Assembly: GCA_041664925.1 (NCBI GenBank)
Contig: JBAYJV010000002.1
Location: forward strand, 200,302-264,301
DNA from: Minisyncoccota bacterium
GTDB lineage: Bacteria; Patescibacteriota; Minisyncoccia; JBAYJV01
Direction of reading: 5' to 3'
DNA length: 64,000 nucleotides
The position numbers and the translations under genes were made by a program. Under the pieces are notes generated by a model. The model had not been told where the DNA came from, made no database searches, and saw only the letters and a list, made by a program, of their open reading frames with translations. This document shows, in pieces, positions 1 to 64,000 of the stretch (its first letter is position 1; each line of letters starts with the position of its first letter).

Positions 1-51
1 TTCAATATTGTAATACTTAACTCAATATTTTTCAAGACCTAGTGTTTAATT

Positions 52-1410
52 TTAAAATCCCTTTAGTTTGTCTACTTTTTCATGATCACGAATTTTCGTT
101 AATGCTTTTGCTTCAATTTGACGAATACGCTCTCTGGTCACTCCAAAAACCTGGCCAACTTCTTCAAGAGTATGAGTAATGTTGTCGCTTAAACCAAAAC
201 GCATTTCAAGAATTTTTTTCTCTCTATCTGAAAGGTCGGCAATGATTTCATAAATATGTTCCTTAAGCATTTTTCGCGCCATCAACTCAGAAGGGGAGAG
301 TTCCTTTTTATTTTCAACAAATTCTTCAAGAGTCGTATTGTCTTCTTCGTCGCCAACTGGAGTTTCAAGAGAAACTGTATCTTGAGAAATTTTCATGATA
401 TGGCGGATTTTTCTAAGTTCAAGACCCATTTCAGCCGAAACTTCTTCAGGCAGAGGATCGCGACCAAGCTCTTGGAGTAATTTTCTCCTAATTTGGGTAT
501 ATTTTGAAATTGTTTCAACCATATGAACTGGAATTCTGATTGTTCTGGCATGATCAGCTAATGATCTTGTAATAGCCTGCCTAATCCACCAAGTCGCATA
601 GGTAGAAAACTTATAGCCTCTTCGATAATCAAATTTTTCAACCGCCTTAATTAAACCAAGCGTTCCTTCTTGAATCAGGTCAAGAAAACTTAAATGAGAA
701 CTTCTTCCTGAATATCTTTTGGCAATTGAAACGACCAATCTAAGATTAGCTCTAATCAGAGATTGCCTTGCTTTTTCATCACCCTGAATAATTCGTTTTG
801 CTAAATCTATTTCTTCTTCTCTATTTAATAAGGGCACTTTGCCAATTTCTCTCAGATAAAGCCGCACCGAATCAACATCGTCTCTCGTTGCCTCAAATTC
901 TTTTCCAGTTTCATCTTCTTCTTCGTCTTTTTTAGATTCTTTTTTGGGTTTTTCATATTCAATCGCTTCCTGACTATCTTGAATTATAATACTTTCGTCG
1001 CGAAGATTATCCATTAATTCTTCAAGTCCATCTAAATCTTGTTCTATTTTTGGGAAGAATCGCAAAATTTCATTAAATGTCACAAAACCGCGCGTTCTTC
1101 CTCGCTTAACTAATTTTTTAATAGATTCTTCTTTAATCTTCTTTTCTTGATCTTTGGATAGTTTTATTTTTTTGGGTTTTATCATTGTCTCTTTTTTAAA
1201 AATCTTTTTCGTCTTATATTTGTGTGCAACCGCAGTAACTCTTAGTTTTGACTGAGGTTTTTCTTTGCCCTTTGTTCTTTTCTTTTTTTGAATCTTTCTT
1301 GCAATTACTTTTTTCTGGTTTGGACGATTTCTCTCGGGCTTCTTTTTAAGTTTACCCTTGAGTTTTTCTAGCATGGTTTTATTCTTCAAAAGTTTTTTGA
1401 AGCTCACCAA
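52..1410 (-). CDS. rpoD: RNA polymerase primary sigma-70 factor
   Basis: Sigma-70 regions 1.2-4 are recognisable: [52 protein letters not shown]-terminal [23 protein letters not shown]-rich N-terminal extension. An alternative start at 1374 would abut the dnaG stop at 1379. Confidence 0.9.
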
Positions 1411-3127
1411 TTAAAGTTTTAATAAGTTTTATATCTCCACTGGCTTCTGCTGATTTAATTTTTTCAATAAGCTCAATTTGATGACCCTTGTTTTCTCCTT
1501 GCTTAATATTGGCTGTGATTTTTTCAACTTCTTTTACGACATCTTCTGAAGATAGCTCGCTAAAAAGTTTATCATAATCCGCCTTCAAAGATAAGTAGCC
1601 TAAAACTTCATCAGCAGCAATCGTTTTCGGATCAGGATTTTTTATAAACTTTTCAAAAGAATTCCTTAGTTTCTCGTTTAAGATTATTTTACCATTAAAA
1701 TCCTTAAATTGCTCTTCCAGAACTTGGGGATATTTTAGGAAAATTGTTACCAAATTTTCTTCAAGAATATCTCGCCTTGTTTTTATTTTCTGATCAAGAA
1801 ATATTTCATCGTCTTTGTCTTTGACTCTAATAATCGTATCTTTAGTTTTTGATAGAGCTTCGTAAAGATATTTTTCTTCTATTTTTAAAATTTCTGCTAA
1901 TTTATTTACCCAATGAGATTGCTCAATTGAATTAGCGATTGCTTTTATTAATGGCAGTATTTCTTTAGCAATTTCTTTTTTACCATTGGGTGTTTCAGAT
2001 GAATTTTTCTTGATAGTTTTATCAATTGTATAAGAAAGAAACTCTTCGCCTCCTTTTACGATTTCACTCCATTTTTTCTGATCTGAAAGAACAATGTCGG
2101 CAGGATCTTTACCGCCTTCGAAGGTAAGAATTTTTATAGAAAATCCCAGAGACAATGCTTTTCTAATTGCTCCGTAGGTTGCGATACTGCCTGCTTCGTC
2201 TTGATCAAAGCAAAGTTTTAATTTATCTGTGTATCGCTTCAATAATACTAGGTGATTTTCATTTAAGGCAGTTCCGCAAGTCGCTAAGGTATTTTTCACG
2301 CCAGCTTGATGAGACATTAGAACATCTAAGTTTCCTTCAACCAGAATTGCAAATTTATTCTGCCTAATTGCTTCTCTGGCATGAGTTAATCCATAAAGGG
2401 TACGGCTTTTATTATAGACCGGCGTGTTTGGCGAGTTAATATATTTTGCCGGCGCCCTATCTCCTTTTTCCGGCTCGGGAAAAATTCGTCCAGAAAAACC
2501 AACGGTATGTCCTGCTAAGTCTTCAATCGGGAACATTACTCGCGACCTGAAACGATCATAACTGGGTTTTTTACTATCTTGATATTCCGATTTTATAATC
2601 AAACCCGACAAAATTATATCTGCCTCTTTAAATCCAATTTTTAAAAGATGGTCCTTGAGTCGTCGCCAATCATTCGGCGCATATCCAAGTTTGAATTCTT
2701 TGATGGTTTTTTGAGTAAGTCCACGTTCTTTTAAATAATTTCGCGCCTCTTTGGCTTCTGTTTCTAAAACTTCCTCAAAAAAATCAGACGCAACTTTGTT
2801 TATTTTTAATAGTTGCTCTCGCTGTGATATTAATTTTGGATCTTCTTTCTGAAGTTTTACTCCTGCTTTTTCGGCAAGCATTCTTAGTGCCTCTTTAAAC
2901 TCCAAATTCTCAATTTCCATAATAAACTTAAAAATGTCTCCACCCTTTGAACATCCAAAACAATGCCAAATTTGTTTTTCAGGCGAGACAACAAAAGACG
3001 GGGTTTTTTCTTTATGAAAAGGACATCTGGCTTTATAATTTACTCCTGCTTTTGTTAATTTTAAATAACCTTGGAGAACATCAACAATATCCAGACGATT
3101 TTTTATTTCCTCAAGAGAAGTTAACAT
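1379..3127 (-). CDS. dnaG: DNA primase
   Basis: Zinc-ribbon [30 protein letters not shown] and TOPRIM motif [13 protein letters not shown]. Lies immediately upstream of rpoD (dnaG-rpoD operon). Confidence 0.9.
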
Positions 3128-3317
3128 TAAAAAATTGAAAGTTTAAAATGAATGGTTCGATGGGTTTAGTAAACTTACCACAAGTAATGAAAATTTTTTT
3201 ATCTTTTATATTTTATTTTTGATTTTTGATATTTGTGGTAGTTGCCCTTATTCTACCAAATTTTGACTCAAAAGCAACAAAAAAAACGCCCCTACTTTCT
3301 AAAAGACCGTAGGAGCG

Positions 3318-4064
3318 TCAACTCGTTAATCTCAAATCATAATGGTACTTATCGTCATCTGCTTCTAGATGACGATTTTGATGTTCTCCTTTCGAAAATT
3401 CAATCATTGCTAAAACTGCAATAGCACCAAGCAAGCTTAGATTACCAGAAATGTTATACTCGCTTACCAATCTACAAATTTCGTTCAGCCTATCAGTGTC
3501 TTCGAGGTCAACAGAAAAATCACCTATATGTTGAAGTTGATGATCGCCCTCAACAAATTCAAGTAAGCCAGAATTTGCAATATCAACTAAAAGACCGGTA
3601 TTTCCAGTTTCTCTATATCTATCAATGCGCCTGAAAATTTCTTTCATTCTCTTATACTGAGGTTTTCCAGGAGCGCCTAAAAGACCATACCTTAAACCTC
3701 CAATAATAAGGTAAATTCTCATCAGTCTTTCAAAGTCTGTAGACCAGTAAAACTCACCAATAGTTGAAGATTTGTCATTTAAATACCACAAATAACGCTT
3801 CATTAATGATTCAAACTCTGGAGACCATTGGGTTCTCGCTAAGTAGTCAAGCGATTTGTACTGTGTAATATCGTTAACATTTTCCGCCAAACGCATTCTT
3901 ATCCACTGACGAACCTCTTCGCCTTGCATTGGGCATATAGTGAAAGAATGAATTCCTTCATCGTTAGTGTCTTTTGGAATCGATTTTCCATTTCTTGACC
4001 AATACTTAAGAATGATTGCGATAACGACGATAAAGAGCGTTTCAAAGAACATATTCACCGTCAC
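3318..4064 (-). CDS. Hypothetical protein with N-terminal TM helix
   Basis: 248-aa ORF with one N-terminal hydrophobic helix and no recognisable motifs. Rho-independent terminator downstream at 3280-3312 on the minus strand. Confidence 0.4.
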   Translation of the reverse strand: MTVNMFFETLFIVVIAIILKYWSRNGKSIPKDTNDEGIHSFTICPMQGEEVRQWIRMRLAENVNDITQYKSLDYLARTQWSPEFESLMKRYLWYLNDKSSTIGEFYWSTDFERLMRIYLIIGGLRYGLLGAPGKPQYKRMKEIFRRIDRYRETGNTGLLVDIANSGLLEFVEGDHQLQHIGDFSVDLEDTDRLNEICRLVSEYNISGNLSLLGAIAVLAMIEFSKGEHQNRHLEADDDKYHYDLRLTS

Positions 4065-4200
4065 CTCCTTTTTTTAAAGAACTCTATTTTTAATCTACTC
4101 AAAAAAAAAATTAAATCAATTTGAAAAACTGTTGATAAGTTGTTCCTTTTATCTCTTTGATTAGCATCCAAGTTAAGTTAGGATAGGTTAAGAAATAAAT

Positions 4201-4923
4201 ATGAAAAACAATTTTTTTAATAAATTATATTTTTTCTTAACGAGAAAAAGAAAATCAAAGATTAGCGGTAAAATTATTGTTTTTGAAGGTATTGATGGCT
4301 CTGGCAAGGAAACTCAATTTAAGTTATTCATTGAATTGTTAAGAAAACTTCGCGTCCCTTTTAAAACTTTTGACTTTCCCCAATACCAAAAAACTATTGG
4401 CGGAAAAATTTTGCGCTTTGTTCTTGATGGAAAATTTTGCAACCCCAGTGATATTCCTATTAAGCTTTTCTCTTTTTTCTATGCCCTTGATAGAAAAACA
4501 GTTGCCAATGAAATTCGCAAAGCAAGCAGGCAAAACTATGTTGTTGCCCTGAATCGCTATACGACCTCAAACAAAGGTCACCAAACTTGGAAATTTAAAA
4601 CATTAGAAGAACAAGAAGAATACCTCGCTTGGCTTGAAAAACTTGAACACGATGATTTAGGTATTCCTCAAGAAGATATTGTGGTTTTTTTTGATTTAAA
4701 TATTGAGAATGCTCTTATGCTTATTAACAAAAGGCAGCGGGGGACTGATAAAGTTGAAACAGATGTTGATTACTTAACTAATTCCCTTGAAATGTACAGA
4801 AAATTAGCGCAAAAATATTCTCATTGGATTACTATAAAATGCGAAGGTGAAAATGGCGTTCTTTTGCTACCCGAAACAATTCATAAAAAAACCGTTGATA
4901 CAATTATAGAAAGATTAAAATAA
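4201..4923 (+). CDS. tmk: Thymidylate kinase (divergent)
   Basis: P-loop IVFEGIDGSGKETQ and LNRYTTSNKGHQ (DRY/YQG-like LID region). Confidence 0.7.
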   Translation: MKNNFFNKLYFFLTRKRKSKISGKIIVFEGIDGSGKETQFKLFIELLRKLRVPFKTFDFPQYQKTIGGKILRFVLDGKFCNPSDIPIKLFSFFYALDRKTVANEIRKASRQNYVVALNRYTTSNKGHQTWKFKTLEEQEEYLAWLEKLEHDDLGIPQEDIVVFFDLNIENALMLINKRQRGTDKVETDVDYLTNSLEMYRKLAQKYSHWITIKCEGENGVLLLPETIHKKTVDTIIERLK

Positions 4924-5019
4924 ACATAAATAGGTTTCTTGAACAAATTCTTAATTTCGGGTATCATTGTGGTAATGTTTATATTGCTACTAATAACTTT
5001 GACTATTTAAAGAGGCACT

Positions 5020-6855
5020 ATGACAAATGAAAGAAAAACCGAAATAATCACAAGAGAACACTTTTCTAAATTTTTGGATTCTGTTTATATTGAAGAACAA
5101 CGCTCAGATAATCCAAAAATTGATAAGTTATTAAAAACAGCCTCAAAAAAAGGCGGTGGAAAAGGTTATCCTGAGTTTATTATTAGCTATAAAACTAATC
5201 CTAATTTATTGATTGTTGTTGAATGTAAGGCAGATGTAATAAAACACGAAAGTAAAGATCGTGATAAATATTCAGAGTTTGCAGTTGATGGTGCCTTACT
5301 TTACGCTTCCTATCTATCTAAAGATTTTGATGTTTTAGCAATCGCAGTTAGTGGAGAAACAAAACAATCATTAAGAGTTTCTCATTTTTTGCATTTAAAG
5401 GATGAGAAAAAAGCAACTCCAATTTTCGGAGATAAATTTTTATCCGTTGATGATTATTTGAACGGATATTTAAAAAGTCCTGAAAAATTTAGACAAGATT
5501 ATAATTCGCTTTTAGATTTTACAAAACAACTTAACGAAAAACTACATACTTATAAAATTCTTGAAAGCCAAAGAAGTTTGCTTATTAGCTCAATTTTGAT
5601 TGCTTTAGAAAATACCGCCTTCAAAAGGTCTTATGCTTCGCATAAAAAACCAGAAAATCTTGCTGTTTCACTTATTCAAACAGTTTCCGATGAATTAGAA
5701 AGTGCAAATATTACAGGAAAAAAACTTGAAAATCTAAACACTCAATTTAGTTTTATTAAAACAGATACTTCTTTGTCAAAAAAAGAAAATGTTTTGAAAG
5801 AAATTATTGACGAGATCGATGAAAACATAAATGCTTTTATTAAAACTCATAAATACTTTGATGTTTTAGGTCAGCTTTATATTGAATTTTTGAGATATGC
5901 AAACAGCGACAAAGGTTTGGGAATTGTTTTAACGCCTCCACATATTACAGAACTTTTTGCTGATTTAGCACAAGTCAATAAAAACTCTATTGCTTATGAT
6001 AATTGTACTGGAACAGGTGGGTTTTTGATTAGTGCGATGAAAAAAATGGTTGCAGATGCAAAAGGCGATGAAACAAAAATTAAAGAAATTAAAGCAAAGC
6101 AGCTTATCGGAACAGAGTATCAATCGCATATTTTCGCTTTAGCAGTTTCAAATATGTATATCCACCAAGACGGAAAAACAAATATCATAAATGGCAGTTG
6201 TTTTGACGAAGAAGTTATTGAAGAGGTAAAAGCAAAAAAGCCGACAGTTGGATTTTTAAATCCGCCTTACAAGTCAAACAAAAAAACGGATACCGACGAA
6301 TTAGAATTTATTTTGAATAATTTAGAGTGTTTAGTTGACGGCGGAACTTGCGTTGCGATTGTCCCAATGCAAAGTGTTTTAGCGATAAGTGGCAAAGTTT
6401 TAGAATTAAAAAAGAAACTTCTTGAAAAACACACTCTACAAGCGGTTTTATCGATGCCAGATGAATTATTTCTTAATTCAAAAGTCGGTGTTGTTTCTTG
6501 TGTCATAGTTTTTACAGCACACAGACCGCACCCAAATCACAAAGAAACATACTTTGGTTATTACAAAGATGACGGTTTTGTTAAAAGAAAAAACAAGGGA
6601 AGAATTGACGCTTATGGTAAGTGGCAAGAAATAAAAGAGAAATGGCTTGCAAATTTTGAAAACAGAAAAAATGAAGCTGGATTTAGTGTTAATCAAATAA
6701 TTACTGCCGATATGGAATGGGCAGCGGAAGCCTACATGGAAACAGATTATTCAAATTTAAAAGATGAAAACTTTGAAGACACTATTTTAAACTATGTAAC
6801 CTTTTTGCATAGCAATAAACTTTTAGATAAAAATCAGGACTATGGCAATGAATAA
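5020..6855 (+). CDS. Type IIB (BcgI-like) restriction-modification subunit A: N-terminal PD-(D/E)xK endonuclease fused to N6-adenine DNA methyltransferase
   Basis: N-terminal nuclease core LLIVVECKAD. MTase motif I DNCTGTGGFL and motif IV NPPY (FLNPPYKS). No helicase domain. 14-bp overlap with the downstream specificity gene. Confidence 0.7.
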   Translation: MTNERKTEIITREHFSKFLDSVYIEEQRSDNPKIDKLLKTASKKGGGKGYPEFIISYKTNPNLLIVVECKADVIKHESKDRDKYSEFAVDGALLYASYLSKDFDVLAIAVSGETKQSLRVSHFLHLKDEKKATPIFGDKFLSVDDYLNGYLKSPEKFRQDYNSLLDFTKQLNEKLHTYKILESQRSLLISSILIALENTAFKRSYASHKKPENLAVSLIQTVSDELESANITGKKLENLNTQFSFIKTDTSLSKKENVLKEIIDEIDENINAFIKTHKYFDVLGQLYIEFLRYANSDKGLGIVLTPPHITELFADLAQVNKNSIAYDNCTGTGGFLISAMKKMVADAKGDETKIKEIKAKQLIGTEYQSHIFALAVSNMYIHQDGKTNIINGSCFDEEVIEEVKAKKPTVGFLNPPYKSNKKTDTDELEFILNNLECLVDGGTCVAIVPMQSVLAISGKVLELKKKLLEKHTLQAVLSMPDELFLNSKVGVVSCVIVFTAHRPHPNHKETYFGYYKDDGFVKRKNKGRIDAYGKWQEIKEKWLANFENRKNEAGFSVNQIITADMEWAAEAYMETDYSNLKDENFEDTILNYVTFLHSNKLLDKNQDYGNE

Positions 6856-7843
6856 ATTAGTACAAGTATCGGATTTATTTAATGTCATTTATGGCGTTAA
6901 TTTAGAGTTGGTAAATTTAACTCAATGTAAAAATACAGATAAAAATGCTGTACCTTTTGTTTCTCGTACAGAAAATAATAATGGTGTTTCTGCCTACGTT
7001 GAAATAGAATTAGACGTCGAACTAAATCCAGCACATACACTATCCGTTGCAGGTGGAGGATCTGTTTTGTCAACTTTTTATCAAGCATTTCCTTATTACA
7101 GTGGTCGTGATTTATATGTACTTATCCCCAAAGGAAAAATGAGCGTTATAGAAATGCTTTTTTATGCAAAATGTATCAGCGCAAACAAATATAAATATAA
7201 CTATGGAAGACAAGCAAATAAAACACTAAAAAATATCTTAATTCCATCTCAAATCCCTGAAGAATTAAAAAACAAACTCACCGCTTATTATAAAGAATTA
7301 GAAAAAAGCATTTCTCAAAAACCTTTAGTAGATAAAAAAATCAAACTTGAAATTGATAAATGGGAAAGTTTTATTATTGGAAAATTATTTAAAGTTACAT
7401 TAGGTTCTCATATTCATAGTCTTGAAATTGAAGAAATAGTTGCAGAAAAAAGTAATAAAAATATATCTTATGTTACTAGAACAGCAACAAACAACGGAGT
7501 TGAATTGTTTGTAGAAAATAATGTTTCGATAGAAGAAAAAATCAATTTAGCAAATTGTATTACAGTTGGCGCAGAAGGTTTTAAAGCTTTTTTTCAGCCT
7601 TTAAATTTTATCAACGGAAATAAGATAAGCATAATTAGACATTACAAATTGAATAAATATGTAGCTCTATTTATCAGCACTTTACTAAATTTAGAAATAG
7701 AAAAAAAATTCAATTATGGCAGAGGCGCAACAAAAGAAAGAATAAGCCAATTAAAAATAAAATTACCAGTAAAAAATGGAAATCCTGATTTTGAGTATAT
7801 GGAAAACTATATTAAGTCCTTGTCTTATTCTTCAAGTTTATAA
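6842..7843 (+). CDS. Restriction-modification specificity subunit (BcgIB/HsdS-like, two TRDs)
   Basis: Two repeated target-recognition halves, each ending in a YGRQANK / YGRGATKERISQL-type conserved region. Translationally coupled to the upstream RM gene. Confidence 0.65.
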   Translation: MAMNKLVQVSDLFNVIYGVNLELVNLTQCKNTDKNAVPFVSRTENNNGVSAYVEIELDVELNPAHTLSVAGGGSVLSTFYQAFPYYSGRDLYVLIPKGKMSVIEMLFYAKCISANKYKYNYGRQANKTLKNILIPSQIPEELKNKLTAYYKELEKSISQKPLVDKKIKLEIDKWESFIIGKLFKVTLGSHIHSLEIEEIVAEKSNKNISYVTRTATNNGVELFVENNVSIEEKINLANCITVGAEGFKAFFQPLNFINGNKISIIRHYKLNKYVALFISTLLNLEIEKKFNYGRGATKERISQLKIKLPVKNGNPDFEYMENYIKSLSYSSSL

Positions 7844-7875
7844 TTTAAAATCTAAAATTTAAAGTAAAAATTTTC

Positions 7876-8940
7876 ATGAAAATTTTTTCCGGCATTCAAC
7901 CAACTGGCAAACTTCATATCGGCAATTATTTTGGCGCAATTCAAAACATGGTTAAACTTCAGGAGGAGAATGAGGCAATTTTTTCTATTGTTGATTTGCA
8001 CGCCATCACGGTTGATTATGATCCCAAAGATTTTCAATCTCGCATCAACGATACGATTTTAGATTTTTTGGCTTGCGGTATTGATCCTCAAAAATCAATT
8101 ATATTTATCCAATCGCAAATAAAAGAGCACTCTGAACTTGCTTGGCTTTTAGATACTGTTGCTTCCGTTGGCGAACTCCAGCGCATGACTCAGTTTAAAG
8201 ATAAATCTCAGAAAGAAGCCATCTCTAATATGAAAACATTCAGTAAAGAAGAATCAGAAAAAATTATCAAGCATCTTCCTGATGTGCATCCAATAGTTAA
8301 AACCAGCCTTCGAGAAGCTATCATTAGCGCAGGATTATTTAATTATCCCGTTCTTATGGCTGCAGACATTCTCTTATACGACACAGAAGCTGTTCCAGTT
8401 GGAGACGACCAAAAACAGCACTTGGAATTAACTCAAAACATCATTCGCCGTTTCAATAATAAATTCGGCGAGACATTCAAAAACATCAAACCGCTCATTC
8501 CACAAGAAGGCGCTCGAATCATGAGTCTCAAAGATCCATCTAAAAAAATGAGTAAGTCCGAACCCGATGGTTGTCTTTTTATTACCGACGCTCCCGAAGA
8601 AATTGAAAGAAAAATTAAATCGGCTGTTACTGACACCGAAAGAACTGTTAGTTTTGATCCGGAAAAAAGACCGGCGCTTGCCAATCTTTTAATGATTTAT
8701 GCTTTGTCTGAAAATAAACCAATTAAAAATATTGACTTAAATCAATTTGATGGCCACGCATCGTTCAAAAAAGCGCTTACCGAAAGTCTTATAAAAACAT
8801 TTGAACCGATTAGGAGGAAGCGAGAAGAATTAGAAAAACAACCAGAATACATAAAAGAAATTTTAGAAGAGGGGAGAGTAAAGGCGCAAGCCATTGCCAG
8901 TAAAAAAATCGAACAAGTTAAAGGGGTAATGGGATTATAA
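7876..8940 (+). CDS. trpS: Tryptophan--tRNA ligase
   Basis: Class I aaRS motifs: HIGN (PTGKLHIGNYFG) and KMSKS. Confidence 0.9.
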   Translation: MKIFSGIQPTGKLHIGNYFGAIQNMVKLQEENEAIFSIVDLHAITVDYDPKDFQSRINDTILDFLACGIDPQKSIIFIQSQIKEHSELAWLLDTVASVGELQRMTQFKDKSQKEAISNMKTFSKEESEKIIKHLPDVHPIVKTSLREAIISAGLFNYPVLMAADILLYDTEAVPVGDDQKQHLELTQNIIRRFNNKFGETFKNIKPLIPQEGARIMSLKDPSKKMSKSEPDGCLFITDAPEEIERKIKSAVTDTERTVSFDPEKRPALANLLMIYALSENKPIKNIDLNQFDGHASFKKALTESLIKTFEPIRRKREELEKQPEYIKEILEEGRVKAQAIASKKIEQVKGVMGL

Positions 8941-8985
8941 CTTTAAACCATAAACAATAGACATTAAACTTTAAACTTAAAAACT

Positions 8986-9222
8986 ATGCCAGAAAAAAAT
9001 GAACGAGGCAGGGATAGTTTCATGGAAGAAATAGATATTCCTTCCTTTCAGGATTTTTTAACAGAACAAGGAATTTCTCCAGAAGATGAAAAAATTCCGC
9101 TCTTAAGAAAAATCTGGAATGTAGCGATTACCGCTGCTTGTGATTATTTTGGAAATCAAGAAGGAACTGATTATGGCGCTTCTGAAGCTTTATTAGTCCC
9201 CGATTCGGAAAAAGACGATTAA
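8986..9222 (+). CDS. Hypothetical acidic small protein
   Basis: 78-aa ORF with no motifs. Confidence 0.3.
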   Translation: MPEKNERGRDSFMEEIDIPSFQDFLTEQGISPEDEKIPLLRKIWNVAITAACDYFGNQEGTDYGASEALLVPDSEKDD

Positions 9223-9339
9223 TAAAATGAAAAACCTGTAGATATCTAACATCCCTCGTCGCTGACATAGATAAAGCGCTGATTTTGCCCAAAAGATTGA
9301 CCGTAGATGTCCGACATCTACAACTGAAATTTTAATTAT

Positions 9340-9630
9340 ATGTCTATCGAAAAAGAACCAAGACAAGAAAAAACTTTTAAAGAAATTGAGCAAGAAATGC
9401 ATGAGCAAGGTTATCTTTACGCAGGAATTGAATCACTCACAATCACCCGATTAGATGAAAAAGATAGTCGATTTAAAGCTTTTCCATCTCAGACAAGAGA
9501 ACAGATCATAGAAAAACATTCTAGTGATGGCAGACTTGAAGTTGAACTAATTGATATTCCTAATCGAATTCCAGGACCACAAGACCAAGAAGCTGTCTGG
9601 GTCTTTGTCAAAGAAAAAGAAAAAAATTAA
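9340..9630 (+). CDS. Hypothetical protein
   Basis: 96-aa ORF preceded by GTCCGAC-core palindrome at 9303-9321. Confidence 0.35.
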   Translation: MSIEKEPRQEKTFKEIEQEMHEQGYLYAGIESLTITRLDEKDSRFKAFPSQTREQIIEKHSSDGRLEVELIDIPNRIPGPQDQEAVWVFVKEKEKN

Positions 9631-9670
9631 TTATTCTATATTCAAAATTCTAAATTCCTTATTGTAAATA

Positions 9671-10360
9671 ATGACTAACAAAGATTATTCTAAAAATATA
9701 TATTTAAGCCTCACAGGAGAAACCACGAAAGACTGGCAATCCAAAATCAATGAAATTAATGCTTTAGGATTAGATACGGTTGCGCTTTTTCTTGAGGTTT
9801 ATGAAAAATCGGAACGAACAAAAATTTATGAAGCGCTTGAAAAGAGCTCCATCAAAAACATTCCCTTAGTTCACATCAGGAGTGACATGACAAAAGATGA
9901 GTTGAAATATCTTTGTGAAAAATATAACTATCCTTGTCTCACAATCCACGAAAAATTTTTTAATCGGTTGCCTGATTGGAGTGGATACCATCAATATTTA
10001 TACCTAGAAATGGATTATGACAATAGTGTCTCAAAGCAAGTCGATGTTGATAAAATTGGTGGTTTTTGCATTGATTTATCTCATTTTAAAACTGCGGAAG
10101 AAAAATGGACTAAAGAATTTGAATATATTATCGCCAATAAAAATAAAAAAAATCTTTTCAAATGCAACCATCTCAACGGTTATTCATATTCTAAAAATAG
10201 AGACATGCACATCATATCTTCTTTTGACGAATTTGAATATCTAAAAACCTTGCCTGATTTTGTTTTTGGAGATATTGTCGCATTGGAAGTTTATAATTCT
10301 ATTAGCGACCAAATTATGTATAAAAAATATATTGTAAATTTGTTGAAAGGAGAATGTTAA
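9671..10360 (+). CDS. Hypothetical protein
   Basis: 229-aa ORF with coding-like composition and no recognised family. Confidence 0.4.
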   Translation: MTNKDYSKNIYLSLTGETTKDWQSKINEINALGLDTVALFLEVYEKSERTKIYEALEKSSIKNIPLVHIRSDMTKDELKYLCEKYNYPCLTIHEKFFNRLPDWSGYHQYLYLEMDYDNSVSKQVDVDKIGGFCIDLSHFKTAEEKWTKEFEYIIANKNKKNLFKCNHLNGYSYSKNRDMHIISSFDEFEYLKTLPDFVFGDIVALEVYNSISDQIMYKKYIVNLLKGEC

Positions 10361-10379
10361 ATTTTCCTATATCACATCT

Positions 10380-11324
10380 ATGAAGATTATTTTTATCGGT
10401 ACCGGAAAATTTGGATCAATCGTTTTAAGCAAGCTTTTAAAGTCAAAATACAAGCCCGATATTGTCGTTTGCGCTTACGATAAGCCCGTCGGCCGCTCTC
10501 AAGAGCTTTGCGCTTGCGAAACCAAACAAGTCGCTACCGAAAACAAAATTGAAGTTCTTGAATTGGACACAGTTAAAGAAGAAAAAAACATAAAAAAGAT
10601 TGTTTCCTTGAAATCAGATCTAATTATTGTTGCCGATACAAATTTCATTTTACCCAAGGAAGTTCTCGATCTTCCCAAGCACGGCTGCTTAAACATTCAT
10701 CCTTCGCTTCTTCCTCAATATCGCGGTCCATCTCCAATTCAATCTGTTATTTTTTGGGGAAAAACCGAAACAGGCGTAACGATTATAAAAATGGATGAAC
10801 GCATTGATCACGGTCCGATTGTTGCCAAACAAAAAGTATCAGTTATTGAAGGAGAAACTTTTGAAGGATTAAGAAATAAATTAGCAGAAGCAGGCGCAGA
10901 CTTGCTGGTAAAGACTTTGCCTGATTGGGTTTCTGGAAAAATCAATCCCCTTATTCAAATTGATGAAGATGCCATTTATACGAAAAAATTTGAAAAAGAA
11001 GATGGCAGAATAGATTGGAAAAACACCGCTGATTATATTGAAAGACTTGTTCGCGCTTTAAATCCTTGGCCCGGCACCTACACATTCTTTAATCGCAAAG
11101 AAGAAATAAAGCGCCTCAAGATTTTAAAAGCAAAAGCCACTGACCTTGAAGCAAAAAGCTTTGAAGAAGGAAAACTTACAGAAACTCAAGAAAAAAAACC
11201 AGCAATTCTTTGCAGTCAAGGAATTCTTTTACTGGAAGAAGTTCAGGTAGAAGGAAAAAATAAAATGACCGGTGAAGAATTTCTCAATGGTTATCATGGA
11301 CTTATCGGTATAAAATTCGAATAA
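10380..11324 (+). CDS. fmt: Methionyl-tRNA formyltransferase
   Basis: MKIIFIGTGKFG N-terminus; formyltransferase motif HPSLLPQYRGPSPIQ; C-terminal Fmt domain. Confidence 0.9.
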   Translation: MKIIFIGTGKFGSIVLSKLLKSKYKPDIVVCAYDKPVGRSQELCACETKQVATENKIEVLELDTVKEEKNIKKIVSLKSDLIIVADTNFILPKEVLDLPKHGCLNIHPSLLPQYRGPSPIQSVIFWGKTETGVTIIKMDERIDHGPIVAKQKVSVIEGETFEGLRNKLAEAGADLLVKTLPDWVSGKINPLIQIDEDAIYTKKFEKEDGRIDWKNTADYIERLVRALNPWPGTYTFFNRKEEIKRLKILKAKATDLEAKSFEEGKLTETQEKKPAILCSQGILLLEEVQVEGKNKMTGEEFLNGYHGLIGIKFE

Positions 11325-11383
11325 AAATACAGGAAGACTGTCAGTAATGACAGTCTTTTGTTTTAATTAAAAGAGGGAGGAGA

Positions 11384-11824
11384 CTACACTCCTCCCTTCT
11401 TGTCCTCGCCTTCTTCGGCGGAACACGGCACCTTGTATCGCACCATCTTCCGGATTCCTACAAATAGAAGGATGGCGACAATCACGAACACTAGCCACCA
11501 GAATCCCTGCCAAAGCCATGGAAAGAACCATGACAGGCTTCCAGGGTCGCCAGCTCCCTGCGCCCTTACCATTGACCCAGAAAGCGCAGGAAGAATGACA
11601 AACACGACCAGTGCTTCAAGCGCCGAGAGAGCTGCCACCGTGAACCACTTTTCGTCTCTCGACATCGGCTTCTTCTTGAAGATCTTTCCAATTCTCTCGT
11701 CAATAACCTCTTTGCTACCCTTGAGAATGTCGACTTTTTCGGTCTTCCTCGGTAGTCTTCTGCCCCGCAGAAGATAGCCGATAAAAAGTCCGACTCCAAA
11801 AACGAGAAGAATTACCCAGATCAT
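11384..11824 (-). CDS. Hypothetical membrane protein (high-GC, likely horizontally acquired)
   Basis: 146 aa with three predicted TM segments. About 50% GC against a window background of about 35%. Hairpin terminator at 11375-11396. Confidence 0.45.
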   Translation of the reverse strand: MIWVILLVFGVGLFIGYLLRGRRLPRKTEKVDILKGSKEVIDERIGKIFKKKPMSRDEKWFTVAALSALEALVVFVILPALSGSMVRAQGAGDPGSLSWFFPWLWQGFWWLVFVIVAILLFVGIRKMVRYKVPCSAEEGEDKKGGV

Positions 11825-11942
11825 TCCGCCTCCTTCCTTTGAGTGTTTGAATGTGAGAAACCTAACTTCCTCTTCACTATCTATTATACCACAAACTTAT
11901 TAAAAAATCAATACTTTATACCTTGGCACAAGTTATTTTGTA

Positions 11943-11976
11943 TAAAAAAAGAAGGTTCGCTTGCTGGCGAACCTTC
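11943..11976 (-). terminator. Intrinsic terminator (minus strand)
   Basis: 10-bp perfect stem GAAGGTTCGC/GCGAACCTTC, 6-nt loop, T7 run on the minus strand. Confidence 0.6.
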
Positions 11977-11994
11977 ATCTCATACGTTCCTGGG

Positions 11995-12240
11995 TCAAGT
12001 AGATATTGTCACTTCGACCAGCTCCACCGCTCCCTCAGGAAGGAGATCTTCGAGTCGCTTGACTTGAGCGCACTCGTAGGGCGTTCCTTCGCAGGGATCT
12101 TCGGAACTGAATCTCGCTCGACCTTCGCTTCTTTCGACAGGTTTCGGGCACCCCTGTCTGTGAGCACTCAGATGAGAGAAAGAAACTCCTCGATGCTTGC
12201 TTCGCGACACGTCTTTTCCTCCTTTGCGTTTTGGGTCCAT
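11995..12240 (-). CDS. Hypothetical basic small protein (high-GC); could alternatively be part of a non-coding transcript
   Basis: 81-aa ORF inside a minus-strand unit of about 400 nt, bounded by promoter rc(TTGACT-N16-TACAAT) at 12350-12377 and terminator 11943-11976. No SD. Confidence 0.3.
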   Translation of the reverse strand: MDPKRKGGKDVSRSKHRGVSFSHLSAHRQGCPKPVERSEGRARFSSEDPCEGTPYECAQVKRLEDLLPEGAVELVEVTIST

Positions 12241-12349
12241 GATTGGACCGCTAATGCTGGAGAGGAAAGGAGGTTTTTAAAGTACAATTTTAACTTTGTC
12301 CTCTCCAACATTAGAGATCTAATATTTGTTTAGAAAGTGCTTTTCACAT

Positions 12350-12377
12350 TACAATTCCATTGTAGCATATATTATAT
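12350..12377 (-). promoter_or_regulatory. Minus-strand promoter of the high-GC transcript
   Basis: rc TTGACT-N16-TACAAT. Confidence 0.45.
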
Positions 12378-12413
12378 CAAAAGTCAAGAAAAACAGTAGT
12401 TATTTGAAAAATA
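12376..12413 (-). terminator. Intrinsic terminator after ftsQ-like gene (bidirectional hairpin)
   Basis: AACAGTAGTTAT-TTGAAAA-ATAACTACTGTT flanked by T-runs on both strands. Confidence 0.55.
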
Positions 12414-12442
12414 ACTACTGTTTTTATAATTTATAATTGAAA

Positions 12443-13237
12443 TTATCGCTTGATGTAGGCCTTATTTTTTATTCGAAGATCAATGTATTCAATGCGATCA
12501 GTTAGCAAAATCTTTTTTTCTAAAATCAATACATTAAAAACACGGAATTGATTAGTAACATCAACTTTCGGATCAAAATAGAGCTTCCATCCATTGGTTA
12601 ATTGCATAATAAAATCGTAGTTCTGATTTATGATCGTTATATTTTCAATAACAAGTTCAGGTATTTTTTTGAGCTCTTCTTGCAAAGAAAGCAAACCCGA
12701 AACAAGATTTGTGTCACCGACAGTTCCTCCAAGTCCAAGCCCAAGGGAAGCTGTATCAGTAACTTCTATAATGAAAGGGCCTTTGCTTTCTGGGGATTTA
12801 CGAAAAAGATAACCATTGCTATCAAAATAGAAACAACTATTTTCAGGATTATTATTGCACCAGATACCTGCTTTTTGCCGCTCTTTGATAGTCATTACGA
12901 AATTACCAAATGGGTTTTCTTTCCAATTGGGTTTAATTTGAATATTTTCAATTTCTAAAAAATGTTTTTTGAAAACCTTTTCCAGATAATTTGATTTTAT
13001 AAGAGCGATAAAGAAATTGTCTTGACGAAAGAAAAACCATTTTTTTTGAAATTCAATTTGAATAAGTTGATTTAAGGACTTAGTATCAACCATTTGCGCG
13101 CCATCTATTTTCCAGTGGGAAATTTTTAAATACGGATTAAAAAAAAGAAGGAAAATACTTCCACCAAAAATAATACAAAACAAAATAATTTTCAGCAAGA
13201 AATATTTTCTCATCTTTAATACAAAGTGATTTTTCAA
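12443..13237 (-). CDS. ftsQ: Cell division protein FtsQ/DivIB-like (POTRA)
   Basis: N-terminal TM, POTRA-like region, C-terminal YIDLRIKNKAYIK. Confidence 0.6.
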   Translation of the reverse strand: MKNHFVLKMRKYFLLKIILFCIIFGGSIFLLFFNPYLKISHWKIDGAQMVDTKSLNQLIQIEFQKKWFFFRQDNFFIALIKSNYLEKVFKKHFLEIENIQIKPNWKENPFGNFVMTIKERQKAGIWCNNNPENSCFYFDSNGYLFRKSPESKGPFIIEVTDTASLGLGLGGTVGDTNLVSGLLSLQEELKKIPELVIENITIINQNYDFIMQLTNGWKLYFDPKVDVTNQFRVFNVLILEKKILLTDRIEYIDLRIKNKAYIKR

Positions 13238-13239
13238 AA

Positions 13240-14541
13240 TTATTCAGTACCAAAATCTGTTGGCATTTCTTCTAAATTGATTTTGACGGTTTTTGTTTTT
13301 CCTTTTGATAAAATCTTAAGAGTTATTTGGCTGCCAACTTTTTGATTAAATACTGCTTTGGAAAGAGTATAGGTTTCGTCTATTTTTTTACCATTAAATT
13401 CAAGAATAATGTCGTTTTCCAAGAGACCAGCTTTGTCAGCTGGACTTCCCGGCATCACCGCCAATTGAGTTTGAGTATCGCCTCTGACTATTAATGCGCC
13501 ATAATCAACAGAAAGTTTGTTTTCTTGTTGGATAGTTTTGTCAATCAAAACATATCTAACCCCTAAATATGGATAAACGATCTTTCCTGTTTTTATCATC
13601 GTCTCGACATTGTTTTTGGCCACATTAATTGGAATAGCAAATCCGATATTTTCTGCTCCGATGGCCATAGCAGTATTTACGCCAATAACTTCACCGTAAA
13701 TATTTAGCAAAGGTCCGCCAGAATTTCCACGATTAATAGCAGCATCAGTCTGAATAACTTGATCTAATGTTTCAGAACTAGCTCCCGTAGAGGCGTCGAG
13801 CTTCCTTTTAAGTCCAGAGATAACTCCAACATTAACAGAGTTACTAAATTCTCCGAGAGCATTGCCAATCGTAATCGCAGTTTGACCAATTTCAATTTTA
13901 TCAGAATCACCAAACTTTAGAGGTTTAAGCTTCAGTCCTTTTACGCGAATAAATGCTAAATCCTGAACAGGGTCTAGAAATATAATCTTGGCATCATATT
14001 TTTTACCATCATTGGTAACAGCCGTATAATCAGCGTTCTTGTCTGAGACAACATGTCGATTTGTCAAAATCAAGCCGTCAGTTCCTACAACAAAACCAGT
14101 TCCTCCGCCGATTTCAACTTTACCAGATTCATCTTGAGAAAGATTGAGATCAAGTGGCCCAAAAAATCCTTCGAATGGAGTTCCCTTGAAGAAATCTTGA
14201 AGAGGAGTGTTAGTATAGTCTTCCAATTTAGGAAGATCCTTGCTGACTACAATACTAACAACAGAAGGACTCGTGTCATTTATAATTTTTACAATTTGAT
14301 TTTGATAATCAACGGCTCTGCTTTCAATACCTTGGTCTGAGTTTTTGCTTTCTAATTGATTTTCGTTTCCTGAAATTGTTCCTTGGGAGATTTTATTTCC
14401 GTTAATTTTAACGAATATCTTAAAAGCTGCGAATCCAGAAACAAAACCAATAATTACAGATACAACAAGAGAGATAATAATGACGCTAATAAATGTGTGT
14501 TTGTGAAAAAATGTTTTTTCTAATTTTGATTTGTTAATCAT
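13240..14541 (-). CDS. htrA: HtrA/DegP-family serine protease with PDZ domain
   Basis: Trypsin-like catalytic motifs LTNRHVV, D, GNSGGPLLN; C-terminal PDZ; N-terminal TM. Confidence 0.85.
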   Translation of the reverse strand: MINKSKLEKTFFHKHTFISVIIISLVVSVIIGFVSGFAAFKIFVKINGNKISQGTISGNENQLESKNSDQGIESRAVDYQNQIVKIINDTSPSVVSIVVSKDLPKLEDYTNTPLQDFFKGTPFEGFFGPLDLNLSQDESGKVEIGGGTGFVVGTDGLILTNRHVVSDKNADYTAVTNDGKKYDAKIIFLDPVQDLAFIRVKGLKLKPLKFGDSDKIEIGQTAITIGNALGEFSNSVNVGVISGLKRKLDASTGASSETLDQVIQTDAAINRGNSGGPLLNIYGEVIGVNTAMAIGAENIGFAIPINVAKNNVETMIKTGKIVYPYLGVRYVLIDKTIQQENKLSVDYGALIVRGDTQTQLAVMPGSPADKAGLLENDIILEFNGKKIDETYTLSKAVFNQKVGSQITLKILSKGKTKTVKINLEEMPTDFGTE

Positions 14542-14564
14542 AGTTTAAAAAAAACACAAATTCA

Positions 14565-15368
14565 TTAGTGTAGAATTTCATAGGTCAAATAAACACTCAC
14601 ATTTACATTATTGGTGCCCGGCTGTATTGTGGGCGCAATGGAAGACATTTCTTCTTTCATTCCTCCGCCAATTCCATAATCATAGTAAGGTTGAGGAGTA
14701 TTTCCAGATTCAGAAAAATTAATAACATCCCCAAGACTTATGCCCAGCTGTCGAGCAAGAACCTTGGCTTTTTCTTGAGCATTTTTAATTGCTAAACCTC
14801 TTGCCTCAGAACGAGCCTTAACTTCATCGTCTATAATAAAGCTTAATCCGCCTATTTGGTTTGCTCCCAAGTCTGTGGCTTTTTGAATAGCAGTGCTGAT
14901 TTTGGAAAAATCTCTAATTTTTGCCTGAAGATTCTGGCTAACTTCATAACCAGTTAAAGTTGATTTTCCGCTCTGCGGATTGTAATCGTATTTCGGATAA
15001 ATTGAATAATTAGTGGTTTTAAAATCTTTTTCTTTAATACCAATTTCTTTAAGAGTGGAAATAATTTGATTCATAACTTTAGAACTTTCGTCTTGGGCTT
15101 GGGCAATATTTTTTGAATCTTTAGCGACGCCTAAACTTATAAGAGCAACGTCTGGTTTGATGTCAGTTTCGGCTTCGCCAGTCACTACTATCGTGTCCCT
15201 TAATTGCTGATTAGTAACACGACCATTGCTTTGAATTTGAGAAATTTTATAGGCAACTGATGCACCTATATATACTAGGACAAAAACAATGAGAACAGCG
15301 ATTAAGTTCATTGCAATTTTGCTTTTCTTTATAATGTCTAACATAGGTTTAAAATTACTAATTAACAT
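14565..15368 (-). CDS. SIMPL-domain (DUF541) periplasmic protein
   Basis: N-terminal TM; K-rich SIMPL-like repeats; C-terminal PGTNNVNVSVYLTYEI. Confidence 0.65.
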   Translation of the reverse strand: MLISNFKPMLDIIKKSKIAMNLIAVLIVFVLVYIGASVAYKISQIQSNGRVTNQQLRDTIVVTGEAETDIKPDVALISLGVAKDSKNIAQAQDESSKVMNQIISTLKEIGIKEKDFKTTNYSIYPKYDYNPQSGKSTLTGYEVSQNLQAKIRDFSKISTAIQKATDLGANQIGGLSFIIDDEVKARSEARGLAIKNAQEKAKVLARQLGISLGDVINFSESGNTPQPYYDYGIGGGMKEEMSSIAPTIQPGTNNVNVSVYLTYEILH

Positions 15369-15686
15369 ATATATTATTTATTACGAAATTTTTGTGTGAT
15401 TGTAACATATTATATCATAAAAATTATTAAGATTAAAAGTTCTTTTATGGTCATCAATTAAAATAAGAAAACTGCCGCGAATTGGGCATTATCCCCAAAA
15501 ACCCTTGACTTGGTTATTGGCCTATGGTAACCTAGGTTCCACTAAGAAAAAAGTGGTTTTTTTATAAAGAATGAAGGAAGTTCTCTTTAGTTGAGGTTCA
15601 TTCTTAAAAAGTAACTTACTACCATTAGTATTAACCGACAACTTAATAGCTTAAAGAAACTGCTGACAGTAAGAATAAAATCAAGA

Positions 15687-16667
15687 ATGGCAGCGGTTGT
15701 TTTATTTTCTTTCGTTTTTTGTCTTATTAGTGGTATTATCGTTAGTCAGGCGAGCAAATTTTCTACCCAAAAACTTGCATCTCAAGGGCTAAATTATGCC
15801 AAAGTGTCAAAAATTCTGACAGGCCAGGGAGGTAACGACGAAAACGCAACATCGACAGAGCAAGATGGTATTTTAACTATTTGGGATAATAGCCTCTTAG
15901 GATACAGTATTCCTTCTATAGCTCCAGATATGGTTATGAATCGAAAAGAAATTGTTGAATATACTGTTAAGACAGGAGATACCCTCTCAACGATCGCGGA
16001 TGAGTACGGAGTTTCTTTGAACACTCTTCTTTGGACAAACAAATTGACAGCCAAGTCATCAATCAAACCAGGCCAAACAATAGAGATTTTGCCAATATCA
16101 GGGACAAAGCATACGGTTAAAAGTGGAGAAAATATTTCTTTGATTGCTAAAAAATATAACGTCTCTGCGGAAAACATTATTGAATTTAATGATTTACCAG
16201 CCGATGCTTTTATAAGTATTGGCGACGAATTGGTTATTCCCGGAGGAACGCCTCCCGTGGTCGCCCCGCCAAAGAAAACATATTACGCAAGCTATGTTTC
16301 AACTGATAATAAAATATCTGCAGGATATTTCATTTATCCAACCTCAGGTCGTAATTGGGGAGTCCTTCATAATGTTAATGCTGTTGATATTGCTAATAGT
16401 TGCAGAACTCCGATATATGCTGCTGCTGCCGGAACAATTATTATCGCCGATAGTGTTGGCTGGAACAGTGGTTATGGAAATTATGTAAAAATTCACCATC
16501 CAAACGGAGTCGAAACTCTCTATGGTCATTTTAGCGAGATTGTTGTTTCTATAGACGATAAAGTTGAGCAGGGCGATTTAATTGGTTACATGGGAACAAC
16601 TGGTCATTCAACAGGATGTCATCTTCATTTTGAAGTCAGGGGAGCGAAGAATCCTTTTGTAAGATAA
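15687..16667 (+). CDS. LysM-domain M23 family peptidoglycan endopeptidase
   Basis: Two LysM repeats (YTVKTGDTLSTIADEYGVS; HTVKSGENISLIAKKYNVS). M23 active-site HxH GHSTGCHLHFEVR. Confidence 0.85.
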   Translation: MAAVVLFSFVFCLISGIIVSQASKFSTQKLASQGLNYAKVSKILTGQGGNDENATSTEQDGILTIWDNSLLGYSIPSIAPDMVMNRKEIVEYTVKTGDTLSTIADEYGVSLNTLLWTNKLTAKSSIKPGQTIEILPISGTKHTVKSGENISLIAKKYNVSAENIIEFNDLPADAFISIGDELVIPGGTPPVVAPPKKTYYASYVSTDNKISAGYFIYPTSGRNWGVLHNVNAVDIANSCRTPIYAAAAGTIIIADSVGWNSGYGNYVKIHHPNGVETLYGHFSEIVVSIDDKVEQGDLIGYMGTTGHSTGCHLHFEVRGAKNPFVR

Positions 16668-16701
16668 GCTTCAAATTTTCAATTATCAATATATGTTGAT
16701 A

Positions 16702-16724
16702 AAACGGCTAAGCCGTTTTTTTTA
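16702..16724 (+). terminator. Intrinsic terminator after LysM-M23 gene
   Basis: AACGGCTAAGCCGTT + T8. Confidence 0.6.
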
Positions 16725-16830
16725 TTCACTAGTTTGTAGTTTTCTAATGTAGAGTGTTTTTTGTACTTAATATGTTTTAAAAAATTAAGATGCATGGTAA
16801 AATGGCGGTAAAGAAAGAGAGGTGAAAAAA

Positions 16831-16989
16831 ATGAAATTAACAAATAAACAAATTACCGCTGTCATCGCTATTATTATTGGTATTTTAGTTCTAATTTTCC
16901 CCAATTTTCTTAATGCTCTTGTTGCTCTGTTTTTAATAGCTTACGGAATTATCAGTTTAATACCATCAAAGAAAAAGGCTAAAAAATAA
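16831..16989 (+). CDS. Small membrane protein (52 aa)
   Basis: SD GAGAGGTG 8 nt upstream; two hydrophobic helices; K-rich C-terminus. Below the ORF-track length cutoff. Confidence 0.4.
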   Translation: MKLTNKQITAVIAIIIGILVLIFPNFLNALVALFLIAYGIISLIPSKKKAKK

Positions 16990-17028
16990 TCATCAAAAAA
17001 AGGAGCTTCTGTAGGAGCTCTTTTTTAA

Positions 17029-17057
17029 TTGACAAAAAGGATAGTCAATATTAATAT
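17029..17057 (+). promoter_or_regulatory. Sigma-70-type promoter of the small-TM-protein array
   Basis: TTGACA-N17-TAATAT. Confidence 0.5.
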
Positions 17058-17105
17058 AATAGAATTGGTTCTTTTAAATAAACTCTTACAAGGTAAGGGA
17101 GGAGT

Positions 17106-17334
17106 GATGACATTGGTCCGACGAATCAAACAGAGCCCAAATACCTCAGCAGCGTGTTTAGTTTTTGGTGTATTTGTTCTCACTCTCGGAGTCGAATATT
17201 TTGTGACAACTAGAGATGTTTTGTCAATATCAATATCAATATCAATACCTTTAACCATTTGCTGTATTCTTGATTTGTTTTGTGATTCTATTGAATCACA
17301 AAGAATAAAGAGAGACAAAAGGAGTGTGCTATGA
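17106..17334 (+). CDS. Small two-TM protein, divergent paralog 1 of a tandem array
   Basis: SD GGGAGGAGTG before ATG; two hydrophobic helices; C-terminus CDSIESQRIK resembles CESHRAKLK of the downstream paralogs. Contains an (TCAATA)4 microsatellite. Confidence 0.4.
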
Positions 17335-17552
17335 AGATTAAGCGCTGGTTTGTAAAAAAAGTTATTGAGAATAAGCTTGTGTCTACGCTGTGTCTTATTC
17401 TCGCCATTATTCTGCTTTCTGTTGATATCTATTATACTTTGTTACTTTTTAGGCTGACATGGTTTATACTTTTAATGGCGTTCATCTCTGGTTTCCTTTT
17501 GTGGTTCGATGCAAAATGTGAATCGCATCGCGCAAAGCTAAAATTAGATTAA
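17331..17552 (+). CDS. Small two-TM protein, paralog 2
   Basis: 73 aa, two TM helices, C-terminus CESHRAKLKLD. The 3' 45 nt are identical to the next gene. Confidence 0.55.
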   Translation: MKIKRWFVKKVIENKLVSTLCLILAIILLSVDIYYTLLLFRLTWFILLMAFISGFLLWFDAKCESHRAKLKLD

Positions 17553-17563
17553 AAGGAGAAAAT

Positions 17564-17791
17564 ATGAATAAGAAAATCTGTCGACAGTTTGTGAAAAGAA
17601 TTGTTGAAAGCGAATTTATGTTTATTACATGTATAGGAATCTCCTTTAGCTTGCTGGCTGTTGATGTATTCTACGCCTTATTGGTCCGTAAAATAACACT
17701 CCTTGCGGCGATTATAATGTTAATTGGTTGTCTTCTTATAGTTTTTGGCGGAACGTGTGAATCGCATCGCGCAAAGCTAAAATTAGATTAA
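17564..17791 (+). CDS. Small two-TM protein, paralog 3
   Basis: 75 aa, SD AAGGAG, identical C-terminus CESHRAKLKLD. Confidence 0.55.
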   Translation: MNKKICRQFVKRIVESEFMFITCIGISFSLLAVDVFYALLVRKITLLAAIIMLIGCLLIVFGGTCESHRAKLKLD

Positions 17792-17802
17792 AAGGAGGAA
17801 AA

Positions 17803-18027
17803 ATGGATGAGGAAGTAATGGGTGTTATCAGTTCAGCAATCGCTGGATTTGGAGAACAAGCCAACATTGCCTCAAATGTAGCACGCGACAAGATAGCAGT
17901 AAAGATTATCGAGGAACTAGAAGATCATGGTTTCTTAATTGTTCCCGCTGCTTCATCTGGTTCTTTCCTGCGCAAAAGAGAAAAACCACCCGATTCTTTC
18001 GTTCGAGACCCTTCGGATATAGGATAG
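17803..18027 (+). CDS. Hypothetical small soluble protein
   Basis: SD AAGGAGG; 74 aa; terminator at 18033-18063. Confidence 0.45.
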   Translation: MDEEVMGVISSAIAGFGEQANIASNVARDKIAVKIIEELEDHGFLIVPAASSGSFLRKREKPPDSFVRDPSDIG

Positions 18028-18032
18028 TACAA

Positions 18033-18063
18033 AGCCGAGCATAAGCTGCTCGGCTCTTTTTTC
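18033..18063 (+). terminator. Intrinsic terminator ending the small-protein array
   Basis: AGCCGAGC-ATAAGCT-GCTCGGCT + T6. Confidence 0.6.
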
Positions 18064-18106
18064 TAATTTCATCTCTGAGTAAAACGAAGAGAAATGAAAT
18101 TAAGAA

Positions 18107-18152
18107 TCCGCCGAAGCCCTGTCTGCGGCAGGCAGGTTACGCGTAGGCGGAT
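18107..18152. repeat. REP-like palindromic element (CCTGYCTGCGGCAGGCAGG core), copy a
   Basis: ATCCGCCGAAGCCCTGTCTGCGGCAGGCAGGTTACGCGTAGGCGGAT, about 90% identical to the copy at 21218-21264 including the upstream GAAATGAAATTAAGA. Confidence 0.55.
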
Positions 18153-18176
18153 AATTTTCTACCATCACTTTGTACT

Positions 18177-19799
18177 TTAAACTTTTAACTTTAAATTTTT
18201 AGTCATATATGTTCCTTCCAGTTTATATCCCAACTTTTTATAATATTCTCTCACTCCAATTCCCGAAATTACTGCAATTTTTTTAGCACCAAATTCTTCT
18301 TTTGAAATCCTTTCCGCTTCAATCATAAGTTTCTTGCCAAGTCCTTTGTGCTGAGAGGCTTGTTTTGTTTTATTATTAAGGGCAACAACATTGCCATGGG
18401 TATGAAGCTCTCTGATAATTGTGGCACCGGTTAATTCTTCTATAAAATGTTTTTTGGATTGTAAGAATTGAGAAGGAATCCGTAGGCGAAGTAGGGCATA
18501 GAGGTGTTTTCTTTTTTTATCTTCAAAACTTAAGAAGATCTCTTTACCGCTAGAAGCATCATATTCTCGTCTAACCAATTCAATATTTTTATCATAAATT
18601 TCTTCACGGATTTCACGGCAACGAATACATTGGCAAGAAATGGATTGTCTTTTCATTTCCCTGGCAATATCTTGCCTCAAGTTTGAAACCTCAGATCCAG
18701 CGACAATGTCCTGAAGCGGAATATCGCGAATCACTCTGGTAATCCGAACGTAAGGAGGAATAATTTTTTTAATCCTGATAATTAAATCGATTAATTTTTT
18801 GCTAGTATATGGTTTATATTTACCAGCTTTCCATAATTTATATAAAGGCGCAGTTTTTAAAACCGATGTCGGATAGATTTTAAGCCAATCTGGTTGAAAT
18901 CTTTCATTAAAAAATAATATTTTAAACATCTGTTCATCTTTTTTCGTGCTTGATCCCGGCAAATCTAGCATTATATGATAGTTAACTTTAAATCCTGAAT
19001 CTTTTAAAAGCTTAGTCGCATCAATAATTTCCTCGATGCCATGTCCTCGTTTATTATATTTCAAAACATCATCGTAAACTGACTCAACTCCCAGTTCAAC
19101 TCTCGTTACGCCTAAACGACGCAATCTCATAATCTCTTTTTCATTTATATAGTCTGGCCTGGTCTCAATCGTTAAACCGACAATTCTGTGCTTTGCTGTT
19201 TCATTAATCTTCTGAACTGTTTTTAAATTTTGAATTTTTAACTTTAATTTTTCATTTTTCACTTTAAACTTTTCATTTGTTCCGTTCGCTCCCTCAAAGC
19301 ACCTTTTAATGAAATAGTTTTGGTAATTTTTTGTATAATACGACCATGTTCCGCCTAAAATAATTAATTCAATTTTATCGGCATTATGGCCTTGTGCCTC
19401 CAAGCTTTCAATGCGACGCTTTACCTGTAAATACGGATCAAATTTAAGCGTAAGTGCTCTGGCTGCAGCTGGTTCATTTTTTAAATAACTTTTCGGCATG
19501 CCAATTTCTTTCGGACAAAAAATGCATTTTCCCGGACATTCGTAGGGCTTGGTCAAAACTGTCACCGAAACAATGCCTGATAAACTTCTGATGGGGGCAG
19601 CGCGTAAAAGTTTCTCAAAATATTTATCAAGCGAATCTGTCCTTTTTTTATAATTTTCTCGGTAATATTTAAGAATGCTTGAATTTTTGGGAAAATCGTT
19701 ATTTTTAAATTTTAAAACCGCCTCGCGCTTTAATTCAAAAACCTGCCTAGTTGTCGTAGGTTTTAATTTTATGATTTGTTTGGTAAGATAAGAAAGCAC
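18177..19799 (-). CDS. Elp3-like radical SAM / GNAT acetyltransferase (putative tRNA modification enzyme)
   Basis: Radical-SAM Cys motif YECPGKCIFCP. C-terminal GNAT acetyl-CoA motif QHKGLGKKLM. Length of 540 aa typical of Elp3. Confidence 0.65.
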   Translation of the reverse strand: MLSYLTKQIIKLKPTTTRQVFELKREAVLKFKNNDFPKNSSILKYYRENYKKRTDSLDKYFEKLLRAAPIRSLSGIVSVTVLTKPYECPGKCIFCPKEIGMPKSYLKNEPAAARALTLKFDPYLQVKRRIESLEAQGHNADKIELIILGGTWSYYTKNYQNYFIKRCFEGANGTNEKFKVKNEKLKLKIQNLKTVQKINETAKHRIVGLTIETRPDYINEKEIMRLRRLGVTRVELGVESVYDDVLKYNKRGHGIEEIIDATKLLKDSGFKVNYHIMLDLPGSSTKKDEQMFKILFFNERFQPDWLKIYPTSVLKTAPLYKLWKAGKYKPYTSKKLIDLIIRIKKIIPPYVRITRVIRDIPLQDIVAGSEVSNLRQDIAREMKRQSISCQCIRCREIREEIYDKNIELVRREYDASSGKEIFLSFEDKKRKHLYALLRLRIPSQFLQSKKHFIEELTGATIIRELHTHGNVVALNNKTKQASQHKGLGKKLMIEAERISKEEFGAKKIAVISGIGVREYYKKLGYKLEGTYMTKNLKLKV

Positions 19800-19803
19800 T
19801 ATA

Positions 19804-19929
19804 ATAAATCCGAAGCACGAAATTAGAAATACGAAACAAATTCAAATGTTTAAAATCCTAAATTAAAAATTGTTTTAAATTTTTAAAATTAGAATTTAGA
19901 TATTGTTTCGAATTTCGATATTCGAATTT
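19804..19929. mobile_element. MITE-like element, family 1 copy A
   Basis: Terminal inverted repeats ATAAATCCGAAGCACGAAATTAGAAATACGAAACAA / TTGTTTCGAATTTCGATATTCGAATTT with an AT-rich core. Confidence 0.5.
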
Positions 19930-19937
19930 TTCAAGAA

Positions 19938-20609
19938 ATGAATATAGAAACTGCAAAAAATATTTTAAACGATAACAAAAATACTTGGAACAATATTGCC
20001 GAGAAATTTGAATTGACCCGCCATCGTGTTTGGGATTTGGAACCTTTGGCAGATTATGCAAAATCCGGTATGAAAACTTTGGACTTAGGTTGCGGCAATG
20101 GCCGGCTTTATGAAATCCTTAAAAATAAAGAAATTGAATATACTGGTGTTGATATTTCAGAAAATCTAATTAATATTGCTAGGGCAAAATATCCAAAAAT
20201 TGAATTTTTAGTTGGTGATGGAATAGAATTGCCGTTCAGAGATTATTCATTTGATATTGTTTATTCAGTCGCTGTTTTTCATCATCTTCCGTCCAAAACA
20301 CTGAGAGTTCAATTTTTAAAAGAGGTAAAACGAGTTTTAAAAAAAGACGGTAAAATAATTTTGATTGTCTGGAATCTCTGGCAAAGAAAATATTTTAAAT
20401 TACTTGTCAAATCTAGTTTATTAAAAGTTTTACACAAAAGCAAGCTTGACTGGGGCGATTTATATATCCCATGGCAAAACCAATACCAAAGATATCACCA
20501 TGCCTTCACAAAAAAAGAATTAAAAAAACTTTTTATTAAAGCAGGACTTAGCATCGAAAAATCCAAATCTCAAAAAAGAAATATATTAATTATTGGAAAA
20601 AATATATAA
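19938..20609 (+). CDS. Class I SAM-dependent methyltransferase
   Basis: Motif I LDLGCGNGRL, motif II-like VDIS, DIVYS. Confidence 0.8.
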   Translation: MNIETAKNILNDNKNTWNNIAEKFELTRHRVWDLEPLADYAKSGMKTLDLGCGNGRLYEILKNKEIEYTGVDISENLINIARAKYPKIEFLVGDGIELPFRDYSFDIVYSVAVFHHLPSKTLRVQFLKEVKRVLKKDGKIILIVWNLWQRKYFKLLVKSSLLKVLHKSKLDWGDLYIPWQNQYQRYHHAFTKKELKKLFIKAGLSIEKSKSQKRNILIIGKNI

Positions 20610-20648
20610 GCTATTGACAAAAGGTAAAAAAATAATATAATAGATACT

Positions 20649-20801
20649 AGAGACTGAGGATGGCTTGAGACGTCAAACCAACAATCCTCATTTCTATTGC
20701 ATTATCTAGTCGCGGTTCTCTTTGCGGAGAGAATCATTGGCAAAAGGACGCTTTTGTCGGATTAACAACGGCAGCGAGTGCGCTCGCTGCCTTTTCTTTT
20801 T
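20649..20801 (+). ncRNA. Candidate small structured RNA, unknown family
   Basis: Promoter TTGACA(20614)-N16-TATAAT(20636-20641), GC-rich multi-hairpin body, intrinsic terminator GGCAGCGAGTGCGCTCGCTGCC+T-run (20770-20801). No credible ORF. Confidence 0.4.
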
Positions 20802-20877
20802 CAAAAAAAACGATCTCAAAAGACTGTTAAATCATAATAGGTATTGACAAAAAATTATTATATGCTATAGTGGATAT

Positions 20878-21178
20878 TGGAGGCTGGAGGAAGGACTTAA
20901 GACGTTGAGTCAGCGGTCTTCCTCCCTGCCTTTTCAAGAAAGATGTTCTCTTGTGAGAGTACACAGCGGTTTGTTGGACTGCTAGTGTGGCTACGGGTAG
21001 TTTGTGGTATCGGCTGCACGATAATAGGCCTTGCAGTCTGGCAGTACTGCGTAGTTTAGGTGCTCTCTGTCGAGAGAACAGAGAAACTGGCACAGAGCCA
21101 GTTCGCGTGTCCTGCAGGGGGCATACCTCTGCTGATGACTGCAGGGGGGTTGACGTCGAGTCAGCCCCTCTTTTTTTA
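20878..21178 (+). ncRNA. Candidate structured RNA of about 300 nt, unknown family
   Basis: Promoter TTGACA(20844)-N16-TATAGT; about 55% GC with many hairpins; terminator 21144-21177. Overlapping ORFs on both strands look spurious. Confidence 0.4.
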
Positions 21179-21217
21179 ATTTCGTCGCTGAATATAGTGA
21201 AGCGAAACGAAATTAAA

Positions 21218-21264
21218 ACCCGCTGAAGCCCTGCCTGCGGCAGGCAGGTTACGCGTAGGCGGGT
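21218..21264. repeat. REP-like palindromic element, copy b
   Basis: ACCCGCTGAAGCCCTGCCTGCGGCAGGCAGGTTACGCGTAGGCGGGT. Confidence 0.55.
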
Positions 21265-21485
21265 ATTTTTGTTTTTTTTAAACCGTAAAGATTATTCTAA
21301 GTTTTTCCTACAAAACCTTACGAAGTCGGACTTCGTAATCATTGACAAAAATGCAGAACATAGTAGGATTATAGAGTTCTTTGATAAAATAAAAAGTAGT
21401 CCCGCACCAGAGCACAGCACGGTGCGGGATTTAAGGGTTTGCAAGACTCGTAAACTCGTCAACAACCCCTAAAGGAGGACATAAA

Positions 21486-22034
21486 ATGCTCGGACGGATT
21501 GTAAAGTTTCCCGATGACTTTGAAATCTTGCCAAAATTTAAGAACGGGAATCTTCCAAGATTAATCGCAAGTTCTCTTCCTTATTATGTTCGTTTATTGG
21601 CAAGAATTTTTCCTGAAGAATGGCGATATCAAAAAATTGAAGTTGACGGACATGTCTTCCATTTAGCTTTCGATACTAAGTGGGAAATTCATTCCGAACC
21701 AGAACATTCGCCGTCTGCTGAATCAATGGCTGAATATCATGCCAGAGTTGATGGTGTTCCTGGTTTCTTGCTAGGATCGTTAGGTTGCAACAGCCATACA
21801 TCGAATCATTGGCACAAACTTGGAGGAGAGCATTACTTTCTTATTGCTGGCAAAGGCGAAGTTTGTTGCGTAAACCGTCCTCAGAAACTTACTGTTCCTG
21901 GAAGAAGCCAGGCTTATGTCGGCACCGCAGGAGGACCTAAAGGATTTCATCCAGTTCTTACAACTGATCAGTCACTCTTGGTTGTCATTCTAATGGAGCA
22001 AGGTCTTGATCGAAGTGATCATCATTATTTATAG
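21486..22034 (+). CDS. Hypothetical protein (possible cupin-like fold)
   Basis: SD AAGGAGG; GEHYFLIAGKGEV resembles a cupin beta-strand motif. Confidence 0.4.
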   Translation: MLGRIVKFPDDFEILPKFKNGNLPRLIASSLPYYVRLLARIFPEEWRYQKIEVDGHVFHLAFDTKWEIHSEPEHSPSAESMAEYHARVDGVPGFLLGSLGCNSHTSNHWHKLGGEHYFLIAGKGEVCCVNRPQKLTVPGRSQAYVGTAGGPKGFHPVLTTDQSLLVVILMEQGLDRSDHHYL

Positions 22035-22103
22035 AACTATTGACACAGGAAAAAGAAATGATAGTCTGTGATTAGTTCTGGTTAAAAGTCTAAGGAGGGC
22101 TAT

Positions 22104-22367
22104 ATGTCGAAACTAGTACTCGTAAAAGTTGTGGATCTCACTTCTCAAAAAGGACATTCGTTCACAAGACAATACCTTGCTGAAATATCCGACGGTAAAA
22201 GCTTAGTAGAATTACGAGAGCAAATTCAAACTGCCCTAGAAGATGAACTTCCTGGTAAAAATATTTACGTTGAGATATGGTGCTCAGATCGCATTTCTGA
22301 GGCTATTGATAAAATTGATGGCATTAAGGTCTCTCAAGAAATCGAAATCACTATTGAAGATAGATAA
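22104..22367 (+). CDS. Hypothetical small protein
   Basis: SD AAGGAGGG; promoter TTGACA at 22040; terminator 22375-22401. Confidence 0.4.
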   Translation: MSKLVLVKVVDLTSQKGHSFTRQYLAEISDGKSLVELREQIQTALEDELPGKNIYVEIWCSDRISEAIDKIDGIKVSQEIEITIEDR

Positions 22368-22526
22368 GTTAATAAGGCGCCCGCAAGGCGCCTCTTTTTT
22401 CTTGATTTAAAACTTTCATAATGTAAACTTAAAGAATAAAATCAGAAATAAAAAACGATAGAATATCTAAAATTTTTAATTTTACATTGTAATTTTTCAC
22501 TTTTCATTTTGAACTTTTAACTTTAC

Positions 22527-24056
22527 ATGGAATATAGTAATGTCTTTTTAAATTCCGAAGTCCATCCCAATAAATCAAAGCGTGTTAAATTGATTGAAAC
22601 TCATATTTCGAAGGTTTATTTGACGGATAAGTTTGTTTATAAAACTAAAAAACCAGTAGATTTTGGTTTTTGCAATTTTAGAGCACTTAAAAAAAGAAAA
22701 TTTTATTGTGAAGAAGAAATCCGGTTGAACAAAAGATTATGTCCAGAATTATATTTAGGAATTGTTCCTTTATACGAAATACAAGGCACGAAATACGAAA
22801 TAATCGATTATGCCGTAAAAATGAAACGGCTTCCAGAAAAAAATCTTCTCGCAAATTCCTTAAATATTTTAAACGAAAATCGCGTTAAAAAGTTAGCACA
22901 AATTATTGCAAAATTTCACAAAAATAATATTGAAGCGCCTTTTAATATTAAAGTTAATTCTTTTAAAAATGTCAAGCGCAACTGGCAAGAAAATTTTGAG
23001 CAGACAAAGTTATTTATTAATTCAACAATTAATCAGAAACAATTTGATTTCATTAGAAAAAGAGTTGAAAGTTTTATATTAAACAAAAAAGACCTCTTTC
23101 AAAAAAGAATTGCTAATCACAAAATCCGCGAAGGGCACGGAGATCTTCATACTGGCAATATCTTTTTTTACAAAAATAATTTCTATATTTTTGATGCTAT
23201 CGAATTTAATGAAAGGTTTCGTTTTGAAGATATAACCTCAGATCTTGCCTTCATTTTAATGGATTTGGAATTCCATAATTATTCGGATTTGAGCAGAATT
23301 ATTTTGAACAAATATTTATCCTTAACAAAAGACAAAGAATTGCTCTTGTTGATCAATTTTTATAAATGCTATCGTGCTTATGTTAGAGGAAAAATTTTAA
23401 GTTTTCAGACTAAAAACCAAAATCTTTCTTTAAATCAAAGAAAAAAAATTAAAATCACTGCGAAAAAATATTTTGCCTTGGCGCACGACTACGCAACTCA
23501 AGTTTTCCCCAAACCAATATTTTTAATTATGTGCGGCTTCACCGGATCCGGAAAAACCCATCTTTCCCAATTATTAAATCAAAGACTTGGCTTAAAGATG
23601 ATTCAGTCTGATGTTGTATTAAAAAAATCAGTCGGACTTGAGCCTCAAACCCGCAAATATCTAAAATTTGAACAGGGAATTTTCAGTCAAAAATCAAGAG
23701 ATAAAAATTATCTCCGCATGGTAAATTTGGCTGAAAAAAATCTCAAACAAAATCAGGGTGTTGTTTTAGATGCCAGTTTTATTTATAGGCGTTGGCGCAA
23801 TTTGGCAGAAATGATGGCAGAAAACCTTAATATTCCTTACTTAATTGTTCACTGCCAAGTACCGAAAAATATTATTTCAGAAAGATTAAAAACTCGCGCA
23901 AAAAATGATCTTGTGTCTGATGGAAGGCCTTATATTTATGAAAACCAAAAAAAGGTTTTTGAAAATTTTACTAAAAAAGAAAAAGTGCTTAGAATAGATA
24001 CTACAGAAAATTTCGATAAAATTCTTAGAAAAATTTTAACAGTTATAAAAATTTAA
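22527..24056 (+). CDS. Bifunctional protein: aminoglycoside-phosphotransferase-like kinase domain fused to P-loop NTPase
   Basis: N-terminal APH/protein-kinase-like region (HGDLHTGNIFF, D-I-E). C-terminal Walker A CGFTGSGKTHLS. Confidence 0.6.
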   Translation: MEYSNVFLNSEVHPNKSKRVKLIETHISKVYLTDKFVYKTKKPVDFGFCNFRALKKRKFYCEEEIRLNKRLCPELYLGIVPLYEIQGTKYEIIDYAVKMKRLPEKNLLANSLNILNENRVKKLAQIIAKFHKNNIEAPFNIKVNSFKNVKRNWQENFEQTKLFINSTINQKQFDFIRKRVESFILNKKDLFQKRIANHKIREGHGDLHTGNIFFYKNNFYIFDAIEFNERFRFEDITSDLAFILMDLEFHNYSDLSRIILNKYLSLTKDKELLLLINFYKCYRAYVRGKILSFQTKNQNLSLNQRKKIKITAKKYFALAHDYATQVFPKPIFLIMCGFTGSGKTHLSQLLNQRLGLKMIQSDVVLKKSVGLEPQTRKYLKFEQGIFSQKSRDKNYLRMVNLAEKNLKQNQGVVLDASFIYRRWRNLAEMMAENLNIPYLIVHCQVPKNIISERLKTRAKNDLVSDGRPYIYENQKKVFENFTKKEKVLRIDTTENFDKILRKILTVIKI

Positions 24057-24073
24057 TTTATTAGTATAAACCT

Positions 24074-25330
24074 ATGCAAAAATATATTGTCAAAGATATA
24101 AAACTAGCAAGTCAGGGTGAAAAAAATGCTCTTTGGGCAAAAAGTCAAATGCAAGCGCTTATGGCAGTTAAAAAACGTTTTGAAAAAGAAAAACCTTTCA
24201 AAAACATAAGCATTGGAATGGCGCTCCATATTACCAAGGAAACCGCTATGCTTGTTGAAACTCTGATCGCTGGTGGCGCAAAAGTCGCTATTGCATCTTG
24301 TAATCCATTAAGTACTCAAGATGATATTGCTGCCTATTTAGCAAAAAAAGGCGTAGCCGTTTTTGGTTATAAAGGCGAAACAACCAAAGAATATTATACC
24401 TATATTGAAAATGTCATAAAAACTACGCCTGATTTAACTATTGATGATGGTTGCGACTTGGTGTCAATAATTCATTCAGAACATAAAGCATTGCTCAAAA
24501 ATATTATCGGTGGCACAGAAGAGACAACAACTGGCGTTATCCGTCTTCGCGCCATGGAAAAAGATCAGGCGCTTAAATATCCGGTAATTGCAGTTAATGA
24601 TAATTTAACAAAACATTTGTTTGATAATTATTATGGAACAGGCCAGTCAACCTTTGATGGAATTTTGCGTGCATCCAATATTTTATTTGCTGGAAAAATT
24701 GTTGTCGTTGTGGGTTACGGCGATTGCGGCAGAGGAGTGGCGCTTCGAGCAAAAGGATTAGGATCACAAGTCATTGTGACTGAAATTAATCCTTTGCGAG
24801 CGCTTCAAGCTCGTTTTGATGGTTATGAAGTTATGGCTTTTGAAGATGCCGCTAAAATCGGTGATGTCTTTATTACGGTTACCGGTAATAAACATGTTAT
24901 CCGCAAAGAGCATTTTCCTTTAATGAAAGATGGCGCTGTCCTGGCAAATTCTGGTCATTTTAATGTTGAAATTGATTTGGGGTCACTTCAGAAAATCGCT
25001 AAAAGTGTAAAAAGAATTAGACCGTCTTTGGAAGAATATACGCTTAAAAATAACAAAAAAATCTATGTTGCTGCTGAGGGACGATTAGTTAATCTCGCCG
25101 CCGCTGAAGGTCATCCTTCAACCGTAATGAGTTTATCTTTTTGTGGACAAGCGTTGGCTGCCGAATATTTAGTAAAAAATAAAGGCAAACTCAAAAGCCA
25201 AGTCTACGTTCTTCCAAAAGACATAGATCAAAAAATTGCCAAACTCCAACTAGATGTTATGGGAATTGAAATCGATAAACTGACGCCCGAACAAAAGAAA
25301 TATCTTAATGATTGGCAACAAGGAACTTGA
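24074..25330 (+). CDS. ahcY: Adenosylhomocysteinase
   Basis: Conserved SAHH core and NAD-binding VVVGYGDCGRGVA. Confidence 0.9.
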   Translation: MQKYIVKDIKLASQGEKNALWAKSQMQALMAVKKRFEKEKPFKNISIGMALHITKETAMLVETLIAGGAKVAIASCNPLSTQDDIAAYLAKKGVAVFGYKGETTKEYYTYIENVIKTTPDLTIDDGCDLVSIIHSEHKALLKNIIGGTEETTTGVIRLRAMEKDQALKYPVIAVNDNLTKHLFDNYYGTGQSTFDGILRASNILFAGKIVVVVGYGDCGRGVALRAKGLGSQVIVTEINPLRALQARFDGYEVMAFEDAAKIGDVFITVTGNKHVIRKEHFPLMKDGAVLANSGHFNVEIDLGSLQKIAKSVKRIRPSLEEYTLKNNKKIYVAAEGRLVNLAAAEGHPSTVMSLSFCGQALAAEYLVKNKGKLKSQVYVLPKDIDQKIAKLQLDVMGIEIDKLTPEQKKYLNDWQQGT

Positions 25331-25455
25331 TTAGAAACTCTTAATGAATTTTGTGAATTTAGAGTTTCTATCACCCCGCACCGTGCTTTGCTCTGGTGCG
25401 GGGTAAAAGCTTTGAATTTTGAATTTTGAATTTTAAACTTTAAATTTATCTTACA

Positions 25456-25806
25456 TTGCTTTTTAAAAAACCCAAAAACGACGATGCGACTGTTTGGACT
25501 ACTCATGTAATTGAAAAGATGATCTATTATGGTTTATCAGAAAATAAAGTTAGAAATGTTTTGTGGCGCCCAGCGCGGACCGAAGAGGGGATTGCTCCAG
25601 ATACAATTGCTGTCATGCAGCCATATGGCTCATCAAAAAAACCAAAAGAAATTTGGGTAATGTATCAAAACTTCACGCATCAAAACAAAAAAAAGCGCTG
25701 TATTATTAGCGCTTGGCGTTATCCAGCGGTCAGCCCCAAAGGAAAAGAAATTTATATTCCCAACGATGTTCAAGAACTTTTGGCAAAAATCAGACAAAAC
25801 TCTTGA
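25456..25806 (+). CDS. Hypothetical protein
   Basis: 116-aa ORF with no SD; the start is uncertain. Confidence 0.3.
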   Translation: MLFKKPKNDDATVWTTHVIEKMIYYGLSENKVRNVLWRPARTEEGIAPDTIAVMQPYGSSKKPKEIWVMYQNFTHQNKKKRCIISAWRYPAVSPKGKEIYIPNDVQELLAKIRQNS

Positions 25807-25836
25807 CAAATAATTAAAAAGGAGTATAATGGAATA

Positions 25837-26110
25837 AATATCTGATAATGTGATATGATAGAAGTATAGAGGGCAAAAGAGGTCTCAGTCCCGTTTTCCT
25901 TGGCAGACAATGCTTTTCGCAGTAAAAATGACGGGGTGGCAGCGGTACGTAACGCGCCTCTTGCATGGTCCAAAAGACCCGTTGTCTGTCTAGCTCTCTC
26001 AAGAAGAAAGCCACTCGTTGGGTCGTCAGCGAGCGTAGGTTAGTGGATAGGGAAAAAGTAAAGAAAGCCCGATTCCGCGAAGCCAGGTACGACAACCCTG
26101 GCTTTTTTTA
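25837..26110 (+). ncRNA. Candidate structured RNA of about 270 nt, unknown family
   Basis: Promoter TTGACA(25803)-N16-TATAAT(25825); GC-rich; terminator GCCAGG...CCTGGC+T7 (26082-26109); no ORF. Confidence 0.35.
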
Positions 26111-26154
26111 TTACTTGTGGTGAGCTTGCCTGTGGTGAGTTTATCGAATCCATC

Positions 26155-26177
26155 GCCTGCCTGCCGGTAGGCAGGAA
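26155..26177. repeat. REP-like core palindrome, copy c
   Basis: GCCTGCCTGCCGGTAGGCAGG. Confidence 0.4.
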
Positions 26178-26245
26178 CCATTGACAAAAAATAATTGTTT
26201 GATAGTATATAAGGGCTTATCCATAGTGAAAGAATAAGGAGGAAA

Positions 26246-26557
26246 ATGTCTGAAGTAACAGGGATAGTAGCCGTTCTTTTTGAGCGATTTGCTGGTAAGG
26301 GTTTTGCTCCACTGTTTAGCGTTACAATTGAAGCTCCTTTAGGAACTAATGCCTTTGGGATCAAGCAAAAGTTTGAAGCTGATCATTCTAAGTTCATTGG
26401 AATTATTTCACTTGACGCAGTTGATCAAAAGAAACTTAGAATCTTTTGCCTGATTGACGGTGTTGATTTGGTAGATGAAGCATGTGAAGCATTATTGGCA
26501 ACAATAAATTTTTTAAGAACCAATCCTCTGACAGATAAATATCCCGAAGAAGGATAA
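26246..26557 (+). CDS. Hypothetical protein
   Basis: SD AAGGAGG; promoter TTGACA at 26185; terminator 26566-26597. Confidence 0.45.
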   Translation: MSEVTGIVAVLFERFAGKGFAPLFSVTIEAPLGTNAFGIKQKFEADHSKFIGIISLDAVDQKKLRIFCLIDGVDLVDEACEALLATINFLRTNPLTDKYPEEG

Positions 26558-26635
26558 GAACAATTCCCCCGACAATAAAATTGTCGGGGATTTTTTCTAA
26601 TTTGACAACAATCTTAGAAGAGTTAAAATGATAGT

Positions 26636-26778
26636 GGCGAGGGGTGCGAGCCTCACGCCACGGAGCCTCAGTGTTCTGTGGCCGGCGAGAGTGGAGACTT
26701 GCCGGCCAGAATTGAATGTCCGATTAGAATCGGACTATAGAGGCGGCTAACTAAAAATTAGCCGCCGTTTTTTTTGTT
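26636..26778 (+). ncRNA. Candidate small RNA of about 140 nt
   Basis: Promoter TTGACA(26602)-N16-TAAAAT(26624); three hairpins; terminator GGCGGCTAACTAAAAATTAGCCGCC+T8. Only a 41-codon ORF with no SD. Confidence 0.35.
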
Positions 26779-26842
26779 GACATTTATTAATTTTTCTTTA
26801 AACTGAAAATGCATGAAAAGATATGAGTAAAGTTCTTTAAAA

Positions 26843-26900
26843 AATCCTTCGACTTCACTCAGGACAAATTCCTTCGACAAGAGCCCGCCTACGCTCTTCG
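26843..26900. repeat. Degenerate MITE family 2 core fragment
   Basis: ATCCTTCGACTTCACTCAGGACAAATTCCTTCGACAAG matches the family-2 core. Confidence 0.35.
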
Positions 26901-26977
26901 TAAACTTAGAGCTATGGCGGGGCGTAAGATTTTGTAAGTTTCGCTACGCTCACCAACAAATTCTAACGGAGGCAAAG

Positions 26978-28192
26978 ATGAACAGATTCGTATCGCAAAG
27001 GGCAAAGTACCTAAAAAGATCAGCAATTCGAGAATTACTCAAACTAACAGAGGAACCGGGCATTATCTCTTTTGCAGGAGGATTGCCTGATCCAGAGACT
27101 TTTCCTAACGAGAAACTTGCTGATATAGCATTTCGCCTGCTTAGAGAAAAATCTTCGAGAGTCCTTCAATACGGAACTACCGAAGGCAGTAATACCTTGC
27201 GCAATGCCTGCGTTTTATGGCTAGCGTCTCAGGGTATCCATATTACCAGAGATCAAATCCTCATAACCGCATCGTCTCAGCAAGGACTAGATCTTTTGTC
27301 TAAGGCTTTTTTGGATCCGGATGATGTTGTTTTTGTTGATTTGCCGACATATATAGGCGCACTTCAGGCATTTGGTCTTTTTCAAGCTCATATAGTTGGA
27401 ATTCCTATGGAAAAAGATGGCATGAATCTAACAATTCTAGAATCCAGAATTGTAGAAGCAAAAAGATCTGGAAAGCGCACTAAGGGAATTTATGTCGTAC
27501 CTGATTTCCAAAATCCAAGTGGCATTACGATGAGTTTAGAAAAGAGAACTCAACTGCTTGAAATTGCTAGAACCCACGACTTGCTCGTCTTTGAAGATAA
27601 TCCTTATGGAGAGCTTCGCTTCACGGGTGAATCAATTCCTTCAATTCGTTCTTTTGATGTTGATGGCCGAGTCATAATGCTTCTTTCTTTCTCAAAAATT
27701 TTGGCTGCTGGTCTAAGATTAGGTATCCTTATTGCCGATGGCGAACTAATGGAAACGCTAGTTCGCGTAAAACAACCGACAGATCTTTGCACTTCAAGAT
27801 ACATCCAACACTTAGCAGCAGGCTATCTTAATAGCGGTGAAATGGATGGTCATCTTTCGTTAATTCGCAGATGTTATGGTGAAAAATGCGAAGCGATGGT
27901 TGCTGCCCTTAAGGCACATATGCCCAAAAGCAGAGACATAAAATGGACTGAGCCTGAAGGCGGACTCTTCCTTTTCCTGACACTGCCGGAAAGAATTGAC
28001 GCCGAAGCAATGCTTGAAAGAGCAGTTGCCAGAAAAGTTGCCTATGTTCCAGGATATTTCTTTTATCCTGACGGAAGCGGAAGAAACACCGCAAGACTTT
28101 CTTTCTCAGTTAACACTTTAGAAGAAATACATGAAGGCATTGGAAGACTTGCGGAAGTTGTCGAAGCGGAAATTGCCAATCAAAAACTTTAA
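26978..28192 (+). CDS. PLP-dependent aminotransferase (class I/II fold-type I)
   Basis: PLP-lysine motif SFSKILAAGLRLG; N-terminal aminotransferase motifs. Confidence 0.8.
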   Translation: MNRFVSQRAKYLKRSAIRELLKLTEEPGIISFAGGLPDPETFPNEKLADIAFRLLREKSSRVLQYGTTEGSNTLRNACVLWLASQGIHITRDQILITASSQQGLDLLSKAFLDPDDVVFVDLPTYIGALQAFGLFQAHIVGIPMEKDGMNLTILESRIVEAKRSGKRTKGIYVVPDFQNPSGITMSLEKRTQLLEIARTHDLLVFEDNPYGELRFTGESIPSIRSFDVDGRVIMLLSFSKILAAGLRLGILIADGELMETLVRVKQPTDLCTSRYIQHLAAGYLNSGEMDGHLSLIRRCYGEKCEAMVAALKAHMPKSRDIKWTEPEGGLFLFLTLPERIDAEAMLERAVARKVAYVPGYFFYPDGSGRNTARLSFSVNTLEEIHEGIGRLAEVVEAEIANQKL

Positions 28193-28416
28193 CAACCTAC
28201 AACAGAAAGCATTAGTTTTCTAAGATAAAACATGCCTCGAGAATTGTTCCCGAGGCATTTTTAATTTACAAGATACAAAATACGCAATATATAACACAAA
28301 TATTGACTTTTAATATTTTTATGATTCAATAGAAGTAGTACTTTAAAATATTATATAGTTATCTGTTCTGCACTCTAGAATTCAATAAAACACAGAAACT
28401 TGCTTTGCTCAATGCT

Positions 28417-28465
28417 GTCCTCCTTCGCCAAGCCTGCCTGACGGCAGTCAGGGCTACGGAAGGAC
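28417..28465. repeat. REP-like element variant (CCTTCGCC...GCCTGCCTG...CAGGGCTACGGAAGG), copy d
   Basis: GTCCTCCTTCGCCAAGCCTGCCTGACGGCAGTCAGGGCTACGGAAGGAC, in the 5' leader of the Cas4-like gene. Confidence 0.5.
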
Positions 28466-28520
28466 ATAAGAGCTTCTAATCCTCACTTCGTTCAGTGAGA
28501 ATCTCTAATGGAGGTGAAAA

Positions 28521-29588
28521 GTGTTTACAATCACACCGTCGCAAGTAAGAAATTTTTTGATGTGTCCTTATTTGTACAAACTTTCAAGAGAAGAAAGGCC
28601 AAGAATCTTAGTGCCGACTTCTCCAAAAGCTGTTCTAGGAGAAGCGCTCCATGATGCTGTTAACCGTTTTCTTTACCAAATTCTCAACGACAATCCCCGG
28701 ATGAAAAAGCTTAGGCAGAAACGACTGGCTGAAGGAAAAAATGATAGGTACTTTTATCTTACTTCTTCTGGATTCCTTAAATTCTGCGCTGGATTGATTA
28801 TTGCTTCACTAGAAGGAGAGTCTTCTACTTCTCATCTTGTGAGAAATAAAAGACCAATTCGTTGGCCAGAAGATGCAAGTCCAAAACAAATTGAAGAACT
28901 CAAAGAAAGACTCTTGCTTACAGGGCTTGCAATGGCAAGAGATTATTACATTGCCAACCAAGAAAAACCAGCACCATTCCTTCGCGAACAACCATTGAGA
29001 GCAAGTATTCGTCAAGAAGTCGGTTCTGGAGTAGTACTTTCAGGAAGAATTGATCAAGCTAGAAAAAACAGTTTTGATAGAGTCTATATTATTGATCTTA
29101 AATTCGGATTTGATGGATTTGAATGGCAACTTTCTAAAGCTACAGATGAAGCAACAAGAAAAACAATAGTACTAACCCAGCTTGAAACTGACCCTCAGAT
29201 AATCGCATATTGGATACTTTACGAGAAAAAATACGGTACACCGCCTCATAGAGTTGGATTCTATTACCTCCAAAGTGGCCAATATTATTTCGTTGAGTGT
29301 ACTGCCGGACAGATTGATAACTTCTTTGAGATTATTCGTTCAATCTTGATTTCAGGAGAAAAAGAGAACTTCCCGCCACTTGGAATGTATCATGGATCTT
29401 GTCGCTACTGCGCGTATTCAGGAGCATGTAAGCATTATCAACAAGCAAAAGCAAGAAAAGTTTTTACAATTGAGGAAGCCGAAGAATGTCTACCTCAGTC
29501 AGAGTCTCTAATGAGACAGTTGGAAAATGAATTGAAAGAGATTAATTATGAAGAACAAAGACTAAAACTAACTAGACAGACCCGATAG
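28521..29588 (+). CDS. PD-(D/E)xK nuclease with C-terminal Fe-S Cys cluster (Cas4/AddB-nuclease-like), standalone
   Basis: N-terminal ITPSQVRNFLMCPYLYK; motif RVYIIDLKFG; C-terminal CRYCAYSGACKH cysteine cluster. Confidence 0.6.
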   Translation: MFTITPSQVRNFLMCPYLYKLSREERPRILVPTSPKAVLGEALHDAVNRFLYQILNDNPRMKKLRQKRLAEGKNDRYFYLTSSGFLKFCAGLIIASLEGESSTSHLVRNKRPIRWPEDASPKQIEELKERLLLTGLAMARDYYIANQEKPAPFLREQPLRASIRQEVGSGVVLSGRIDQARKNSFDRVYIIDLKFGFDGFEWQLSKATDEATRKTIVLTQLETDPQIIAYWILYEKKYGTPPHRVGFYYLQSGQYYFVECTAGQIDNFFEIIRSILISGEKENFPPLGMYHGSCRYCAYSGACKHYQQAKARKVFTIEEAEECLPQSESLMRQLENELKEINYEEQRLKLTRQTR

Positions 29589-29607
29589 CAAATCGGGTCT
29601 TTTTTTA

Positions 29608-29672
29608 TTGATTGCGTTTTCGAATCCTTCGACAAGCTCAGGATAAATTCCATAAGAAAATACGCAATCAAT
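29608..29672. repeat. MITE family 2-related element with variant termini
   Basis: TTGATTGCGTTTT ... AAAATACGCAATCAA inverted ends around core ATCCTTCGACAAGCTCAGGATAAATTCCATAAG. Confidence 0.4.
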
Positions 29673-29802
29673 AACCCGTCCGGAGCCCTGCCGCTAATTC
29701 ATAATTTCTTTAGGCCTTTATAATTAAAATTACTTCAACGAAATGGGTAGCAAAGAATGGCGCAGGAGGGTAATTAATTATATATTTGAATAAATTCTGA
29801 AC

Positions 29803-31041
29803 TTGTGTTATAAATTAATATATATGTCAAATTTCGATTTTAAAATTTTAAAAACATCGAGGAAATCTCTTGCCAGAAGAGGCGTTATTGTAACTCCGCA
29901 TGGTGAAATTGAAACACCAGCTTTTGTGCCTGTTGCCACTCAAGCTGCTCTTAAGGGATTGAGTCCTGACGAATTAAAATCATTAGAAGTTCAAATTATT
30001 TTTGCCAATACTTATCATCTTTTTTTAAGACCCGGCGAAAGTATTGTTAAAAAAATGGGTGGGTTGCATAAGTTTATGAATTGGAACGGTCCGATTATTA
30101 CCGACTCGGGCGGATTTCAGGTTTTCTCCTTAGGAGCTGGACTTGAAGAAGGAGTGGGAAAAATTGCCTCAATTTTTCCAGAAGAAAAGTTAAACAAAAT
30201 ATCAAATTACAAATTTCAAATTTCAAATAAATCTCAGATTCTAAATTCTAAATTCAAAATTCAAAATTCCAATAATAAGAATAGAATAAAGATTACTGAA
30301 GATGGCGTTGAATTCAGATCGCATATTGATGGCCAAAAAATTCTTTTAACCCCCGAGAAATCAATTCAGATTCAAAGAGACTTGGGCGCTGATTTCATTT
30401 TAGCTTTTGATGAATGTACCTCGCCGCTCGCTGACTATGAATACACCAAGAGCTCAATGGAGCGTACTCATCGCTGGGCGACTCGATCTTTGAATGCATT
30501 CAAAATTCCAAATTCTAAATTCAAAATTCAGCAAAGAATATATGGCATTGTTCAGGGTGGAGCATATAGAGATTTAAGAGAAGAATCGGCCAAATTCATT
30601 GGTAAGATGGATTTTTTTGGAATAGCCATTGGCGGATCGTTGGGAAAATCAAAAAAAGATATGCATAACATCCTTGATTGGACCGTGCCTTTGCTTCCTG
30701 AAAAAAAACCTCGACACCTTTTGGGGATTGGCGGAATTGAAGATATTTTAGAAGGAGTAAAAAGGGGAGTGGATACATTTGATTGTGTCGAGCCAACAAG
30801 AATCGCCAGAAATGGAAATCTTTTAACAAAAAAAGGGCGATTAAATATTCTAAATGCCCGTTATCGTACCGATAAAAATCCCATTGAAAAGGGTTGCCAA
30901 TGCTATACTTGCCAAAACCATTCTCGCGCTTATTTAAGGCATCTCTTTTGGGCGAAAGAAATGCTGGGGCCACGGCTTGCGACTATTCACAATTTGCATT
31001 TTATGATGAAATTAATGAAAGAGATCCGAGAAAATATTTAA
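29803..31041 (+). CDS. tgt: tRNA-guanine transglycosylase (queuine tRNA-ribosyltransferase) with low-complexity insertions
   Basis: DSGGFQVFSLG, LAFDECTSP, zinc site CQCYTCQNHSRAYLRHL. About 50-aa K/N/F-rich insertion after the FSLG motif. Likely true start at 29824. Confidence 0.85.
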   Translation: MCYKLIYMSNFDFKILKTSRKSLARRGVIVTPHGEIETPAFVPVATQAALKGLSPDELKSLEVQIIFANTYHLFLRPGESIVKKMGGLHKFMNWNGPIITDSGGFQVFSLGAGLEEGVGKIASIFPEEKLNKISNYKFQISNKSQILNSKFKIQNSNNKNRIKITEDGVEFRSHIDGQKILLTPEKSIQIQRDLGADFILAFDECTSPLADYEYTKSSMERTHRWATRSLNAFKIPNSKFKIQQRIYGIVQGGAYRDLREESAKFIGKMDFFGIAIGGSLGKSKKDMHNILDWTVPLLPEKKPRHLLGIGGIEDILEGVKRGVDTFDCVEPTRIARNGNLLTKKGRLNILNARYRTDKNPIEKGCQCYTCQNHSRAYLRHLFWAKEMLGPRLATIHNLHFMMKLMKEIRENI

Positions 31042-31085
31042 ACGAAGAATTAAATCGGAGGCTCAGTCTCCGATTTTTGATACAA

Positions 31086-31116
31086 ATTAAAAAAGTCCGC
31101 CACACTGGACGGACTT
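31086..31116 (-). terminator. Intrinsic terminator (duplicated cassette copy 1)
   Basis: AGTCCGCCACACTGGACGGACT with T-run on the minus strand; near-identical to 32213-32246. Confidence 0.5.
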
Positions 31117-31126
31117 TCGTTCAAAT

Positions 31127-31759
31127 CTATGGATTCTTGCTAAACACAGAAGGATCAACAATCTGCCCTACTTGTCCTCCGATAAATTCCTTCAGCAACG
31201 CTTCGCGTTCTCTTGTCTGAGTATAAGTCATGACAGAAATAAGACCTTTCAATCCTTTAATCAATCGCTCTGCCTGTTCTGCTCTGTTTTGTGTAACTTC
31301 TAGATTTCTTCTTAGTTCAGAATTTTCTCTTTTGATTTCATCGATCTTTTCCCCGCTTCTTTCAAGATCCAGATAAACTCCATTCAGCCTGTTTATTGCT
31401 TCATCATAGAGATTTCGATGAACATGCGTCTTGTAAATATCGTCAAGAACTTCTGCTACGGCCACTTGCAAAACAAATTCTTCGGGTATGTTGTCCTTCA
31501 GTTTCTGACAGATATTGATCACCAAAATTTTTCCCCATCCATCAAAGCGCTCAATTAACTCACCATGATCAATATTATCAATAAGATCATAGTGTCTAAG
31601 CAACGCATACGCTAACTTAACAGCCTTAAAAACAATCGCTTTTGAACACTTGGCTTCTTCTGCGATTTTTTCAAGAACACCTTCGGCAAAACTGCCATAC
31701 CTTAAAACTCGCCTTTTCTTGGTAGCTACGGTTGCACTACCGTCAGTAGACTCTCTCAT
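31127..31759 (-). CDS. Hypothetical coiled-coil protein
   Basis: SD AAGGAGG; promoter rc(TTGACA-N17-TAGGAT) at 31790-31830; terminator 31086-31116. The same promoter and terminator flank the 32248 gene. Confidence 0.45.
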   Translation of the reverse strand: MRESTDGSATVATKKRRVLRYGSFAEGVLEKIAEEAKCSKAIVFKAVKLAYALLRHYDLIDNIDHGELIERFDGWGKILVINICQKLKDNIPEEFVLQVAVAEVLDDIYKTHVHRNLYDEAINRLNGVYLDLERSGEKIDEIKRENSELRRNLEVTQNRAEQAERLIKGLKGLISVMTYTQTREREALLKEFIGGQVGQIVDPSVFSKNP

Positions 31760-31932
31760 TTTGTTCCTCCTTTGGAACTTTTGAGAACTACTAAAATCCT
31801 ATTACATTCATCTGTATTTGTCAACAATTTATCCGAGATATGTGGGAGGCTGAGCCTCCCACATATTTCTTTTCTTTGCTTTTTTTAATAGAAAGAAAAA
31901 AGTCTGCTTGTTTTTTTTAAGCAGACTTTTAT

Positions 31933-32148
31933 TTATTTCGTAAAATGTTCCCATGCACTTTTAGATCCAAGAACGATTGTTATGGCAATACCCCCAACAG
32001 CTATAGCTACTGGTATGGTTTCAAAAGGAAACCCATCATAATGTACGAAAGCTTCCACGAGCCGATAGATAAGCCAAGAAATTGCAGCTCCCCCAAGAAC
32101 AGTAACTAAGATTATACAACCTATCGCCCTTAGATAGTTAAAGAACAT
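31933..32148 (-). CDS. Small two-TM membrane protein
   Basis: SD AAGGAGG; promoter on minus strand at 32183-32212; terminator 31880-31930. Confidence 0.4.
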   Translation of the reverse strand: MFFNYLRAIGCIILVTVLGGAAISWLIYRLVEAFVHYDGFPFETIPVAIAVGGIAITIVLGSKSAWEHFTK

Positions 32149-32212
32149 TTCTGCCTCCTTTGGCTTGACAATAATTTTATCATACTATTTTAAACTTATT
32201 TGTCAATAATTA

Positions 32213-32246
32213 ATTAAAAAAGTCCGCCACGCTGGACGGACCTTCG
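32213..32246 (-). terminator. Intrinsic terminator (duplicated cassette copy 2)
   Basis: AAAAAGTCCGCCACGCTGGACGGACCTTCGTT; same sequence as copy 1 with two substitutions. Confidence 0.5.
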
Positions 32247-32247
32247 T

Positions 32248-32529
32248 TTATTCCATTGTTCTTAAAAGAGCTTTAAACTCATCAATTGTCATGCTGACGC
32301 TTAAGAAAACACGCTCATCCGACTCAATTGGCCCAGGAGGAAGCGTAATGTAAACTATCTTAACTTCGACAGTCGAGCTATTATCTTTTATAGAAGCGCT
32401 AATACGGATAATTGCATCGCTTAAGTTAAGAATATTAACTTCAAGTTTACAAATTTCGGCTAATATTAGTCTTCGCCCATTTTCTCTAAACTCCTTGTTT
32501 TTCCTTCCTTCGAGTAGATCGATTTTCAT
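32248..32529 (-). CDS. Hypothetical small protein
   Basis: SD AAGGAG; duplicated promoter/terminator cassette. Confidence 0.4.
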   Translation of the reverse strand: MKIDLLEGRKNKEFRENGRRLILAEICKLEVNILNLSDAIIRISASIKDNSSTVEVKIVYITLPPGPIESDERVFLSVSMTIDEFKALLRTME

Positions 32530-32609
32530 TTTTCTCCTTTTGTTTTAAGAACTATAAATATCCTATTATATTCATCCCTCTCTGTCAATAAAACAACTCA
32601 GCAATTACA

Positions 32610-32665
32610 CCCTCCTTCGCCCGCCTGCCTGCCGGTAGGCAGGGCTTACCGGAGCTTCGGAAGGG
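32610..32665. repeat. REP-like element variant, copy e
   Basis: CCCTCCTTCGCCCGCCTGCCTGCCGGTAGGCAGGGCTTACCGGAGCTTCGGAAGGG, paralogous to copy d. Confidence 0.5.
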
Positions 32666-32871
32666 CAAGCAACGAAACAATAATAAAAAGTAATAAATTC
32701 AAATTACCCCGCACCGGGGCGTCCTGTAGCAAAACAAGTTCGCTACAGGATTCTGAATTTTGTTTCTCCTCGCAAGCTCGAAGGCAAAATTCGAATTATC
32801 CACAATTGACTCTTGTAAAAATTTCGCTAGGCTGAGAATAGTACCTAAAAAAACGAGCTAAAGGAGGAAAA

Positions 32872-33459
32872 ATGTCCGCAACAGATCCTCAGTTAGAAGT
32901 TATTACTGGCTGCATGTTTTCTGGTAAAACTGAAGAGTTAATTCGTAGACTTGAACGAGTCCGAATCGCTCACGGAGAAATTCTTCTTTTTAAACCAACT
33001 ATCGATGATCGTTATAGTACTACTTCGGTAATGACTCACTATGGCCGAGAATTTCCTGCTCATCTCCTTGCTCCTGGGGAAGAGACAATGGAAAATTTGG
33101 AACGAATTGTTGGTCATGATGCAATCGAAAAAGCTGCTGTTATTGCTTTTGATGAAGGAAATTTCTTCTCTGAGCTCCTTCCTCAACTTTGCCAAGAACT
33201 TGTTGATCTTGGAAAAAGAGTAATTGTAAGTGGCCTTGATTTAACTTTCGCCGCAGAACCATTCGGTCCCATGCCAACATTAATGGCTCTTGCCGAAAAA
33301 GTAGACAAGCTTGTTGCTGTTTGCGTGAAATGTGGCGGTGAAGCTACAAGATCACAAAGACTTGTAGATGGAAAACCTGCACCGTCAAACGGTGAAGTGA
33401 TTAAGGTTGGAGGATTGGGTTCATACGAAGCTCGTTGTAGATTGTGTCATGAGGTATGA
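32872..33459 (+). CDS. tdk: Thymidine kinase
   Basis: P-loop GCMFSGKTEEL; zinc ribbon CVKCGG...CRLCH; SD AAGGAGG. Confidence 0.9.
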   Translation: MSATDPQLEVITGCMFSGKTEELIRRLERVRIAHGEILLFKPTIDDRYSTTSVMTHYGREFPAHLLAPGEETMENLERIVGHDAIEKAAVIAFDEGNFFSELLPQLCQELVDLGKRVIVSGLDLTFAAEPFGPMPTLMALAEKVDKLVAVCVKCGGEATRSQRLVDGKPAPSNGEVIKVGGLGSYEARCRLCHEV

Positions 33460-33469
33460 TACTAATCTA

Positions 33470-33498
33470 GAGGATGTCAGAAAGCATCCTCTTTTTTT
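33470..33498 (+). terminator. Intrinsic terminator after tdk
   Basis: GAGGATG-TCAGAAAG-CATCCTC + T7. Confidence 0.65.
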
Positions 33499-33605
33499 AT
33501 TTACCTGCTGTTGAAAACTCGAGTACCATTAAAACCAATATCTGGTATAATAGTTATAGGAGGCATAAGCCATCATAGTTTTCGTTTTTCAAACGAAATA
33601 TAGCA

Positions 33606-34862
33606 ATGATTATTAAAAATTTTACAAAACTTGCTTCAACGCCAGAGAGAAAAATCGCTCTCGATGTTGCCAATGCCGGCATTGAGGCTATTACCCCTGA
33701 TAAGGTTATAAAAGAAAATATTCGCTTGGACAAAAGCGTTCTAACTATAAAAAATAAAAGTTTTGATTTAAAGGAAATAAAAAATATTTATGTAATTGGC
33801 GTTGGAAAAGCAGCGTTTGAAACTGGATCAGCCCTTGAAAAAGTTTTAGGCGATAAAATCACTGAAGGCATTTTACTTGATATCAATAAAGGAAAACTCA
33901 AGCATCTTGAATCTTTCGTTGGTACCCACCCCTTACCGTCAGAAGAAAATATCAGGGTTTCAAAAAAAATTGTTAAGCTGGTTGAAAAAGCAACAAAGGA
34001 TGATTTGATAATTGCCTTAATTTCTGGAGGAGCTTCTGCGTTGTTTTGCCTGCCTCAAAAAGCTTCTGTTCAACGCATGGCATCGCTAACAAATCGCCTT
34101 TTGCGATCTGGGGCCGATATTTATGAAGTTAATACTGTCAGAAAACATTTATCCCAAGTTAAGGGAGGGGGATTAGCAAAATTCGCTTATCCAGCAAAAG
34201 TAGTAAGTTTAATTTTTTCTGATGTTCCCGGCGACGATCTTTCATTTATTGCTTCTGGTCCGACTGTCAAAGATGAAACTACAAAAATTGATGCTCAAAG
34301 AATTATAAAAAAATACGATATTAGAACTAATTCTAAGCTCTTTGAGACTCCAAAAGATAAAAAATACTTTGAAAATGTTACTAATATATTATTGCTTTCT
34401 GGAAGATACGCTATTGAAGCAATGCAAAAGAGATGTCAAGAACTGAAAGTACCTTGCACAGTTTATTCCTATGCTTTAAGAGGTGAGGCAAAAATTGTTG
34501 GTCGCAAGCTTTTACAAAGATTGCCAAAATCAGGAATTATGGTCGCCTCAGGAGAAACAACGGTTAAGGTTGAAGGGAAAGGAAAGGGAGGAAGAAATGA
34601 AGAATTGGTTTTGGGCGCTTTGCCTTATTTAGAAAAAACTGTTTTTATCTCATTGGCCTCTGATGGTTTGGATAATAGTGAAGCGGCAGGAGCAATCGGC
34701 GATGAAGATTCTTTGAAAAAATCTCAGGTAAAAAATTTAAATTGGCGGGAATATATAGACAATAATGATTCGTTTCACTTCTTTAAAAAACTGGATGATT
34801 TAATTATTACTGGTCCAACAGGAACAAATGTGTCCGATTTAATCGTGATATACAAAAAGTAA
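33606..34862 (+). CDS. Glycerate kinase (MOFRL/GckA family)
   Basis: VIGVGKAA N-terminal domain and C-terminal MOFRL region ending GPTGTNVSDL. Confidence 0.7.
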   Translation: MIIKNFTKLASTPERKIALDVANAGIEAITPDKVIKENIRLDKSVLTIKNKSFDLKEIKNIYVIGVGKAAFETGSALEKVLGDKITEGILLDINKGKLKHLESFVGTHPLPSEENIRVSKKIVKLVEKATKDDLIIALISGGASALFCLPQKASVQRMASLTNRLLRSGADIYEVNTVRKHLSQVKGGGLAKFAYPAKVVSLIFSDVPGDDLSFIASGPTVKDETTKIDAQRIIKKYDIRTNSKLFETPKDKKYFENVTNILLLSGRYAIEAMQKRCQELKVPCTVYSYALRGEAKIVGRKLLQRLPKSGIMVASGETTVKVEGKGKGGRNEELVLGALPYLEKTVFISLASDGLDNSEAAGAIGDEDSLKKSQVKNLNWREYIDNNDSFHFFKKLDDLIITGPTGTNVSDLIVIYKK

Positions 34863-34874
34863 ATACAAATTAGC

Positions 34875-35034
34875 ATAAATCCGAAATCCAAAGTACGAAA
34901 TTCGAAACAATATTTAAGTCCAAAATTATAAATTCAAAATAGTTTAGATCATTAATATTAGAATTTTGAATTCCTGTCTGCCGACAGGCAGGTGTTTCGA
35001 ATTTCGTGCTTCGAATTTCGAGTTTGTCTAAAAT
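34875..35034. mobile_element. MITE-like element, family 1 copy B
   Basis: Same termini (ATAAATCCGAAATCCAAAGTACGAAATTCGAAACAA / GTGTTTCGAATTTCGTGCTTCGAATTTCG). Carries a nested REP-like palindrome CCTGTCTGCCGACAGGCAGG. Confidence 0.5.
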
Positions 35035-35069
35035 TTTCACTTTCACTTTAAACTTTTAATTTTATAAAC

Positions 35070-37535
35070 ATGGAGGAAAAAAAAGACAAGTTTCTTATCT
35101 GGTTCAAAGATCTTTCGATTGAAGATACGCCTTTGGTTGGTGGAAAGAACGCTGCCTTGGGAGAAATGTATGGAAGCTTAACTAAGTTAGGAATTAATAT
35201 CCCTAATGGTTTTGCCTTAACTTCAAAAGCTTATTGGCATTTTCTTAATTCAAGCGGCATTAAAACTGAGATTGAAAATGTTTTGACGGGATTAGATCAT
35301 AACGACATTCCTGATCTTCAAAGAAGGGGAGAGAAAATCAGACAGATTATTTTGGATGCAGAACTTCCACAAGATCTTAAGGATATTATTAAAGAAGCTT
35401 ATCTTGAATTATCAAGTAGTGGCGGAAAAGATGTTGCCGTTAGATCATCAGCAACAGCCGAGGATCTTCCCACGGCTTCATTTGCTGGTCAGCAAGAAAC
35501 ATTTTTAAATATTAGAGGGGTTGAAGCAGTAGTCTACGCCACTAAGAGATGCATTGCTTCTTTATTCACTAATCGAGCAATTTCTTATAGGGCTGATCAA
35601 GGATTTTCTCAAACCTCAGTGGCTTTGAGCGTTGGTGTTCAAAAAATGATTCGTTCAGACAAGGGCGCATCGGGCGTTAATTTCACTATTGATCCTGAAA
35701 CGGGACTCAAAAATATAATTTACATAACAAGCACTTGGGGTCTTGGAGAGACAATTGTTCAAGGACGAGTTGAAGGAGATCAGTTTTATGTTTTCAAAGA
35801 CGGCCTAAAGAAAGGGTTCCGCGCTATTGTTTCTAAAAAAATGGGGTCAAAGGAAAGAAAATTAGTTTATGATGAAGGAGGAGGAAAGCATACAAAAGAA
35901 GTTTCGGTAGAAAAATCAGATCGAGAAAAATTTACGCTTTCAGATGACGAAATTATCCAACTCGCAAAATGGTCATTAATGATTGAGGAGCACTTTACCA
36001 AGCACGCCAAAGAAGAACGACCGATGGATATTGAATGGGCAAAAGATGGTATTACTGGAGAAATTTTTATTGTTCAGGCTCGTCCCGAAACTGTTCAATC
36101 ACAAAAAAGTATAAATAGTTTTTCAAATTATTATTTCCCGATACAACCACCAAAGAAAGATTTGATTGTTACGGGAGATGCTATTGGTAGTAAAATTACC
36201 AGCGGCAGTCCTCGTATTATTAAAGGCATTGAGGGAATCAATCAGTTCCGAAAAGGAGAAATTTTAGTTACCGAAATGACCGATCCAGATTGGGAACCAA
36301 TTATGAAAGAGGCGGCAGCGATCATTACTAATAAAGGTGGCCGCACTTCTCATGCAGCGATTGTTTCTCGCGAACTTGGTATTCCGGCCGTTGTCGGCAC
36401 AGGAAATGCTACAGAATTAATCAAAGATGGATCGACAATTACCGTTGATTGTTCGAGTCCTGATATCGGAAAAATCTATAAAGGAAAACACGAATTCAGC
36501 GAACAAAAATATGAGCTTAAAAAAATCCCAAAAACAGAAACTAAGCTTATGCTGAATATTGGCTCGCCAGATCAAGCTTTGATTTATCATTCATTGCCGG
36601 TTCAAGGTGTCGGCTTGGCGCGAGAAGAATTTATTATTGCTTCAGAAATAAAAATTCACCCAATGGCATTAATTCAGTATGAAAAAATTAAGTCTGAAGC
36701 CAAAAGCACGAAATCGGATATAAATAAGGAATACAAGACCAATAAATCAACCCTCAAAAAAATCATTAAAGAGATTGATGAATTGACAAAAGATTACAGC
36801 GATAAGAAAGAATATTATATCAATAAACTTGCATCAGGGGTTGCAAAAATCGGAGTTGCCTTTTGGCCAAGACCAGTAATTGTAAGATTTTCCGACTTCA
36901 AAACTAACGAATATCGTACCCTGATTGGCGGAGAAATTTTTGAACCAGCTGAAGAAAATCCTATGATTGGCTGGCGTGGCGCTTCAAGATACTATTCTCC
37001 AAACTTTGAAGAAGCATTTGGCCTAGAAGTAAAAGCGATTAAAAGAGTTCGCGAAGAAATTGGACTAGATAATGTCAATGTTATGGTGCCATTTTGCCGC
37101 ACACCTGAAGAAGGAAATAAAGTGGTTAAGCTTATTGAGAAATACGGACTTGAAAGAAAAAATCTTAAGGTTTATGTAATGTGCGAAATACCTTCAAATG
37201 TTATTCAAGCTTACGAATTTCTTGAAATATTTGATGGATTTTCTATCGGTTCAAACGATTTAGCGCAATTAACTCTTGGTATTGATCGAGATAATGCAAC
37301 TCTTTCTGGGATTGCTAATGAGAATAATGATTCAGTTAAAGAATTGGTTCGCATTGCTATTTCTGTTGCCAGAGAACAAAAGAAATATTCTGGTATTTGC
37401 GGTCAAGCGCCGAGCGATTTTCCAGACTTTGCTGAATTCCTGGTAAAAAACAAAATTGAATCCATCTCTCTTAATCCCGATACGGTAGTGCCTTTGATTG
37501 AAAAAGTCGCAAAGTGGGAAAAGAAATACTATTAG
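35070..37535 (+). CDS. ppsA: Phosphoenolpyruvate synthase (pyruvate, water dikinase)
   Basis: ATP-grasp N-domain; phosphohistidine motif GGRTSHAAIVSRELGIPAVVG; C-terminal PEP-utilising TIM barrel. Confidence 0.9.
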   Translation: MEEKKDKFLIWFKDLSIEDTPLVGGKNAALGEMYGSLTKLGINIPNGFALTSKAYWHFLNSSGIKTEIENVLTGLDHNDIPDLQRRGEKIRQIILDAELPQDLKDIIKEAYLELSSSGGKDVAVRSSATAEDLPTASFAGQQETFLNIRGVEAVVYATKRCIASLFTNRAISYRADQGFSQTSVALSVGVQKMIRSDKGASGVNFTIDPETGLKNIIYITSTWGLGETIVQGRVEGDQFYVFKDGLKKGFRAIVSKKMGSKERKLVYDEGGGKHTKEVSVEKSDREKFTLSDDEIIQLAKWSLMIEEHFTKHAKEERPMDIEWAKDGITGEIFIVQARPETVQSQKSINSFSNYYFPIQPPKKDLIVTGDAIGSKITSGSPRIIKGIEGINQFRKGEILVTEMTDPDWEPIMKEAAAIITNKGGRTSHAAIVSRELGIPAVVGTGNATELIKDGSTITVDCSSPDIGKIYKGKHEFSEQKYELKKIPKTETKLMLNIGSPDQALIYHSLPVQGVGLAREEFIIASEIKIHPMALIQYEKIKSEAKSTKSDINKEYKTNKSTLKKIIKEIDELTKDYSDKKEYYINKLASGVAKIGVAFWPRPVIVRFSDFKTNEYRTLIGGEIFEPAEENPMIGWRGASRYYSPNFEEAFGLEVKAIKRVREEIGLDNVNVMVPFCRTPEEGNKVVKLIEKYGLERKNLKVYVMCEIPSNVIQAYEFLEIFDGFSIGSNDLAQLTLGIDRDNATLSGIANENNDSVKELVRIAISVAREQKKYSGICGQAPSDFPDFAEFLVKNKIESISLNPDTVVPLIEKVAKWEKKYY

Positions 37536-37586
37536 GCAATATTCAATTATCAACTATCAATTTTCGACCAATGGTAATATTTACTG

Positions 37587-37685
37587 AGGTCCGACTTCAA
37601 TAAATTCGAATGTCATTTTGAGTAGCTTGATTGATTCAATAAACTCACAACAAGCAAGCTCACTATAAATTCTGCGAAGAATCCT
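37587..37685. repeat. Partial MITE family 2 copy (left half)
   Basis: GGTCCGACTTCAATAAATTCGAATGTCATTTTGAG...ATAAACTCAC...CTCACTATAAATTCTGCGAAGAATCCT abuts the ATG of 37686. Confidence 0.45.
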
Positions 37686-38213
37686 ATGAGAAAAATAAGT
37701 ATAAAAAATATAATTCTTACCGTAGTAGTTTGTTTGCTGTTTTTTGTTGTAATTATAATCATGGCAAGTCGCCCGGGGTCAAGAAGTCGCGCTCGTGATA
37801 GTCGAAGGGTTTCTGATGTTCGTCAGATTGAATTGGCGCTTGAACTCTATTATGCCGCCCATCTCCAATATCCAGAAGTATCGACCTCAGGCCTTGCGAC
37901 CCTTGCTACCGAAGGATTTCTTAATATGAGCGGTTTTCCAACAGATCCGACAACTAGAAATCCTTATTGCTATGCCGTTGGGAAAGACCTAGCTCTTGAT
38001 CAGGGACAATATTATCACGTTGGTGCTAGACTTGAAAACAAAGACAGCGATATGCTGACTCAAGATGCAGATAATAATACTCAAAACTCAGCCAATATAA
38101 TTTGGAATTGGAATCAAAGTCCAGATTGTGGGACAAATCCGGCAAATTCAAATTTTAACGGAACAGACTCAAAAAAATCACCAATTTATGATCGTGGAGT
38201 GTTTCCAAAATAA
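37686..38213 (+). CDS. Type IV pilin/pseudopilin-like protein
   Basis: N-terminal hydrophobic helix followed by ARDSRRVSDVRQIELALELYY, the pilin alpha1 signature. Confidence 0.4.
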   Translation: MRKISIKNIILTVVVCLLFFVVIIIMASRPGSRSRARDSRRVSDVRQIELALELYYAAHLQYPEVSTSGLATLATEGFLNMSGFPTDPTTRNPYCYAVGKDLALDQGQYYHVGARLENKDSDMLTQDADNNTQNSANIIWNWNQSPDCGTNPANSNFNGTDSKKSPIYDRGVFPK

Positions 38214-38232
38214 TAATTTACCAATTTAAAAT

Positions 38233-39129
38233 ATGGAAGAAGTAAAAATTTATAAACTACCAGTAACAATTGACCTGATGAAGTCTGCTTGGAAAGATTA
38301 CAAAAAAAACTGGCGAAAATTGGTACCCATTTCAGTTTTAGTTGTTATATTGGGGTATCTTTTTAATTTTCTTGATTTTTATTTTGTCCAAAATCTCATC
38401 CCTGTAGCTACTTACATTATTCAAGCAATTTTTTGGATTATTTCCAGTTTCCTTATGACTCTTGGCGCAGTTGTTTTTATTAGGGTTTTGTCGGGCAAAA
38501 AGGAAAGTATTGAAAAAATTATAAAGAAAGATTTTTCATTAATAGCGCTTTTGTTTTTAATGAAAATTGCCATGAATTTTATTATTGCCGGATCTTTTAT
38601 TCCTTTAGTTATTCCTGGTATTATCTTAGTAATTGCTTTTTCGTTTTTTTCCTTTATTGTTATTCTAGAAAGAAAAAATTGGATAGAAGGATTACTCAGA
38701 AGCAGCGACATGACAAAAGGCTTCAGGTGGGAAATATTTGGCAGATATTTTATGTTCTTTTTGTGGATGCTCTTATTTAGTTTGCCGTTCTTTATACTGT
38801 CAGATTTCTTTTCCGCAATGTTTGGTGTTCCTGAAATAAGAACTATCGCGCCTATTATCATTACTTCTTTGACATTTCCTTTTTCTATAGGATTTACTCT
38901 AAAGATGTACGATGAATTCAGCAAGATAAAACCAAAGAATCAGTTCAAGCCATCTCAAAAAGGAAAGAATTGGTATACTTTTTTCTTGATTTGGGGAGTT
39001 GTACTTTTTTTGATTGTTGCTGTTGGAAGATTTACTTATCCGAATAAAAAAATTTTTGATGAAAATTTTCTAAGAGAAAAATTTAATATTGAATTTAGCG
39101 AACCAATTGATAATATAAAATCTATTTAA
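38233..39129 (+). CDS. Polytopic membrane protein, unknown function
   Basis: At least six hydrophobic segments. Confidence 0.45.
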   Translation: MEEVKIYKLPVTIDLMKSAWKDYKKNWRKLVPISVLVVILGYLFNFLDFYFVQNLIPVATYIIQAIFWIISSFLMTLGAVVFIRVLSGKKESIEKIIKKDFSLIALLFLMKIAMNFIIAGSFIPLVIPGIILVIAFSFFSFIVILERKNWIEGLLRSSDMTKGFRWEIFGRYFMFFLWMLLFSLPFFILSDFFSAMFGVPEIRTIAPIIITSLTFPFSIGFTLKMYDEFSKIKPKNQFKPSQKGKNWYTFFLIWGVVLFLIVAVGRFTYPNKKIFDENFLREKFNIEFSEPIDNIKSI

Positions 39130-39147
39130 TCGTATTGTTAGCAAAAA

Positions 39148-39675
39148 ATGAAAAAGGTTTTACTTATTGTTTCAAAAGAAGATTTTAGGGACGAAGAATA
39201 TTTCCAAACAAAGGAAGTTCTGGAAGACGAAGGTCTTTTTGTAGAAACCGCTAGCAACGCACCTAATACAGCTTTTGGAGTTAGCGGGGGAGAAGCTAGG
39301 ATAGATATTGATTTAAGTGAAGTAGAAGCAAAAAATTTTGACGCTGTTGTTTTTATCGGAGGACCTGGCGCGTTAAAACACCTCGACAATGAAACATCTT
39401 ATAAAATTGCCACCGATGTTATTGATTTGGGGAATATCTTAGCAGCTATTTGTATTGCTCCTGTTATTTTGGCAAAAGCAGGGGTTCTCAAGGAAAAGCG
39501 CGCAACGGTTTGGTCGTCAGAAATGGATAAATCCGCCGTCAAAATCATTGAAAAATGCGGCGCTATTTTTGTTGACGAAGAAATTGTCGAAGATGGAAAT
39601 GTTATTACCGCAAACGGTCCAGAGGCTTCTCAAGAATTTGGATCAGTGATTGTAGAAAAATTAGTTCAAATATGA
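39148..39675 (+). CDS. DJ-1/PfpI family protein
   Basis: Class I glutamine-amidotransferase-like fold with nucleophile elbow AAICIAP. Confidence 0.75.
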   Translation: MKKVLLIVSKEDFRDEEYFQTKEVLEDEGLFVETASNAPNTAFGVSGGEARIDIDLSEVEAKNFDAVVFIGGPGALKHLDNETSYKIATDVIDLGNILAAICIAPVILAKAGVLKEKRATVWSSEMDKSAVKIIEKCGAIFVDEEIVEDGNVITANGPEASQEFGSVIVEKLVQI

Positions 39676-40874
39676 AAATAAAAGATATAAGAGTTAGTAT
39701 TATAAAAAATTCTCGCAATGAAGATGCGCTTGAAGTTGAGTTATTAAATGATTCAGGATTATCGGTTATCGCCTCTGTTCCTCAAGGAGCAAGTACTGGA
39801 GAAAGAGAAGCGATATCTTTGTCAGCAGAAAATGCCATTGAAAAAATCAATGGTATTGTTGTTCCCGAGATCAAGGAAAAATCATTTGAGTCACAAGACG
39901 AGTTTGATGATCTTTTGTGTGAATTAGATGGCACAAATAACAAATCACGACTGGGAGCAAATGCTACCCTAGTTTTGTCTTTGGCATTTGCAAGATTGTT
40001 GGCAAAATTTAATAATCAGGAACTTTATGAATATATCGCAGAAATAACTCACTCAAAACCAAGTCTGCCAGCTTTTTATGCAAATATAATTGAAGGCGGA
40101 AAACATGCAAAAAATAATCTTGATTGGCAGGAATATTTAATTGTTGTCAAAGATTCGTCTGCGGAAAATCAATTAAAAATAGCAAAAGATGTTTTTGAAA
40201 ATATTGGAAATAAAGTAAAAACGCTATCCGACAGTATATCTTTTAGCGATGAAGGCGCTTATGATTTAAATTTTGAAAATAACACGGCTCCACTTGAATT
40301 AATTAATTCATCGATTAAAGAACTTGACCTCGAAGGTAAGGTAATGCTAGCCTTAGATGTTGCAGCCGATAGTTTCTATAAAAACAATGAATATACAATT
40401 GACGGAAGTCCGACTTCCGTCAATTCATTGACAAATATATATAATGATGTTGTAAATAAATATCCAGTTGTTTCGATTGAAGATCCATATGAAGAGAATG
40501 ACTTTGAACATTATGCGACATTAAATACTGTTTTAAATGATAAAAACATATTCATAGTTGGAGACGATCTGACTACAACAAATACGGTCTATATAGAAAA
40601 AGCTGTTTTAATGAACTCAATTAGCGGGATCATTATTAAACCAAACCAGATTGGCACATTAACAGAAACATTAGAAGCAATAAAAATTGCCAAGGAAAAT
40701 AATTTAAAAATCATTGTGTCTCACAGATCAGGAGAAACAGAAGATAGTTTCATTGCGGATCTTGCTTATGGTATCGGCGCTTACGGGCTCAAGGCAGGAG
40801 CGCCATCGCCAAAGGAAAGACTGGCAAAATATGATCGTATTATAGAAATAGATAAAATTCAGTATAATTTATAA
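39672..40874 (+). CDS. eno: Enolase (divergent)
   Basis: Signature IVSHRSGETEDSFIADLA and N-terminal SASTGEREA. Confidence 0.8.
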   Translation: MKIKDIRVSIIKNSRNEDALEVELLNDSGLSVIASVPQGASTGEREAISLSAENAIEKINGIVVPEIKEKSFESQDEFDDLLCELDGTNNKSRLGANATLVLSLAFARLLAKFNNQELYEYIAEITHSKPSLPAFYANIIEGGKHAKNNLDWQEYLIVVKDSSAENQLKIAKDVFENIGNKVKTLSDSISFSDEGAYDLNFENNTAPLELINSSIKELDLEGKVMLALDVAADSFYKNNEYTIDGSPTSVNSLTNIYNDVVNKYPVVSIEDPYEENDFEHYATLNTVLNDKNIFIVGDDLTTTNTVYIEKAVLMNSISGIIIKPNQIGTLTETLEAIKIAKENNLKIIVSHRSGETEDSFIADLAYGIGAYGLKAGAPSPKERLAKYDRIIEIDKIQYNL

Positions 40875-40876
40875 AA

Positions 40877-41809
40877 ATGATACCCATAATTATTCCGCCC
40901 AAAGAAAACGATGACAGCGAAAATGATCTCCAGGATCTTTGGGCTTCTAAATCTAAAAATATCAACGAATCCATAAAAATAAAAAATTCGTTTGTCAGTA
41001 TTATTATTTTTTTAGTAATACTTTTTTCATTTGTGTCTAAATTTAACATGCCTTTTATTTACATCGTTATAATCGTTCTTGTTTTTGGAATTCTTATTTC
41101 GATTAAGCAAATTAACCAATATGAAAGAGGAGTTAGGTTCACATTAGGAAAATACAGCGGTCTTATGAACCCCGGTTGGCGCCTGGTTATTCCGATTTTT
41201 CAGTCATATCAAAAAGTTGATATTCGAGTTAAGGCCGTTGATGTTCCAGATCAAGAAACAATTACTAAAGACAATATTTCGACAAAAGTCAATGCTGTAA
41301 TTTATTATCGTGTTTCTTCAGCCGAAAAAGTTATTTTGGAAGTTCAAGATTTTCGCTACGCTGTTTCGCAACTAGCTCAGACAACTATGAGAAATGCCGT
41401 CGGTGAAGTTGAGCTCGACGAGCTTTTATCGCAACGGGAAAAAGTCGCTGAAAAAATTAGAGCTGTCGTTGATAAAGCAACAGAACCTTGGGGAATAGAA
41501 GTTGATTCCGTTGAATTAAAAGATATTGTTTTGCCTGAGGAAATGAAACGCGTTATCGGTAAACAAGCTGAAGCTGAGAGAGAAAAAAGATCTGTTATTA
41601 TTAGAGCAGAGGGAGAAGTTGTCGCTGCCAAAAATATGGCTATAGCAGCAGATACTCTTTCTAGCTCAGCTGGCGGTCTACATTTAAGAACATTGGCAAC
41701 AATTAATGACGTGAGCTCAGATCAATCCAATACAATTATATTTGCTATTCCACTTGAAATTCTAAAGGCCTTTTCTGGATTCAATGCTAACGAAAAAGAC
41801 AAAAAGTGA
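40877..41809 (+). CDS. SPFH/band-7 (stomatin/HflKC-like) membrane protein
   Basis: N-terminal TM then SPFH domain IKQINQYERGVRFTLGKY...VDIRV. Confidence 0.8.
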   Translation: MIPIIIPPKENDDSENDLQDLWASKSKNINESIKIKNSFVSIIIFLVILFSFVSKFNMPFIYIVIIVLVFGILISIKQINQYERGVRFTLGKYSGLMNPGWRLVIPIFQSYQKVDIRVKAVDVPDQETITKDNISTKVNAVIYYRVSSAEKVILEVQDFRYAVSQLAQTTMRNAVGEVELDELLSQREKVAEKIRAVVDKATEPWGIEVDSVELKDIVLPEEMKRVIGKQAEAEREKRSVIIRAEGEVVAAKNMAIAADTLSSSAGGLHLRTLATINDVSSDQSNTIIFAIPLEILKAFSGFNANEKDKK

Positions 41810-41892
41810 TCAGCTACTAGAAAAAGTGATTGTTTTAGATAGAATAAGATTGGAATAAAATAATACATCCTAAAAAAACAATAATCAGTTCT

Positions 41893-42594
41893 ATGAAAGC
41901 CATAATTCTCGCTGCGGGAAGAGGGGTAAGAATGAGACCATATACTCATTTAACCCCAAAACCGCTTTTAAAAATAAACGGGAAACGCATTATTGATCAT
42001 ACCTTAAGTATTCTTCCTCAAGAAGTAGATGAGATTATTATTGTTGTTGGGCATAGAAAATGGCGAATTAAAAAGTATTTAGGAAACTCTTATAAGGGAA
42101 AAAAAATTACCTACATCTCGCAAAAAGACAAGAAAGGCACTGCTCATGCTCTCTATCTTTGCAAGCCTTATTTAAGAAAAAAAGAGAAGTTTTTGATAGT
42201 TTTTGGCGATGATATTTATACAGAAAAAGATCTCAAAAGGTGTATCCAATATCCATTATCTATTTTGGCAGCTGAAGTTGAAAATCCTAGCGCTTTTGGA
42301 GTATTAAAGTTTAATAAAGATCGCCACCTCGAAGAAATTATTGAAAAACCCAAAGATAATCCTCCGAGCAATTTAGTTGTTTGCGGTGTTTTTGTTCTTA
42401 GTCATAAAATTTTCAAATACAGAATGCAGGCAATCGATAATAAAGAATTTGGCTTGCCCCAAACTATTATGAAAATGGCGAAAAAACATCCGATTAAAAT
42501 AATCAAAGCTTCTTTTTGGTTGCCCATTGGCTATCCAAAAGATTTAAAAAAAGCTAAAGAAGTTATGTTCGCCAACAATAATAATATTTCCTGA
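41893..42594 (+). CDS. Sugar-phosphate nucleotidyltransferase
   Basis: MKAIILAAGRGVRMRP...KPLL G-rich NTP-binding motif. Confidence 0.8.
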   Translation: MKAIILAAGRGVRMRPYTHLTPKPLLKINGKRIIDHTLSILPQEVDEIIIVVGHRKWRIKKYLGNSYKGKKITYISQKDKKGTAHALYLCKPYLRKKEKFLIVFGDDIYTEKDLKRCIQYPLSILAAEVENPSAFGVLKFNKDRHLEEIIEKPKDNPPSNLVVCGVFVLSHKIFKYRMQAIDNKEFGLPQTIMKMAKKHPIKIIKASFWLPIGYPKDLKKAKEVMFANNNNIS

Positions 42595-42630
42595 TTGTTT
42601 TATAAAAAAACTAACAAAGGAGGGGCAACC

Positions 42631-43401
42631 ATGCAATCTGTTGATGAGCAAAAACCAAAAAAGTCCTTTAACATTCTATATGCTTTGCCTGATTTCTTTA
42701 CAGTTCTTCGTATTCCTATTGGCATTGCCATAGCGTTTGTTGGAATATTTTTCGGAAGAAACGGCGTCACAATCGCTTATTGGCTTTTACTCGGCGGTTG
42801 GACAACTGACATTCTTGATGGCAATATTGCGCGCAAAATTGGTAAGAAAAAAACCTGGATAGGTGAACATGATATTCTTTTTGACAGTATCATGCTCCTT
42901 GGTGTGATTTTCTATCTTGGATATGTTGGTTTTATGTCTGTTTTATTAACCGTTGTCTCATTCGTGTTGCTGCTCTTTGTTAACGTTTACCCAAATACTC
43001 GTCATCAAACAAAGTTTTTCGTAGAGTCGCTAATTACCTGTACAACCTTGCCATTTCTTTTTTATCTTTCGCTAAATCCTTTGATAATTGCCGTCACAAT
43101 AGCGTGGGCAACGCTCAACCTCCTTTACGACATAGATCGGGCTATGGTCTTGGGAAAAAAGTGGCAAGACATTTTGGTTAATGTTGGCAAAACACTTAAG
43201 TCCTATTCTTTAAAAACCAATCTCACTTGGTCAATATTGGTTATTGGCATAGGAATCGGAACTGCAATACTCTTATTCAATAACAAAATTCCCTTTTTGT
43301 TCGGAGGAATTATTAAGGGCCTTGCTGTAGTTATGATTTTAATAGCTCTATGGGCTCTGTGGCTTGGCAGAAGAAATCTTCCTAAAAAACCAGAAGAGTA
43401 G
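42631..43401 (+). CDS. CDP-alcohol phosphatidyltransferase family membrane protein
   Basis: Motif DILDGNIARKIGKKKTWIGEHDILFD (D-G-x2-A-R...G-x3-D-x3-D). SD AAAGGAGGGG before ATG at 42631; the ORF track starts upstream at 42595. Confidence 0.65.
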   Translation: MQSVDEQKPKKSFNILYALPDFFTVLRIPIGIAIAFVGIFFGRNGVTIAYWLLLGGWTTDILDGNIARKIGKKKTWIGEHDILFDSIMLLGVIFYLGYVGFMSVLLTVVSFVLLLFVNVYPNTRHQTKFFVESLITCTTLPFLFYLSLNPLIIAVTIAWATLNLLYDIDRAMVLGKKWQDILVNVGKTLKSYSLKTNLTWSILVIGIGIGTAILLFNNKIPFLFGGIIKGLAVVMILIALWALWLGRRNLPKKPEE

Positions 43402-43524
43402 TTTCGCAACTACTCTTCATTTTTAAACAAACATTGAATGATTTTTAGATTCATAGCTTGACATTTATTTTGTAATGATATATGATGTGTTTAGTTCTTG
43501 TTACTACTAAAAGAGGAGGAAGAA

Positions 43525-43908
43525 ATGACCACTAGGTCAAGATCAATGGAAGTTTATCCGAGTGTTCAAAGAATATATCAAGAACACCTTCCGGACAATG
43601 TGACCGCTGTCCAAACAGCCGTAGCTCGAGTACGAAAAGAATTTGAGGGTGGTCAAAAACTCAAGCGTCTTGAAGTCATAATTGGTTTAAGTTTGAGTGA
43701 TTTAGACAGGATCTGGGGTCGATCATATCGTCTCTATATGGATCCTACTGGCGCAGGACAACACCGCTTATATGGATGCCATAGTAATACGATTATGACG
43801 ATTCATTTCATTAACGAAGATAAATTGCAAGTGTTAAAAGAATACAGAAGAAGCATTAAAGAGGAGAGAGAGAATAGAAAAAGACAGGAAGCTGATAATA
43901 GGCTTTGA
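43525..43908 (+). CDS. Hypothetical protein (first gene of accessory island)
   Basis: SD AGAGGAGGAAG; promoter TTGACA-N17-TATGAT at 43458-43486; terminator 43916-43946. Confidence 0.4.
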   Translation: MTTRSRSMEVYPSVQRIYQEHLPDNVTAVQTAVARVRKEFEGGQKLKRLEVIIGLSLSDLDRIWGRSYRLYMDPTGAGQHRLYGCHSNTIMTIHFINEDKLQVLKEYRRSIKEERENRKRQEADNRL

Positions 43909-43973
43909 TTACCCAGCGCCGCCCAAGAAAAAGGGCGGCTTTTTTCTTGACATTAAGCATAAATTAGAGATAA

Positions 43974-44008
43974 CATGGAAATAGAGCAGAGTTTTAAAAA
44001 TTTCCATG
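43974..44008 (+). promoter_or_regulatory. Candidate operator: 9-bp perfect inverted repeat overlapping the GIY-YIG start codon
   Basis: CATGGAAAT-N17-ATTTCCATG; the right arm contains the ATG at 44006. Promoter TTGACA at 43947. Confidence 0.45.
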
Positions 44009-44395
44009 AAAACAAATCCTTCGGTCTTTCTCACTTGGCAGGGTTATTACGATTACGACATAGAAAATGTTGAAAAGTATGTTTTAAAGGAACCTCGTCT
44101 TCCTGGCGTTTATAAAATTGCCGAACTTCAAGAGTTTAGCAGTTTAACGCCATTTTTTATCGGAAAAACCGACGATCTCTATAAAACATTAATGCGCCAT
44201 CTTGGTGATCTTGAAACCAACACTTGCCTTAAAAAGGAGATGAAAGATAAAATTTGTTGTTTTAAGTTTTCTGCCTTAATGAATGAAAAAGAGCAAAACG
44301 ATGTTTTGTTCACAATGTTTGAACATTATCATCCTATCTGTAATAACAAAGACGATATTCCTCCGGCTGACCTAGTTGAAATCAATTTTCAATAA
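44006..44395 (+). CDS. GIY-YIG nuclease-family small protein
   Basis: GVYKI...(12 aa)...FIGKT then R (MRHL) and E (GDLE), the GIY-YIG core. Stop overlaps the next start (TAATGA). Confidence 0.5.
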   Translation: MKTNPSVFLTWQGYYDYDIENVEKYVLKEPRLPGVYKIAELQEFSSLTPFFIGKTDDLYKTLMRHLGDLETNTCLKKEMKDKICCFKFSALMNEKEQNDVLFTMFEHYHPICNNKDDIPPADLVEINFQ

Positions 44396-44634
44396 TGAGA
44401 AAAATAACTCCAAGAGAATATGCTGTTTTCAGCTTCATTAAACAATTTTTAGACGACTACGAAAAAAGTCCCACCAGGCGGGAAATCGGAGAAGCTTTTT
44501 CTATAACAACTCAAGGCGCAGATTATTTTGTTCACCGGCTTATACAGAGAGGTGTTGTTTCACTCAGATCAGATAGTGTTCGAAATATCCGTCCAACTGA
44601 AAAATCATTGGGACGCCAACCTCATCTCTGGTAA
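44395..44634 (+). CDS. LexA-like winged-helix DNA-binding protein (DBD only, no peptidase domain)
   Basis: ITPREYAVFSFIKQFLDDYEKSPTRREIGEAFSI...HRLIQRGVV matches the LexA N-terminal DNA-binding domain. Confidence 0.55.
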   Translation: MRKITPREYAVFSFIKQFLDDYEKSPTRREIGEAFSITTQGADYFVHRLIQRGVVSLRSDSVRNIRPTEKSLGRQPHLW

Positions 44635-44763
44635 TTAATAAATAAGGATTAATATATTCTGATAATAAACGGTATTGTCAGTTTTTTGTTCTCTAAAATT
44701 TGACAAATAATAGTCCATGTGATAAGCTCAAGAAAGTTCTCATAAAAAATACAAGGAGGTAAA

Positions 44764-45423
44764 ATGCCTGAACCAGCTGGTCAGAAAGAAAAAGTCCTAG
44801 TGTTTATCGATGCTGCTAACTTAAGCGCGGCCCAGAACAAAATAGGATTATCAATTAACTTTAGGGCTTTCTCAGATGTTTTGAGAGGTGACGGAGAGTT
44901 TATCGAGAAAGGGTTACGTTTTTACGAGCAAGATGCAATCGGTAAGCAAGGTTTTTTTTCAGCACTCAGAGTGCACGGCTATACTATTATCCCAACGAAA
45001 GAAAGTAATGTTGATGATGCAATTCTAAGAGATATACATTCAATGGCTGCCTTGGCTGACAGAATTGTTCTGGTCAGCGGCGATGAAGATTTTACTGACG
45101 CACTGCTCATGGCTGGAGTTGGAAAAAAAATTCAAGTTTTTTCCATTTCAACGATGGTAGCAGCAAGATTTAGAAACAAACCGTTTGAGTATATCGATCT
45201 CGCTGATTTAGTTGATCAGATTATTGATAAAACAAAGACTAATGAAAGATCTCGAAGAATATATCTCGATCCTTCAGGTCAAACCCTTGAAATTGTTCTT
45301 GGAGATAACAGCACAATCACAATCACTCCAAATCAGAGAAGTGCCAGCGTCCGGATTACTGGGAGCATTCTTTACAAACGCATGCCAGACTGCTTATATA
45401 TCACGGTTAAAGATATAAATTAA
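44764..45423 (+). CDS. NYN-domain (LabA-like, PIN-fold) ribonuclease-family protein
   Basis: VLVFIDAANL ... IVLVSGDEDF NYN signature; SD AAGGAGG; terminator 45463-45495. Confidence 0.7.
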   Translation: MPEPAGQKEKVLVFIDAANLSAAQNKIGLSINFRAFSDVLRGDGEFIEKGLRFYEQDAIGKQGFFSALRVHGYTIIPTKESNVDDAILRDIHSMAALADRIVLVSGDEDFTDALLMAGVGKKIQVFSISTMVAARFRNKPFEYIDLADLVDQIIDKTKTNERSRRIYLDPSGQTLEIVLGDNSTITITPNQRSASVRITGSILYKRMPDCLYITVKDIN

Positions 45424-45535
45424 TTTAGAAATAGTTCAGCTTAAAACTGCCAGTTTAAGATAGTGTCCGCCCAAGAAAAGCGGACACTTTTTTTAATTGT
45501 TTTTGACATTTTGACCCAAAAAGTCAGTAAAACTA

Positions 45536-45601
45536 TTGACTTTTTTACTAAGGTATGCTATACTGATAATAAGTACAAGTGACTGGGGTTGTCCCAGTCA
45601 C
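45536..45601 (+). promoter_or_regulatory. Consensus promoter plus 9-bp perfect inverted repeat in the 5'UTR of the high-GC orphan
   Basis: TTGACT-N17-TATACT (45536-45564), then GTGACTGGG-GTTGT-CCCAGTCAC (45579-45601). Confidence 0.55.
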
Positions 45602-45629
45602 AATAAAACCAAATAGGAGGAAAGAAACG

Positions 45630-46514
45630 ATGTGTCCGATTAATGCCGATGGAATCAAGGTCGTTGCTCCTGCTTCTCCCGTAAGGGACCCGCGAACGAA
45701 CAAGGCAGTTGCAGTTGAGGTCGTCACGAAGGGTGAGTTTGAACGCTTCAATATGCCCAACTATTTCAGGGTGGGAGAAAGCGGCTCGATCACCTTCGGG
45801 TTCGGTCACTTCAACCAGGAAGGAATCGGCCGTGATCATCAGTTCAAGATCGTGGTCGAGAAGCCTCGGGAGACCGTCGACAAACTCAATCAGATGGTAA
45901 GCGACTGGTTCCGCCTCCGAAGCCTGGCGAGAACTTCGTCAGGTGACGAGAGAGAGGAAGCACGAACAGCGTTCAATGAGCTCAAGTCACGATTCCTAGG
46001 AATCATCGGGCAGCCAGCAATGGCGAAGCTCGCAACGCCCAATCTCCTGATTCTCAGTCCTCTCGAATCAGGAACAGAGGTCTTCGCGTCGATTGTGGTC
46101 TACACGACTTTCGAAAGCGATGACAAGATCGTGGATCCGATGGACGAGGGCGTACTTCTTCATGGGAGGTTCGGAGAGAATGGTCATGTGATCGCAGTTC
46201 TGATCACAACCGACCGCACCATCCCCTTCACAACTCCCAATGGATACACGTGGAAGGTTCCTGTGGATGTCCCCAACGGAGTTCCCACGGTGGAAGCGAC
46301 CTTCCCGCCGGATGCCGGTCACGAAGCGCCCGCTACCAGCGATGGCAGCGAGAGCGCCAGCGACCACGCACGAGAGGAGGTTCCTTTCCTCGAAGAGAAA
46401 GACCGTCATCATCGTAGTGGCAGAAAGCTCGCTGCGGTCGGCGCCACTGGAAGAGGCAAGGGAACCAAGAGGGGGTTGCATCCTGCCGATGTAGGAGCAG
46501 AAGACGACGGATAG
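45630..46514 (+). CDS. High-GC orphan protein, likely horizontally acquired
   Basis: SD AGGAGG before ATG at 45630; about 55% GC; own promoter 45536-45564 and terminator 46523-46560; disordered charged C-terminal tail. Confidence 0.55.
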   Translation: MCPINADGIKVVAPASPVRDPRTNKAVAVEVVTKGEFERFNMPNYFRVGESGSITFGFGHFNQEGIGRDHQFKIVVEKPRETVDKLNQMVSDWFRLRSLARTSSGDEREEARTAFNELKSRFLGIIGQPAMAKLATPNLLILSPLESGTEVFASIVVYTTFESDDKIVDPMDEGVLLHGRFGENGHVIAVLITTDRTIPFTTPNGYTWKVPVDVPNGVPTVEATFPPDAGHEAPATSDGSESASDHAREEVPFLEEKDRHHRSGRKLAAVGATGRGKGTKRGLHPADVGAEDDG

Positions 46515-46522
46515 TCGTCTCT

Positions 46523-46560
46523 CGAGCCCAGCTGAAAGAGTAGCTGGGCTCATTTTTTTT
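46523..46560 (+). terminator. Intrinsic terminator after the high-GC orphan
   Basis: GAGCCCAGCT-GAAAGAGT-AGCTGGGCTC + T8. Confidence 0.7.
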
Positions 46561-46596
46561 ATCCTCCTCTTTTAAAAAAGAAAAATATGCTTTAAA

Positions 46597-47649
46597 ATGA
46601 ATAGTTATATGGTTAAATTCTTGAAATCTATTAAAGATTATTATCGCCTTCATCGAAAAAATATTTTAATTATATTTTTTTCTTCTGTTTTAGGAACAAT
46701 TCTTTTTGTTTCTGTTTTTTTGTATGTTGATTATAGGGATTTGGTAAGAGATATTCTTAATTTTTCTTGGTGGAAATTTCTAGTATTTTTTACCATATCA
46801 ATCTTTGCTTTTATTGCCGTGACTTATCGTTGGGCTTTGATTGTTAAAGCTTATGGTTTTAAAATTTCGTTTTGGCGTCTTTTTCGTTATCGTCTCGCTG
46901 GTTTTACTTTTTCATATATGACACCTCTTAACGAATTTGGCGGAGCGCCTTTCAGAGCATATTTGCTTGCCCGTGAAAATATTCCTTTCAACTCTGGTCT
47001 TTTAACGATTATTCTTGAAAATTTCGTCGAAGTTTTTACTCAGTCATTCGTTGTAACCTTCTTTATTGCTATTTTCTTATCAAGCCTCGGATTATCAACT
47101 AAGGCTTTGTGGCTGTTGGTTATAGCTATTATTGTTTTTATTGCCTTCGTTGTTTTTGTTTATTTCAGACTTAGAAAAGGTAGTCCTATTATTACGCCGC
47201 TATTGAAGTTTTTAAAATTGAAAAAACTTTATAAAAAAACCATTGAGCCAGAACAGTATTTTCTAGAATTTTTTACCAAGCACAAAAAAGTATTTTTTAA
47301 AACCATCGGCGCATCGCTTCTCGTTTTTGTTATAACCGTGGGTGAAATTTGGTTTTTGCTTTATTTGATGGGATTAAATTTGGGATTATTCAATACGTTT
47401 TTTGCCAAAATTATTTTAAATCTTGCTAATACTATTCCTGTGCCAGCAGCGCTTGGAGTTTCTGAATGGGCGCAAACCGGATTTTTCGAAACTATTTTAC
47501 ACAACAAATCGGCCGGATTAACATTTAGTATGATTTTCAGAGCAAAAAATATATTTTATTCACTTATAGGTTTCGTTTTTCTTGTACATCTATGGCAAAA
47601 AAGAGTAAAATTAGATAAGAAGCTAAAGAGTTTATTTGGGGTTAAATAA
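46597..47649 (+). CDS. Flippase-like polytopic membrane protein (UPF0104/LPG-synthase TM-region family)
   Basis: Eight predicted TM segments; conserved R-rich loop FRYRLAGFTFSYMTP. Confidence 0.55.
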   Translation: MNSYMVKFLKSIKDYYRLHRKNILIIFFSSVLGTILFVSVFLYVDYRDLVRDILNFSWWKFLVFFTISIFAFIAVTYRWALIVKAYGFKISFWRLFRYRLAGFTFSYMTPLNEFGGAPFRAYLLARENIPFNSGLLTIILENFVEVFTQSFVVTFFIAIFLSSLGLSTKALWLLVIAIIVFIAFVVFVYFRLRKGSPIITPLLKFLKLKKLYKKTIEPEQYFLEFFTKHKKVFFKTIGASLLVFVITVGEIWFLLYLMGLNLGLFNTFFAKIILNLANTIPVPAALGVSEWAQTGFFETILHNKSAGLTFSMIFRAKNIFYSLIGFVFLVHLWQKRVKLDKKLKSLFGVK

Positions 47650-47681
47650 CAATCTTGCGATTTGTCTAAATTAAAAAAATC

Positions 47682-48128
47682 ATGTCGAAATTACCAGAAA
47701 AATTCTTACGAAGCCTTAAAACAGCCATAAAAGGAATTGTTCGTGTTTATAAATCTGAGCTTAGTTTTCGAATTCAGTTTTGGTTTGGCATTATTGTGAT
47801 GACTCAGATTTTTTACTGGCCGATTGGGGAAATAAAGCGCCTTATTTTGTTTCTTCTTATTTTTCTTATTTGGGTCTTAGAGATCCTTAATACTACTTTT
47901 GAAAAGCTTTTTGATGAGATTGAAAAACGCTACCACGAAAGAATAGGTTATTTAAAAGACATCTTGGCTGGTGGAGTTTTAATCATGACTATCGGATCAA
48001 TATTGATTGGTTTGCTTGTTTTTTGGCCATATATTATTGATGTGGCATTGTTCTCTATCGTAGAATCAATTTTGATTATTATTTTTCTTTATTTAGCAAG
48101 AGAAGTAAAAAAGATTATAAAAAAATAA
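47682..48128 (+). CDS. dgkA: Diacylglycerol/undecaprenol kinase family
   Basis: EILNTTFEKLFDEI ... IGYLKDILAGGVL matches DgkA conserved helices. Confidence 0.7.
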   Translation: MSKLPEKFLRSLKTAIKGIVRVYKSELSFRIQFWFGIIVMTQIFYWPIGEIKRLILFLLIFLIWVLEILNTTFEKLFDEIEKRYHERIGYLKDILAGGVLIMTIGSILIGLLVFWPYIIDVALFSIVESILIIIFLYLAREVKKIIKK

Positions 48129-48188
48129 TTTTCCGTAATTTAGAAATAAAAAAACGCCTAATAGCGTTTTTTGTTTATGGTCTAAAGT

Positions 48189-48746
48189 TTATAATCCCAA
48201 CCGATCCTTTATTTCCATCATCGCCTCAACACTTAATTTTACTAATTCCTCTACCGATAATCCGATTAGTTCTTGCGATCGAGAAATGATTTCTCGATTA
48301 ACGCCTTTGGCGAAAGCCGGTTCTTTAAATTTCTTAAGCACAGATGATATTTTTACGCCTGAAAGTTTTTCGGGATTTACTAGGGCACAAGCCGTAATTA
48401 GACCAGTCAATTCTTCTGCACAAAAAAGTGTTTTTTCCATTAAAGTTTCTAACGGCAATCCCAAGGTATGGTTATGAACTTTAATAGCTCTGATAATTTC
48501 TGGATCATATCCTTCTTTCTCTAAAATTTCTGCCGCTTTTTGGGCATGCTGTTCGGGATGATCCTTTGTAATTTCCCAATCCATATCGTGTAATAAACCA
48601 GCCAACATCCATTTTTCCAGATTTTTTTCTTCGCCAAAATGCTGACACAATTTTTTCATAACCGCTTCGACGGCCAAGGCATGACGAAACAAATTTTCAT
48701 TCTTTATGTATTGTCTAAGAATATCTAAGGCTTGATTACGAGACAT
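48189..48746 (-). CDS. HD-domain phosphohydrolase
   Basis: H...HD motif (AGLLHDMDWE). Confidence 0.7.
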   Translation of the reverse strand: MSRNQALDILRQYIKNENLFRHALAVEAVMKKLCQHFGEEKNLEKWMLAGLLHDMDWEITKDHPEQHAQKAAEILEKEGYDPEIIRAIKVHNHTLGLPLETLMEKTLFCAEELTGLITACALVNPEKLSGVKISSVLKKFKEPAFAKGVNREIISRSQELIGLSVEELVKLSVEAMMEIKDRLGL

Positions 48747-48858
48747 AAATATATAATTTAGAATTAAGATTTATGAATTAAGAATTAAGGATAACATTTT
48801 AGATTAATTCCCGCAATAAAAAAACCGCCAAGTTATTCTTGGCGGCAAGAACACAAAA

Positions 48859-49116
48859 CTACTGTCGTCTAGCTGGATTCCTAATACTAAGTCGCTTAGC
48901 AGCTGTTTTTGCTTTCTTAAGCATATCTTCAAGTTCTTCTATTCTTCCAAGTAAAAATGGCTTAAATTTTACCTCATTGAGCTGGGTTTCAATGTCAAAA
49001 TGCGCCGCTGGATAGTATTGAAGATCAGGCTCAACTTCAAGCAACTCCTGGACTAGTCCAATCTCTTCAGGATATCCTTCGCAATTTACAAAAATCCTAC
49101 CCTTTGCGATTTTCAT
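48859..49116 (-). CDS. Hypothetical small protein
   Basis: SD AAGGAGG upstream of the internal Met (MKIAKGRIF); the longer 133-aa ORF is probably over-extended. Confidence 0.35.
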   Translation of the reverse strand: MKIAKGRIFVNCEGYPEEIGLVQELLEVEPDLQYYPAAHFDIETQLNEVKFKPFLLGRIEELEDMLKKAKTAAKRLSIRNPARRQ

Positions 49117-49210
49117 TCTTCCTCCTTTTGCCTTTAAAGAACATTTCTCATGTACCTTTATCTTATATCTATTATGAACGAATGTCAAATTATATACTAT
49201 ATAATATAGA

Positions 49211-49244
49211 ATGCGAAATACGAAGTGCGAAATACGAAATACGC
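49211..49244. repeat. Solo arm of MITE family 1 (GCGAAATACGAAGTGCGAAATACGAAATACGC)
   Basis: CGAAATACGAA repeats match the family-1 TIR. Confidence 0.35.
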
Positions 49245-49287
49245 ATATTGATTTTGTCACGCTTTGGGTTAAAATGATTCTACTACA

Positions 49288-50451
49288 ATGAAAGTTTATT
49301 TTGATAATGCTGCGACCACCAAAGTTGATTCAAGGGTTTTTGAGGCAATGAAGCCCTATTTTTCTGATATTTACGGTAACGCTTCAAGTCTTCATGGTTT
49401 TGGCTTGTCGGCAAAACAAGCGCTTGAAGAAGCAAGAGAAGTGATTGCTCGAAAAATTAACGCCAGACATAATGAAATCATTTTTACATCGGGCGCGACC
49501 GAGGCTGATAATTTGGCAATCCGAGGAGTGGCTTATAAAAATAACCACTTAGGCAATCATATCATTACTACAAAAATAGAACATCCGGCCGTATTGGAGA
49601 GTTGTCGTTTTCTTGAAACCCAAGGTTTTAAAATAACATATTTATCAGTTGATCGAGAAGGGTTCGTTAATTTAGAAGAATTAAAGAGGTCGCTTGGCGA
49701 GAAAACTATTTTAGTGTCAATTATTTTTGCTAATAATGAAATTGGAATAATTCAGCCAATAAAAGAAATTGGCAAGATTATAAAAAATTGGAACGAAAAA
49801 CACAATTCTAAAATCATTTTTCATTCAGATGCAGTTCAGGCATTTACCAAAATAGACATCAATGTTAATGATTTGAATCTCGACTTACTCTCAATTTCTT
49901 CTCATAAGATTTATGGCCCCAAAGGGATTGGCGCGCTCTATGTGAAAGAGGGAACAAAGATTGAAAAAATTGCTCATGGCGGTCATCACGAGTATAATTT
50001 AAGACCGGGAACAGAAAATGTGACTAGTGCAGTCGGCTTTGCTAAAGCATTAGAATTATTTAATCCAAAAAACTACGAAGCAGTAAAATCTTTAAGAGCT
50101 TACCTAATTAAAGAAGTATTGAAAAATATTCCTGACTCGTACTTGAATGGACCGCTGGCCGAAAATGTTCTTCCTAATATTGCCAATTTTATTTTTAAGG
50201 GTGCTGAAGGCGAAGCAATAATGCTTTTACTTGATAAAGAAGGCATCGCTGTTTCCACAGGATCAGCTTGCGCATCACACTCGCTTGAACCAAGCTATGT
50301 CCTTTTGGCGCTTGGTGTTCCTAAAGAAGAAGCTCACGGATCTATTCGTGTTTCTCTTGGCCTAGAAAATAAAAAAGAAGAAGTTGATTATACAGTAAAA
50401 GTTTTTAAGAAAGTGATAAAGAGGCTCAGGGATATCAATCCTCTAAGGTAA
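49288..50451 (+). CDS. iscS: Cysteine desulfurase
   Basis: PLP-lysine motif SISSHKIYGPKGIGALYV; active-site Cys loop SGSACASHS. Confidence 0.9.
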   Translation: MKVYFDNAATTKVDSRVFEAMKPYFSDIYGNASSLHGFGLSAKQALEEAREVIARKINARHNEIIFTSGATEADNLAIRGVAYKNNHLGNHIITTKIEHPAVLESCRFLETQGFKITYLSVDREGFVNLEELKRSLGEKTILVSIIFANNEIGIIQPIKEIGKIIKNWNEKHNSKIIFHSDAVQAFTKIDINVNDLNLDLLSISSHKIYGPKGIGALYVKEGTKIEKIAHGGHHEYNLRPGTENVTSAVGFAKALELFNPKNYEAVKSLRAYLIKEVLKNIPDSYLNGPLAENVLPNIANFIFKGAEGEAIMLLLDKEGIAVSTGSACASHSLEPSYVLLALGVPKEEAHGSIRVSLGLENKKEEVDYTVKVFKKVIKRLRDINPLR

Positions 50452-50475
50452 TTTTTAACTTTAAATTTTAAACTT

Positions 50476-50859
50476 TTGTTAATGTACACAAATAAAGTAT
50501 TAGAACATTTCTACGACCCACATAACTATGGTCGTATGAAAAATCCCGACGGTGTCGGTGAAGTTGGCAATCCTTCTTGCGGGGATGTTTTGCGTCTTTA
50601 TATAAAAGTTAAAAATGACAAAATCATAGATATTAAATTTGAAACATTGGGATGCGCCGCCGCGATTGCAGTTTCTTCAATGACTACTGATATGGTTATG
50701 GGAAAGACATTAAACGAAGCCTTAAAAATAAAAAAGAAAGATATTGCTGATGAGTTAGGCGGACTTCCTGAAATAAAAATGCATTGTTCAAATTTAGCAG
50801 AAGAAGCATTGAAATTGGCAATTGAAGATTACCAAAAGAAAGTTAAAGATAAAAAATAA
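50476..50859 (+). CDS. iscU: Fe-S cluster assembly scaffold
   Basis: Three conserved Cys (GNPSCGD, GCAAAIAVSS, HCSNLA); probable true start MYTNKV at 50482. Confidence 0.85.
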   Translation: MLMYTNKVLEHFYDPHNYGRMKNPDGVGEVGNPSCGDVLRLYIKVKNDKIIDIKFETLGCAAAIAVSSMTTDMVMGKTLNEALKIKKKDIADELGGLPEIKMHCSNLAEEALKLAIEDYQKKVKDKK

Positions 50860-50872
50860 AATATAAAAAATT

Positions 50873-51058
50873 ATGAAAATTAATATTGACAAAGAAAAGT
50901 GTATCGGTTGCGGGAGTTGCGAATTTAACTGTCCTGATGTTTTTGAAATAAAAGATGGTAAGGCTAATATAAAAGAAAAGGTTGACTTTGAAAAAAACAA
51001 AGATTGCATAGAATCTGCCATTCAAAATTGTCCGGTGGTCGCGATTGAAGAAGAATAA
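50873..51058 (+). CDS. 4Fe-4S ferredoxin (single cluster)
   Basis: CIGCGSCEFNCP ... C-terminal CP motif. Confidence 0.7.
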   Translation: MKINIDKEKCIGCGSCEFNCPDVFEIKDGKANIKEKVDFEKNKDCIESAIQNCPVVAIEEE

Positions 51059-51110
51059 AAATACTTTACAAGTATTTTTGACGGGAGAATAACTTATAAT
51101 ACATGAATTT

Positions 51111-51626
51111 ATGAACATCTATTGCAAGCTTGCTAAGCAAGCGATTGAGAATTATATCAAAAAACAAGAAATTTTAGATGTTCCCCAGAAACTGCCCGCA
51201 GAATTTAATAAGAAAGCGGGCATTTTTGTCACAATTTATAATGGAAAAGAATTACGAGGATGCATTGGAACATATCAGCCAACAAAACAAAACCTAGCAA
51301 AAGAAATTATTGACAACGCCATTTCCGCAGCAACCAATGACTGGCGATTTGGCCCAATTACAAAAGAAGAATTACCTGAACTTTCCTATGAAGTATCTGT
51401 TTTGGAAAAACCTAAACAAATAGAAGATATTGGAAAATTAGATCCAAAGAAGTTTGGCATTATTGTTCAAGGCATTAATACTAGAAAATCAGCCTTGCTT
51501 TTGCCCGATCTTGATGGTCTTGATACTATAGAAAAACAGTTATCGGCTTGCTGCCAAAAAGCTAATATTGACCCCGCGCAAGAGCAAATAGCAATTTTTA
51601 GATTTCAAACAGAAAAATACATATAA
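51111..51626 (+). CDS. AMMECR1-domain protein (AmmeMemoRadiSam system protein A)
   Basis: Conserved LRGCIGTYQP motif. Confidence 0.8.
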   Translation: MNIYCKLAKQAIENYIKKQEILDVPQKLPAEFNKKAGIFVTIYNGKELRGCIGTYQPTKQNLAKEIIDNAISAATNDWRFGPITKEELPELSYEVSVLEKPKQIEDIGKLDPKKFGIIVQGINTRKSALLLPDLDGLDTIEKQLSACCQKANIDPAQEQIAIFRFQTEKYI

Positions 51627-51690
51627 AGATAAAAAGTTAAAAATAAAATATAAAAATCTTTGTATTTTATCTTTCATATTTTATACCGTT

Positions 51691-52713
51691 ATGAAAGAGG
51701 CTATCCTATATAAAAAACTCAAGAATGACCAGGTTCAATGCAACACTTGCAATCATCGTTGTGTTATAAAAGATGGCGATCACGGTGTTTGCGGTGTCAG
51801 AAAAAATGAAAAAGGCAAACTCATTTGTCTTGTTTACGGAAGAACTCCGGCTATCAATATTGATCCCGTAGAAAAGAAACCATTATTTCATTTTTTACCA
51901 GGTTCATCGGTATTATCTTTTGGAACTTTTGGTTGCAATTTTTCCTGTTCATTTTGTCAAAACTGGACCCTCTCTCAACCGCCAAAAGAAAAGTTTTTTT
52001 GGCATGATATTGATCTGGGGAAAAATGCGCTTCCTGCTAAAATTGTTTCTGAAGCAATCAAGCAAGAATGTCAAAGCATTGCTTATACTTACAATGAACC
52101 AACTGTTTTTTTAGAATATGCTTATGAAACTATGAAAATTGCTCGTGATGCAGGCATTAAAAACATTTGGGTTTCAAACGGTTATATGTCTTATGAAACA
52201 TTGGAATTTATTCTTCCTTATCTTGATGCTATTAATATTGATTTAAAGTCATTTTCTGAAAATTTTTATAATAAATTTTGCGGAGCCAAACTGGTTCCTG
52301 TTTTAGAAAATATTAAGAAAATAAAAAAGGCTGGCGTCTGGGTTGAATTAACGACACTTTTAATCCCAAATGAAAATGATTCTGAAAAAGAAATAAAAGA
52401 TATCGCCAATTTTATTTATTCTGAAGTTGGCAAAGAAACTCCTTGGCACATATCAAGGTTTTATCCGGCCTACAAAATGCTTGAGGTAAAACCAACTGAA
52501 TCAAAAACGATTGAAAAAGCGATTAAAATTGGCAAAGAAATTGGACTCAAGTATGTTTATGTTGGAAATCTTCCTGGATCTGCTTTTGAAAATACGCCCT
52601 GTCCTCACTGCCAAAAAGTCGTCATTGAAAGACTTGGTTATATCGTTCGCAGATTGGATAGAGATGGTATTTGCCCTTATTGCAAGACAAAAATTGATTT
52701 AATTTTGAAATGA
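51691..52713 (+). CDS. AmmeMemoRadiSam system radical SAM enzyme
   Basis: CxxxCxxC (GCNFSCSFCQNW); C-terminal Cys pair CPHC...CPYC. Confidence 0.8.
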   Translation: MKEAILYKKLKNDQVQCNTCNHRCVIKDGDHGVCGVRKNEKGKLICLVYGRTPAINIDPVEKKPLFHFLPGSSVLSFGTFGCNFSCSFCQNWTLSQPPKEKFFWHDIDLGKNALPAKIVSEAIKQECQSIAYTYNEPTVFLEYAYETMKIARDAGIKNIWVSNGYMSYETLEFILPYLDAINIDLKSFSENFYNKFCGAKLVPVLENIKKIKKAGVWVELTTLLIPNENDSEKEIKDIANFIYSEVGKETPWHISRFYPAYKMLEVKPTESKTIEKAIKIGKEIGLKYVYVGNLPGSAFENTPCPHCQKVVIERLGYIVRRLDRDGICPYCKTKIDLILK

Positions 52714-52734
52714 TTTACAATTGCACTACAAACT

Positions 52735-53544
52735 ATGATTAAATTTGCAGCAATTTGCCCACACCCCCCAATAATCATTCCAACTATTGGCAAGTCTCAA
52801 ACCTCAAAAGCTCAAGCCACGGTTGAGGCAATGAGAAAATTGACAATCAATTTAAAGCGTATCAGGAAAACTGATAAAGTTCTTGTAATTTCCCCCCATC
52901 TGCCAATAACTTGGGATGCGTTTACTCTTTATTATGAAGACCCTTATGAAGAAACATTAAAGGGGAATTTTGGTGATTTTGGCGATCCGGATATTTCTTT
53001 TGAATTTCAAGGAGATAAAAAAACCGTCGAAGATTTGAAAATTCTTGGTGGCCCGATTTTTCCCATTATTGGTACAACGATTCGTTATCTTGATCATGGA
53101 ACTCTTGTGCCCCTTTATTATCTTTGGAGTAAAGGAGAGCATAAAACGCCACTTATTCCAATGTCATTTTGTTCGCTCCCGCTCAAAGATCATTATCGTT
53201 TTGGTCAATTTCTAGGCGAATATTTGAAACAAGATAAAAATACTTGGACTATTGTTGCTTCTGCTGATCTTTCACATAGATTGGCAAGTTTTGCTCCTGA
53301 AGGATATAGTCCTAGGGCTCAAGAATTTGATAAACTGCTCGTTGAATATATTGAAAAAAAAGATATTAAAAAGCTTTTAAATATGGATCCTGAATTAATT
53401 TCTGAGGCAGCGGAGTGCGGATTGCGTTCGATTGTTATTCTTTTGGGAATCGTCTCAACTTTCAATTGGAAAGCGAAAATTCTTTCCTACGAAGCGCCGT
53501 TTGGAGTAGGATATCTTGTTTCCGAACTAAAGCTCGGAAATTAA
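52735..53544 (+). CDS. MEMO1-family protein (AmmeMemoRadiSam system protein B)
   Basis: ICPHPP N-terminus; DLSHR metal-binding motif typical of the Memo/extradiol-dioxygenase-like fold. Confidence 0.75.
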   Translation: MIKFAAICPHPPIIIPTIGKSQTSKAQATVEAMRKLTINLKRIRKTDKVLVISPHLPITWDAFTLYYEDPYEETLKGNFGDFGDPDISFEFQGDKKTVEDLKILGGPIFPIIGTTIRYLDHGTLVPLYYLWSKGEHKTPLIPMSFCSLPLKDHYRFGQFLGEYLKQDKNTWTIVASADLSHRLASFAPEGYSPRAQEFDKLLVEYIEKKDIKKLLNMDPELISEAAECGLRSIVILLGIVSTFNWKAKILSYEAPFGVGYLVSELKLGN

Positions 53545-53600
53545 TTTTTCCGCCCTAGGCGGACCAGCCTTGGGCTGGCAATTATCAACATAATTAATGT

Positions 53601-53730
53601 TATTGAAGTCGGACTTCAATAATTTTTTATTGTCATTCTGAGTCCTTCGATTTTTTCAGGATAAACTCCGTGAAGAATCTCAGAAAATACACGAGATCCT
53701 TCCCTCGCCTACGGCGGGTCAGGATGACAG
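53601..53730. mobile_element. MITE-like element, family 2 copy 1
   Basis: Palindrome TTGAAGTCGGACTTCAA, then TIR TTATTGTCATTCTGAG ... GGTCAGGATGACAG. Conserved core AGGATAAACTCCGTGAAGAATCTCAGAAAATACACGAGATCCTTC. Confidence 0.55.
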
Positions 53731-53745
53731 ATTGTACCAAAACCA

Positions 53746-53945
53746 TTGACTTTTAATAATAACTATGATATGATGACTAAAGTTGAATTAGTTCTTTAAA
53801 ATATTTTTGTTGGCAGCACACTGTGGCCTGTAGGCTGGACTTCAAAGTCCTCAGGCCCAGTCTGCTGTCAACAAAGAGAAGGACAAAAAACCTCAACGCC
53901 TTCCGCCTCAACAAGTCGAGGTCAACGTGACAGCAGGAGGACAAT
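53746..53945 (+). promoter_or_regulatory. Promoter (TTGACT-N17-TATGAT) plus conserved structured 5' leader, paralog 1
   Basis: Leader stem TTGTTGGCAGCAC...GTCTGCTGTCAACAA. Conserved AGAAGGACAAAAAACCTCAAC and GTGACAGCAGGAGGA abutting the SD. Confidence 0.5.
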
Positions 53946-54656
53946 ATGTCCAAGACGAAGCAGGTAGTACGGTTCTCGGTGAAAAGAATCAATGCAGAAA
54001 AAAACATATTTTGGAAAGGTATTATTAAGTTTATACATTCAGGCCGTGGGAATCGTTGTGAATTGATTGTAATCAATGATCCTCCGCTGCCACATCTTGA
54101 TGTTACTTACATGGAAGAACGCAATGTGGTCCTACAGAGAATCATTCGGAATTTCCCGGCCGAACTTGTAAAAGACACTCTGGAATACCCATATTCGCCA
54201 ACATCCGTTATGTATGGCGACTTGAGGGTTAAAATCGATTTCACTGGATTGATCGAAGTTATTGGTTCTCTTCTAGATAGCATGATGGGGCCAGAATACG
54301 AGATAGCTTTCCTCAATTATGGAGAAGAATATGCCGACGGCAAAACTATCGACGAAACCCTTAGGCAAAAACTTCGTCGCCGAAGTTATCGGCTTTGCCA
54401 TTTGACTGCAGTTGGAGACCATAATGCATGGAAACATGAAATTTCCAGTATGGGACTAACGCCGGAAGAGGCGGCAGAAAGGATAGGAGTAAACATCGAG
54501 GGACTTGTTAGTAATAATGTCTATTTGGTTTATGTGCCAATTGGAAACTTAGACAAAGTTCTTATCGGACTCGATGAATGGGCAGCACAGAGAGGAATTT
54601 CACGTTTTAGGATTCAAGACGAACTTGTTCTTGTTGAAACAACTAAGAAAGATTAG
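53946..54656 (+). CDS. Hypothetical protein (leader-bearing paralog 1)
   Basis: SD AGGAGG; 165-nt structured leader; terminator 54668-54697; N-terminal VVRFSVKRI. Confidence 0.5.
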   Translation: MSKTKQVVRFSVKRINAEKNIFWKGIIKFIHSGRGNRCELIVINDPPLPHLDVTYMEERNVVLQRIIRNFPAELVKDTLEYPYSPTSVMYGDLRVKIDFTGLIEVIGSLLDSMMGPEYEIAFLNYGEEYADGKTIDETLRQKLRRRSYRLCHLTAVGDHNAWKHEISSMGLTPEEAAERIGVNIEGLVSNNVYLVYVPIGNLDKVLIGLDEWAAQRGISRFRIQDELVLVETTKKD

Positions 54657-54734
54657 TTCTAAGCTGAGTCCGCAGATGTAGTTCTGCGGACTTTTTTTAT
54701 TTAGTGTAGATGTCGGACACCTACACCAAATAAT

Positions 54735-54915
54735 TTGACTTTTAATAAATTTAGTATTAGGATAATGAAAGAATCGTTCTTTAAAAATTTTGTTGACAGC
54801 GCCGTGAAATTAATTTTTTGACTTTATGGCGCTGTCAACAAAGCAAGGGTAAAAAAACCTTCATCACCCTTCACCCCAGCAAGCCGGGGTTGTCGTGACA
54901 GCGAAGGAGAAGTAA
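54735..54915 (+). promoter_or_regulatory. Promoter (TTGACT-N16/17-TAGGAT) plus homologous 5' leader, paralog 2
   Basis: Leader stem TTGTTGACAGCGCC...GGCGCTGTCAACAA. Conserved AAGGGTAAAAAAACCTTCATC and GTGACAGCGAAGGAGA. Confidence 0.5.
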
Positions 54916-55707
54916 ATGGCAAAAAAGGTCGGCAGGGATCCAGGAAGAACGGTAACTCAGAAAGTAAGGTTTCGTGTGTCAATTCTTACTAGGCCGACAC
55001 AATCTGATCCAATTCCCATTGAATGGGATGGTCAAGTTATCATTAAAAAATCTTGTGGAACACATTGTATATCAATTACCCTAGAACCAAATCCTAGCGA
55101 AATTGTTATGAAACTGGTCGCTGCAAGATTAAACCTGCTTGGCCATCTTCTTACTTCTAATTTTGAAGTCAAAAAACACGAACAAGAGTCATATTACATA
55201 ACAGGCACGTTTTATTTATCTACAAGTTTTAGGTTTTTTATTGATGCTTGTTATAGAACTTTCTGTGAAGAAATTCCTCAAACAAATAAATGGCCACATC
55301 ATTGGCTTGACTGGAACCCTCGCAATCTAAGCGTCGAGGAATTGCTTAGAAATGGATTGCCCCTCGCCAAAGATATCGAAGAAACATATCGCAAAGTAAC
55401 TTATGTTCTCTGCTTAAAAAGCTACATACAGGACAGCGCTGCTCCTCATCGCACAATTTCAAGACGGTGGAATCTTAATGCTCAGAACGATCAAGAATTG
55501 CAAGATGACCTTGGAAATGCTTTTGGAGTAAGAATAAAAAGTTATTGTAAAAGCGATGGAATAGCCTATTGTGGAGTCGAAATCCTTCCGGGAGATCCAA
55601 TGAGAATTATTCCTGAATTTTCCGGTTGGGCGTTAAGCGCAGGTTGGGATTGGGATAAGCTCCTTAAGGACAAAGAATTGATCCTTTGGAGAGTTGATCA
55701 AGAATAA
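54916..55707 (+). CDS. Hypothetical protein (leader-bearing paralog 2)
   Basis: SD AAGGAG; homologous 145-nt leader; N-terminal KVRFRVSIL; terminator 55721-55753. Confidence 0.5.
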   Translation: MAKKVGRDPGRTVTQKVRFRVSILTRPTQSDPIPIEWDGQVIIKKSCGTHCISITLEPNPSEIVMKLVAARLNLLGHLLTSNFEVKKHEQESYYITGTFYLSTSFRFFIDACYRTFCEEIPQTNKWPHHWLDWNPRNLSVEELLRNGLPLAKDIEETYRKVTYVLCLKSYIQDSAAPHRTISRRWNLNAQNDQELQDDLGNAFGVRIKSYCKSDGIAYCGVEILPGDPMRIIPEFSGWALSAGWDWDKLLKDKELILWRVDQE

Positions 55708-55766
55708 TCTTTAAACGTTACCCCGTACATAAGTTATGTGCGGGGATTTTTTTGTTTTAATCATAA

Positions 55767-55934
55767 ATTGACAGAAGTCCGACTTCTGTCAATTTTTATT
55801 GTCATTCTGACCCTGTACTGTATGGTACAGAGGAAGAATCTCAGAGAATACACAGGATCCTTCGTTGGTTCAATGGATTCGATAGGCTCACCACAGGCAA
55901 GTTCACCACAAGTCACACTCAGGATGACAATAAA
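55767..55934. mobile_element. MITE-like element, family 2 copy 2
   Basis: Palindrome TTGACAGAAGTCCGACTTCTGTCAA, TIR TTATTGTCATTCTGACC ... CTCAGGATGACAATAAA, core GAAGAATCTCAGAGAATACACAGGATCCTTC. Confidence 0.55.
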
Positions 55935-56124
55935 TATTTGTGTAGGTGTCCGACATCTACACAAAAATGGAAAAACCCCGCACCACATTAGGTGCGAGGT
56001 CCTCATGAAACTAATAACTCATTTTTTTAATAAAAAACTCGTTAAAGTTTCATGTGACTTGACAAACAGGTAAAATAGGAATAGAATGTTGCTAGATTAT
56101 TAATTTGACATTTTTGATACTTAT

Positions 56125-57912
56125 ATGAAGAAAATTATCACTTTTTTAAGTCTAATTGCGATTCTAGCAGGCGTCTTTTTGACAGTTGAAGCGATTAGGG
56201 GAACTATTACTACTCCTCAAAATCAAATCAACGAAGAAAGCGCTTATTCGGTTACAAGAAAAGATATCGCCCAAAAAATCACCCTAAGCGGTGAAGTCAA
56301 AGAAAGTGAAAGCCAGGCGAGCGATCAATCTTTTGATATTGCGGGAAAAATTGAAGATATCTTTGTTAAAGAAGGTGATGTTGTAAAAAAGAATGATGTT
56401 TTGGCAACTATTTCAGCCAACTCGACTCTTCTTGAAAAAGAAAGAGAATTGGCAAGAATAGCAGTTCAGCAAGCTCAAGCCAATCTTAATAAAGCCATTG
56501 CCACTCCCAGCACACAAGAAATTAAGTATTGGGATCAATCAGTTGTTGACGAAGCCAAAAATTATTTTAATCAAACTCGCGCCAATGGCGATGCAAAGAT
56601 TGCTCAAGCTCAAAATCAAGTTAATTCAATTCAAGATGAATTAAATCTTGTTAATAATACAATTGCAGGTGCTGGTCAAAATTATTCGAGCGATTCGACA
56701 TCGTTGAAATCATCAATTCAAGGAAGCTTGATTGCTAATTATTTCGTTTTAGATAAAGCCATGTGGGCTCATGATAGAATTCAGAAAATATATTTCCCAA
56801 ACAATGATCAAATTGGCCTTAGGGTAAGAGAAAAACAAACCGATGCTTTTGATAAATATTATGTAGCAAAATGGTATATGGACAATCAAATCTCAAAGAA
56901 TTTTCCAGCTCCAGATTGGGCAATCACTGACTGTTTAGAATACACAAAACAGGCTTTGGAAAAATTGTCTATCGCTTATCAAACAACCAACGAAGCTTTT
57001 AATGATGCTTTTTATGCCCCAAGATTGTTAGCAGAAGACAGAGACACTATTGATAATGCCCGAAGAGACATTACTAAAAGTTTAGCGTCAATCACAAATT
57101 CACAAGAACAATGGACTAATAGAAATGGTGTCTCCTTAGATAATTCTTCTAAAAGCGATCTTATTCAAAGAAAAACAGCTCTGGAAAATTCTCTTAGAGA
57201 TGCCACAAATAATTTAAATCAAGTTAAATCTCAGGCCCAAGAAGCGCTAAACAAAGCCGATGCGAATCTCAAGGATTCTTATATTAGAGCGTTAAAAACT
57301 AAGACTATCAATAATCCAAAAAATACAGCATCTCTTGAAACAATCTTAAAACAAGCTCAAGAAAAATATAATCAACTTTTATCAGAAAAGACTTCAACTA
57401 TTAAACTTTATGCTAATATTGACGGTATCGTGTCTGATGTTTTGACTACTAAAGGAACATGGATTCAGGCAAAATCTCCAATTATAAAAATAGGCCAAAA
57501 AGGCGGATTGACCATAGAATCCGATTTGCAAGATAAGGATGTCAATCTTTCCGATGAAGTTTCTATCAGTTCTGAAAAGTATGAAGGCATCACATGGAAG
57601 GGGATTGTGATAAATATTACTGATGGAAAAGCGACAATTAGTTTTTCTGATTGCATTAATGATGATGCCGTTTGTTCCAATAAATTGTCTTCTGGAGATG
57701 TTGTTAGTCTTGAAATAAAAATAAAGGAAAAGAAAAATGCCGTTGTGGTTCCAAAAAATTATATTATTGAAAAAGAAGGTAAATCCTTTGTTCAAACAAA
57801 ATTAGACAAAGAAATCGTTTTAAGAGAAATAAGAACAGGGATTGTTAATGGAGAATATATTGAAGCTCTTGAAGGTGTTAGTGAAGGAGATATAATTTAT
57901 CTTCAAAAATAA
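56125..57912 (+). CDS. HlyD-family membrane-fusion (periplasmic adaptor) protein, orphan
   Basis: N-terminal TM, long coiled-coil Q/N/A-rich middle, C-terminal beta-barrel/lipoyl-like VVPKNYII...GEYIEALEGVSEGDII. Confidence 0.6.
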   Translation: MKKIITFLSLIAILAGVFLTVEAIRGTITTPQNQINEESAYSVTRKDIAQKITLSGEVKESESQASDQSFDIAGKIEDIFVKEGDVVKKNDVLATISANSTLLEKERELARIAVQQAQANLNKAIATPSTQEIKYWDQSVVDEAKNYFNQTRANGDAKIAQAQNQVNSIQDELNLVNNTIAGAGQNYSSDSTSLKSSIQGSLIANYFVLDKAMWAHDRIQKIYFPNNDQIGLRVREKQTDAFDKYYVAKWYMDNQISKNFPAPDWAITDCLEYTKQALEKLSIAYQTTNEAFNDAFYAPRLLAEDRDTIDNARRDITKSLASITNSQEQWTNRNGVSLDNSSKSDLIQRKTALENSLRDATNNLNQVKSQAQEALNKADANLKDSYIRALKTKTINNPKNTASLETILKQAQEKYNQLLSEKTSTIKLYANIDGIVSDVLTTKGTWIQAKSPIIKIGQKGGLTIESDLQDKDVNLSDEVSISSEKYEGITWKGIVINITDGKATISFSDCINDDAVCSNKLSSGDVVSLEIKIKEKKNAVVVPKNYIIEKEGKSFVQTKLDKEIVLREIRTGIVNGEYIEALEGVSEGDIIYLQK

Positions 57913-57989
57913 ATAAAATTATTTATTAATAACTTGAAAAAATCCTGTCTCCTGTAGGCAGGATTTTTGTTTGTGTCTTGATTTAGTGT

Positions 57990-58451
57990 TTGAGAAAATT
58001 ATATAATATAGTTATGAATCCAGAAATTACAATTAAAGATGTTTCCAAGGATCGAGTGATTTGCGTTCAAGGTGAAGTTTTTTCGGAATCAAAAGCGATG
58101 AATCTGGTTAATCAGATTTTGGTTTGGCTGATCGAAAAAGGCTTGGCGATTTCTGATCTGCCAGTTGTTGTTGTCAATAAGGATAGGAGTTTTGAAGTCG
58201 GTGTTCCCATAAAAGAAGCTCGTATTCAAGAAACAAAAGAATATAAAATCAAGCAATTAGAAGCTCATCGCATGGGTTCTTTTTTTCACAGAGAGACAGA
58301 AAAGCCGTTATCGTTGTCTGAAGATTTTCTTAAAAAACAATTGCAATATGAAGGTTTCCAAATTCTCGAACCACATCGCTATGTCTTGCATCCCAACCCT
58401 GAAAAACCAGAAATACCTTTAGTGGAAATACAGATACCGATACATAAGTAA
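57990..58451 (+). CDS. Hypothetical protein (possible GyrI-like effector-binding domain)
   Basis: Weak resemblance to the GyrI-like fold; probable true start MNPEITIKD at 58014. Confidence 0.35.
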   Translation: MRKLYNIVMNPEITIKDVSKDRVICVQGEVFSESKAMNLVNQILVWLIEKGLAISDLPVVVVNKDRSFEVGVPIKEARIQETKEYKIKQLEAHRMGSFFHRETEKPLSLSEDFLKKQLQYEGFQILEPHRYVLHPNPEKPEIPLVEIQIPIHK

Positions 58452-58541
58452 TGCAAATTAAAAATTTAAAGTGAAAAATGAAAAATGATTGAAGCTGCAA
58501 GAGCAGCTCTTTTTAATTGACAAAGATAGCTCTATGCTGTA

Positions 58542-59032
58542 AAATGTTAGAGCTTAGAAATGAATGGTCTTCTCCGGCTTTGCTGGTGAGGAAAGTCCGA
58601 ACACCGCCAATTTTGTCTTTGAGTGATAGCGAAAAGAAACAAAATTGAGCGTCTCGCCATAGTTCCGGTTCACCGGAACGTAGGCGGACACCCGCCTTTG
58701 TCTTACAGACTTCGGCGAGGTCTCGATTCTGTATCTTCGCTGCGCTTCAGACAGAATTGGAAATGGACAGTGGCTAACGGCCACCGCCCCGGCTTGCCGG
58801 GGTAGGGAAAGTACCACAGAAACAATACATCCGCCCTCGGGTGGATAGGTGAAAAGTGAGGTTTAATAAATCTCTCGACACATAAGTGATTATGCGTTGC
58901 GGCAAACCCTGTCCGGTGCAACCCCGGTATAACCGGGGGCTTGATTCATAGTAATGTGAATCAGAGGCTCTGTCGCAAGACAGGCTCTAGATAAATGACC
59001 AATAAACAGAATTCGGCTTATCATTTTTGAGC
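58542..59032 (+). ncRNA. rnpB: RNase P RNA (bacterial, with lineage-specific insertions)
   Basis: P4 strands GAGGAAAGTCCG (58587-58598) and ACAGAATTCGGCTTA (59006-59020). P1 pairing GCTTAGAAATGA / TCATTTTTGAGC. Promoter TTGACA-N17-TAAAAT at 58507-58535. Confidence 0.8.
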
Positions 59033-59077
59033 AAAATAACAAAAAGATCTCGCAAAACCTGCGGGATTTTTTTGCAT

Positions 59078-59219
59078 CGTCATTCTGGCGTCACGACAAA
59101 ATCAAAGAGAAAAGAGTTCTATGTTTGCATGTCATTCTGAATGGTTCGATAAACTCACTATAAATTCCATGAAGAATCTCGAGATCCTTCGGTCGCCTAA
59201 GGCGACCTCAGAATGACAT
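59078..59219. mobile_element. MITE-like element, family 2 copy 3 (with extra partial left end)
   Basis: Perfect TIR ATGTCATTCTGA ... TCAGAATGACAT (59129-59219), core ATAAACTCACTATAAATTCCATGAAGAATCTCGAGATCCTTCGG, and an additional CGTCATTCTGG at 59078. Confidence 0.55.
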
Positions 59220-59369
59220 AGAAAAGATCTATGCTGATATTAGACAAAATATTATTTGACAAAAAATAAATAATACTATAAGATACAATCAGTTCCTTAA
59301 AAAAGGAGCACTTAGCCCAGCGCCCGGCCGGCTAAAAATAGGTGGGGCAAGAATACTAAGGAGGTTGGC

Positions 59370-60371
59370 ATGACAGCCAACGAGAGAAAAGGGGAAAGAA
59401 AAAGGTGGCAAGAGGATCGAGAAAAGTATTGGCCTCTTGATAGGTATGAAAGTTTTACATCTTGGGATGATGTTTTAGAGAATTTTGACCCAAACAAAAT
59501 AGGCATGGAAGCAGCTATGGGCATTCTCCATGGAATGGCTCGCTTGCCTATATTGCCTGATCGATTTGGACCCAATATTGAAGCATCCTTTAGAAGACTA
59601 GCTTTCTATCTCCATTGTGCTGAATACGGAGGAGAAGGATTATCTGCAATCCATGGCGGATTCGTTCCAGAATACTATTTAAGATCCATGGCTTATGATC
59701 GTCTTGTCTCTTCACCAAGCATTATGCTTCACAATGATTTGTTGAGATACAGTACTAGTCCTAGTCCGCTTATAGGAGAAAATCTTGAGATTTACAAGGA
59801 TTTTGTTGAGCTTCTACACTTGACTCTTGATTTCTTTTCAAGACCAGGAAACCGACCTGTAAAACCGAAACACAAGAAAGATATTGCTTCTTTCTTTCGA
59901 GAAGTTCTTGGTTTGGATCTTGAACATAGCAATCTCCGACAAGAACTTAGAATATCTTCTGCTGAGCTCGATAAAAATGCCACAGAAATCAGAGAAAAAG
60001 CGATTAAGGCAACGGTTAATTGCCGTCTCTACGAGTTAATTGTAGAGAAAAAGCTTTTTGAAGCGCTAGATTCTTTGCTTCAATCGGCTTTCCGAGAAGA
60101 AGAGATGGGATTTTCTCAAAACGCTATAAGTTTCATAATGGCCATTCCTCCTGAGAAAAGAAAAGAATTTGCAAGTATGCTTTCTAAGATTAAAATCGAA
60201 GTTGATTCTGCCTCAAGTGCTTGGCTTGCACTCTGGGCAATGAAGAATGCACCAGAAGAGGAGACTCATCGTCATCACAGACAAATGACCATAGAAGATG
60301 GTTCTCCAAGTTTCCGTCCAGACATAGATACTTCTCGTGAAATTGAAAATACTGGAGGAAGCGATAGTTAA
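59370..60371 (+). CDS. Hypothetical protein
   Basis: SD AAGGAGG; promoter TTGACA at 59256; terminator 60381-60411. Confidence 0.5.
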   Translation: MTANERKGERKRWQEDREKYWPLDRYESFTSWDDVLENFDPNKIGMEAAMGILHGMARLPILPDRFGPNIEASFRRLAFYLHCAEYGGEGLSAIHGGFVPEYYLRSMAYDRLVSSPSIMLHNDLLRYSTSPSPLIGENLEIYKDFVELLHLTLDFFSRPGNRPVKPKHKKDIASFFREVLGLDLEHSNLRQELRISSAELDKNATEIREKAIKATVNCRLYELIVEKKLFEALDSLLQSAFREEEMGFSQNAISFIMAIPPEKRKEFASMLSKIKIEVDSASSAWLALWAMKNAPEEETHRHHRQMTIEDGSPSFRPDIDTSREIENTGGSDS

Positions 60372-60380
60372 GTAATCTTT

Positions 60381-60411
60381 CCCGCACTCAGCGTAGTGCG
60401 GGATTTTTTTG
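60381..60411 (+). terminator. Intrinsic terminator after 59370 gene
   Basis: CCCGCACT-CAGCGT-AGTGCGGG + T7. Confidence 0.65.
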
Positions 60412-60423
60412 TCATCATTACTA

Positions 60424-60452
60424 TTGACAAAGACAGTTTTATGCGGTAAAAT
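60424..60452 (+). promoter_or_regulatory. Promoter of the WbaP-like gene, near-identical to the rnpB promoter
   Basis: TTGACAAAGACAGTTTTATGCGGTAAAAT versus rnpB TTGACAAAGATAGCTCTATGCTGTAAAAT. Confidence 0.5.
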
Positions 60453-60525
60453 AGGGAAGTGTAAAAATGGTTATATAAATGCTAAAATCTTTAGAATGTA
60501 TTGGAAAAAGTTATTAATTTTTTAA

Positions 60526-61917
60526 ATGAAAAGTTCAAATTTTATATATAGCGCACTAAAAATTCCGATTGATTTTGTAATGATTCTTTTGGCAGGCATT
60601 ACTGCTTACTTTTTGCGTTTTGCGCCGATTTTCACAAAAATCAAGCCGATTCTTTTCAATTTAACAATTGAAACCTATTTGCCATATCTTGTTTTTGGAA
60701 CTGTTTTCACCCTTTTGGTTTTTGCTTTTGCCGGTCTATATCAAGCAAAGCCATTGCGCGTTATTGAAGAATTTTTCAGAATTACCGTTGCTACCGCAGC
60801 CTCTCTTTTGGTGATTAACTTTTCCGCCTATTTGAGCCAGATTTTCTTTGAATCTCGTTTTATATTTATTGGTACTTGGATTTTAGGCGTGCTATTTGTC
60901 GTTCTTGGCAGAAGCGGATTGAAATTTACCAGACACCATTTGGCAAAAAAATATAAAATCGGCCTTAACCGAGTCGTAATTATCGGCGACAATGATATTA
61001 CTCAGGAAATTAAAAATTATATAAAGAAAAATCTTGCTTTAGGCTATCAGATCGTCAAAACTTTTAAAAAGGTTGATTTAAAAAAATTAGAAAAAGAAAT
61101 CAATAAAGATAATGTTGATGATTTAATTCTTGCCAATTCTCATCCTTCACGTAAACAGATCATGGAACTTTTTAATCTTTGTTCTCAAAAATCGATCACG
61201 TTTCGTTTCGCCCCAACAAATTTTCAGGCGTTGACTGCAGGGCTTGAAATGGAAACATTAGGAGGATTACCACTGCTTGAAGCAAAAAGAACGCCAATCG
61301 AGGGTTGGCGCAGAGTTACTAAGAGAATTTTCGATCTTATTTTTGGAAGCATTCTTTTAATATTATTAAGTCCATTATTCCTTGTTGTGTCAATGCTTAT
61401 TAAGTGGGATTCTGAAGGGTCAATTTTTGCCCGCATGCCTCATCGTGTTGGCAGGGGAGAGGAAGTTTTTTTCATGTATAAATTCAGGTCAATGATTAAG
61501 AATGCTTATAAACTTAAGGATGAGCTAATGAAATTCAATGAGCGCGAAAATGGCAAGGGACCATTATTTAAAATGAAAAATGATCCAAGAGTGACTAGGA
61601 TAGGGAGATTTTTAAGAAAGTTTAGAATTGATGAATTTCCTCAATTAATTAATGTTGTCAAAGGAGAAATGAGCCTTGTCGGTCCAAGAGCGCATGAAAT
61701 TGAAGAAGTCGCTTTGTACCGCAAAGCCTATAAAGCAGTCTTAGTTATCAAGCCTGGTATTACAGGATTAGCTCAGATTAGCGGATCATCAGACCTTCCT
61801 TTTCATGAAGAAAACAAGCTTGATTTATATTACATTGAGCATTGGTCTTTGTGGCTTGATATAAAAATTTTAATAAAAACTTTTGTCTTCATATTTATTG
61901 ATCGATCAGCGTGCTAA
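60526..61917 (+). CDS. Undecaprenyl-phosphate sugar phosphotransferase (WbaP/bacterial sugar transferase family)
   Basis: Four N-terminal TMs, C-terminal catalytic domain FDLIFGSILL...YKFRSM...DEFPQLINVVKGEMSLVGPR. Confidence 0.85.
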   Translation: MKSSNFIYSALKIPIDFVMILLAGITAYFLRFAPIFTKIKPILFNLTIETYLPYLVFGTVFTLLVFAFAGLYQAKPLRVIEEFFRITVATAASLLVINFSAYLSQIFFESRFIFIGTWILGVLFVVLGRSGLKFTRHHLAKKYKIGLNRVVIIGDNDITQEIKNYIKKNLALGYQIVKTFKKVDLKKLEKEINKDNVDDLILANSHPSRKQIMELFNLCSQKSITFRFAPTNFQALTAGLEMETLGGLPLLEAKRTPIEGWRRVTKRIFDLIFGSILLILLSPLFLVVSMLIKWDSEGSIFARMPHRVGRGEEVFFMYKFRSMIKNAYKLKDELMKFNERENGKGPLFKMKNDPRVTRIGRFLRKFRIDEFPQLINVVKGEMSLVGPRAHEIEEVALYRKAYKAVLVIKPGITGLAQISGSSDLPFHEENKLDLYYIEHWSLWLDIKILIKTFVFIFIDRSAC

Positions 61918-61999
61918 TCGAAGTCCCTAATAAGTAGACAAAAAAAGAAAAATGAGTAAGCTATAAAGTGAACTCATTTTTTGTTTTCATATTATATAA

Positions 62000-63115
62000 A
62001 TGAAAGTCGCTTTGTTTCATGATTATTTAGTCCAATATGGAGGCGCTGAGCGTGTATTGGAAAAGCTTATGGAGCTTTATCCAAGCGCGCCCATTTATAC
62101 TCTTTTATATGATCCTGATTCTTTAGCGCCGGATTTTCAGAAATTACTTCAAAAAAGAAAGATTATAACTTCGTCGCTTCAAAGATTTCCTTTTTCCAAA
62201 AAACGCCATAGGCTTTATCCGCTTTTTATGCCTTATATGGTGGAGCAGTTTGATTTTTCAGAGTTTGATATAGTCATCTCAGATACGACCGGTTTTGGAA
62301 AAGGATTGATTCTAAAACCGCAGACGCTTCATGTTTGTTATTGCCACACTCCGCTCAGGTATGCTTGGGATGATTCTCAAAGATACATTAAAGAATACCG
62401 ACATTTTTTTCTCCTGCGACCGTTTGTTAGATTGGGTGTTCATTATTTAAGAATTTGGGATAGGCAGGCAGCCCAGAGAGTTGATTTGTTTTTAACCAAC
62501 TCTGAATTTGTTAGAAAGCGCATTCAGAAATATTACAGAAGAGATGCTAAGGTTATATACCCACCCGTTGAAACTGAAAAGTTAGCGCCATCAAAAAAAA
62601 TCAAAAACTACTATTTGTTAGTAAATAGACTATTGCCTTATAAAAAAACAGAAATCGCCATTAAAGCTTTTAATGAACTTGGATTGCCTTTAATTATTAT
62701 CGGAAGAGGACCAGAACTGAGAGCTCTTAAAAAAAGCGCGAAAAAAAATATTATGTTTTTGGGGAATATTTACGGCGATAATTTGAAAAAAATATATTCC
62801 AGTTGCAAGGCGTTTATTTTCCCCCAAGAAGAAGATTTTGGTATTGCTCCGGTTGAAGTTATGGCTTCCGGCAGACCGGTAATTGCTTATAAGGGTGGTG
62901 GCGCTCTTGAAACGATTAAAGATAGAGTCAATGGTATCTTTTTTAAAGATCAGACTTCAGAAAGCTTGGTGGGAGCCATAAGAAAATTTGAAAAAATGAC
63001 ATTTTCCTGGCAAGATATTATAAAATCAGTAAAAAGATTTGACGAATCAGTTTTTAAAAAAGAAGTGAAAAAATTCGTAAAAGAAGAATGGAAAAAATTT
63101 ATTAAACAGTGGTAA
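62000..63115 (+). CDS. GT4-family glycosyltransferase
   Basis: EDFGIAPVEVMASGRPVIAY (E-x7-E motif region). Confidence 0.8.
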   Translation: MKVALFHDYLVQYGGAERVLEKLMELYPSAPIYTLLYDPDSLAPDFQKLLQKRKIITSSLQRFPFSKKRHRLYPLFMPYMVEQFDFSEFDIVISDTTGFGKGLILKPQTLHVCYCHTPLRYAWDDSQRYIKEYRHFFLLRPFVRLGVHYLRIWDRQAAQRVDLFLTNSEFVRKRIQKYYRRDAKVIYPPVETEKLAPSKKIKNYYLLVNRLLPYKKTEIAIKAFNELGLPLIIIGRGPELRALKKSAKKNIMFLGNIYGDNLKKIYSSCKAFIFPQEEDFGIAPVEVMASGRPVIAYKGGGALETIKDRVNGIFFKDQTSESLVGAIRKFEKMTFSWQDIIKSVKRFDESVFKKEVKKFVKEEWKKFIKQW

Positions 63116-63726
63116 TCATGGAACTAAAAGAAATTTTTAAAATTATTCAAAAAGAGTGGAAATTAATTTGTGGCATTGTTTTTGCATTATTAATTTTGGC
63201 TGTTTTGGTTTTGGCAACACAAAAAGAAAGATACGAAGTAAATTTTTCTCTTTTAATTTCCCAATCGCAAACCCAAAAAACAAGTGAATTTAAATATGAT
63301 ACTTACTATGCACTTGAAGCAAAAGATAAAATAGGAGATTATGTTGTCGCTTTTTTGAAATCTCCGGAAAACGTCAGTGCTATCCTTGAAAAAGCCCAGT
63401 TTAAATATTCAAAACTTAGGATTTATGATTTGCGAACATTTTTCAGGCCATATAAGGCATCGGCTCAAAGCATTGGTGTAATTTTTTATTTGAAAAATCC
63501 CGAATTTGCAAAAAACATCACAAACGGTTTGCTGGAAATAGTGAATAGTAACTTAGAAAAAACTTATATCCCCAAAGAAGATGATACAAGATTTGAAATA
63601 AAATCAACCAATCCATTAGTTTCTCTTCAAAAAACAAGAACGGTTTTAACGCTTATAATTGTTCTTGTGGTTGGTTCATTATTTTCAATTCTTATCGCTC
63701 TCTTTAAAAATTATCTTTCTTTATAG
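63109..63726 (+). CDS. Possible polysaccharide chain-length determinant (Wzz-like) protein
   Basis: TM helices at both termini flank a soluble domain; adjacent to sugar transferase and GT4. Confidence 0.35.
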   Translation: MVIMELKEIFKIIQKEWKLICGIVFALLILAVLVLATQKERYEVNFSLLISQSQTQKTSEFKYDTYYALEAKDKIGDYVVAFLKSPENVSAILEKAQFKYSKLRIYDLRTFFRPYKASAQSIGVIFYLKNPEFAKNITNGLLEIVNSNLEKTYIPKEDDTRFEIKSTNPLVSLQKTRTVLTLIIVLVVGSLFSILIALFKNYLSL

Positions 63727-63810
63727 AACAAGGTTTGTACTTTAAAAATCTTGACAAAGAAGAAATATAGATTATAATTATGACAGTTCTTCAAAAGTCA
63801 AGGAGGAATA

Positions 63811-64000
63811 ATGTCCTTTGAAAAGGGCCAAAAAACCACAGAAGCAGAAATCAAAAAGGCCGGATTTAAACTAAGACAAGGTTCCATGATTAAAATCTTC
63901 ACAAGAAAAACAGGAAAGAAAATCAAAGACGAAGATTCTGGAAATATGGTACCTGAAGTAGAAATGATTATGTATAGCACACGTAGTCAAAGAATCTTTC
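63811..64000 (+). CDS. Hypothetical protein (5' partial in window)
   Basis: SD AAGGAGG; promoter TTGACA-N16-TATAAT at 63745-63775; runs off the window end. Confidence 0.3.
   Translation, partial: MSFEKGQKTTEAEIKKAGFKLRQGSMIKIFTRKTGKKIKDEDSGNMVPEVEMIMYSTRSQRIF

What the first reader, a model, noticed from the sequence alone, without database searches (positions are those of the whole stretch)
17029..18063. Tandem array of three tiny two-TM proteins with 45-bp identical 3' ends, followed by a small soluble protein, in one promoter-terminator unit
The unit runs from promoter 17029 to terminator 18033. The ORFs are 17106-17334, 17331-17552 and 17564-17791 (73-76 aa, two TM helices each, C-termini CESHRAKLKLD, identical at the nucleotide level across 45 bp including the downstream SD), then a 74-aa soluble ORF. 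All have strong SDs, unlike most genes here. The architecture resembles small membrane toxin/holin/bacteriocin-immunity or type-I-toxin-like arrays. Recent duplication or gene conversion is evident. An in-frame (TCAATA)4 microsatellite (17222-17247) could mediate phase variation in paralog 1.
Basis: seen in the sequence. Interest (0 to 1): 0.55.

Follow-up and report, generated by a model that had tools for sequence, protein, structure and literature searches.

The report
Hypervariable small membrane-protein operon in Paceibacterota
This is a real four-gene operon from an uncultured Paceibacterota bacterium that encodes three related two-helix membrane proteins and one small soluble protein, belongs to no known family, occurs only in a narrow clade, and differs far more between close relatives than the genes around it, so its function is still inferred.

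Summary
The operon is real: promoter 17029-17057, four ORFs with Shine-Dalgarno sites, terminator 18033-18055.

- Only ORF2 and ORF3 share the CESHRAKLKLD tail. The exact identity is 42 nt, not 45.
- ORF1 starts at ATG 17107. It has a different tail.
- (TCAATA)4 is an in-frame hexamer, so it cannot switch the gene on and off.

ORF1 (family A) and ORF2/ORF3 (family B) are distant paralogues (hhalign 93%). ORF4 (family C) is a small acidic soluble protein. Pfam, PHROGs, PADLOC, NCBIfam, PDB and phage collections gave no credible match. A profile search of 1.84 billion proteins found four B clusters. A search of 5.8 billion found eight C proteins. All lie in the same syntenic slot (DUF3096, then A-B(-B)-C, then convergent ELP3) in related metagenome contigs.

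Flanking genes are 85-94% identical to the nearest lineage. A is 34%, B 26-44% and C 64%. A and B types occur in mixed combinations between nearly invariant terminator arms. The 42-nt tract is a gene-conversion patch, most likely ORF3 into ORF2.

My best reading is a translationally coupled A/B membrane complex with C as cytosolic partner, possibly a conflict or immunity module. That function is inferred, not shown.

The parts
16995..17027 (.). Bidirectional terminator hairpin of the upstream DUF3096 gene. It forms the left conserved 'arm' of the cassette.
   Evidence: Terminator scan. The 29-nt core AAAAAGGAGCTTCTGTAGGAGCTCTTTTT is identical in window, L014, L018 and L025.
17029..17057 (+). 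Sigma70-type promoter: -35 TTGACA, 17-nt spacer, -10 TAATAT.
   Evidence: 10 of 12 matches. TTGAC(A/C/T)-N17-TAATAT is conserved in L014, L018, L019, L025 and L028 (alignment A10).
17068..17078 (+). Conserved leader or start-region motif GTTCTTTTAAA, just downstream of the -10 box.
   Evidence: Present in all 7 aligned loci. There are 8 matches in the window against 1.2 expected. Most sit just after a -10-like box, upstream of SD-led genes.
17107..17334 (+). ORF1, family A (type 1): 75 aa, two hydrophobic segments, SD GGGAGGAG. Its stop overlaps the ORF2 start (ATGA).
   Evidence: Homologues MTLIRQIRQ... in L018, L025 and L027. A-versus-B profile comparison gives probability 93%, E 3e-7. Not in public protein collections.
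17224..17247 (+). (TCAATA)4 perfect hexanucleotide repeat, in frame, encoding SISISISI within TM2 of ORF1.
   Evidence: TRF. Absent from A homologues.
17331..17552 (+). ORF2, family B (subtype ...KKVIEN...): 73 aa, N-terminal basic amphipathic helix followed by two hydrophobic segments.
   Evidence: It is 85% identical to the B protein of L031/L032. NCBI WC242_03995.
17517..17558 (+). Copy 1 of the 42-nt exact repeat: last 11 codons, stop and SD. This is the likely acceptor of the gene conversion.
   Evidence: ORF2 versus its orthologue L031_B is 93% identical before the tract and 74% inside it (Fisher p 0.001).
17564..17791 (+). ORF3, family B (subtype ...KRIVES...): 75 aa, two hydrophobic segments.
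   Evidence: It is 60-61% identical to the B protein of L014 (P0004). NCBI WC242_04000.
17756..17797 (+). Copy 2 of the 42-nt exact repeat, the likely donor.
   Evidence: ORF3 versus L014_B is 69% identical both before and inside the tract.
17803..18027 (+). ORF4, family C: 74-aa acidic soluble protein with two helices, the conserved segment GFLIVPAASSG(P/S)FLRK, and a variable tail.
   Evidence: Only 8 family members were found among 5.8 billion proteins.
18033..18063 (+). Intrinsic terminator (9-bp stem, 6 GC pairs, T-run). It forms the right conserved 'arm'.
   Evidence: AAAGCCGAGCATAAGCTGCTCGGCT is 93-100% identical in 7 lineages.

Best explanation
Shown:
- Positions 17029-18063 form one transcription unit in a Candidatus Paceibacterota genome.
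- It encodes three paralogous two-hydrophobic-segment proteins of about 75 aa (A = ORF1; B = ORF2 and ORF3) and a 74-aa acidic soluble protein (C = ORF4).
- A/B and C are orphan families confined to one narrow clade. They always sit in the same genomic slot: DUF3096, then A-B(-B)-C, then convergent ELP3.
- The coding cassette is much more divergent between lineages than its flanks. It exists as mixed combinations of A types and B subtypes, with one or two B copies, between nearly invariant terminator arms.
- Within this genome a 42-nt patch covering the tail, stop codon and SD is identical in ORF2 and ORF3. The comparisons point to copying from ORF3 onto ORF2.

Inferred mechanism:
- A and B are made in fixed proportion. 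The A stop overlaps the B start, and every gene has a strong SD.
- They insert as N-in/C-in helical hairpins and assemble into a hetero-oligomeric inner-membrane complex.
- The conserved positions of B (W6, K9, E13, then C21, L28, D32, Y35) are spaced roughly one to two helical turns apart. I read this as a conserved helix face serving as an interface, or as a polar lining containing a membrane-embedded Asp.
- The basic cytoplasmic N- and C-tails would dock the acidic C protein as a cytosolic partner or regulator.

Inferred functional class (weakest step):
- The divergent allele types, apparent module shuffling, copy-number variation and restriction to an accessory, SD-led gene class fit a conflict or specificity module best. 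Examples would be a membrane-permeabilising toxin or pore with its regulator, or immunity proteins against membrane-targeting toxins.
For: Transcription unit:
- Promoter and terminator are conserved across loci.
- All four genes have SD sites, against 14 of 55 long ORFs genome-wide with a core of 5 nt or more.
- The ATGA overlap of A and B is seen here and in homologues.

Real genes:
- dN/dS is below 1 for most B and C pairs: B 0.10-0.5, C 0.22-0.54. For close A pairs it is 0.5-0.7.
- A and B are homologous (hhalign probability 93%, E 3e-7). The control against the neighbouring DUF3096 protein is negative (1.9%).

Orphan status and synteny:
- Searches.
- Genomic contexts.

Hypervariability, window versus L025/L027:
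- Flanks: HtrA 92%, SIMPL 94%, M23 92%, ELP3 85-88%, methyltransferase 80-84%.
- Cassette: A 34%, B 44% and 26%, C 64%.

Mixed combinations:
- A type 1 occurs with the L018/L027/L028/L034-like B (L018, L025/L027) and with the L031-like plus L014-like B pair (window).
- A type 2 occurs with the L014-type B, with the L028/L034-type B, and with the L031-type B.

Conserved arms.

Conversion tract:
-.
- It has no RNA structure that would explain the identity (z +1.06).

Topology: K+R/D+E counts are N-terminus 6/1, middle 1/1, C-tail 4/3.

Structure models:
- C has two helices followed by an extended conserved segment.
- B is all-helical.
Against: - No experimental or homology evidence exists for any function.
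- No toxin, lysin, transporter or nuclease is linked to the operon.
- PADLOC found no hit for any A, B or C protein.
- Average dN/dS is below 1, so positive selection is not demonstrated.
- AF2 did not resolve a hairpin in B. It modelled one long helix with pTM 0.36.
- TM topology rests on hydropathy and charge counts only.
- Part of the recombination evidence could be metagenome-assembly chimerism. L027 is 100% identical to L025 on its left and 100% identical to L014 on its right. Several allele-bearing contigs are only 1-2 kb.
- In L019 the C domain sits in a separate downstream operon, fused to a Cys-rich N-terminus. The A/B-C partnership is therefore not obligatorily co-transcribed.
- Small hydrophobic proteins tolerate many substitutions, which inflates protein divergence.
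Confidence: 0.45

Rival explanations
1. Lineage-specific but non-conflict accessory membrane proteins. A/B would be small subunits, chaperones or regulators of some membrane machine or of envelope homeostasis. Their divergence would simply reflect weak constraint on short hydrophobic helices. C would be a small adaptor or possibly a winged-helix-like regulator.
For: - dN/dS is below 1 throughout.
- The position among housekeeping genes is stable in every lineage.
- No mobile-element or phage signal was found.
- dS of C is comparable to the flanks: L014 versus L025/L027 gives C 0.55, against ELP3 0.39 and methyltransferase 0.68.
- C has an LEExGFLI-plus-wing-like pattern and weak MarR hits in 2 of 8 members.
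Against: - A types are barely alignable (17-34% identity) between lineages whose flanks are 85-94% identical.
- A and B types are combined in mixed sets.
- B copy number varies.
- The non-coding arms are nearly invariant while the coding DNA between them is not.
- The family is absent outside one narrow clade.
Confidence: 0.3
2. A holin/antiholin-type lysis cassette, as in phage class II holins or two-component holins. A and B would form membrane lesions that release a murein hydrolase, for example the upstream M23/LysM peptidase.
For: - Size of 73-75 aa, two hydrophobic segments, charged C-tail and N-in/C-in charge bias.
- An M23/LysM peptidase gene lies about 440 nt upstream of ORF1.
- Weak PHROG holin hit for ORF3 (E 0.053).
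Against: - No significant PHROG or Pfam holin match.
- No relatives in IMG/VR or in GenBank phages.
- There is no endolysin or spanin in the operon.
- The M23 gene is a separate unit, separated from the cassette by the DUF3096 gene and two terminator-like hairpins. It is 92% conserved while the cassette is not.
- A near-consensus promoter with strong SD sites is odd for an unregulated lysis gene.
Confidence: 0.07
3. C is a RiPP-like precursor with a conserved roughly 58-aa leader and a hypervariable C-terminal core. It would be matured by the adjacent radical-SAM enzyme, with A/B acting as immunity or export proteins.
For: - The N-terminal 58 residues of C are conserved and the tails are highly variable, several ending in G(C/L)GTGG.
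- A radical-SAM gene lies convergently next to the operon.
Against: - The radical-SAM protein is a canonical ELP3 type (Radical_SAM + Radical_SAM_C + GNAT).
- It is 85-89% conserved between these lineages.
- It sits with methyltransferase and KTI12-like genes.
- In L028 the tail is cut off by a stop codon.
- In L019, C is separated from ELP3 by another gene.
- There is no peptidase or ABC exporter.
Confidence: 0.03
4. ORF1 is a phase-variable gene switched by slippage of the (TCAATA)4 repeat.
For: A perfect 24-nt repeat lies inside ORF1.
Against: - The unit length is 6, so any copy-number change stays in frame and only adds or removes Ser-Ile pairs in TM2.
- ORF1 (75 aa) has the same length as its homologue in L018.
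- The repeat is not present in any homologue.
- The JGI contig L001 is identical to the window across this region, so no length variant is on record.
Confidence: 0.03

Closest known systems
Class II holins and pinholins (for example phage 21 S21; comparison from general knowledge) and two-component holin-like pairs
   Same: Size of about 70 aa, two hydrophobic helices, predicted N-in/C-in orientation, charged C-terminal tail, and paralogous genes in tandem.
   Different: No sequence or profile similarity. There is no lysin or spanin partner. The locus is not in a phage or prophage. No phage homologues were found. A soluble acidic partner C is always linked.
Small transmembrane bacteriocin-immunity proteins and orphan-immunity arrays in polymorphic loci, such as the pneumococcal blp region (from general knowledge)
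   Same: Short two-TM proteins, tandem paralogues with variable copy number, highly divergent alleles between conserved flanks, and apparent recombination-driven shuffling.
   Different: There is no bacteriocin precursor, double-glycine leader, ABC exporter or regulatory genes nearby. A and B are translationally coupled. No homology was found.
Membrane-acting toxin-antitoxin modules (type I toxins such as Hok, TisB and Fst; from general knowledge)
   Same: Small hydrophobic proteins encoded in a compact unit.
   Different: Type I toxins are usually under 60 aa with one TM helix, are weakly translated and are controlled by an antisense RNA. Here there are three two-TM proteins with strong SD sites and no antisense RNA signal (Rfam).
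DUF3487 / TIGR03750 (two-TM conjugal-transfer protein of integrative conjugative elements) and DUF308 (HdeD-type two-TM repeat)
   Same: A two-TM hairpin of similar length. These gave the best sub-threshold HMM hits: ORF3 to DUF3487 at E 0.0048 and to TIGR03750 at E 0.009, and the L028 B protein to DUF308 at E 0.0009.
   Different: All hits are below the curated cut-offs. They were hit by only 1-2 of 18 family members, and different members hit different families. No conjugation genes are present.
DUF3096 (PF11295), the two-TM protein encoded immediately upstream (16822-16989)
   Same: A small two-TM protein with a basic C-tail in the same neighbourhood.
   Different: Profile-profile probability is 1.9%. 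It is a separate transcription unit with its own terminator. It is 84% conserved where the cassette is 26-64%.

Membership tests
Phage holins (PHROG and Pfam holin families) | Significant profile match to a holin family | tested here: not met
   The best hit is phrog_26796 at E 0.053 for ORF3 only. A weak LrgA hit at E 0.04 appears in 1 of 18 members.
Phage holins (PHROG and Pfam holin families) | Genetic linkage to an endolysin or spanin within a phage or prophage lysis cassette | tested here: not met
   The operon contains only A, B, B and C. The neighbours are HtrA, SIMPL, M23/LysM, DUF3096 and ELP3. No homologues were found in IMG/VR or GenBank phages.
Phage holins (PHROG and Pfam holin families) | Small size, at least one TM domain and a charged C-terminus | tested here: met
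   Hydropathy and charge tallies. These features are generic and not diagnostic.
Type I toxin-antitoxin | A toxin shorter than about 60 aa with a single TM helix, and a cis or trans antisense RNA antitoxin | tested here: not met
   The proteins are 73-75 aa with two hydrophobic segments. No known sRNA reached threshold. An antisense promoter was not specifically demonstrated.
Known anti-phage defence systems (PADLOC-DB 2.0) | Match of any component to a defence-system HMM | tested here: not met
   Zero families for A, B and C.
DUF3487 / TIGR03750 ICE two-TM protein | Score above the curated cut-off and consistent hits across family members | tested here: not met
   17.1 bits against a cut-off of 27.8, and 15.9 against 70.75. 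Only 1 of 18 members hits it.
DUF3096 (PF11295) | Profile similarity to the adjacent bona fide DUF3096 protein | tested here: not met
   hhalign probability 1.9%.
Class II bacteriocin-immunity locus | Presence of a bacteriocin precursor with a double-glycine leader and a dedicated exporter | tested here: not met
   No such ORF lies between 16667 and 18177. The flanking genes are housekeeping.
Class II bacteriocin-immunity locus | Protection against a cognate membrane-active toxin | not testable with these tools
   This needs an expression or challenge assay.
Winged-helix (MarR-like) regulator, for protein C | Significant wHTH profile or fold match | tested here: not met
   MarR hits in 2 of 8 members at E 0.065 or worse. 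The best Foldseek PDB hit has E 2.9. The PDB profile search gave E 0.26 or worse.

The most novel reading that the evidence does not exclude
The A-B(-B)-C cassette is a balanced, recombination-shuffled specificity locus of an ultra-small, probably episymbiotic Paceibacterota lineage. It would be either a self/non-self or host-interaction determinant, or a membrane toxin-immunity pair. It would be built from two previously unseen protein families. Invariant terminator hairpins would serve as homology arms for allele swapping, and intragenomic gene conversion would homogenise the B tails that contact C.
Probability: 0.2. Interest if true: 0.7.

Novelty: new variant of a known kind. Interest (0 to 1): 0.4.

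Why it matters
Candidate Phyla Radiation genomes are full of small orphan membrane proteins, and almost none has a functional handle. This locus provides one.

- It defines two compact families (A/B and C) with clear gene boundaries.
- It corrects a mis-annotated gene, ORF1, which public pipelines called on the wrong strand.
- It shows conserved expression signals.
- It shows allelic hypervariability between conserved arms, a population-genetic signature that in better-known bacteria marks toxin-immunity, pherotype or phage-interaction loci.

If that reading holds, this would be a tractable entry point into strain-level conflict or host specificity in Paceibacterota. If it does not hold, the locus is simply a fast-evolving clade-specific operon, which is ordinary for these genomes.

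Tried and rejected
- **Family libraries.** Pfam, PHROGs, PADLOC and NCBIfam scans of all A, B and C members gave only scattered sub-threshold TM-composition hits.
- **Solved structures.** PDB profile searches and Foldseek of the C model gave nothing significant.
- **Phage origin.** Two IMG/VR scans with B and C profiles and two tblastn searches of GenBank phages found nothing.
- **Synteny in GTDB species representatives through ELP3.** The nearest representatives have only 50-55% ELP3 identity, and the three inspected (L002, L004, L005) are not syntenic.
- **Metagenome scan with the C profile.** It returned only loci already known.
- **RNA-level explanation for the 42-nt identity.** There is no structure (z +1.06) and no Rfam family.
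- **Homology of C to the extra 118-aa and 250-aa proteins of L019.** Negative. These proteins have no relatives in the window.
- **Urm1/ThiS-like idea for C, prompted by the C-terminal GG in some alleles next to ELP3.** Rejected. The tail is not conserved, it is truncated in L028, and the model is helical rather than a beta-grasp.
- **Using dN/dS to choose the coding strand of gene A.** Too few substitutions to discriminate. The strand was assigned from homology to B, the SD site, translational coupling and promoter orientation.
- **The L027-versus-L014 comparison** (right flank 100% identical, cassette very different). Downgraded because L027 may be an assembly chimera.
Full report
**1. What is in the sequence**

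The region 17029-18063 contains a near-consensus sigma70-type promoter (TTGACA, 17 nt, TAATAT; 17029-17057) and a strong intrinsic terminator (18033-18055 plus a T-run). Four co-oriented ORFs lie between them:
- ORF1, 17107-17334, 75 aa.
- ORF2, 17331-17552, 73 aa.
- ORF3, 17564-17791, 75 aa.
- ORF4, 17803-18027, 74 aa.

ORF1 to ORF3 each have two hydrophobic segments. Each also has a basic N-terminus and a charged C-tail. The K+R/D+E counts for ORF2 are 6/1 at the N-terminus, 1/1 in the middle and 4/3 in the tail. ORF4 is acidic and soluble. The ORF1 stop overlaps the ORF2 start (ATGA). Each gene has a 5-6 nt SD core.

Of 55 long ORFs in the window, 36 have no SD core and only 14 have 5 nt or more. 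TRF confirms (TCAATA)4 at 17224-17247.

**2. Corrections to the observation**

- Only ORF2 and ORF3 end in CESHRAKLKLD. ORF1 ends in ...CDSIESQRIKRDKRSVL.
- The exact repeat is 42 nt (17517-17558 = 17756-17797) and includes the stop codon and the AAAGGAG SD.
- Upstream of the tract the two genes are 52% identical in DNA (97/186). They are 42% identical in protein, with dS of about 1.35. This is a local conversion patch in old paralogues, not a recent duplication.
- ORF2 is 93% identical to its orthologue in L031 before the tract but 74% inside it (Fisher p 0.001). ORF3 is 69% identical to its closest relative, L014_B, in both parts. The simplest reading is that the ORF3 tail overwrote the ORF2 tail.
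- The tract has no RNA structure that could explain the identity (z +1.06).
- The hexanucleotide repeat is in frame and encodes SISISISI in TM2. It does not change the length of ORF1 relative to its homologue and is absent from homologues. It cannot act as an on/off switch.

**3. Source and annotation**

The window is identical to JGI contig Ga0376277_0000593 over the 20,228 bases of that contig fetched as locus L001. NCBI names the same proteins in a Candidatus Paceibacterota MAG as WC242_03995, WC242_04000 and WC242_04005.

ORF1 on the + strand is absent from the 15-billion-protein collection. JGI, ENA and Logan instead call a 77-aa ORF on the opposite strand. I assign the + strand for these reasons:
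- Homologues starting MTLIRQIRQ... are called on the + strand in other loci.
- The A family is homologous to the B family (hhalign probability 93%, E 3e-7). The control against the neighbouring DUF3096 protein is negative (1.9%).
- The SD, the translational coupling to B and the promoter orientation are conserved.

Codon-position statistics were too sparse to help.

**4. Relatives**

Word-index searches with ORF3 and ORF4 found only the query proteins themselves. A full HMMER profile search of 1.84 billion representatives found four B clusters. A C-family profile found eight proteins among 5.8 billion.

Every contig encoding them has the same neighbourhood:
- HtrA, SIMPL, M23/LysM peptidase and DUF3096 on one side.
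- The cassette A-B(-B)-C in the middle.
- A convergent ELP3-type radical-SAM/GNAT gene and a methyltransferase on the other side.

Architectures vary:
- A-B-C in L014, L018, L025/L027, L028, L031/L032 and L034.
- A-B-B-C in the window.
- A-B-B with its own terminator in L019. A second operon follows there, encoding 118-aa, 124-aa and 250-aa proteins. The 124-aa protein carries the C domain fused to a Cys-rich N-terminus.

No relatives exist in IMG/VR or in GenBank phages. The GTDB representatives nearest by ELP3 have only 50-55% identity, and the three inspected are not syntenic.

**5. Family assignment**

Pfam, PHROGs, PADLOC, NCBIfam and PDB gave only scattered sub-threshold hits, and the hits differ from member to member. 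AF2 models C as two helices (residues 3-14 and 25-41) followed by a low-confidence segment. That segment contains the most conserved motif, GFLIVPAASSG(P/S)FLRK (pLDDT 72). Foldseek found nothing. B is modelled as all-helical (pLDDT 80) without a resolved turn. A/B and C are therefore unclassified orphan families.

**6. Evolutionary pattern**

Between the window and L025/L027 the flanking proteins are 80-94% identical. A is 34%, B is 44% and 26%, and C is 64%. The comparison is:

| Protein | Identity to L025/L027 |
|---|---|
| HtrA | 92% |
| SIMPL | 94% |
| M23/LysM | 92% |
| ELP3 | 85-88% |
| Methyltransferase | 80-84% |
| A (ORF1) | 34% |
| B (ORF2 / ORF3) | 44% / 26% |
| C (ORF4) | 64% |

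dN/dS is below 1 for most pairs in the cassette. It is higher than in the flanks (0.07-0.24):
- B: 0.10-0.5.
- C: 0.22-0.54.
- Close A pairs: 0.5-0.7.

A exists in at least three barely alignable types, and B falls into several divergent groups. These occur in mixed combinations:
- A type 1 with the L018/L027/L028/L034-like B in L018 and L025.
- A type 1 with both the L031-like and the L014-like B in the window.
- A type 2 with the L014-type B in L014.
- A type 2 with the L028/L034-type B in L028 and L034.
- A type 2 variant with the L031-type B in L031.

In contrast, the DUF3096 terminator on the left and the operon terminator on the right are essentially invariant across lineages. The promoter core is also conserved. 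This looks like allele and module exchange between conserved arms.

One caveat applies. The most dramatic pair, L027 versus L014, has a 100% identical right flank but a very different cassette. It may reflect an assembly chimera. L027 equals L025 to the left of about position 6700 and equals L014 to the right of about position 6586. Several other contigs are short.

**7. Mechanism**

Shown:
- One conserved transcription unit.
- Translational coupling of A and B.
- Paralogy of A and B.
- Constant linkage with C.
- Restriction to one clade.
- Hypervariability of the cassette.
- A gene-conversion tract.

Inferred:
- A and B insert as N-in/C-in hairpins and form a hetero-oligomer.
- The nearly invariant B residues are spaced roughly one to two helical turns apart (W6, K9, E13; C21, L28, D32, Y35). 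I read this as a conserved face that includes a membrane-embedded Asp.
- The acidic C protein would dock on the basic cytoplasmic tails.
- The conversion tract keeps the two B tails identical, and also the SD of the gene that follows each B. That fits a shared contact or a balanced level of expression.

The functional class is the weakest step. Divergent allele types, apparent shuffling and copy-number variation point towards a conflict or specificity module, such as a membrane toxin or pore with its regulator, or immunity proteins. A clade-specific accessory membrane complex under weak constraint is nearly as likely. A phage-type holin cassette, a RiPP precursor reading of C and TCAATA-based phase variation are each unlikely, for the reasons given under the rival explanations.

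**8. Verdict**

The object is an orphan, hypervariable small-membrane-protein operon. It is of moderate interest mainly for its population-genetic signature and as a possible handle on strain-level biology in Paceibacterota. It is not demonstrably a new mechanism.

Noticed in passing
window 17068-17078; also 4072-4082(-), 26832-26842, 53791-53801, 54776-54786, 63786-63796; L019 about 8490-8510: The motif GTTCTT(T/C)NAAA occurs 8 times against 1.2 expected. At the sites listed it sits just downstream of a -10-like box, at the start of long leaders that end in strong SD sites. Most of the genes behind it have no Pfam family. It could be a conserved 5'-leader or transcription-start motif, or an operator, marking a class of leadered accessory genes.
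   Followed up: partly
whole window (55 ORFs of at least 120 aa): Translation-initiation signals split into two groups. 36 of 55 long ORFs, including most housekeeping genes, have no SD core. A minority have perfect 5-6 nt SD sites, and many of those checked lack a Pfam match (11384-11824, 21486-22034, 53946-54656, 54916-55707).
   Followed up: partly
window 18177-25330: An ELP3-type radical-SAM/GNAT gene (18177-19799, - strand), a Methyltransf_11 gene (19938-20609), a KTI12/AAA_33-like gene (22527-24056) and an S-adenosylhomocysteine hydrolase gene (24074-25330) lie together. This looks like an Elongator-style (m)cm5U tRNA-modification neighbourhood in a bacterium. It is conserved in L025 and L028.
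   Followed up: no
window 18028-18176; L018 978-1141; L019 8340-8450; L031 and L034 downstream regions: Three consecutive hairpins follow the operon (MFE -56 kcal/mol, z -6.1). In the second, the stem differs between loci while still pairing, and the loop CTGAG..AACGAAG is largely conserved. In L019 the element follows the A-B-B terminator although ELP3 is 2 kb away, so it travels with the cassette. There is no Rfam match, and the motif occurs only once in the window.
   Followed up: partly
window 17025-17318 (- strand): A 97-aa antisense ORF overlaps ORF1 and the promoter, and public pipelines annotate 77 aa of it as a gene. Stop-free antisense stretches of 64-135 aa occur across the A gene in all eight loci. 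This is probably a by-product of codon composition, but it is unexpectedly long for DNA of 36% GC.
   Followed up: partly
L027 (Ga0247841_10013685) versus L025 and L014: L027 is 100% identical to L025 from its left end to about 6700, and 100% identical to L014 from about 6586 rightwards. The switch lies inside ELP3. This is either a very recent recombinant or a metagenome-assembly chimera of two co-occurring strains.
   Followed up: partly
L028 3590-3645: The C gene of L028 ends at a TAA that is followed in frame by GSCGLGTGG-stop. That is the tail seen intact in other alleles, so a nonsense mutation (or a read-through site) removed the variable tail.
   Followed up: no
L019 8594-10201: The L019 lineage has an extra SD-led operon encoding a 118-aa protein, a 124-aa protein (Cys-rich N-terminus plus C domain) and a 250-aa protein. 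These show LxxxGL(I/V)-type, winged-helix-like sequence patterns. There is no Pfam match and no relative in the window.
   Followed up: partly
L002 7660-11050 (Patescibacteria SAG AM-311-N19): A tandem array of at least six paralogous small membrane proteins sharing an A(A/G)GD(D/E) motif and two C-terminal hydrophobic helices lies next to ELP3 in a distant relative. From memory it resembles the T4SS-pilin-like arrays of Patescibacteria. It is unrelated to the A/B family.
   Followed up: no

Follow-up and report, generated by a model that had tools for sequence, protein, structure and literature searches.

In enterobacteria, OmrA and OmrB RNAs are encoded by adjacent genes on the same strand. 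Each gene possesses its own promoter and terminator, and the 5′ parts of the two RNAs are common while the 3′ parts differ. In OmrA/B, a single-stranded seed makes up the common 5′ end, and different species have retained both RNAs. The raiA motif RNA and OLE RNA are orphan structured RNAs that are known from comparative analysis only, and they are encoded by stand-alone genes. In these RNAs, covarying helices frame invariant junction nucleotides, a GC-rich structure is found in an AT-rich genome, and no biochemical function is known. To our knowledge, hardly anything has been learned of non-coding RNAs in candidate phyla radiation bacteria, the small genomes of which are thought to hold little regulation. 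Here we describe two consecutive units, RNA1 and RNA2, in a 64-kb stretch of DNA (hereafter, the window). The proteins encoded by the flanking genes place the host in Candidatus Paceibacterota (candidate phyla radiation), as a metagenome-assembled genome. The arrangement of RNA1 and RNA2 is that of OmrA and OmrB: same-strand neighbors, each with a promoter and a terminator, a common 5′ part and differing 3′ parts. In contrast to OmrA/B, however, the common part is a hairpin, and RNA1 does not possess the RNA2 core and is found in no relative. RNA2 shares all of the above features with the raiA motif RNA and OLE RNA but differs from them in that it has no match in Rfam 15 and has a far narrower distribution (seven variants in one clade).

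As summarized in Table 1, both units are preceded by near-consensus promoters and end in strong intrinsic terminators, as the first-pass annotation of this DNA had claimed. Promoter sites of at least 11/12 occur 11 times on the two strands of the window, whereas first-order Markov simulations give 2.3 ± 1.5; another of these sites lies before the gene for RNase P RNA. The predicted folds of both units are more stable than those of dinucleotide-shuffled sequences: the z value is −4.26 for RNA1 and −6.16 for RNA2 (folded as 20878-21180), and no shuffle was as good as the real sequence. The flanking genes have a GC content of 30-34% and the window as a whole 35.7%. The GC content of 50-55% claimed for both units is correct for RNA2 (52.8%) but too high for RNA1 (46.4%). 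Likewise, a REP-like element had been placed after each unit. It follows RNA2, where it forms a second terminator-like hairpin, but nothing similar was found downstream of RNA1; the sole other copy in the window is at 18108-18150.

Table 1. Positions of RNA1, RNA2, their parts and the neighboring genes. Positions refer to the window unless a related locus (L number) is named.
Feature	Position	Strand	Description
Elp3-like radical-SAM/GNAT gene	18177-19799	(-)	divergent, upstream of methyltransferase gene
Class I SAM methyltransferase gene	19938-20609		5′ neighbor of RNA1/RNA2; homologue named ALKBH8/Trm9-like in one source
RNA1 promoter	20614-20641	(+)	TTGACA-16-TATAAT, sigma-70, 12/12; starts 5 nt past methyltransferase stop codon
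RNA1	20649-20801	(+)	~150 nt
RNA1 P1-like hairpin	20649-20695	(+)	
RNA1 local hairpins	20714-20735, 20738-20761	(+)	
RNA1 intrinsic terminator	20770-20791	(+)	followed by U run to 20801
RNA2 promoter	20844-20871	(+)	TTGACA-16-TATAGT, extended -10 (TG), sigma-70, 11/12
RNA2	20878-21178	(+)	~300 nt; "long" form of the family
P1, 5′ hairpin	20879-20933	(+)	basal stem conserved, apical part variable; common to RNA1
P2a	20944-20951 pairs 21073-21080	(+)	8/8 paired in 7/7 sequences; nearly every pair altered in L071
P2b	20955-20962 pairs 21060-21067	(+)	GAGAG/CUCUC<->GGGGAAC/GUUCCCC between sequences
P3	20971-20982 pairs 21033-21044	(+)	outer part has a different sequence in each lineage
P4 hairpin	20985-21019	(+)	GUGUGGCU (20985-20992) pairs GGCUGCAC (21012-21019)
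13-nt bulge	21020-21032	(+)	between P4 and P3 3′ strand; GAUAAUAGGCCUU in the window
Joining strand	21045-21059	(+)	conserved, contains GUAGUU; between P3 and P2b 3′ strands
Two extra hairpins	21085-21143	(+)	long form only (window, L071)
RNA2 intrinsic terminator	about 21143-21178	(+)	11-bp GC-rich stem (within 21143-21171) and U run
REP-like palindrome with U run	21210-21270	.	61 nt; 3′ of RNA2
Cupin promoter	21342-21369	(+)	10/12; separate from RNA2 promoter
Cupin gene	21486-22034	(+)	182 aa; 3′ neighbor of RNA2
tRNA-Gln(UUG) gene	L019 2878-2949; same position in L018		in methyltransferase-RNA2 spacer, where the window has RNA1

The scan against Rfam that the first-pass annotation had proposed matched no family to the region or to RNA2 at the homologous loci. 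At the gathering thresholds of Rfam 15, nothing in the whole window was matched. The class A RNase P RNA of this genome is a separate gene (~58.55-59.03 kb) and scores 91.9 bits, below the gathering cutoff of 100. Thus, Rfam thresholds can miss RNAs here, and permissive scans are needed. When the whole window was searched at E < 0.5, RNase P RNA alone was obtained. A scan of 20400-21500 with permissive filters gave only noise (E > 0.3), with nothing relevant even at E < 10. The scan of four homologous loci (E < 1) gave one tRNA only and no match to RNA2. With ARAGORN, the window gave neither a tRNA nor a tmRNA, permuted forms included, and the homologous loci gave no tmRNA, standard or permuted. 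The failure to recognize tmRNA, SRP RNA or 6S RNA by eye is therefore borne out for RNA2 by these searches (Rfam at E < 10, the four loci and ARAGORN). RNase P RNA is not the identity of either unit because its gene lies elsewhere.

The first-pass annotation had suggested that the units may be divergent versions of housekeeping RNAs, and we found no support for this. The idea that RNA2 is a highly divergent 6S-, tmRNA- or SRP-related RNA missed by the Rfam models draws on the miss of RNase P RNA at the cutoff, on the shape of the core, which is a rod with an internal bubble, and on a tmRNA-like tag. As in the mRNA-like domain of tmRNA, three of the seven RNA2 sequences (L013, L015 and L018) contain a resume-like region and a "GLAA-stop" frame (..GGC CUU GCA GCY UAA/UGA) followed by a helix-5-like hairpin. 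However, this frame is not conserved: it is broken by an in-frame UGA in L019, and neither a stop nor LAA is present in the window and L071. Unlike tmRNA, RNA2 does not possess a tRNA-like domain, a T-arm or a CCA end, and both of its ends are local hairpins. A two-piece tmRNA, with RNA1 as the acceptor piece and RNA2 as the coding piece, was also rejected, since RNA1 resembles RNA2 instead of complementing it and is absent from relatives. SRP RNA was rejected because no covariance match to helix 8/domain IV was found at E < 10 in the region, at E < 0.5 in the window or at E < 1 in the four loci. RNA2 resembles 6S RNA in its rod-like core, its internal loop and its stable-RNA-type promoter, and is probably abundant as well. 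In contrast to 6S RNA, it has no closing stem between its 5′ and 3′ ends, which form independent hairpins; its internal loop is strongly asymmetric, with 2 nt on one side and 13 nt on the other, it is the sequence and not the shape that is conserved, and no Rfam match was obtained. Moreover, the gene is absent from the locus of a close relative (L017). We consider a divergent housekeeping RNA very improbable.

Neither strand contains an open reading frame of which the start, Shine-Dalgarno sequence or length is conserved across the homologues, in agreement with the earlier statement that no frame with a Shine-Dalgarno sequence is present. Furthermore, insertions and deletions in the loops are not multiples of three. 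A small protein gene was thus rejected. Only the short forms have an AUG within the 3′ strand of P1, and the peptides diverge after six residues. The units have what is generally expected of stand-alone non-coding RNA genes, namely an own promoter and a Rho-independent terminator without a conserved open reading frame. Conservation of both sequence and structure is found for RNA2 but not for RNA1.

Through relatives of the methyltransferase with 66-83% identity, we reached contigs that share the gene order of the window. RNA2 homologues are syntenic, in the spacer between the methyltransferase and cupin genes and beside Elp3, in six other Paceibacterota sequence variants. Five of these are clear homologues (L013/L014, L015/L016, L069, L018 and L019), and L071 carries a more divergent long form. 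With nhmmer, E values range from 1e-54 to 1e-76 for the clear homologues and RNA2 itself and reach only ~1.6e-07 for L071. Members of the family are about 240-390 nt long. Covariance model scores are 127-160 bits, but the model that we call R1 found L071 only locally (20.9 bits) and gave no new member over 210 kb of related loci. Reading of the sequences revealed that every homologue possesses its own TTGACA...TAnAAT promoter and a GC-rich terminator.

RNA2 is absent from the locus in the close relative L017, where the spacer consists of repeats only. It is also absent, as judged by nhmmer and covariance model R1, from all relatives with a methyltransferase identity of 63% or less, in which the cupin gene begins ~90 nt after the methyltransferase gene. 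Thus, RNA2 is dispensable or mobile. An Elp3-anchored scan of GTDB genomes recovered relatives at 55% identity or less only, none of which had RNA2. A metagenome scan with the core pattern gave 40 matches, 37 of which were chance matches and three of which were contigs already known or near-identical to them; the same pattern had no match in viral sequences, and blastn against phages and plasmids gave no match. The species of the window was found in four further, independent samples. JGI 3300037810, ENA ERZ27249449, SRR6484324 and SRR18595301 are samples in which it occurs. The RNA1/RNA2 spacer is 100% identical in them, so strain variation is uninformative. On this comparative evidence, RNA2 is a genuine conserved RNA gene of a family new to Rfam 15, confined to a narrow clade as far as visible. 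We infer that RNA2 is transcribed.

Structure prediction on the individual sequences gave P1, the long closing helix and the terminator independently in all seven. RNAalifold with six sequences gave P1, P2, P3, P4, P5 and the terminator, with double changes in 11 pairs. For the named structure on alignment A4, 96.3% of cells are standard pairs, whereas the value is 35-52% when the 3′ partners are slid. Covariation is thin because the comparison comprises seven distinct sequences from closely related organisms: the shuffle control on A4 was only weakly exceeded, and the tool counted two-sided changes in two pairs, one in P2a (UA<->CG) and one in P4 (GC<->AU). A helix table checked by hand, which took in all seven sequences including L071, shows that P1, P2a, P2b, P4 and the terminator pair in 7/7 sequences and that the terminator stems are fully compensated. 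P4 is paired at 8/8 positions. Its apical loop is variable and its G.U pairs are conserved, and a further CG<->UA change is observed in L071.

Within variable flanks, RNA2 contains a near-invariant core of 45 nt. The block GUAUCGGCUGCACAAGAACAGGCCUUGCAGC is almost unchanged in six of the seven sequences, and the core has diverged in L071. The 13-nt bulge is near-invariant, with the family consensus RAKAAYAGGCCUU. The center of the fold is ambiguous, since three pairings are open to a GCAGYC strand, namely with the 5′ flank of P4 (as inner P3), with the 3′ strand of P4 or within a small P5 hairpin; the alternative helix between GCAGYC and the 3′ strand of P4 is kept in all species. The long form, found in the window and L071 only, differs by an extended P1 and by two additional hairpins ahead of the terminator. 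Because the first of these hairpins corresponds to the terminator hairpin of the short form, the 3′ end has grown by hairpin duplication. The conserved GCUGAUGAC of the long form was considered as a K-turn or C/D box and rejected, since by eye the opposite strand does not possess the required GA. The pattern of changes across the seven sequences shows that RNA2 is under selection, apparently for sequence in the core and for pairing in the predicted helices. Comparison with the orthologous regions thus gave, for RNA2 only, a retained core, promoter and terminator together with compensated helices.

Several features of RNA2 recall riboswitch and T-box leaders: a promoter, a structured domain with competing helices and a terminator lie upstream of same-strand genes. 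RNA2 might then be a riboswitch- or attenuator-like cis leader, in which the terminator gates the genes for the cupin, a kinase-domain protein and AdoHcy hydrolase, the last two being downstream of the cupin gene, and senses a SAM-cycle metabolite or a tRNA. The order of promoter, structured core, terminator and same-strand genes fits this idea, mutually exclusive pairings of the GGCUGC strand are both kept across species, and the neighboring genes use or recycle SAM. However, no Rfam cis-regulatory family matches, so known riboswitches were rejected, and neither a known aptamer nor a T-box sequence is present. Between RNA2 and the cupin gene are the REP-like hairpin, which is a second terminator-like structure, and a separate conserved promoter, whereas a leader would be contiguous with the open reading frame that it regulates. 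This promoter lies in a conserved 45-nt block (window 21340-21382; ATTGACAAAAATGYAGAACATAGTAGGATTATARGGTTCTTT) that is also present in L013, L015 and L069, and L018 likewise has an own promoter ahead of the cupin gene. Because the cupin gene has its own conserved promoter, RNA2 is not simply the cupin leader. In addition, the long form inserts hairpins between the core and the terminator, and the same genes are kept without RNA2 in relatives. A cis leader is therefore clearly unlikely in our judgment. Over the -10 region of the cupin promoter block, there is an inverted repeat GAAC...GTTC, which is likely to be an operator.

From the retained promoter and terminator, the selection on core and helices, the conservation of the G.U pairs and the separate cupin promoter, we infer that RNA2 is a trans-acting RNA. 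Our main reading, to which we give a probability of about 0.45, is that RNA2 is a structured non-coding RNA which stands alone, is strongly transcribed, ends at an intrinsic terminator and acts in trans, and that RNA1 is a truncated duplicate of it. RNA2 would consist of P1, a covarying rod (P2a-P2b-P3-P4) and the terminator hairpin. The rod would hold the 13-nt bulge, the G.U pairs of P4 and the GUAGUU strand in a fixed geometry, and RNA2 would act as a recognition module in trans. The invariant core would most likely bind a protein or a small ligand and, less likely, pair with another RNA; the variable helices and the end hairpins would give stability.

Pairing with another RNA would make RNA2 a base-pairing sRNA, in which the exposed bulge (AGGCCUU and its flanks) serves as a seed for mRNA translation-initiation regions in trans. 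The stand-alone layout of promoter and terminator is typical of trans-acting sRNAs, and a conserved single-stranded stretch lies between stable helices. Moreover, a duplex of −20.9 kcal/mol is predicted with the 5′ UTR of the gene at 54916, ~4 standard deviations below the mean predicted for 57 initiation regions. However, this best duplex depends on bases specific to the window, and a search of the window for sequences complementary to the bulge gave 8 matches where 4.8 are expected, which is no enrichment. Furthermore, ~45 nt are conserved, paired positions and G.U wobbles among them, and a seed would need less. We regard a seed-pairing sRNA as unlikely; for RNA2 we would rank protein or ligand recognition first, a seed-pairing sRNA second and a cis leader third.

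The genes around RNA2 form a conserved cassette in Paceibacterota contigs (window 18177-22034; loci L013-L028), which comprises the Elp3-like protein, the Trm9/ALKBH8-like methyltransferase and the cupin. The cupin possesses HxH...E...H motifs and is 50-66% identical across the loci, and its profile matches cupin structures (Sll1358/OxdC) at E = 1.4e-5. A word-indexed protein search had returned this protein as an orphan despite its 50-66% identical homologues. The pairing of a methyltransferase with an oxygenase recalls eukaryotic ALKBH8 and, by this analogy, suggests that an Elongator-type wobble-uridine pathway may exist in these bacteria. RNA2 could be a dedicated regulatory or decoy RNA of the surrounding wobble-uridine tRNA modification cassette (Elp3-like, Trm9-like and cupin oxygenase). 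The RNA2 core can form a hairpin GGCCUUGCAGCC, which looks like an anticodon arm, although its U33-U34-like loop is short by one nucleotide; the corresponding arm of the tRNA-Gln(UUG) gene in the L019 spacer is GGCCUUUGGAGCC. In eukaryotes, Elongator substrates include tRNA-Gln(UUG). If this idea were true, the GGCCUUGCAGCC hairpin could act by titrating the modification enzymes or by reporting on them. We consider such a role hardly probable, and the position in the cassette and the anticodon-arm-like hairpin are leads only.

The promoter and the first ~35 nt of RNA1 align with those of RNA2 with a local alignment score of 40, where shuffles reach 16.5 ± 2.3, and the conserved RNA2 core is missing. 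The 5′ strands of P2 and P3 are a possible source of the two local hairpins of RNA1. No counterpart of RNA1 was found in any related locus examined, and it is present in the species of the window only; its place in other genomes is taken by MITE/REP-like palindromes or by the tRNA-Gln(UUG) gene (L018/L019). We read RNA1 as a recent, lineage-specific and truncated tandem duplicate of the RNA2 promoter and 5′ hairpin, to judge from the alignment. Thus, the proposal that the units are novel sRNAs stands for RNA2, whereas RNA1 would be no independent family. RNA1 may have no function of its own. Because its promoter starts immediately past the methyltransferase stop codon, the RNA1 terminator is the first available to the methyltransferase mRNA.

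The spacer in which the units lie contains families of palindromic repeats (window 21183-21270; L013, L015, L017, L018, L069 and L071), namely ATTGATTGCGT...ACGCAATCAAT and TGTCATTCCGC...GCGGGAATGACA; a third family is CCCGC...GCGGG with an inner CCTGCC...GGCAGG. Close relatives differ in which of these repeats they have gained or lost, and the spacer between the methyltransferase and cupin genes is thus a hot spot for insertions. The units might thus be functionless by-products of repeat-rich and fast-evolving spacer DNA. This is most plausible for RNA1, which is confined to one species. The spacer has received RNA1 in the window, tRNA-Gln in L018/L019 and MITE/REP-like elements in L013, L015, L069, L071 and L017, and hairpins have been duplicated within RNA2. 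However, a by-product would not be expected to retain a near-invariant core, compensated helices and a consensus promoter across species, as RNA2 does, and the locus is 100% identical in the four independent samples of the species. For the units as a whole, we therefore regard this explanation as decidedly unlikely.

The RNA2 locus represents a new family of structured RNAs in a still-uncultured lineage. The ends of the RNA are defined, its fold can be tested and its core is invariant, although the practical value is modest at present. In the window, at least two further units are bounded by a promoter and a terminator; together with the sub-threshold RNase P RNA, they indicate that standard annotation may under-count RNAs in these genomes. 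The RNase P RNA gene and its 11/12 promoter at 58517 lie within 58517-59030 (+). The motif GAGGAAAGTCCG (~58589) lies ~125 nt upstream of the start of the model alignment (58716), and this placement suggests an insertion in the 5′ half of the RNA. A non-coding unit at 25803-26110 (+) begins with a 12/12 promoter (25803-25830) and ends in a terminator-like hairpin with a U run (~26083-26110); it is ~276 nt long, with a local GC content of ~0.53, a fold z value of −1.8 and no Rfam match. In the unit at 26602-26775 (+), a 140-nt run of five hairpins lies behind an 11/12 promoter (26602-26629) and ends in a terminator (26742-26766). Its fold z value is −5.9, it has no Rfam match, and one of its hairpins resembles the GAAGTCCGACTTC repeat family of the window. 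On the opposite strand, the unit at 11945-12390 (-) has a GC content of ~0.55, a TG-extended 10/12 promoter (12387-12359) and a strong terminator (11976-11951). Its longest open reading frame has ~82 codons at most, with no obvious Shine-Dalgarno sequence, and the plus-strand frame listed at 11923-12333 looks spurious. A 96-nt leader, which includes a Shine-Dalgarno sequence and a start codon, is duplicated with 76% identity at 17480-17575 and 17719-17814 (+) before two small tandem open reading frames. Finally, the GC content of 45650-46450, inside the open reading frame 45579-46514, reaches 0.65 against a window average of 0.36, and this stretch may be foreign DNA.

Follow-up and report, generated by a model that had tools for sequence, protein, structure and literature searches.

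Comparison across related genomes indicates that a five-gene block of a Candidatus Paceibacterota (CPR) MAG, lying within an analysed stretch of 64,000 nucleotides (the window), combines two evolutionary layers: an old, vertically inherited trio, g2-g3-g5, and two genes, g1 and g4, that appear to be later additions in one genus. The explanation that we prefer overall, and advance tentatively, is that g2 and g3 would make up a regulator and that g5 would be an abundantly expressed orphan.

Layout of the block

All five ORFs lie where the preliminary description had placed them, and the promoter and intrinsic terminator that it had assigned to each unit are present as described, with a weaker promoter for g4 than for g1, g2 and g5 and a weak hairpin after g3. 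The translational overlap of g2 and g3 is also evident in the sequence: the start of g3 overlaps the stop of g2 as TAATG, and the pair is translationally coupled. The observation itself (genes, signals, overlap and the jump in GC content) is confirmed; the interpretation that accompanied it is, as a whole, partly supported. The features are as follows.

43393..43418, either strand: bidirectional terminator hairpin with an 11-bp stem, seen in the sequence and scored on both strands
43458..43486, + strand: g1 promoter, TTGACA-N17-TATGAT, 11/12 (promoter scan)
43525..43908, + strand: g1, 127-aa orphan with a strong Shine-Dalgarno (SD) sequence (ORF)
43918..43939, + strand: g1 intrinsic terminator (terminator scan)
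43947..43976, + strand: g2-g3 promoter, TTGACA-N18-TAACAT, immediately 3′ of the g1 terminator (promoter scan)
44006..44395, + strand: g2, 129 aa, GIY-YIG-like (ORF, family alignment, hhalign)
44395..44634, + strand: g3, 79 aa, LexA-type winged-helix DNA-binding domain only (LexA_DNA_bind match)
44659..44687, + strand: weak AT-rich hairpin CTGATAAT/ATTGTCAG followed by T6, a possible g2-g3 terminator (read from the sequence; unscored in the terminator scan)
44700..44728, + strand: putative g4 promoter, TTGACA-N17-TAAGCT with an upstream TG (read from the sequence; below the scan threshold)
44764..45423, + strand: g4, 219 aa, NYN-domain RNase (NYN match)
45463..45494, + strand: g4 intrinsic terminator GTGTCCGC...GCGGACAC followed by T7 (visible in the sequence; unscored by the terminator scan)
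45518..45564, + strand: g5 promoter, comprising an A-tract, −35 TTGACT, a 17-bp spacer and an extended −10, TATGCTATACT (promoter scan, lineage comparison)
45579..45601, + strand: g5 5′UTR hairpin with a 9-bp stem (in the window's own sequence −17.4 kcal/mol, with z from −3.3 to −5.1)
45630..46514, + strand: g5, 294-aa GC-rich orphan (ORF)
46524..46560, + strand: g5 intrinsic terminator with an 11-bp stem, 7 GC pairs and T8 (terminator scan)

The first hairpin terminates the CDP-alcohol phosphatidyltransferase gene and marks the left edge of the block; the g5 terminator marks the right edge. Upstream lie NTP_transferase and CDP-OH_P_transf genes, downstream LPG_synthase_TM and DAGK genes; the neighbourhood is made up of genes for lipid and central metabolism, and its synteny is conserved. 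When we scanned the region between 41.5 and 48.5 kb, the three best sigma-70-like sites (10–11/12) directly preceded g1, g2 and g5, against a background of 37 promoter-like sites where 17.8 were expected. Strong terminators were placed 3′ of g1 and of g5, the same region holding 15 terminator-like sites versus 5.4 expected. The terminators of g1 and g4 are 81% identical over 27 nt.

Conservation across related lineages

Our comparison sample comprised nine related lineages, the window's own included, with L004 and L009 belonging to the window's genus. In 9/9 lineages g2, g3 and a g5-family orphan occupy the same chromosomal site in the same order, and sequence identity declines in parallel for g2 and for the flanking LPG-synthase, from 100% down to 46% in both cases. 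The dN/dS values of g2 (0.05–0.08) and g3 (0.02–0.04) are similar to those of the flanking enzymes. The other two genes are found only in the window's genus. Orphan g1, for which family searches gave zero matches, is present in the window, L004 and L009 (63–67% amino acid identity, dN/dS about 0.2) and missing in deeper lineages; g4, likewise with a dN/dS of about 0.2, is missing in 6/9 lineages, all of which retain g3, so g3 does not serve g4 alone. Thus, where co-occurrence of GIY-YIG, LexA-type and NYN genes had been proposed as a check, the first two do form a conserved pair, the NYN gene belongs to one genus only, and the third member of the set is g5.

Such a distribution contradicts the accessory island that had been proposed, and equally a mobile one, given that the trio is fixed at one site and diverges in step with the flanking genes. 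Mobility hallmarks are lacking too: we found no tRNA in the 64 kb, no integrase and no flanking direct repeats. As to the suspected atypical composition of the region, this holds for g5, but g1–g4 are genome-like (GC 34–40%, GC3 0.28–0.33).

It may also be, although we consider this rather unlikely, that no functional link exists and that g2-g3, g5, g1 and g4 simply share an insertion-tolerant intergenic site and are kept together by synteny. Promoters and terminators are private to the individual units, g4 entered between g3 and g5 leaving both intact, and the site tolerates gains and losses: the CDP-OH transferase gene is variable, L016 carries x222, L021 has a 42-aa ORF, and L028 has lost the g5 coding sequence but retains g3 as well as the promoter and terminator of g5. 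The surrounding ~15 kb keeps its gene order in these genomes anyway. The loss in L028 further means that g2-g3 cannot exist solely to control g5. On the other hand, the trio has stayed adjacent and in the same order in all nine lineages, past silent-site saturation, while neighbours turn over, which is suggestive of a link.

g2, a GIY-YIG-like protein

By itself, g2 had zero Pfam matches. The sole Pfam family touched by the g2 family is GIY-YIG (PF01541), matched by 3 of 15 members with E of at least 0.038, and the sole NCBIfam match of g2 is Cho (E 0.011). A clearer signal came from hhalign, which aligned g2 with the GIY-YIG domain of T. maritima UvrC over 86 columns, domain-wide, with an E-value of 8.7e-5. 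The g2 family conserves both a GIY motif, GVYKI, and a YIG motif, PF[FY][VI]G (PFYVG in the comparison with UvrC), and g2 retains UvrC residues Y19, Y29 and N88. Two further features are shared with the N-terminal domain of UvrC/Cho (PDB 1ycz): strand 3 is followed by an MNE[KR]E segment, and a final P-x-x-N is present. However, the two residues essential to the nuclease label are gone. The catalytic Arg (UvrC R39, I-TevI R27) is T61 in g2, in a family column of T/A/V/I/S, and the metal-binding Glu (UvrC E76, I-TevI E75) is L101 in a gap-free alignment, the column being L/V/A; both positions are small or hydrophobic in every family member. The g2 family also differs from UvrC/Cho in an invariant N-terminal WQGYYDY segment and three conserved cysteines (Cys74/84/112), and g2 stands alone as a protein of 129 aa. 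Since structure prediction failed (the AF2 model had a pLDDT of 49.7, too low for use), the fold assignment depends on modest sequence statistics. It is reasonable to regard g2 as a probable GIY-YIG fold that is catalytically dead; of the GIY-YIG nuclease previously proposed, the fold is a reasonable call and the nuclease is not.

I-TevI-type homing endonucleases combine a GIY-YIG domain with a C-terminal HTH DNA-binding domain in free-standing genes with their own promoters, and I-TevI also autorepresses. The g2-g3 unit resembles them in pairing GIY-YIG and helix-turn-helix modules in a free-standing unit with a promoter between conserved genes. Unlike them, it carries the two modules on separate polypeptides, has lost the catalytic residues, and is fixed and vertically inherited, with signs of homing or mobility absent from the locus.

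g3, a LexA-type DNA-binding domain

The partner of g2 matches LexA_DNA_bind (PF01726) over residues 1–61 with an E-value of 1e-8 and has no second domain, in agreement with its earlier description as the LexA N-terminal winged helix only. Against the full-length LexA model (TIGR00498), g3 aligns just to positions 1–69, the winged-helix DNA-binding domain, and scores 32.5, far under the cutoff of 110.95; the RGIRL-like strand is present as RNIRP. Whereas LexA continues into a Peptidase_S24 domain, g3 stops at residue 79, without a hinge or an Ala-Gly cleavage site, and lacks the S24 Ser/Lys protease and dimerisation domain. The length is 79 aa in all lineages. In addition, g3 is always paired with g2.

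g4, a genus-restricted NYN protein

The NYN domain of g4 spans residues 10–145 and scores 50.5 bits (E 4e-13) against PF01936, above the Pfam gathering threshold of 24.2. The FIDxxN, NVDD and SGDEDF motifs are retained, and the acidic catalytic residues are intact, with D16, N19, D84, D85, D107 and D109 invariant across three lineages. The original NYN RNase assignment thus holds, and g4 is probably an ordinary active enzyme of this kind, acquired later. In contrast to LabA/NYN RNases, it is confined to one genus at this site, and the C-terminal 60–70 residues form a beta-rich extension of unassigned fold in place of the OST-HTH/LOTUS domain that bacterial NYN proteins often carry. It is ~30% identical to generic NYN proteins on plasmids, and searches of phages and viral contigs returned no relatives.

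Toxin-antitoxin and defence readings

The gene layout had suggested a toxin-antitoxin (TA) or phage-defence module. In a toxin-first type II system, g2 would be a GIY-YIG nuclease toxin and g3 an HTH antitoxin repressing the operon. HigBA- and MqsRA-type loci are indeed small overlapping pairs with the DNA-binding partner second, and g2-g3 resembles these and HicAB in gene sizes (129 aa and 79 aa), in the one-base TAATG overlap, in the enzyme-like protein coming first and the winged-helix partner second, and in having its own promoter. This interpretation is nevertheless improbable. With the GIY-YIG Arg and Glu missing throughout the family, it is unlikely that g2 acts as a nuclease toxin. TA and defence genes typically show patchy, mobile distribution, and the slow evolution of g2 and g3, at the level of housekeeping purifying selection, together with a g2 family of 15–17 clusters among 5.8 billion, every one at this locus, is the opposite of that. 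None of the 17 clusters occurs in viral contigs, and the pair was found neither in phages nor in PADLOC nor in the literature search.

We consider it more improbable still that the block is an anti-phage island with the NYN RNase and the GIY-YIG protein as effectors under a LexA-like repressor. The variable presence of g1 and g4, each a monocistronic cassette, and the match of catalytically intact g4 to the NYN model of PADLOC-DB v2 (E 5e-6) would fit such a role. However, that match is domain-level only, as is that of g3 to the winged-helix part of a CARF model (E 6e-5), and g1, g2 and g5 match nothing in PADLOC-DB v2. No PADLOC system model or PHROG corresponds to the block; across PADLOC, PHROGs, phage, viral-contig and plasmid searches, matches were generic and domain-level at most. 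The conserved lipid and central-metabolism neighbourhood, the fixation of g2, g3 and g5 in all lineages, the persistence of g3 without NYN and the lack of mobile-element hallmarks also argue against defence. On one point the earlier reading was right: neither PADLOC nor the literature search yielded a described system of this composition.

g5, a GC-rich orphan

The GC content of g5 is 55.9% versus a window mean of 35.7% (sd 5.4%, 300-nt windows), in line with the ~55% against ~35% noted before, and its GC1/GC2/GC3 are 0.62/0.45/0.61. The protein has a folded core (residues 24–222) of two beta domains flanking a helical hairpin and a disordered, charged tail (223–294) that contains an EEVPF motif and is rich in GRGKG at its end. 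No relatives outside the clade were detectable by sequence or fold.

The composition might point to horizontal import from a donor of about 55–58% GC, still drifting back towards that of the host: the values at the three codon positions resemble those of an ordinary gene of a moderately GC-rich genome, and g5 is an orphan without relatives elsewhere. We regard this as improbable. The GC excess is seen in all nine lineages, the divergence of g5 parallels that of the species, and no donor homologue was present among 1.84 billion representatives. Across five lineages, GC3 is 0.44–0.69 for g5 versus 0.25–0.36 for housekeeping genes, even though housekeeping 4-fold sites between those lineages are nearly saturated (0.32–0.41 identical vs 0.29–0.31 expected). 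A recent import is rejected on these grounds, and the GC excess of g5 is maintained; the data could still accommodate an old transfer after which the high GC was actively maintained.

The expression signals of g5 are strong. Its promoter is near-maximal, with an architecture kept in 9/9 lineages; the one other exact match in the window precedes the other most GC-rich unit, and in L016 a second GC-rich orphan carries the same promoter class. About 8 nt 3′ of the predicted transcription start is the 5′UTR hairpin, found at this position in every lineage with differing sequence, and both the SD and the terminator of the gene are strong. An inverted repeat overlapping the −35 element belongs to a feature that promoters of this genome share generally (14 matches vs 5.4 expected), so a specific operator was not found.

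A possible regulator and its target

In the scheme we prefer, the old clade-wide layer would consist of a weakly translated, coupled pair, g2-g3 (the g2 leader is without a Shine-Dalgarno sequence in every lineage), followed by separately transcribed g5. The young layer would be g1 and g4, self-contained promoter/terminator cassettes flanking the pair. We propose that the products of g2 and g3 assemble into a heteromeric DNA-binding regulator of low abundance, in which the dead nuclease may supply the partner or dimerisation function that normally comes from the LexA C-terminal domain. From its full-strength promoter, 5′ hairpin, strong SD and strong terminator, g5 is predicted to be a cytoplasmic protein particular to the clade and expressed in very large amounts; if g2-g3 is a regulator, g5 would be its likeliest target. 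Its GC-rich coding sequence may be held by expression-linked selection, for example for mRNA stability in an AT-rich cell. Housekeeping genes of a usually well-expressed kind, enolase among them, are not GC-rich in this genome, so expression alone may not account for the excess. The gene also evolves fast (dN/dS about 0.38).

For the most part, our results are a correction. A nuclease and small-repressor layout with private promoters looked like a defence or TA module; comparative data reveal instead a fixed, vertically inherited, slow-evolving pair whose 'nuclease' has no active site. A pseudo-GIY-YIG protein paired with a DNA-binding domain of the LexA type is a previously undescribed combination, which may show how a LexA domain works without its own dimerisation domain. 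As for g5, it offers a clean example of a GC-rich gene in an AT-rich reduced genome past silent-site saturation, with a conserved maximal promoter, and bears on the long-standing question of whether silent-site GC content is under selection. The broadest reading, which in its entirety we think unlikely, is that a CPR clade built a two-subunit regulator from a dead GIY-YIG protein and a LexA domain to govern a hyper-expressed orphan of novel fold, whose gene selection has kept ~10–20 GC points above the genome for longer than silent sites take to saturate. If true, nature would offer here an example in which composition itself is the selected trait, tied to one full-strength promoter class.

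Results

Block composition and regulatory signals

Five adjacent genes of a Candidatus Paceibacterota (CPR) MAG, which a preliminary description had presented as an accessory island resembling a toxin-antitoxin (TA) or phage-defence module, turned out to be no single island. They comprise an old, clade-wide trio, g2–g3–g5, and two younger cassettes, g1 and g4, present in one genus. All five ORFs were confirmed on the plus strand:

43525–43908, plus strand: g1, orphan
44006–44395, plus strand: g2, GIY-YIG-like
44395–44634, plus strand: g3, LexA DNA-binding domain only
44764–45423, plus strand: g4, NYN RNase
45630–46514, plus strand: g5, 294-aa GC-rich orphan

Their products are recorded in NCBI as MFA6437328–32, and the same five-gene order was also assembled from several separate samples. 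SRR6484324, SRR18595301, ERZ27249449 and JGI 3300029268 are among the samples in which the locus occurs. The block is flanked by NTP_transferase/CDP-OH_P_transf on one side and LPG_synthase_TM/DAGK on the other. In scans of 41.5–48.5 kb, the top three sigma-70-like sites lie directly before g1, g2 and g5, and strong terminators lie 3' of g1 and g5; in the sequence, g4 also shows a good terminator and a weaker promoter, and a weak terminator follows g3. The last gene, g5, has 55.9% GC (GC3 0.61) against a window mean of 35.7% (sd 5.4%, 300-nt windows). Since the ORFs, the promoters and terminators and the GC excess are all present, the initial observation itself holds.

Distribution and synteny

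Look-ups of g2 and g3 proteins, from near-identical to more distant, together with metagenome scans with the flanking gene, yielded about 40 loci, which group into nine lineages. At every locus reaching far enough, g2 is followed by an overlapping g3 and then by an orphan of 155–294 aa without a Pfam match, directly upstream of the LPG_synthase_TM orthologue. Identity of this orphan to g5 is 50%, 33% or about 25%, and in the deepest lineages the similarity is marginal. The g2 family is complete at 17 clusters out of 5.8 billion, and seven of 1.84 billion representatives belong to the g5 family. Both g1 and the NYN gene g4 are confined to the window's genus (the window and related loci L004/L005 and L009/L010). 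Thus, of the GIY-YIG/LexA/NYN neighbourhood singled out earlier, the GIY-YIG-like/LexA pair is conserved in all nine lineages and the NYN gene is not. The upstream flank turns over too: the CDP-OH transferase gene directly upstream of the block (42595–43401) (CDP-alcohol phosphatidyltransferase) is found in the window, L016, L019, L037 and L039 and is absent from L004/L005, L009, L017 and L021. At one locus, L028 (160–480), the g5 coding sequence has been naturally deleted; what survives immediately before the LPG_synthase_TM gene is g3, a promoter of the g5 type, a short remnant and the terminator.

ARAGORN detected no tRNA in the 64-kb window, no flanking repeats of the block were found, and genome-collection scans with the flanking gene returned no relative with an empty site by which the trio's origin could be dated. 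A phage or plasmid origin was rejected: g5 and g4 had no phage matches, g2 and g4 had no viral-contig matches, and g4 is only ~30% identical to generic plasmid NYN proteins.

Selection was compared among three lineages of the window's genus (dS 0.3–1.2). With dN/dS of 0.05–0.08 for g2 and 0.02–0.04 for g3, both evolve as slowly as the flanking enzymes (0.04–0.18); the values are about 0.2 for g1 and g4 and about 0.38 for g5, the latter at 45–50% amino acid identity. This pattern is opposite to that usual for mobile TA and defence genes. A TA pair formed by g2 and g3, in keeping with the resemblance first noted, is improbable, and a defence island is very improbable. With a clade-wide trio, slowly evolving g2 and g3, and neither phage relatives nor tRNA or repeats, the island, TA or defence reading is left largely unsupported.

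Domain content

The g3 protein consists of the LexA N-terminal winged-helix domain and nothing else (PF01726, E 1e-8; TIGR00498 positions 1–69), and g4 of an NYN domain with intact acidic residues plus a C-terminal extension. Alone, g2 has no Pfam match; GIY-YIG is the sole Pfam family touched by any member of its family, and Cho its sole NCBIfam match. The T. maritima UvrC GIY-YIG domain used as a query matched only g2 within the window, and hhalign aligned the whole domain (E 8.7e-5, 86 gap-free columns). These comparisons support homology of g2 to GIY-YIG domains. Y19, Y29 and N88 of UvrC are retained in the alignment. Because the columns of the catalytic R39 (T/A/V/I/S in the g2 family) and the metal-binding E76 (L/V/A) are substituted, g2 is most likely a pseudo-nuclease. 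An AF2 model of g2 built from 15 sequences had a pLDDT of 50, too low for fold use. The earlier assignments of the LexA and NYN domains and of GIY-YIG homology stand, and nuclease activity of g2 is unlikely.

Neither g1 nor g5 has a match in Pfam, NCBIfam, PHROGs or PADLOC. A domain common to g1, the g4 C-terminus and g5 was considered and rejected (hhalign of g1 and g4: E 0.003, 10% probability, 27 columns; g5 unrelated). A short R-x-Y-x-DP-x-G motif is common to g1 and the g4 C-terminus, and the terminators after g1 (43919–43945) and g4 (45467–45493) share 81% identity across 27 nt (CCGCCCAAGAAAA...); these statistically weak likenesses may be a trace of cassette co-origin.

The GC excess of g5

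Across all lineages, genes at the g5 position are GC-rich, at 39–57% where the background is 31–40%. The 4-fold sites of housekeeping genes have essentially reached saturation between deep lineages (identity 0.32–0.41 vs 0.29–0.31 expected). Since g5 GC3 nevertheless stays at 0.44–0.69, compared with 0.25–0.36 for housekeeping genes, the excess is maintained and is no leftover of recent transfer; recent horizontal transfer of g5 was rejected. An ancient transfer that has never ameliorated is quite unlikely. Dual coding was rejected as the cause: the open frames on the antisense strand do not exceed those of synonymous-codon shuffles in length, and in L017, L021 and L039 they are closed. The window has a 161-aa ORF antisense to g5 (46068–46553, minus strand), opened by a perfect SD-like AGAGGAGGAT-N7-ATG just past the g5 terminator (46546–46574, minus strand); its length is explained by composition, and it is not conserved in other lineages.

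A "fucose-binding lectin" match of the g5 profile among PDB sequences (E 3e-5) was dismissed, since it sums three weak matches to an engineered triple-repeat chain and E rises to about 1 with one copy. After a disordered linker, g5 (residues 249–253, 46374–46388) and the C-termini of proteins P0034, P0036 and P0037 carry a conserved acidic-hydrophobic motif, EEVPF/EEIPF/EEDVEF[VI], followed in the window's genus by a basic GRGKG-rich tail. The motif loosely resembles the C-terminal tip of SSB, DDDIPF.

Expression signals and other GC-rich units

The g5 promoter (A-tract, TTGAC[AT], TRTG-n-TAnnnT, 17-bp spacing) is present in 9/9 lineages, and in each of them g5 is preceded by a strong SD and followed by a strong terminator. 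A 5'UTR hairpin occupies the same position in each lineage with differing sequence; it reaches significance in the window's genus and is modest in the other lineages. An inverted repeat at the −35 (AGTCA-N10-TGACT) was rejected as a g3 operator because its left arm belongs to a generic A-tract/−35 feature with 14 sites in the window; an inverted-repeat check within the window found no specific g2–g3 operator at the g5 promoter. That the block genes are functionally unrelated and kept together by synteny alone is rather unlikely.

The full promoter motif has one further exact match in the window, before its other most GC-rich unit. GC-rich units other than g5 are:

Window 11945–12390, minus strand: about 47–51% GC; promoter TTGACT-N12-TATGCTACAAT (12359–12387), strong terminator (about 11945–11975), long hairpin (around 12228–12335); only ORF 81 aa, without SD
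Window 11384–11824, minus strand: g5-like promoter-delimited cassette for a 146-aa predicted membrane protein, GC 51%, GC3 0.59; extended −10 promoter TTGATT-N17-TGGTATAAT (11883–11911), strong SD, terminator
L016 7130–7881: 222-aa orphan x222, in the g1 position upstream of g2, GC 51%, GC3 0.57; promoter of the same full class as g5, TTGATT-N12-TATGTTATAAT; own GC-rich terminator

The first, for which Rfam gave spurious miRNA-like matches only, could be a structured RNA or small protein gene. No similarity of the orphan x222 to g1 or g5 could be detected. Further GC-rich patches at 20900–21300, about 25900 and 58500–58900 (GC 0.49–0.52 in 300-nt windows), devoid of convincing ORFs, may be divergent structured RNAs; scanning the entire window at the Rfam gathering thresholds gave no match.

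Discussion

Literature searches on GIY-YIG plus LexA-type pairs and on GC-rich genes in CPR genomes found nothing; within the reach of our searches, neither a pseudo-GIY-YIG protein paired with a LexA DNA-binding domain nor this orphan with its persistent GC richness has been described. Our tentative best guess joins a heteromeric g2–g3 regulator to an abundant g5 with expression-linked GC selection as its possible target. The dead GIY-YIG subunit would stand in for the C-terminal domain missing from the LexA-type g3, and the resulting DNA-binding regulator would be of low abundance; g2 lacks an SD, and the two genes are translationally coupled. The g5 product would be a protein specific to this clade and made in large amounts, with expression-linked selection acting on its GC-rich coding sequence, and it may be regulated by g2–g3. 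The g5 deletion at L028 shows that g2–g3 must also have a role beyond g5.

Follow-up and report, generated by a model that had tools for sequence, protein, structure and literature searches.

The I-TevI protein consists of a GIY-YIG module tethered to a helix-turn-helix (HTH) module and autorepresses its own promoter. In I-TevI, R27 is the catalytic Arg of the GIY-YIG module and E75 its metal-chelating Glu. In the LexA repressor, a winged-HTH (wHTH) DNA-binding domain (PF01726) is combined with an S24 peptidase domain (PF00717), and in UvrC and Cho a GIY-YIG domain (1YCZ, 1YD6) occupies the N-terminus. Catalysis by GIY-YIG enzymes requires both this Arg and the Glu that chelates the metal, and such enzymes can need non-enzymatic partners, as illustrated by SLX1-SLX4, an obligate two-protein GIY-YIG assembly (PMC9071465). 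Type II toxin-antitoxin systems with an HTH antitoxin comprise two small coupled genes behind a single promoter, and one of the two products binds DNA. In the present study, a pair of genes with the same module types as I-TevI was analyzed in a 64-kb stretch of DNA from a Minisyncoccota bacterium (the window; all coordinates refer to it, and all features described lie on its + strand). Unlike I-TevI, the pair consists of two polypeptides with a LexA-type HTH and a degenerate GIY-YIG active site, and it is chromosomal and syntenic rather than intron-borne, with no operator demonstrable. To our knowledge, almost nothing has been established experimentally about transcriptional regulation in CPR/Patescibacteria, and literature searches on GIY-YIG proteins together with LexA, Patescibacteria, pseudoenzyme or winged helix returned no description of such a pair. 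On balance, and with slightly better than even confidence, we read the locus as a two-gene CPR operon that would encode a non-catalytic GIY-YIG partner and a local wHTH regulator, in which the inverted repeat at the first start codon would be coincidental.

The second gene of the pair (44395..44634) encodes a protein of 79 aa that contains only a LexA-type wHTH DNA-binding domain. The Pfam model PF01726 matched residues 1-61 (35.3 bits, cut-off 23.7; 1e-8), and the significant PDB matches, which covered residues 1-69, were exclusively LexA. The protein is thus homologous to the LexA DNA-binding domain from end to end (residues 1-69), and it shares with LexA a PTR motif preceding helix 2, the recognition helix and an RGIR-like wing, here RNIR. 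Beyond this region the likeness ends. The TIGR00498 model of the full LexA repressor scored 32.5 bits, below its cut-off of 110.95, and the open reading frame stops at residue 79 without the Ala-Gly cleavage site of the linker, the S24 peptidase domain with its Ser-Lys dyad or the canonical dimerization domain. Moreover, all 29 relatives (29/29) are 70-85 aa long. The recognition helix (QGADYFV) and the wing (RNIR) are invariant, and so is a family-specific C-terminal tail (LGRQPHLW) that distinguishes the protein from LexA. The preliminary description had called this gene a LexA DNA-binding domain on its own, unable to answer RecA by self-cleavage, and both statements were borne out, the latter because the S24 domain is absent. 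A BLASTP comparison of the 79-aa protein with E. coli LexA produced no match, and the similarity is visible at the profile level only. A tblastn search of the 64-kb window with E. coli sequences detected neither lexA nor recA.

The first gene (44006..44395) encodes a protein of 129 aa with a UvrC/Cho-like GIY-YIG fold, and the ATG at 44006-44008 was accepted as its true start because the orthologues are conserved from residue 1. The protein itself had no Pfam match at E <= 1, and 92 of its 150 homologues matched PF01541 and 36 matched PF20815; the GIY-YIG homology is therefore transitive, since the homologues rather than the protein itself match the family model. The family profile matched UvrC (1yd6) at 2.4e-7, and the wider family matched the UvrC, Cho and DEDD-GIY-YIG models of NCBIfam. 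The AF2 model built from the 150-sequence alignment reached a pLDDT of 95.9 (a shallow alignment of 15 sequences gave 49.7 and was unusable). In the Foldseek search with this model, the top 9 matches were all UvrC GIY-YIG domains (probability 1.00, TM 0.71-0.76), and 1yd3, 1ycz and 1yd6, with TM 0.73-0.76 over the whole domain, made UvrC the best structural as well as profile match. Like UvrC, the protein keeps the GVY and (Y/F)(V/I)G hairpin, the H65 position and the final Asn. Unlike UvrC, it is a stand-alone domain lacking the UvrB-binding, Endo V and HhH domains, with three Cys conserved at positions 74, 84 and 112 and an additional strand at the N-terminus (W11, GYYDY). The GYYDY and KIAEL surfaces are specific to the subfamily. 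A protein from Oceanospirillum (L003) was also considered as a relative and rejected; it shares only the WQGYYDY-type N-terminal motif, is an unrelated protein of 240 aa and has no wHTH neighbor.

In the direct alignment to T. maritima UvrC, position 61 fell on R39 and position 101 on E76, and neither catalytic residue is kept. All 12 subfamily members (12/12) carry another residue at position 61 (T5/A4/V1/I1/S1; T61 here), where 96 of the 138 other homologues have Arg, and likewise at position 101 (L7/V3/A1/F1; L101 here), where 104 of the 138 others have Glu. In addition, 10 of the 12 subfamily members keep the second Tyr at position 51; the window protein and P0002 have Phe there. P0018 is an example of a family member with an intact site. 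The first Tyr of the GIY motif (Y36) is invariant, H65 is retained, and N113, the equivalent of UvrC N88, is present in 12/12 subfamily members and 126/138 others. Because other residues have taken the place of the catalytic Arg and the metal-binding Glu throughout the subfamily, the product is probably not an active nuclease, although the retained Y36, H65 and N113 may permit an altered catalytic mechanism. The earlier designation of the gene as a GIY-YIG nuclease thus stands for the fold, on the profile, AF2 and Foldseek results, and fails for the nuclease, given the loss of Arg and Glu and the Phe in place of the second Tyr.

The pair is preceded by an intrinsic terminator (43918..43949) that belongs to an upstream ORF of 136 aa, is formed by GCCGCCCAAGAAAAAGGGCGGC and TTTTTTCTTG with 7 G-C pairs and ends in a T-run; the same hairpin was found in the two closest orthologous loci (L004 and L005, 91-95% protein identity). 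This terminator sets the gene pair apart as its own transcription unit. A sigma-70-like promoter, TTGACA-18-TAACAT with 10/12 matches, lies at 43947..43976, and most orthologous loci have TTGAC[AT]-17/18-TAAAAT or TATAAT in the same place; two (L006 and L016) have a clear -35 hexamer only. Transcription is predicted to start near 43983, which leaves an A/T-rich leader without a Shine-Dalgarno (SD) sequence (43983..44005, AGAGCAGAGTTTTAAAAATTTCC). The leader (motif CCTTAAAATT) is the constrained part of this region: L004 has the same sequence although dS is about 0.4-0.55, and other lineages contain a related TTAAAA(A)TT block. Its RNA is poorly folded (-2.4 kcal/mol, z = +2.0). The lack of an SD sequence was rejected as a special feature of this gene, since only 10 of the 41 long ORFs of the window have an SD-like motif. 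The stop codon of the first gene and the start codon of the second share one base (TAATG), an arrangement by which the two genes are evidently translationally coupled.

The preliminary description had placed a perfect 9-bp inverted repeat across this start, with the ATG of the first gene inside the right arm. The repeat is present at 43974-44008 as CATGGAAAT-N17-ATTTCCATG, with a left arm at 43974..43982, a right arm at 44000..44008 that holds the start codon, and arms perfectly complementary over 9 bp on either side of the 17-nt spacer. The same description had proposed that a LexA-like dimer autorepresses a nuclease operon from this site. Under this model the repeat would be a genuine operator of the lineage, and the 79-aa protein, as a dimer or oligomer, would occupy both arms and cover the -10 hexamer, the transcription start and the start codon. 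A start near 43983 would indeed lay the left arm over the -10 hexamer and the start site, the right place for a repressor, and the complementarity is perfect across 9 bp. Furthermore, autoregulation is the rule among LexA-family repressors (PMC8565304).

The frequency of such repeats argues against this model. First-order Markov simulations of the window, counting perfect inverted 9-mers separated by 0-30 nt, gave a chance expectation of 23.5 +/- 5.8, which by arithmetic corresponds to about 0.02 per 60-nt promoter region, or about one promoter region among the genes of the window. The window itself contained 123 such 9-mer matches, which collapse to about 60 distinct repeats, and most of these are hairpins at other places. 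The repeat over the start codon is no rarer than chance, and an expectation of zero is valid only for its exact sequence as picked after the fact. The search for further copies as the sign of a regulon was equally unproductive, with no second copy of the full dyad anywhere in the 64-kb window and no enrichment of the half-site (27 matches with <=1 mismatch, 31 expected). The geometry is also unfavorable. The arm centers are 26 bp apart, about 2.5 helical turns, so that the two arms face opposite sides of the helix, unlike the compact known LexA boxes such as CTGT-N8-ACAG (PMC8565304). The protein also lacks the LexA dimerization domain.

In L004 and L005 the left arm reads CATAGAGAT, with 2 mismatches, and is 7/9 complementary at an identical spacing of 17 nt. 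The proponent of an operator may note that both differences in the window raise the complementarity. However, the promoters of eight more distant orthologous lineages lack the repeat, even though the 79-aa protein has an invariant recognition helix and wing. Moreover, variation across the promoter and leader is highest in the left arm, which takes 2 of the 5 substitutions in a 59-nt region that is constrained elsewhere. The absence from orthologous loci, which the preliminary description had itself named as decisive against the palindrome, is thus what was found in the distant ones. An operator reading is unsupported because the repeat is at chance level, is unconserved while the DNA-binding helix is invariant, and has an arm spacing unlike that of known LexA boxes; autorepression from this site is accordingly given as an unlikely explanation. 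Judged from these sequence comparisons, the repeat is most likely a lineage-specific coincidence and not the conserved operator of the system, and it would have arisen by two substitutions beside the -10 hexamer that were by chance complementary to the constrained leader. As a counterpoint to coincidence, the 7/9 complementarity of the nearest orthologues at the same spacing would be tolerable for an imperfect operator.

A different operator was sought without success. Between the genes of the cluster in 12 lineages, a search for dyads with half-sites of 5-7 nt and spacers of 0-20 nt gave none but poly-T/A. A k-mer scan of the 12 orthologous upstream regions recovered nothing beyond the promoter hexamers apart from a marginal TTAAAATT (5/12 regions; shuffle maximum 4). 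Across the 64 kb and about 12 loci, no conserved palindromic operator of the LexA type was found in the pair's own promoters or those of the cluster; in this respect too the second gene differs from LexA, and the cluster around it is made up of lipid genes, not SOS genes. Palindromes of the form GAAGTC-S-GACTTC were considered as a target of the wHTH protein and rejected, as they showed no consistent association with the pair and most resemble terminator hairpins; one AGTCCGGACT in the leader of L021 is an exception.

A second alternative, which we regard as quite improbable, is that the pair forms an active two-subunit nuclease or a module resembling toxin-antitoxin systems, in which the wHTH protein would target or neutralize a GIY-YIG enzyme with a non-canonical active site. 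Coupling and gene order resemble those of toxin-first operons, the retained Y36, H65 and N113 would suit such an enzyme, the NCBI name of the protein is 'GIY-YIG nuclease family protein', and SLX1-SLX4 offers a precedent for a required non-enzymatic partner. In SLX1-SLX4, however, SLX1 is catalytically intact, whereas here it is the GIY-YIG protein itself that looks non-enzymatic, and the partners have no sequence relation. The residues that a toxin would need for catalysis are lost throughout the subfamily. In addition, the pair occupies a strictly syntenic chromosomal site, protein searches of phage and plasmid collections matched neither product, a PADLOC search for defense systems returned nothing relevant, and the window holds no paralogues. 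Evolution of the pair is slow and vertical, which is atypical of toxin-antitoxin or defense genes: dN/dS was 0.05-0.06 for the first gene and 0.01-0.03 for the second at dS 0.36-0.73, values that indicate strong purifying selection on both. With synteny kept across lineages of 47-95% identity, the pair appears to be vertically inherited within a clade of ultra-small CPR bacteria (Paceibacterota/Saccharibacteria metagenome-assembled genomes) and not mobile.

A more elaborate possibility, held here with similarly low confidence, is a switch independent of both RecA and S24 that is assembled from SOS-type parts. The dead UvrC/Cho-like GIY-YIG protein would sense damaged or single-stranded DNA or another ligand, would supply in trans the oligomerization or release function of the missing LexA C-terminal domain, and would thereby control a repressor of CPR envelope or stress genes that consists of the LexA DNA-binding domain only. 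Least probable is an effect of the repeat at the RNA level, in which a 9-bp stem would hide the start codon of a gene that has no SD sequence and throttle its translation, for although 43974-44030 folds at -10.2 kcal/mol with the AUG paired, z is only -1.5 (14/200 shuffles fold at least as well), the fold is lost in L005 (-3.4 kcal/mol, a different structure) and other orthologues, and a start near 43983 would leave the left arm outside an mRNA whose leader is unusually unstructured.

For the reading preferred here, a coupled operon of a non-catalytic GIY-YIG protein and a wHTH regulator, the following course is proposed. Transcription would begin at the sigma-70-like promoter behind the terminator of the preceding gene and proceed through the short, unstructured and SD-less leader into the first gene, and translation would pass to the second gene by way of TAATG. 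The first product would have no catalytic role and would most plausibly pair with the wHTH protein, whether to oligomerize or modulate it as a subunit or to sense nucleic acid or a ligand. We infer this role from adjacency, coupling and co-conservation only. The second gene lies directly 3' of the first at every locus with downstream DNA, down to 47-51% identity, and the junction is an overlap of 1 or 4 nt or a gap of 5-12 nt. The pair is flanked by nucleotidyltransferase/CDP-OH transferase genes and by LPG_synthase_TM/DAGK genes. In the window these are a nucleotidyltransferase (41893..42594) and a CDP-alcohol-phosphatidyltransferase-like membrane protein (42595..43401, a weak match) upstream, and a flippase-like/LPG_synthase_TM membrane protein (46597..47649) and a gene of the diacylglycerol/undecaprenol-kinase family (47682..48128) downstream. 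The wHTH protein may regulate transcription locally, acting on the envelope-lipid genes that always surround its own. Against such a role, no conserved operator was found anywhere in this cluster.

As a palindromic operator over a start codon, the locus fails in comparison with its orthologues and is ordinary on that point. Its interest lies in a strictly conserved module that joins a LexA DNA-binding domain without the cleavage domain to a GIY-YIG domain in which catalytic residues are lost. Its confirmation would bring a pseudo-nuclease into the GIY-YIG superfamily and would point to a defined candidate for the regulator of a conserved envelope-lipid gene cluster. The wHTH protein is not strictly dependent on its partner, as relatives without the first gene exist. 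In three such loci (L020, L021 and L026) the wHTH gene lies directly before the DAGK gene or overlaps it, and wHTH relatives at about 50% identity that lack the first gene keep a similar C-terminal tail.

The 129-aa GIY-YIG-like gene (44006-44395) and the 79-aa LexA-type wHTH gene (44395-44634) form a bicistronic unit bounded by a predicted promoter and terminator, in which the second ORF overlaps the stop codon of the first by one base (TAATG). Judged from sequence comparison, this pair is inherited vertically and under constraint within a cluster of lipid genes. The parts themselves are known, namely a LexA DNA-binding domain and a UvrC/Cho-like GIY-YIG domain, and the proteins already carry the database names 'LexA' (79 aa) and 'GIY-YIG nuclease family protein' (129 aa). 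A literature search turned up no account of a LexA-DBD-only protein conserved as a pair with a degenerate GIY-YIG protein. The interest of the locus is modest, and rests on this conserved CPR gene pair and not on the palindrome at its start. The preliminary description identified the genes largely correctly, except that its 'nuclease' is probably a pseudo-nuclease.

The statement that the downstream gene encodes the LexA DNA-binding domain only was borne out by Pfam, by profile matches to the PDB and by 29 short relatives. The Pfam model LexA_DNA_bind matched residues 1-61 (1e-8, 35.3 bits against a cut-off of 23.7), and a profile of ten orthologues matched exclusively LexA repressors in the PDB over residues 1 to 69, including the PTR motif and the wing. 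The LexA equivalog model was matched at its first 69 positions alone, with a score far under the cut-off; lacking an S24 domain, the protein does not qualify as a LexA repressor. Among 5.8 billion proteins, all 29 related clusters were 70-85 aa long, which indicated a stable DBD-only family rather than a truncation artefact. Moreover, residues 70-79 (K-x-LGRQPHLW) were invariant and family-specific.

The designation of the upstream product as a GIY-YIG nuclease held for the fold but not for the nuclease. Alone, the 129-aa protein matched no Pfam model, and its best NCBIfam and PDB matches, to Cho and the UvrC GIY-YIG domain, were weak. An exhaustive profile search yielded 256 representatives, most of which stand alone and are 100-130 aa long; 150 aligned members included 92 with PF01541 and 36 with PF20815, and many family members matched UvrC, Cho, DEDD-GIY-YIG and group I intron endonuclease models. 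The family profile matched the UvrC GIY-YIG domain 1yd6 (2.4e-7), and AlphaFold2 with the 150-member alignment gave a confident model (pLDDT 95.9) whose significant PDB neighbours were UvrC N-terminal domains only (probability 1.00, TM 0.71-0.76), which together made the fold assignment sound. An Arg and a metal-chelating Glu are essential for catalysis in GIY-YIG enzymes (PMC9071465), and the 129-aa protein, unlike these nucleases, lacks both defining features. The equivalent of UvrC R39 was T/A/V/I/S in all 12 proteins of the wHTH-paired subfamily, whereas it was Arg in 96 of the 138 other family members; the equivalent of E76 was L/V/A/F in 12 of 12, compared with Glu in 104 of 138. The Tyr of the second motif is Phe in the window protein. 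In the wider family, 90 members had both Arg and Glu, 28 neither and 20 one; the two residues thus tend to be lost jointly, as expected for pseudo-enzymes.

The strong purifying selection on this gene (dN/dS 0.05-0.06), together with the subfamily-specific invariant surfaces (W11, GYYDY at 13-17 and KIAEL at 37-41) and conserved cysteines, argues that the 129-aa protein is functional, probably not as a nuclease. Cys 74, 84 and 112 were conserved throughout the extended family (in 110, 99 and 125 of 138 members, respectively), and His 107 was invariant in the subfamily; these residues suggest a structural metal site or disulphide within the GIY-YIG domain. The extended-family members with neither Arg nor Glu (28 of 138; P0016-P0164 set) come from other branches, which suggests that pseudo-enzymes may have evolved repeatedly. 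In one homologue, P0027, the GIY-YIG-like domain is duplicated in tandem, and another, P0018, is followed not by a wHTH gene but by a small protein that by eye looks like a restriction-endonuclease fold (PD-(D/E)xK).

The wHTH gene lay directly after the GIY-YIG-like gene in every locus with downstream DNA, down to 47-51% identity, with an overlap of 1 or 4 nt or a gap of 5-12 nt. The conserved order was SPFH/band-7, nucleotidyltransferase, CDP-alcohol phosphatidyltransferase, the pair, a variable insert, LPG_synthase_TM/flippase-like and diacylglycerol/undecaprenol kinase. Three distant wHTH relatives (48-51% identity) occupy the same lipid cluster without a GIY-YIG-like gene, and lie 3-9 nt before, or overlap, the diacylglycerol/undecaprenol kinase gene (L020:1933-2547, L021:1778-2410 and L026:243-889). 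Neither protein of the pair had a match in phage and plasmid collections or among defence-system models, and the window contained no paralogues, which argued against a mobile nuclease, a homing endonuclease or a toxin-antitoxin module. The conserved setting and the lack of mobile-element matches link the wHTH protein with the genes of the envelope-lipid cluster, among which it may act as a local transcription factor. The 129-aa protein, with its degenerate GIY-YIG domain, may work with it non-catalytically, and might for instance provide the oligomerisation or signal sensing that an S24 domain would otherwise contribute.

Two ORFs near the pair are of restricted distribution. The 136-aa ORF just upstream (43498-43908) is served by a promoter (TTGACA-17-TATGAT, 43458-43486) and a terminator of its own, is assigned to no family and occurs in the closest relatives only (L004, L005), as a lineage-specific insertion. 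A variable insert in the otherwise syntenic cluster is a 311-aa ORF (45579-46514) between the NYN-domain gene and the flippase-like gene. It matches no family, and the stretch that contains it is GC-rich (43-45% against about 35%); identity to the L005 counterpart is only 50% and to that of L010 33%, and the other lineages lack it.

A strong terminator (43918-43939 plus T-run) ends the preceding 136-aa ORF and is followed by a sigma-70-like promoter, TTGACA-18-TAACAT (43947-43976), so that the pair is a separate transcription unit. With this predicted promoter, transcription should start near 43983, and the mRNA leader would be 43983-44005. This stretch is A/T-rich, without an SD and unusually unstructured (-2.4 kcal/mol, z = +2.0); the lack of an SD is not special, because an SD-like motif was found in only 10 of the 41 long ORFs of the window.

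The inverted repeat at 43974-44008, CATGGAAAT-AGAGCAGAGTTTTAAAA-ATTTCCATG, was confirmed as described, with perfectly complementary 9-nt arms, a 17-nt spacer and the start codon (44006-44008) inside the right arm. The repeat is real, yet not beyond chance. First-order Markov simulations gave 23.5 +/- 5.8 perfect 9-mer inverted repeats (spacer 0-30 nt) per window, which works out at some 0.02 for each promoter region of 60 nt, so that about one of the promoters in the window would carry such a repeat; the real window had 123 hits, corresponding to about 60 distinct repeats, mostly hairpins elsewhere. As RNA, the hairpin is at -10.2 kcal/mol (z = -1.5) and is gone in L005. If transcription begins near 43983, the left arm would be present in DNA only, overlapping the -10 hexamer and start site.

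The preliminary description had offered, as a plausible reading, that a LexA-like dimer autorepresses the operon through the repeat as operator, a reading that absence from orthologous loci was to refute. Homologues of the 129-aa protein fell into 15 clusters, and the DNA of 16 loci from genome and metagenome collections, with more by exact look-up, was compared. In L004 and L005 (95% and 91% protein identity), the left arm is CATAGAGAT, with two mismatches, and the right arm and spacing are those of the window. Nothing like the repeat was found in eight lineages at 57-63% identity (L001, L002, L006, L010, L011, L013, L014 and L016), most of which have a clear TTGAC[AT]-17/18-TAAAAT or TATAAT promoter in the same place (the -35 hexamer alone being clear in L006 and L016). 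The recognition helix (QGADYFV) and wing (RNIR) were invariant throughout all compared lineages, so a sequence-specific site should be conserved too, and the operator reading is thus unsupported. Nor was a regulon visible within the 64-kb window, where the full dyad occurs once and the half-site (<=1 mismatch) gave 27 matches against 31 expected. Moreover, the sites bound by LexA dimers are compact palindromes, CTGT-N8-ACAG for example, and dimerisation is via the C-terminal domain (PMC8565304), whereas here 26 bp, or about 2.5 helical turns, separate the arm centres and the 79-aa protein has no such domain. An operator specific to this lineage is improbable. The window and L004 (synonymous divergence 0.42-0.55) differ at only five of the 59 positions that run from the -35 hexamer as far as the ATG, two of them in the 9-nt left arm, and the spacer and right arm are identical, which indicates that the constrained element is the leader and not the dyad. 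The repeat may have arisen by two substitutions beside the -10 hexamer, by chance complementary to this leader.

K-mer and dyad searches over 12 lineages for the real wHTH binding site yielded nothing beyond promoter hexamers and one A/T-rich block of the leader, CCTT(T)A4-6TT. This block lies 3-27 nt 5' of the GIY-YIG-like ATG in five lineages (L010:3975, L013:461, L014:833, L018:3604 and L022:322) and almost nowhere else in the loci; the L014 copy is a perfect CTTAAA-A-TTTAAG palindrome, and the window counterpart is TTTTAAAAATTT (43992-44003). This candidate cis-element might serve as an operator, or else as an S1-type translational enhancer.

Other repeats were observed. The wHTH leader of L021 holds a perfect palindrome, AGTCCGGACT (L021:1748). 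A 13-bp palindrome, GAAGTC-S-GACTTC, had eight window matches (<=2 mismatches) against 1.8 expected, exact at 21322, 40405, 53605 and 55774 and variant at 9306, 11785, 37586 and 58194, and recurs at L001:1145 and L002:550 and 905. Copies often show longer, compensating arms with a T-run, or precede a TTGACA/TTGTCA hexamer by 7-12 nt, and two of them have the common 3' flank TTTTTATTGTCATTCTGA. The palindrome is probably a terminator-hairpin family or small intergenic repeat, although it could be a regulator site. An imperfect inverted repeat at 44675-44706, TTGTCAGTTTTT / AAAATTTGACAA (83% complementary, 8-nt spacer), overlaps the -35-like TTGACA that precedes the NYN-domain gene (44764-45423); this gene, unlike the pair, has a strong SD (AAGGAGG).
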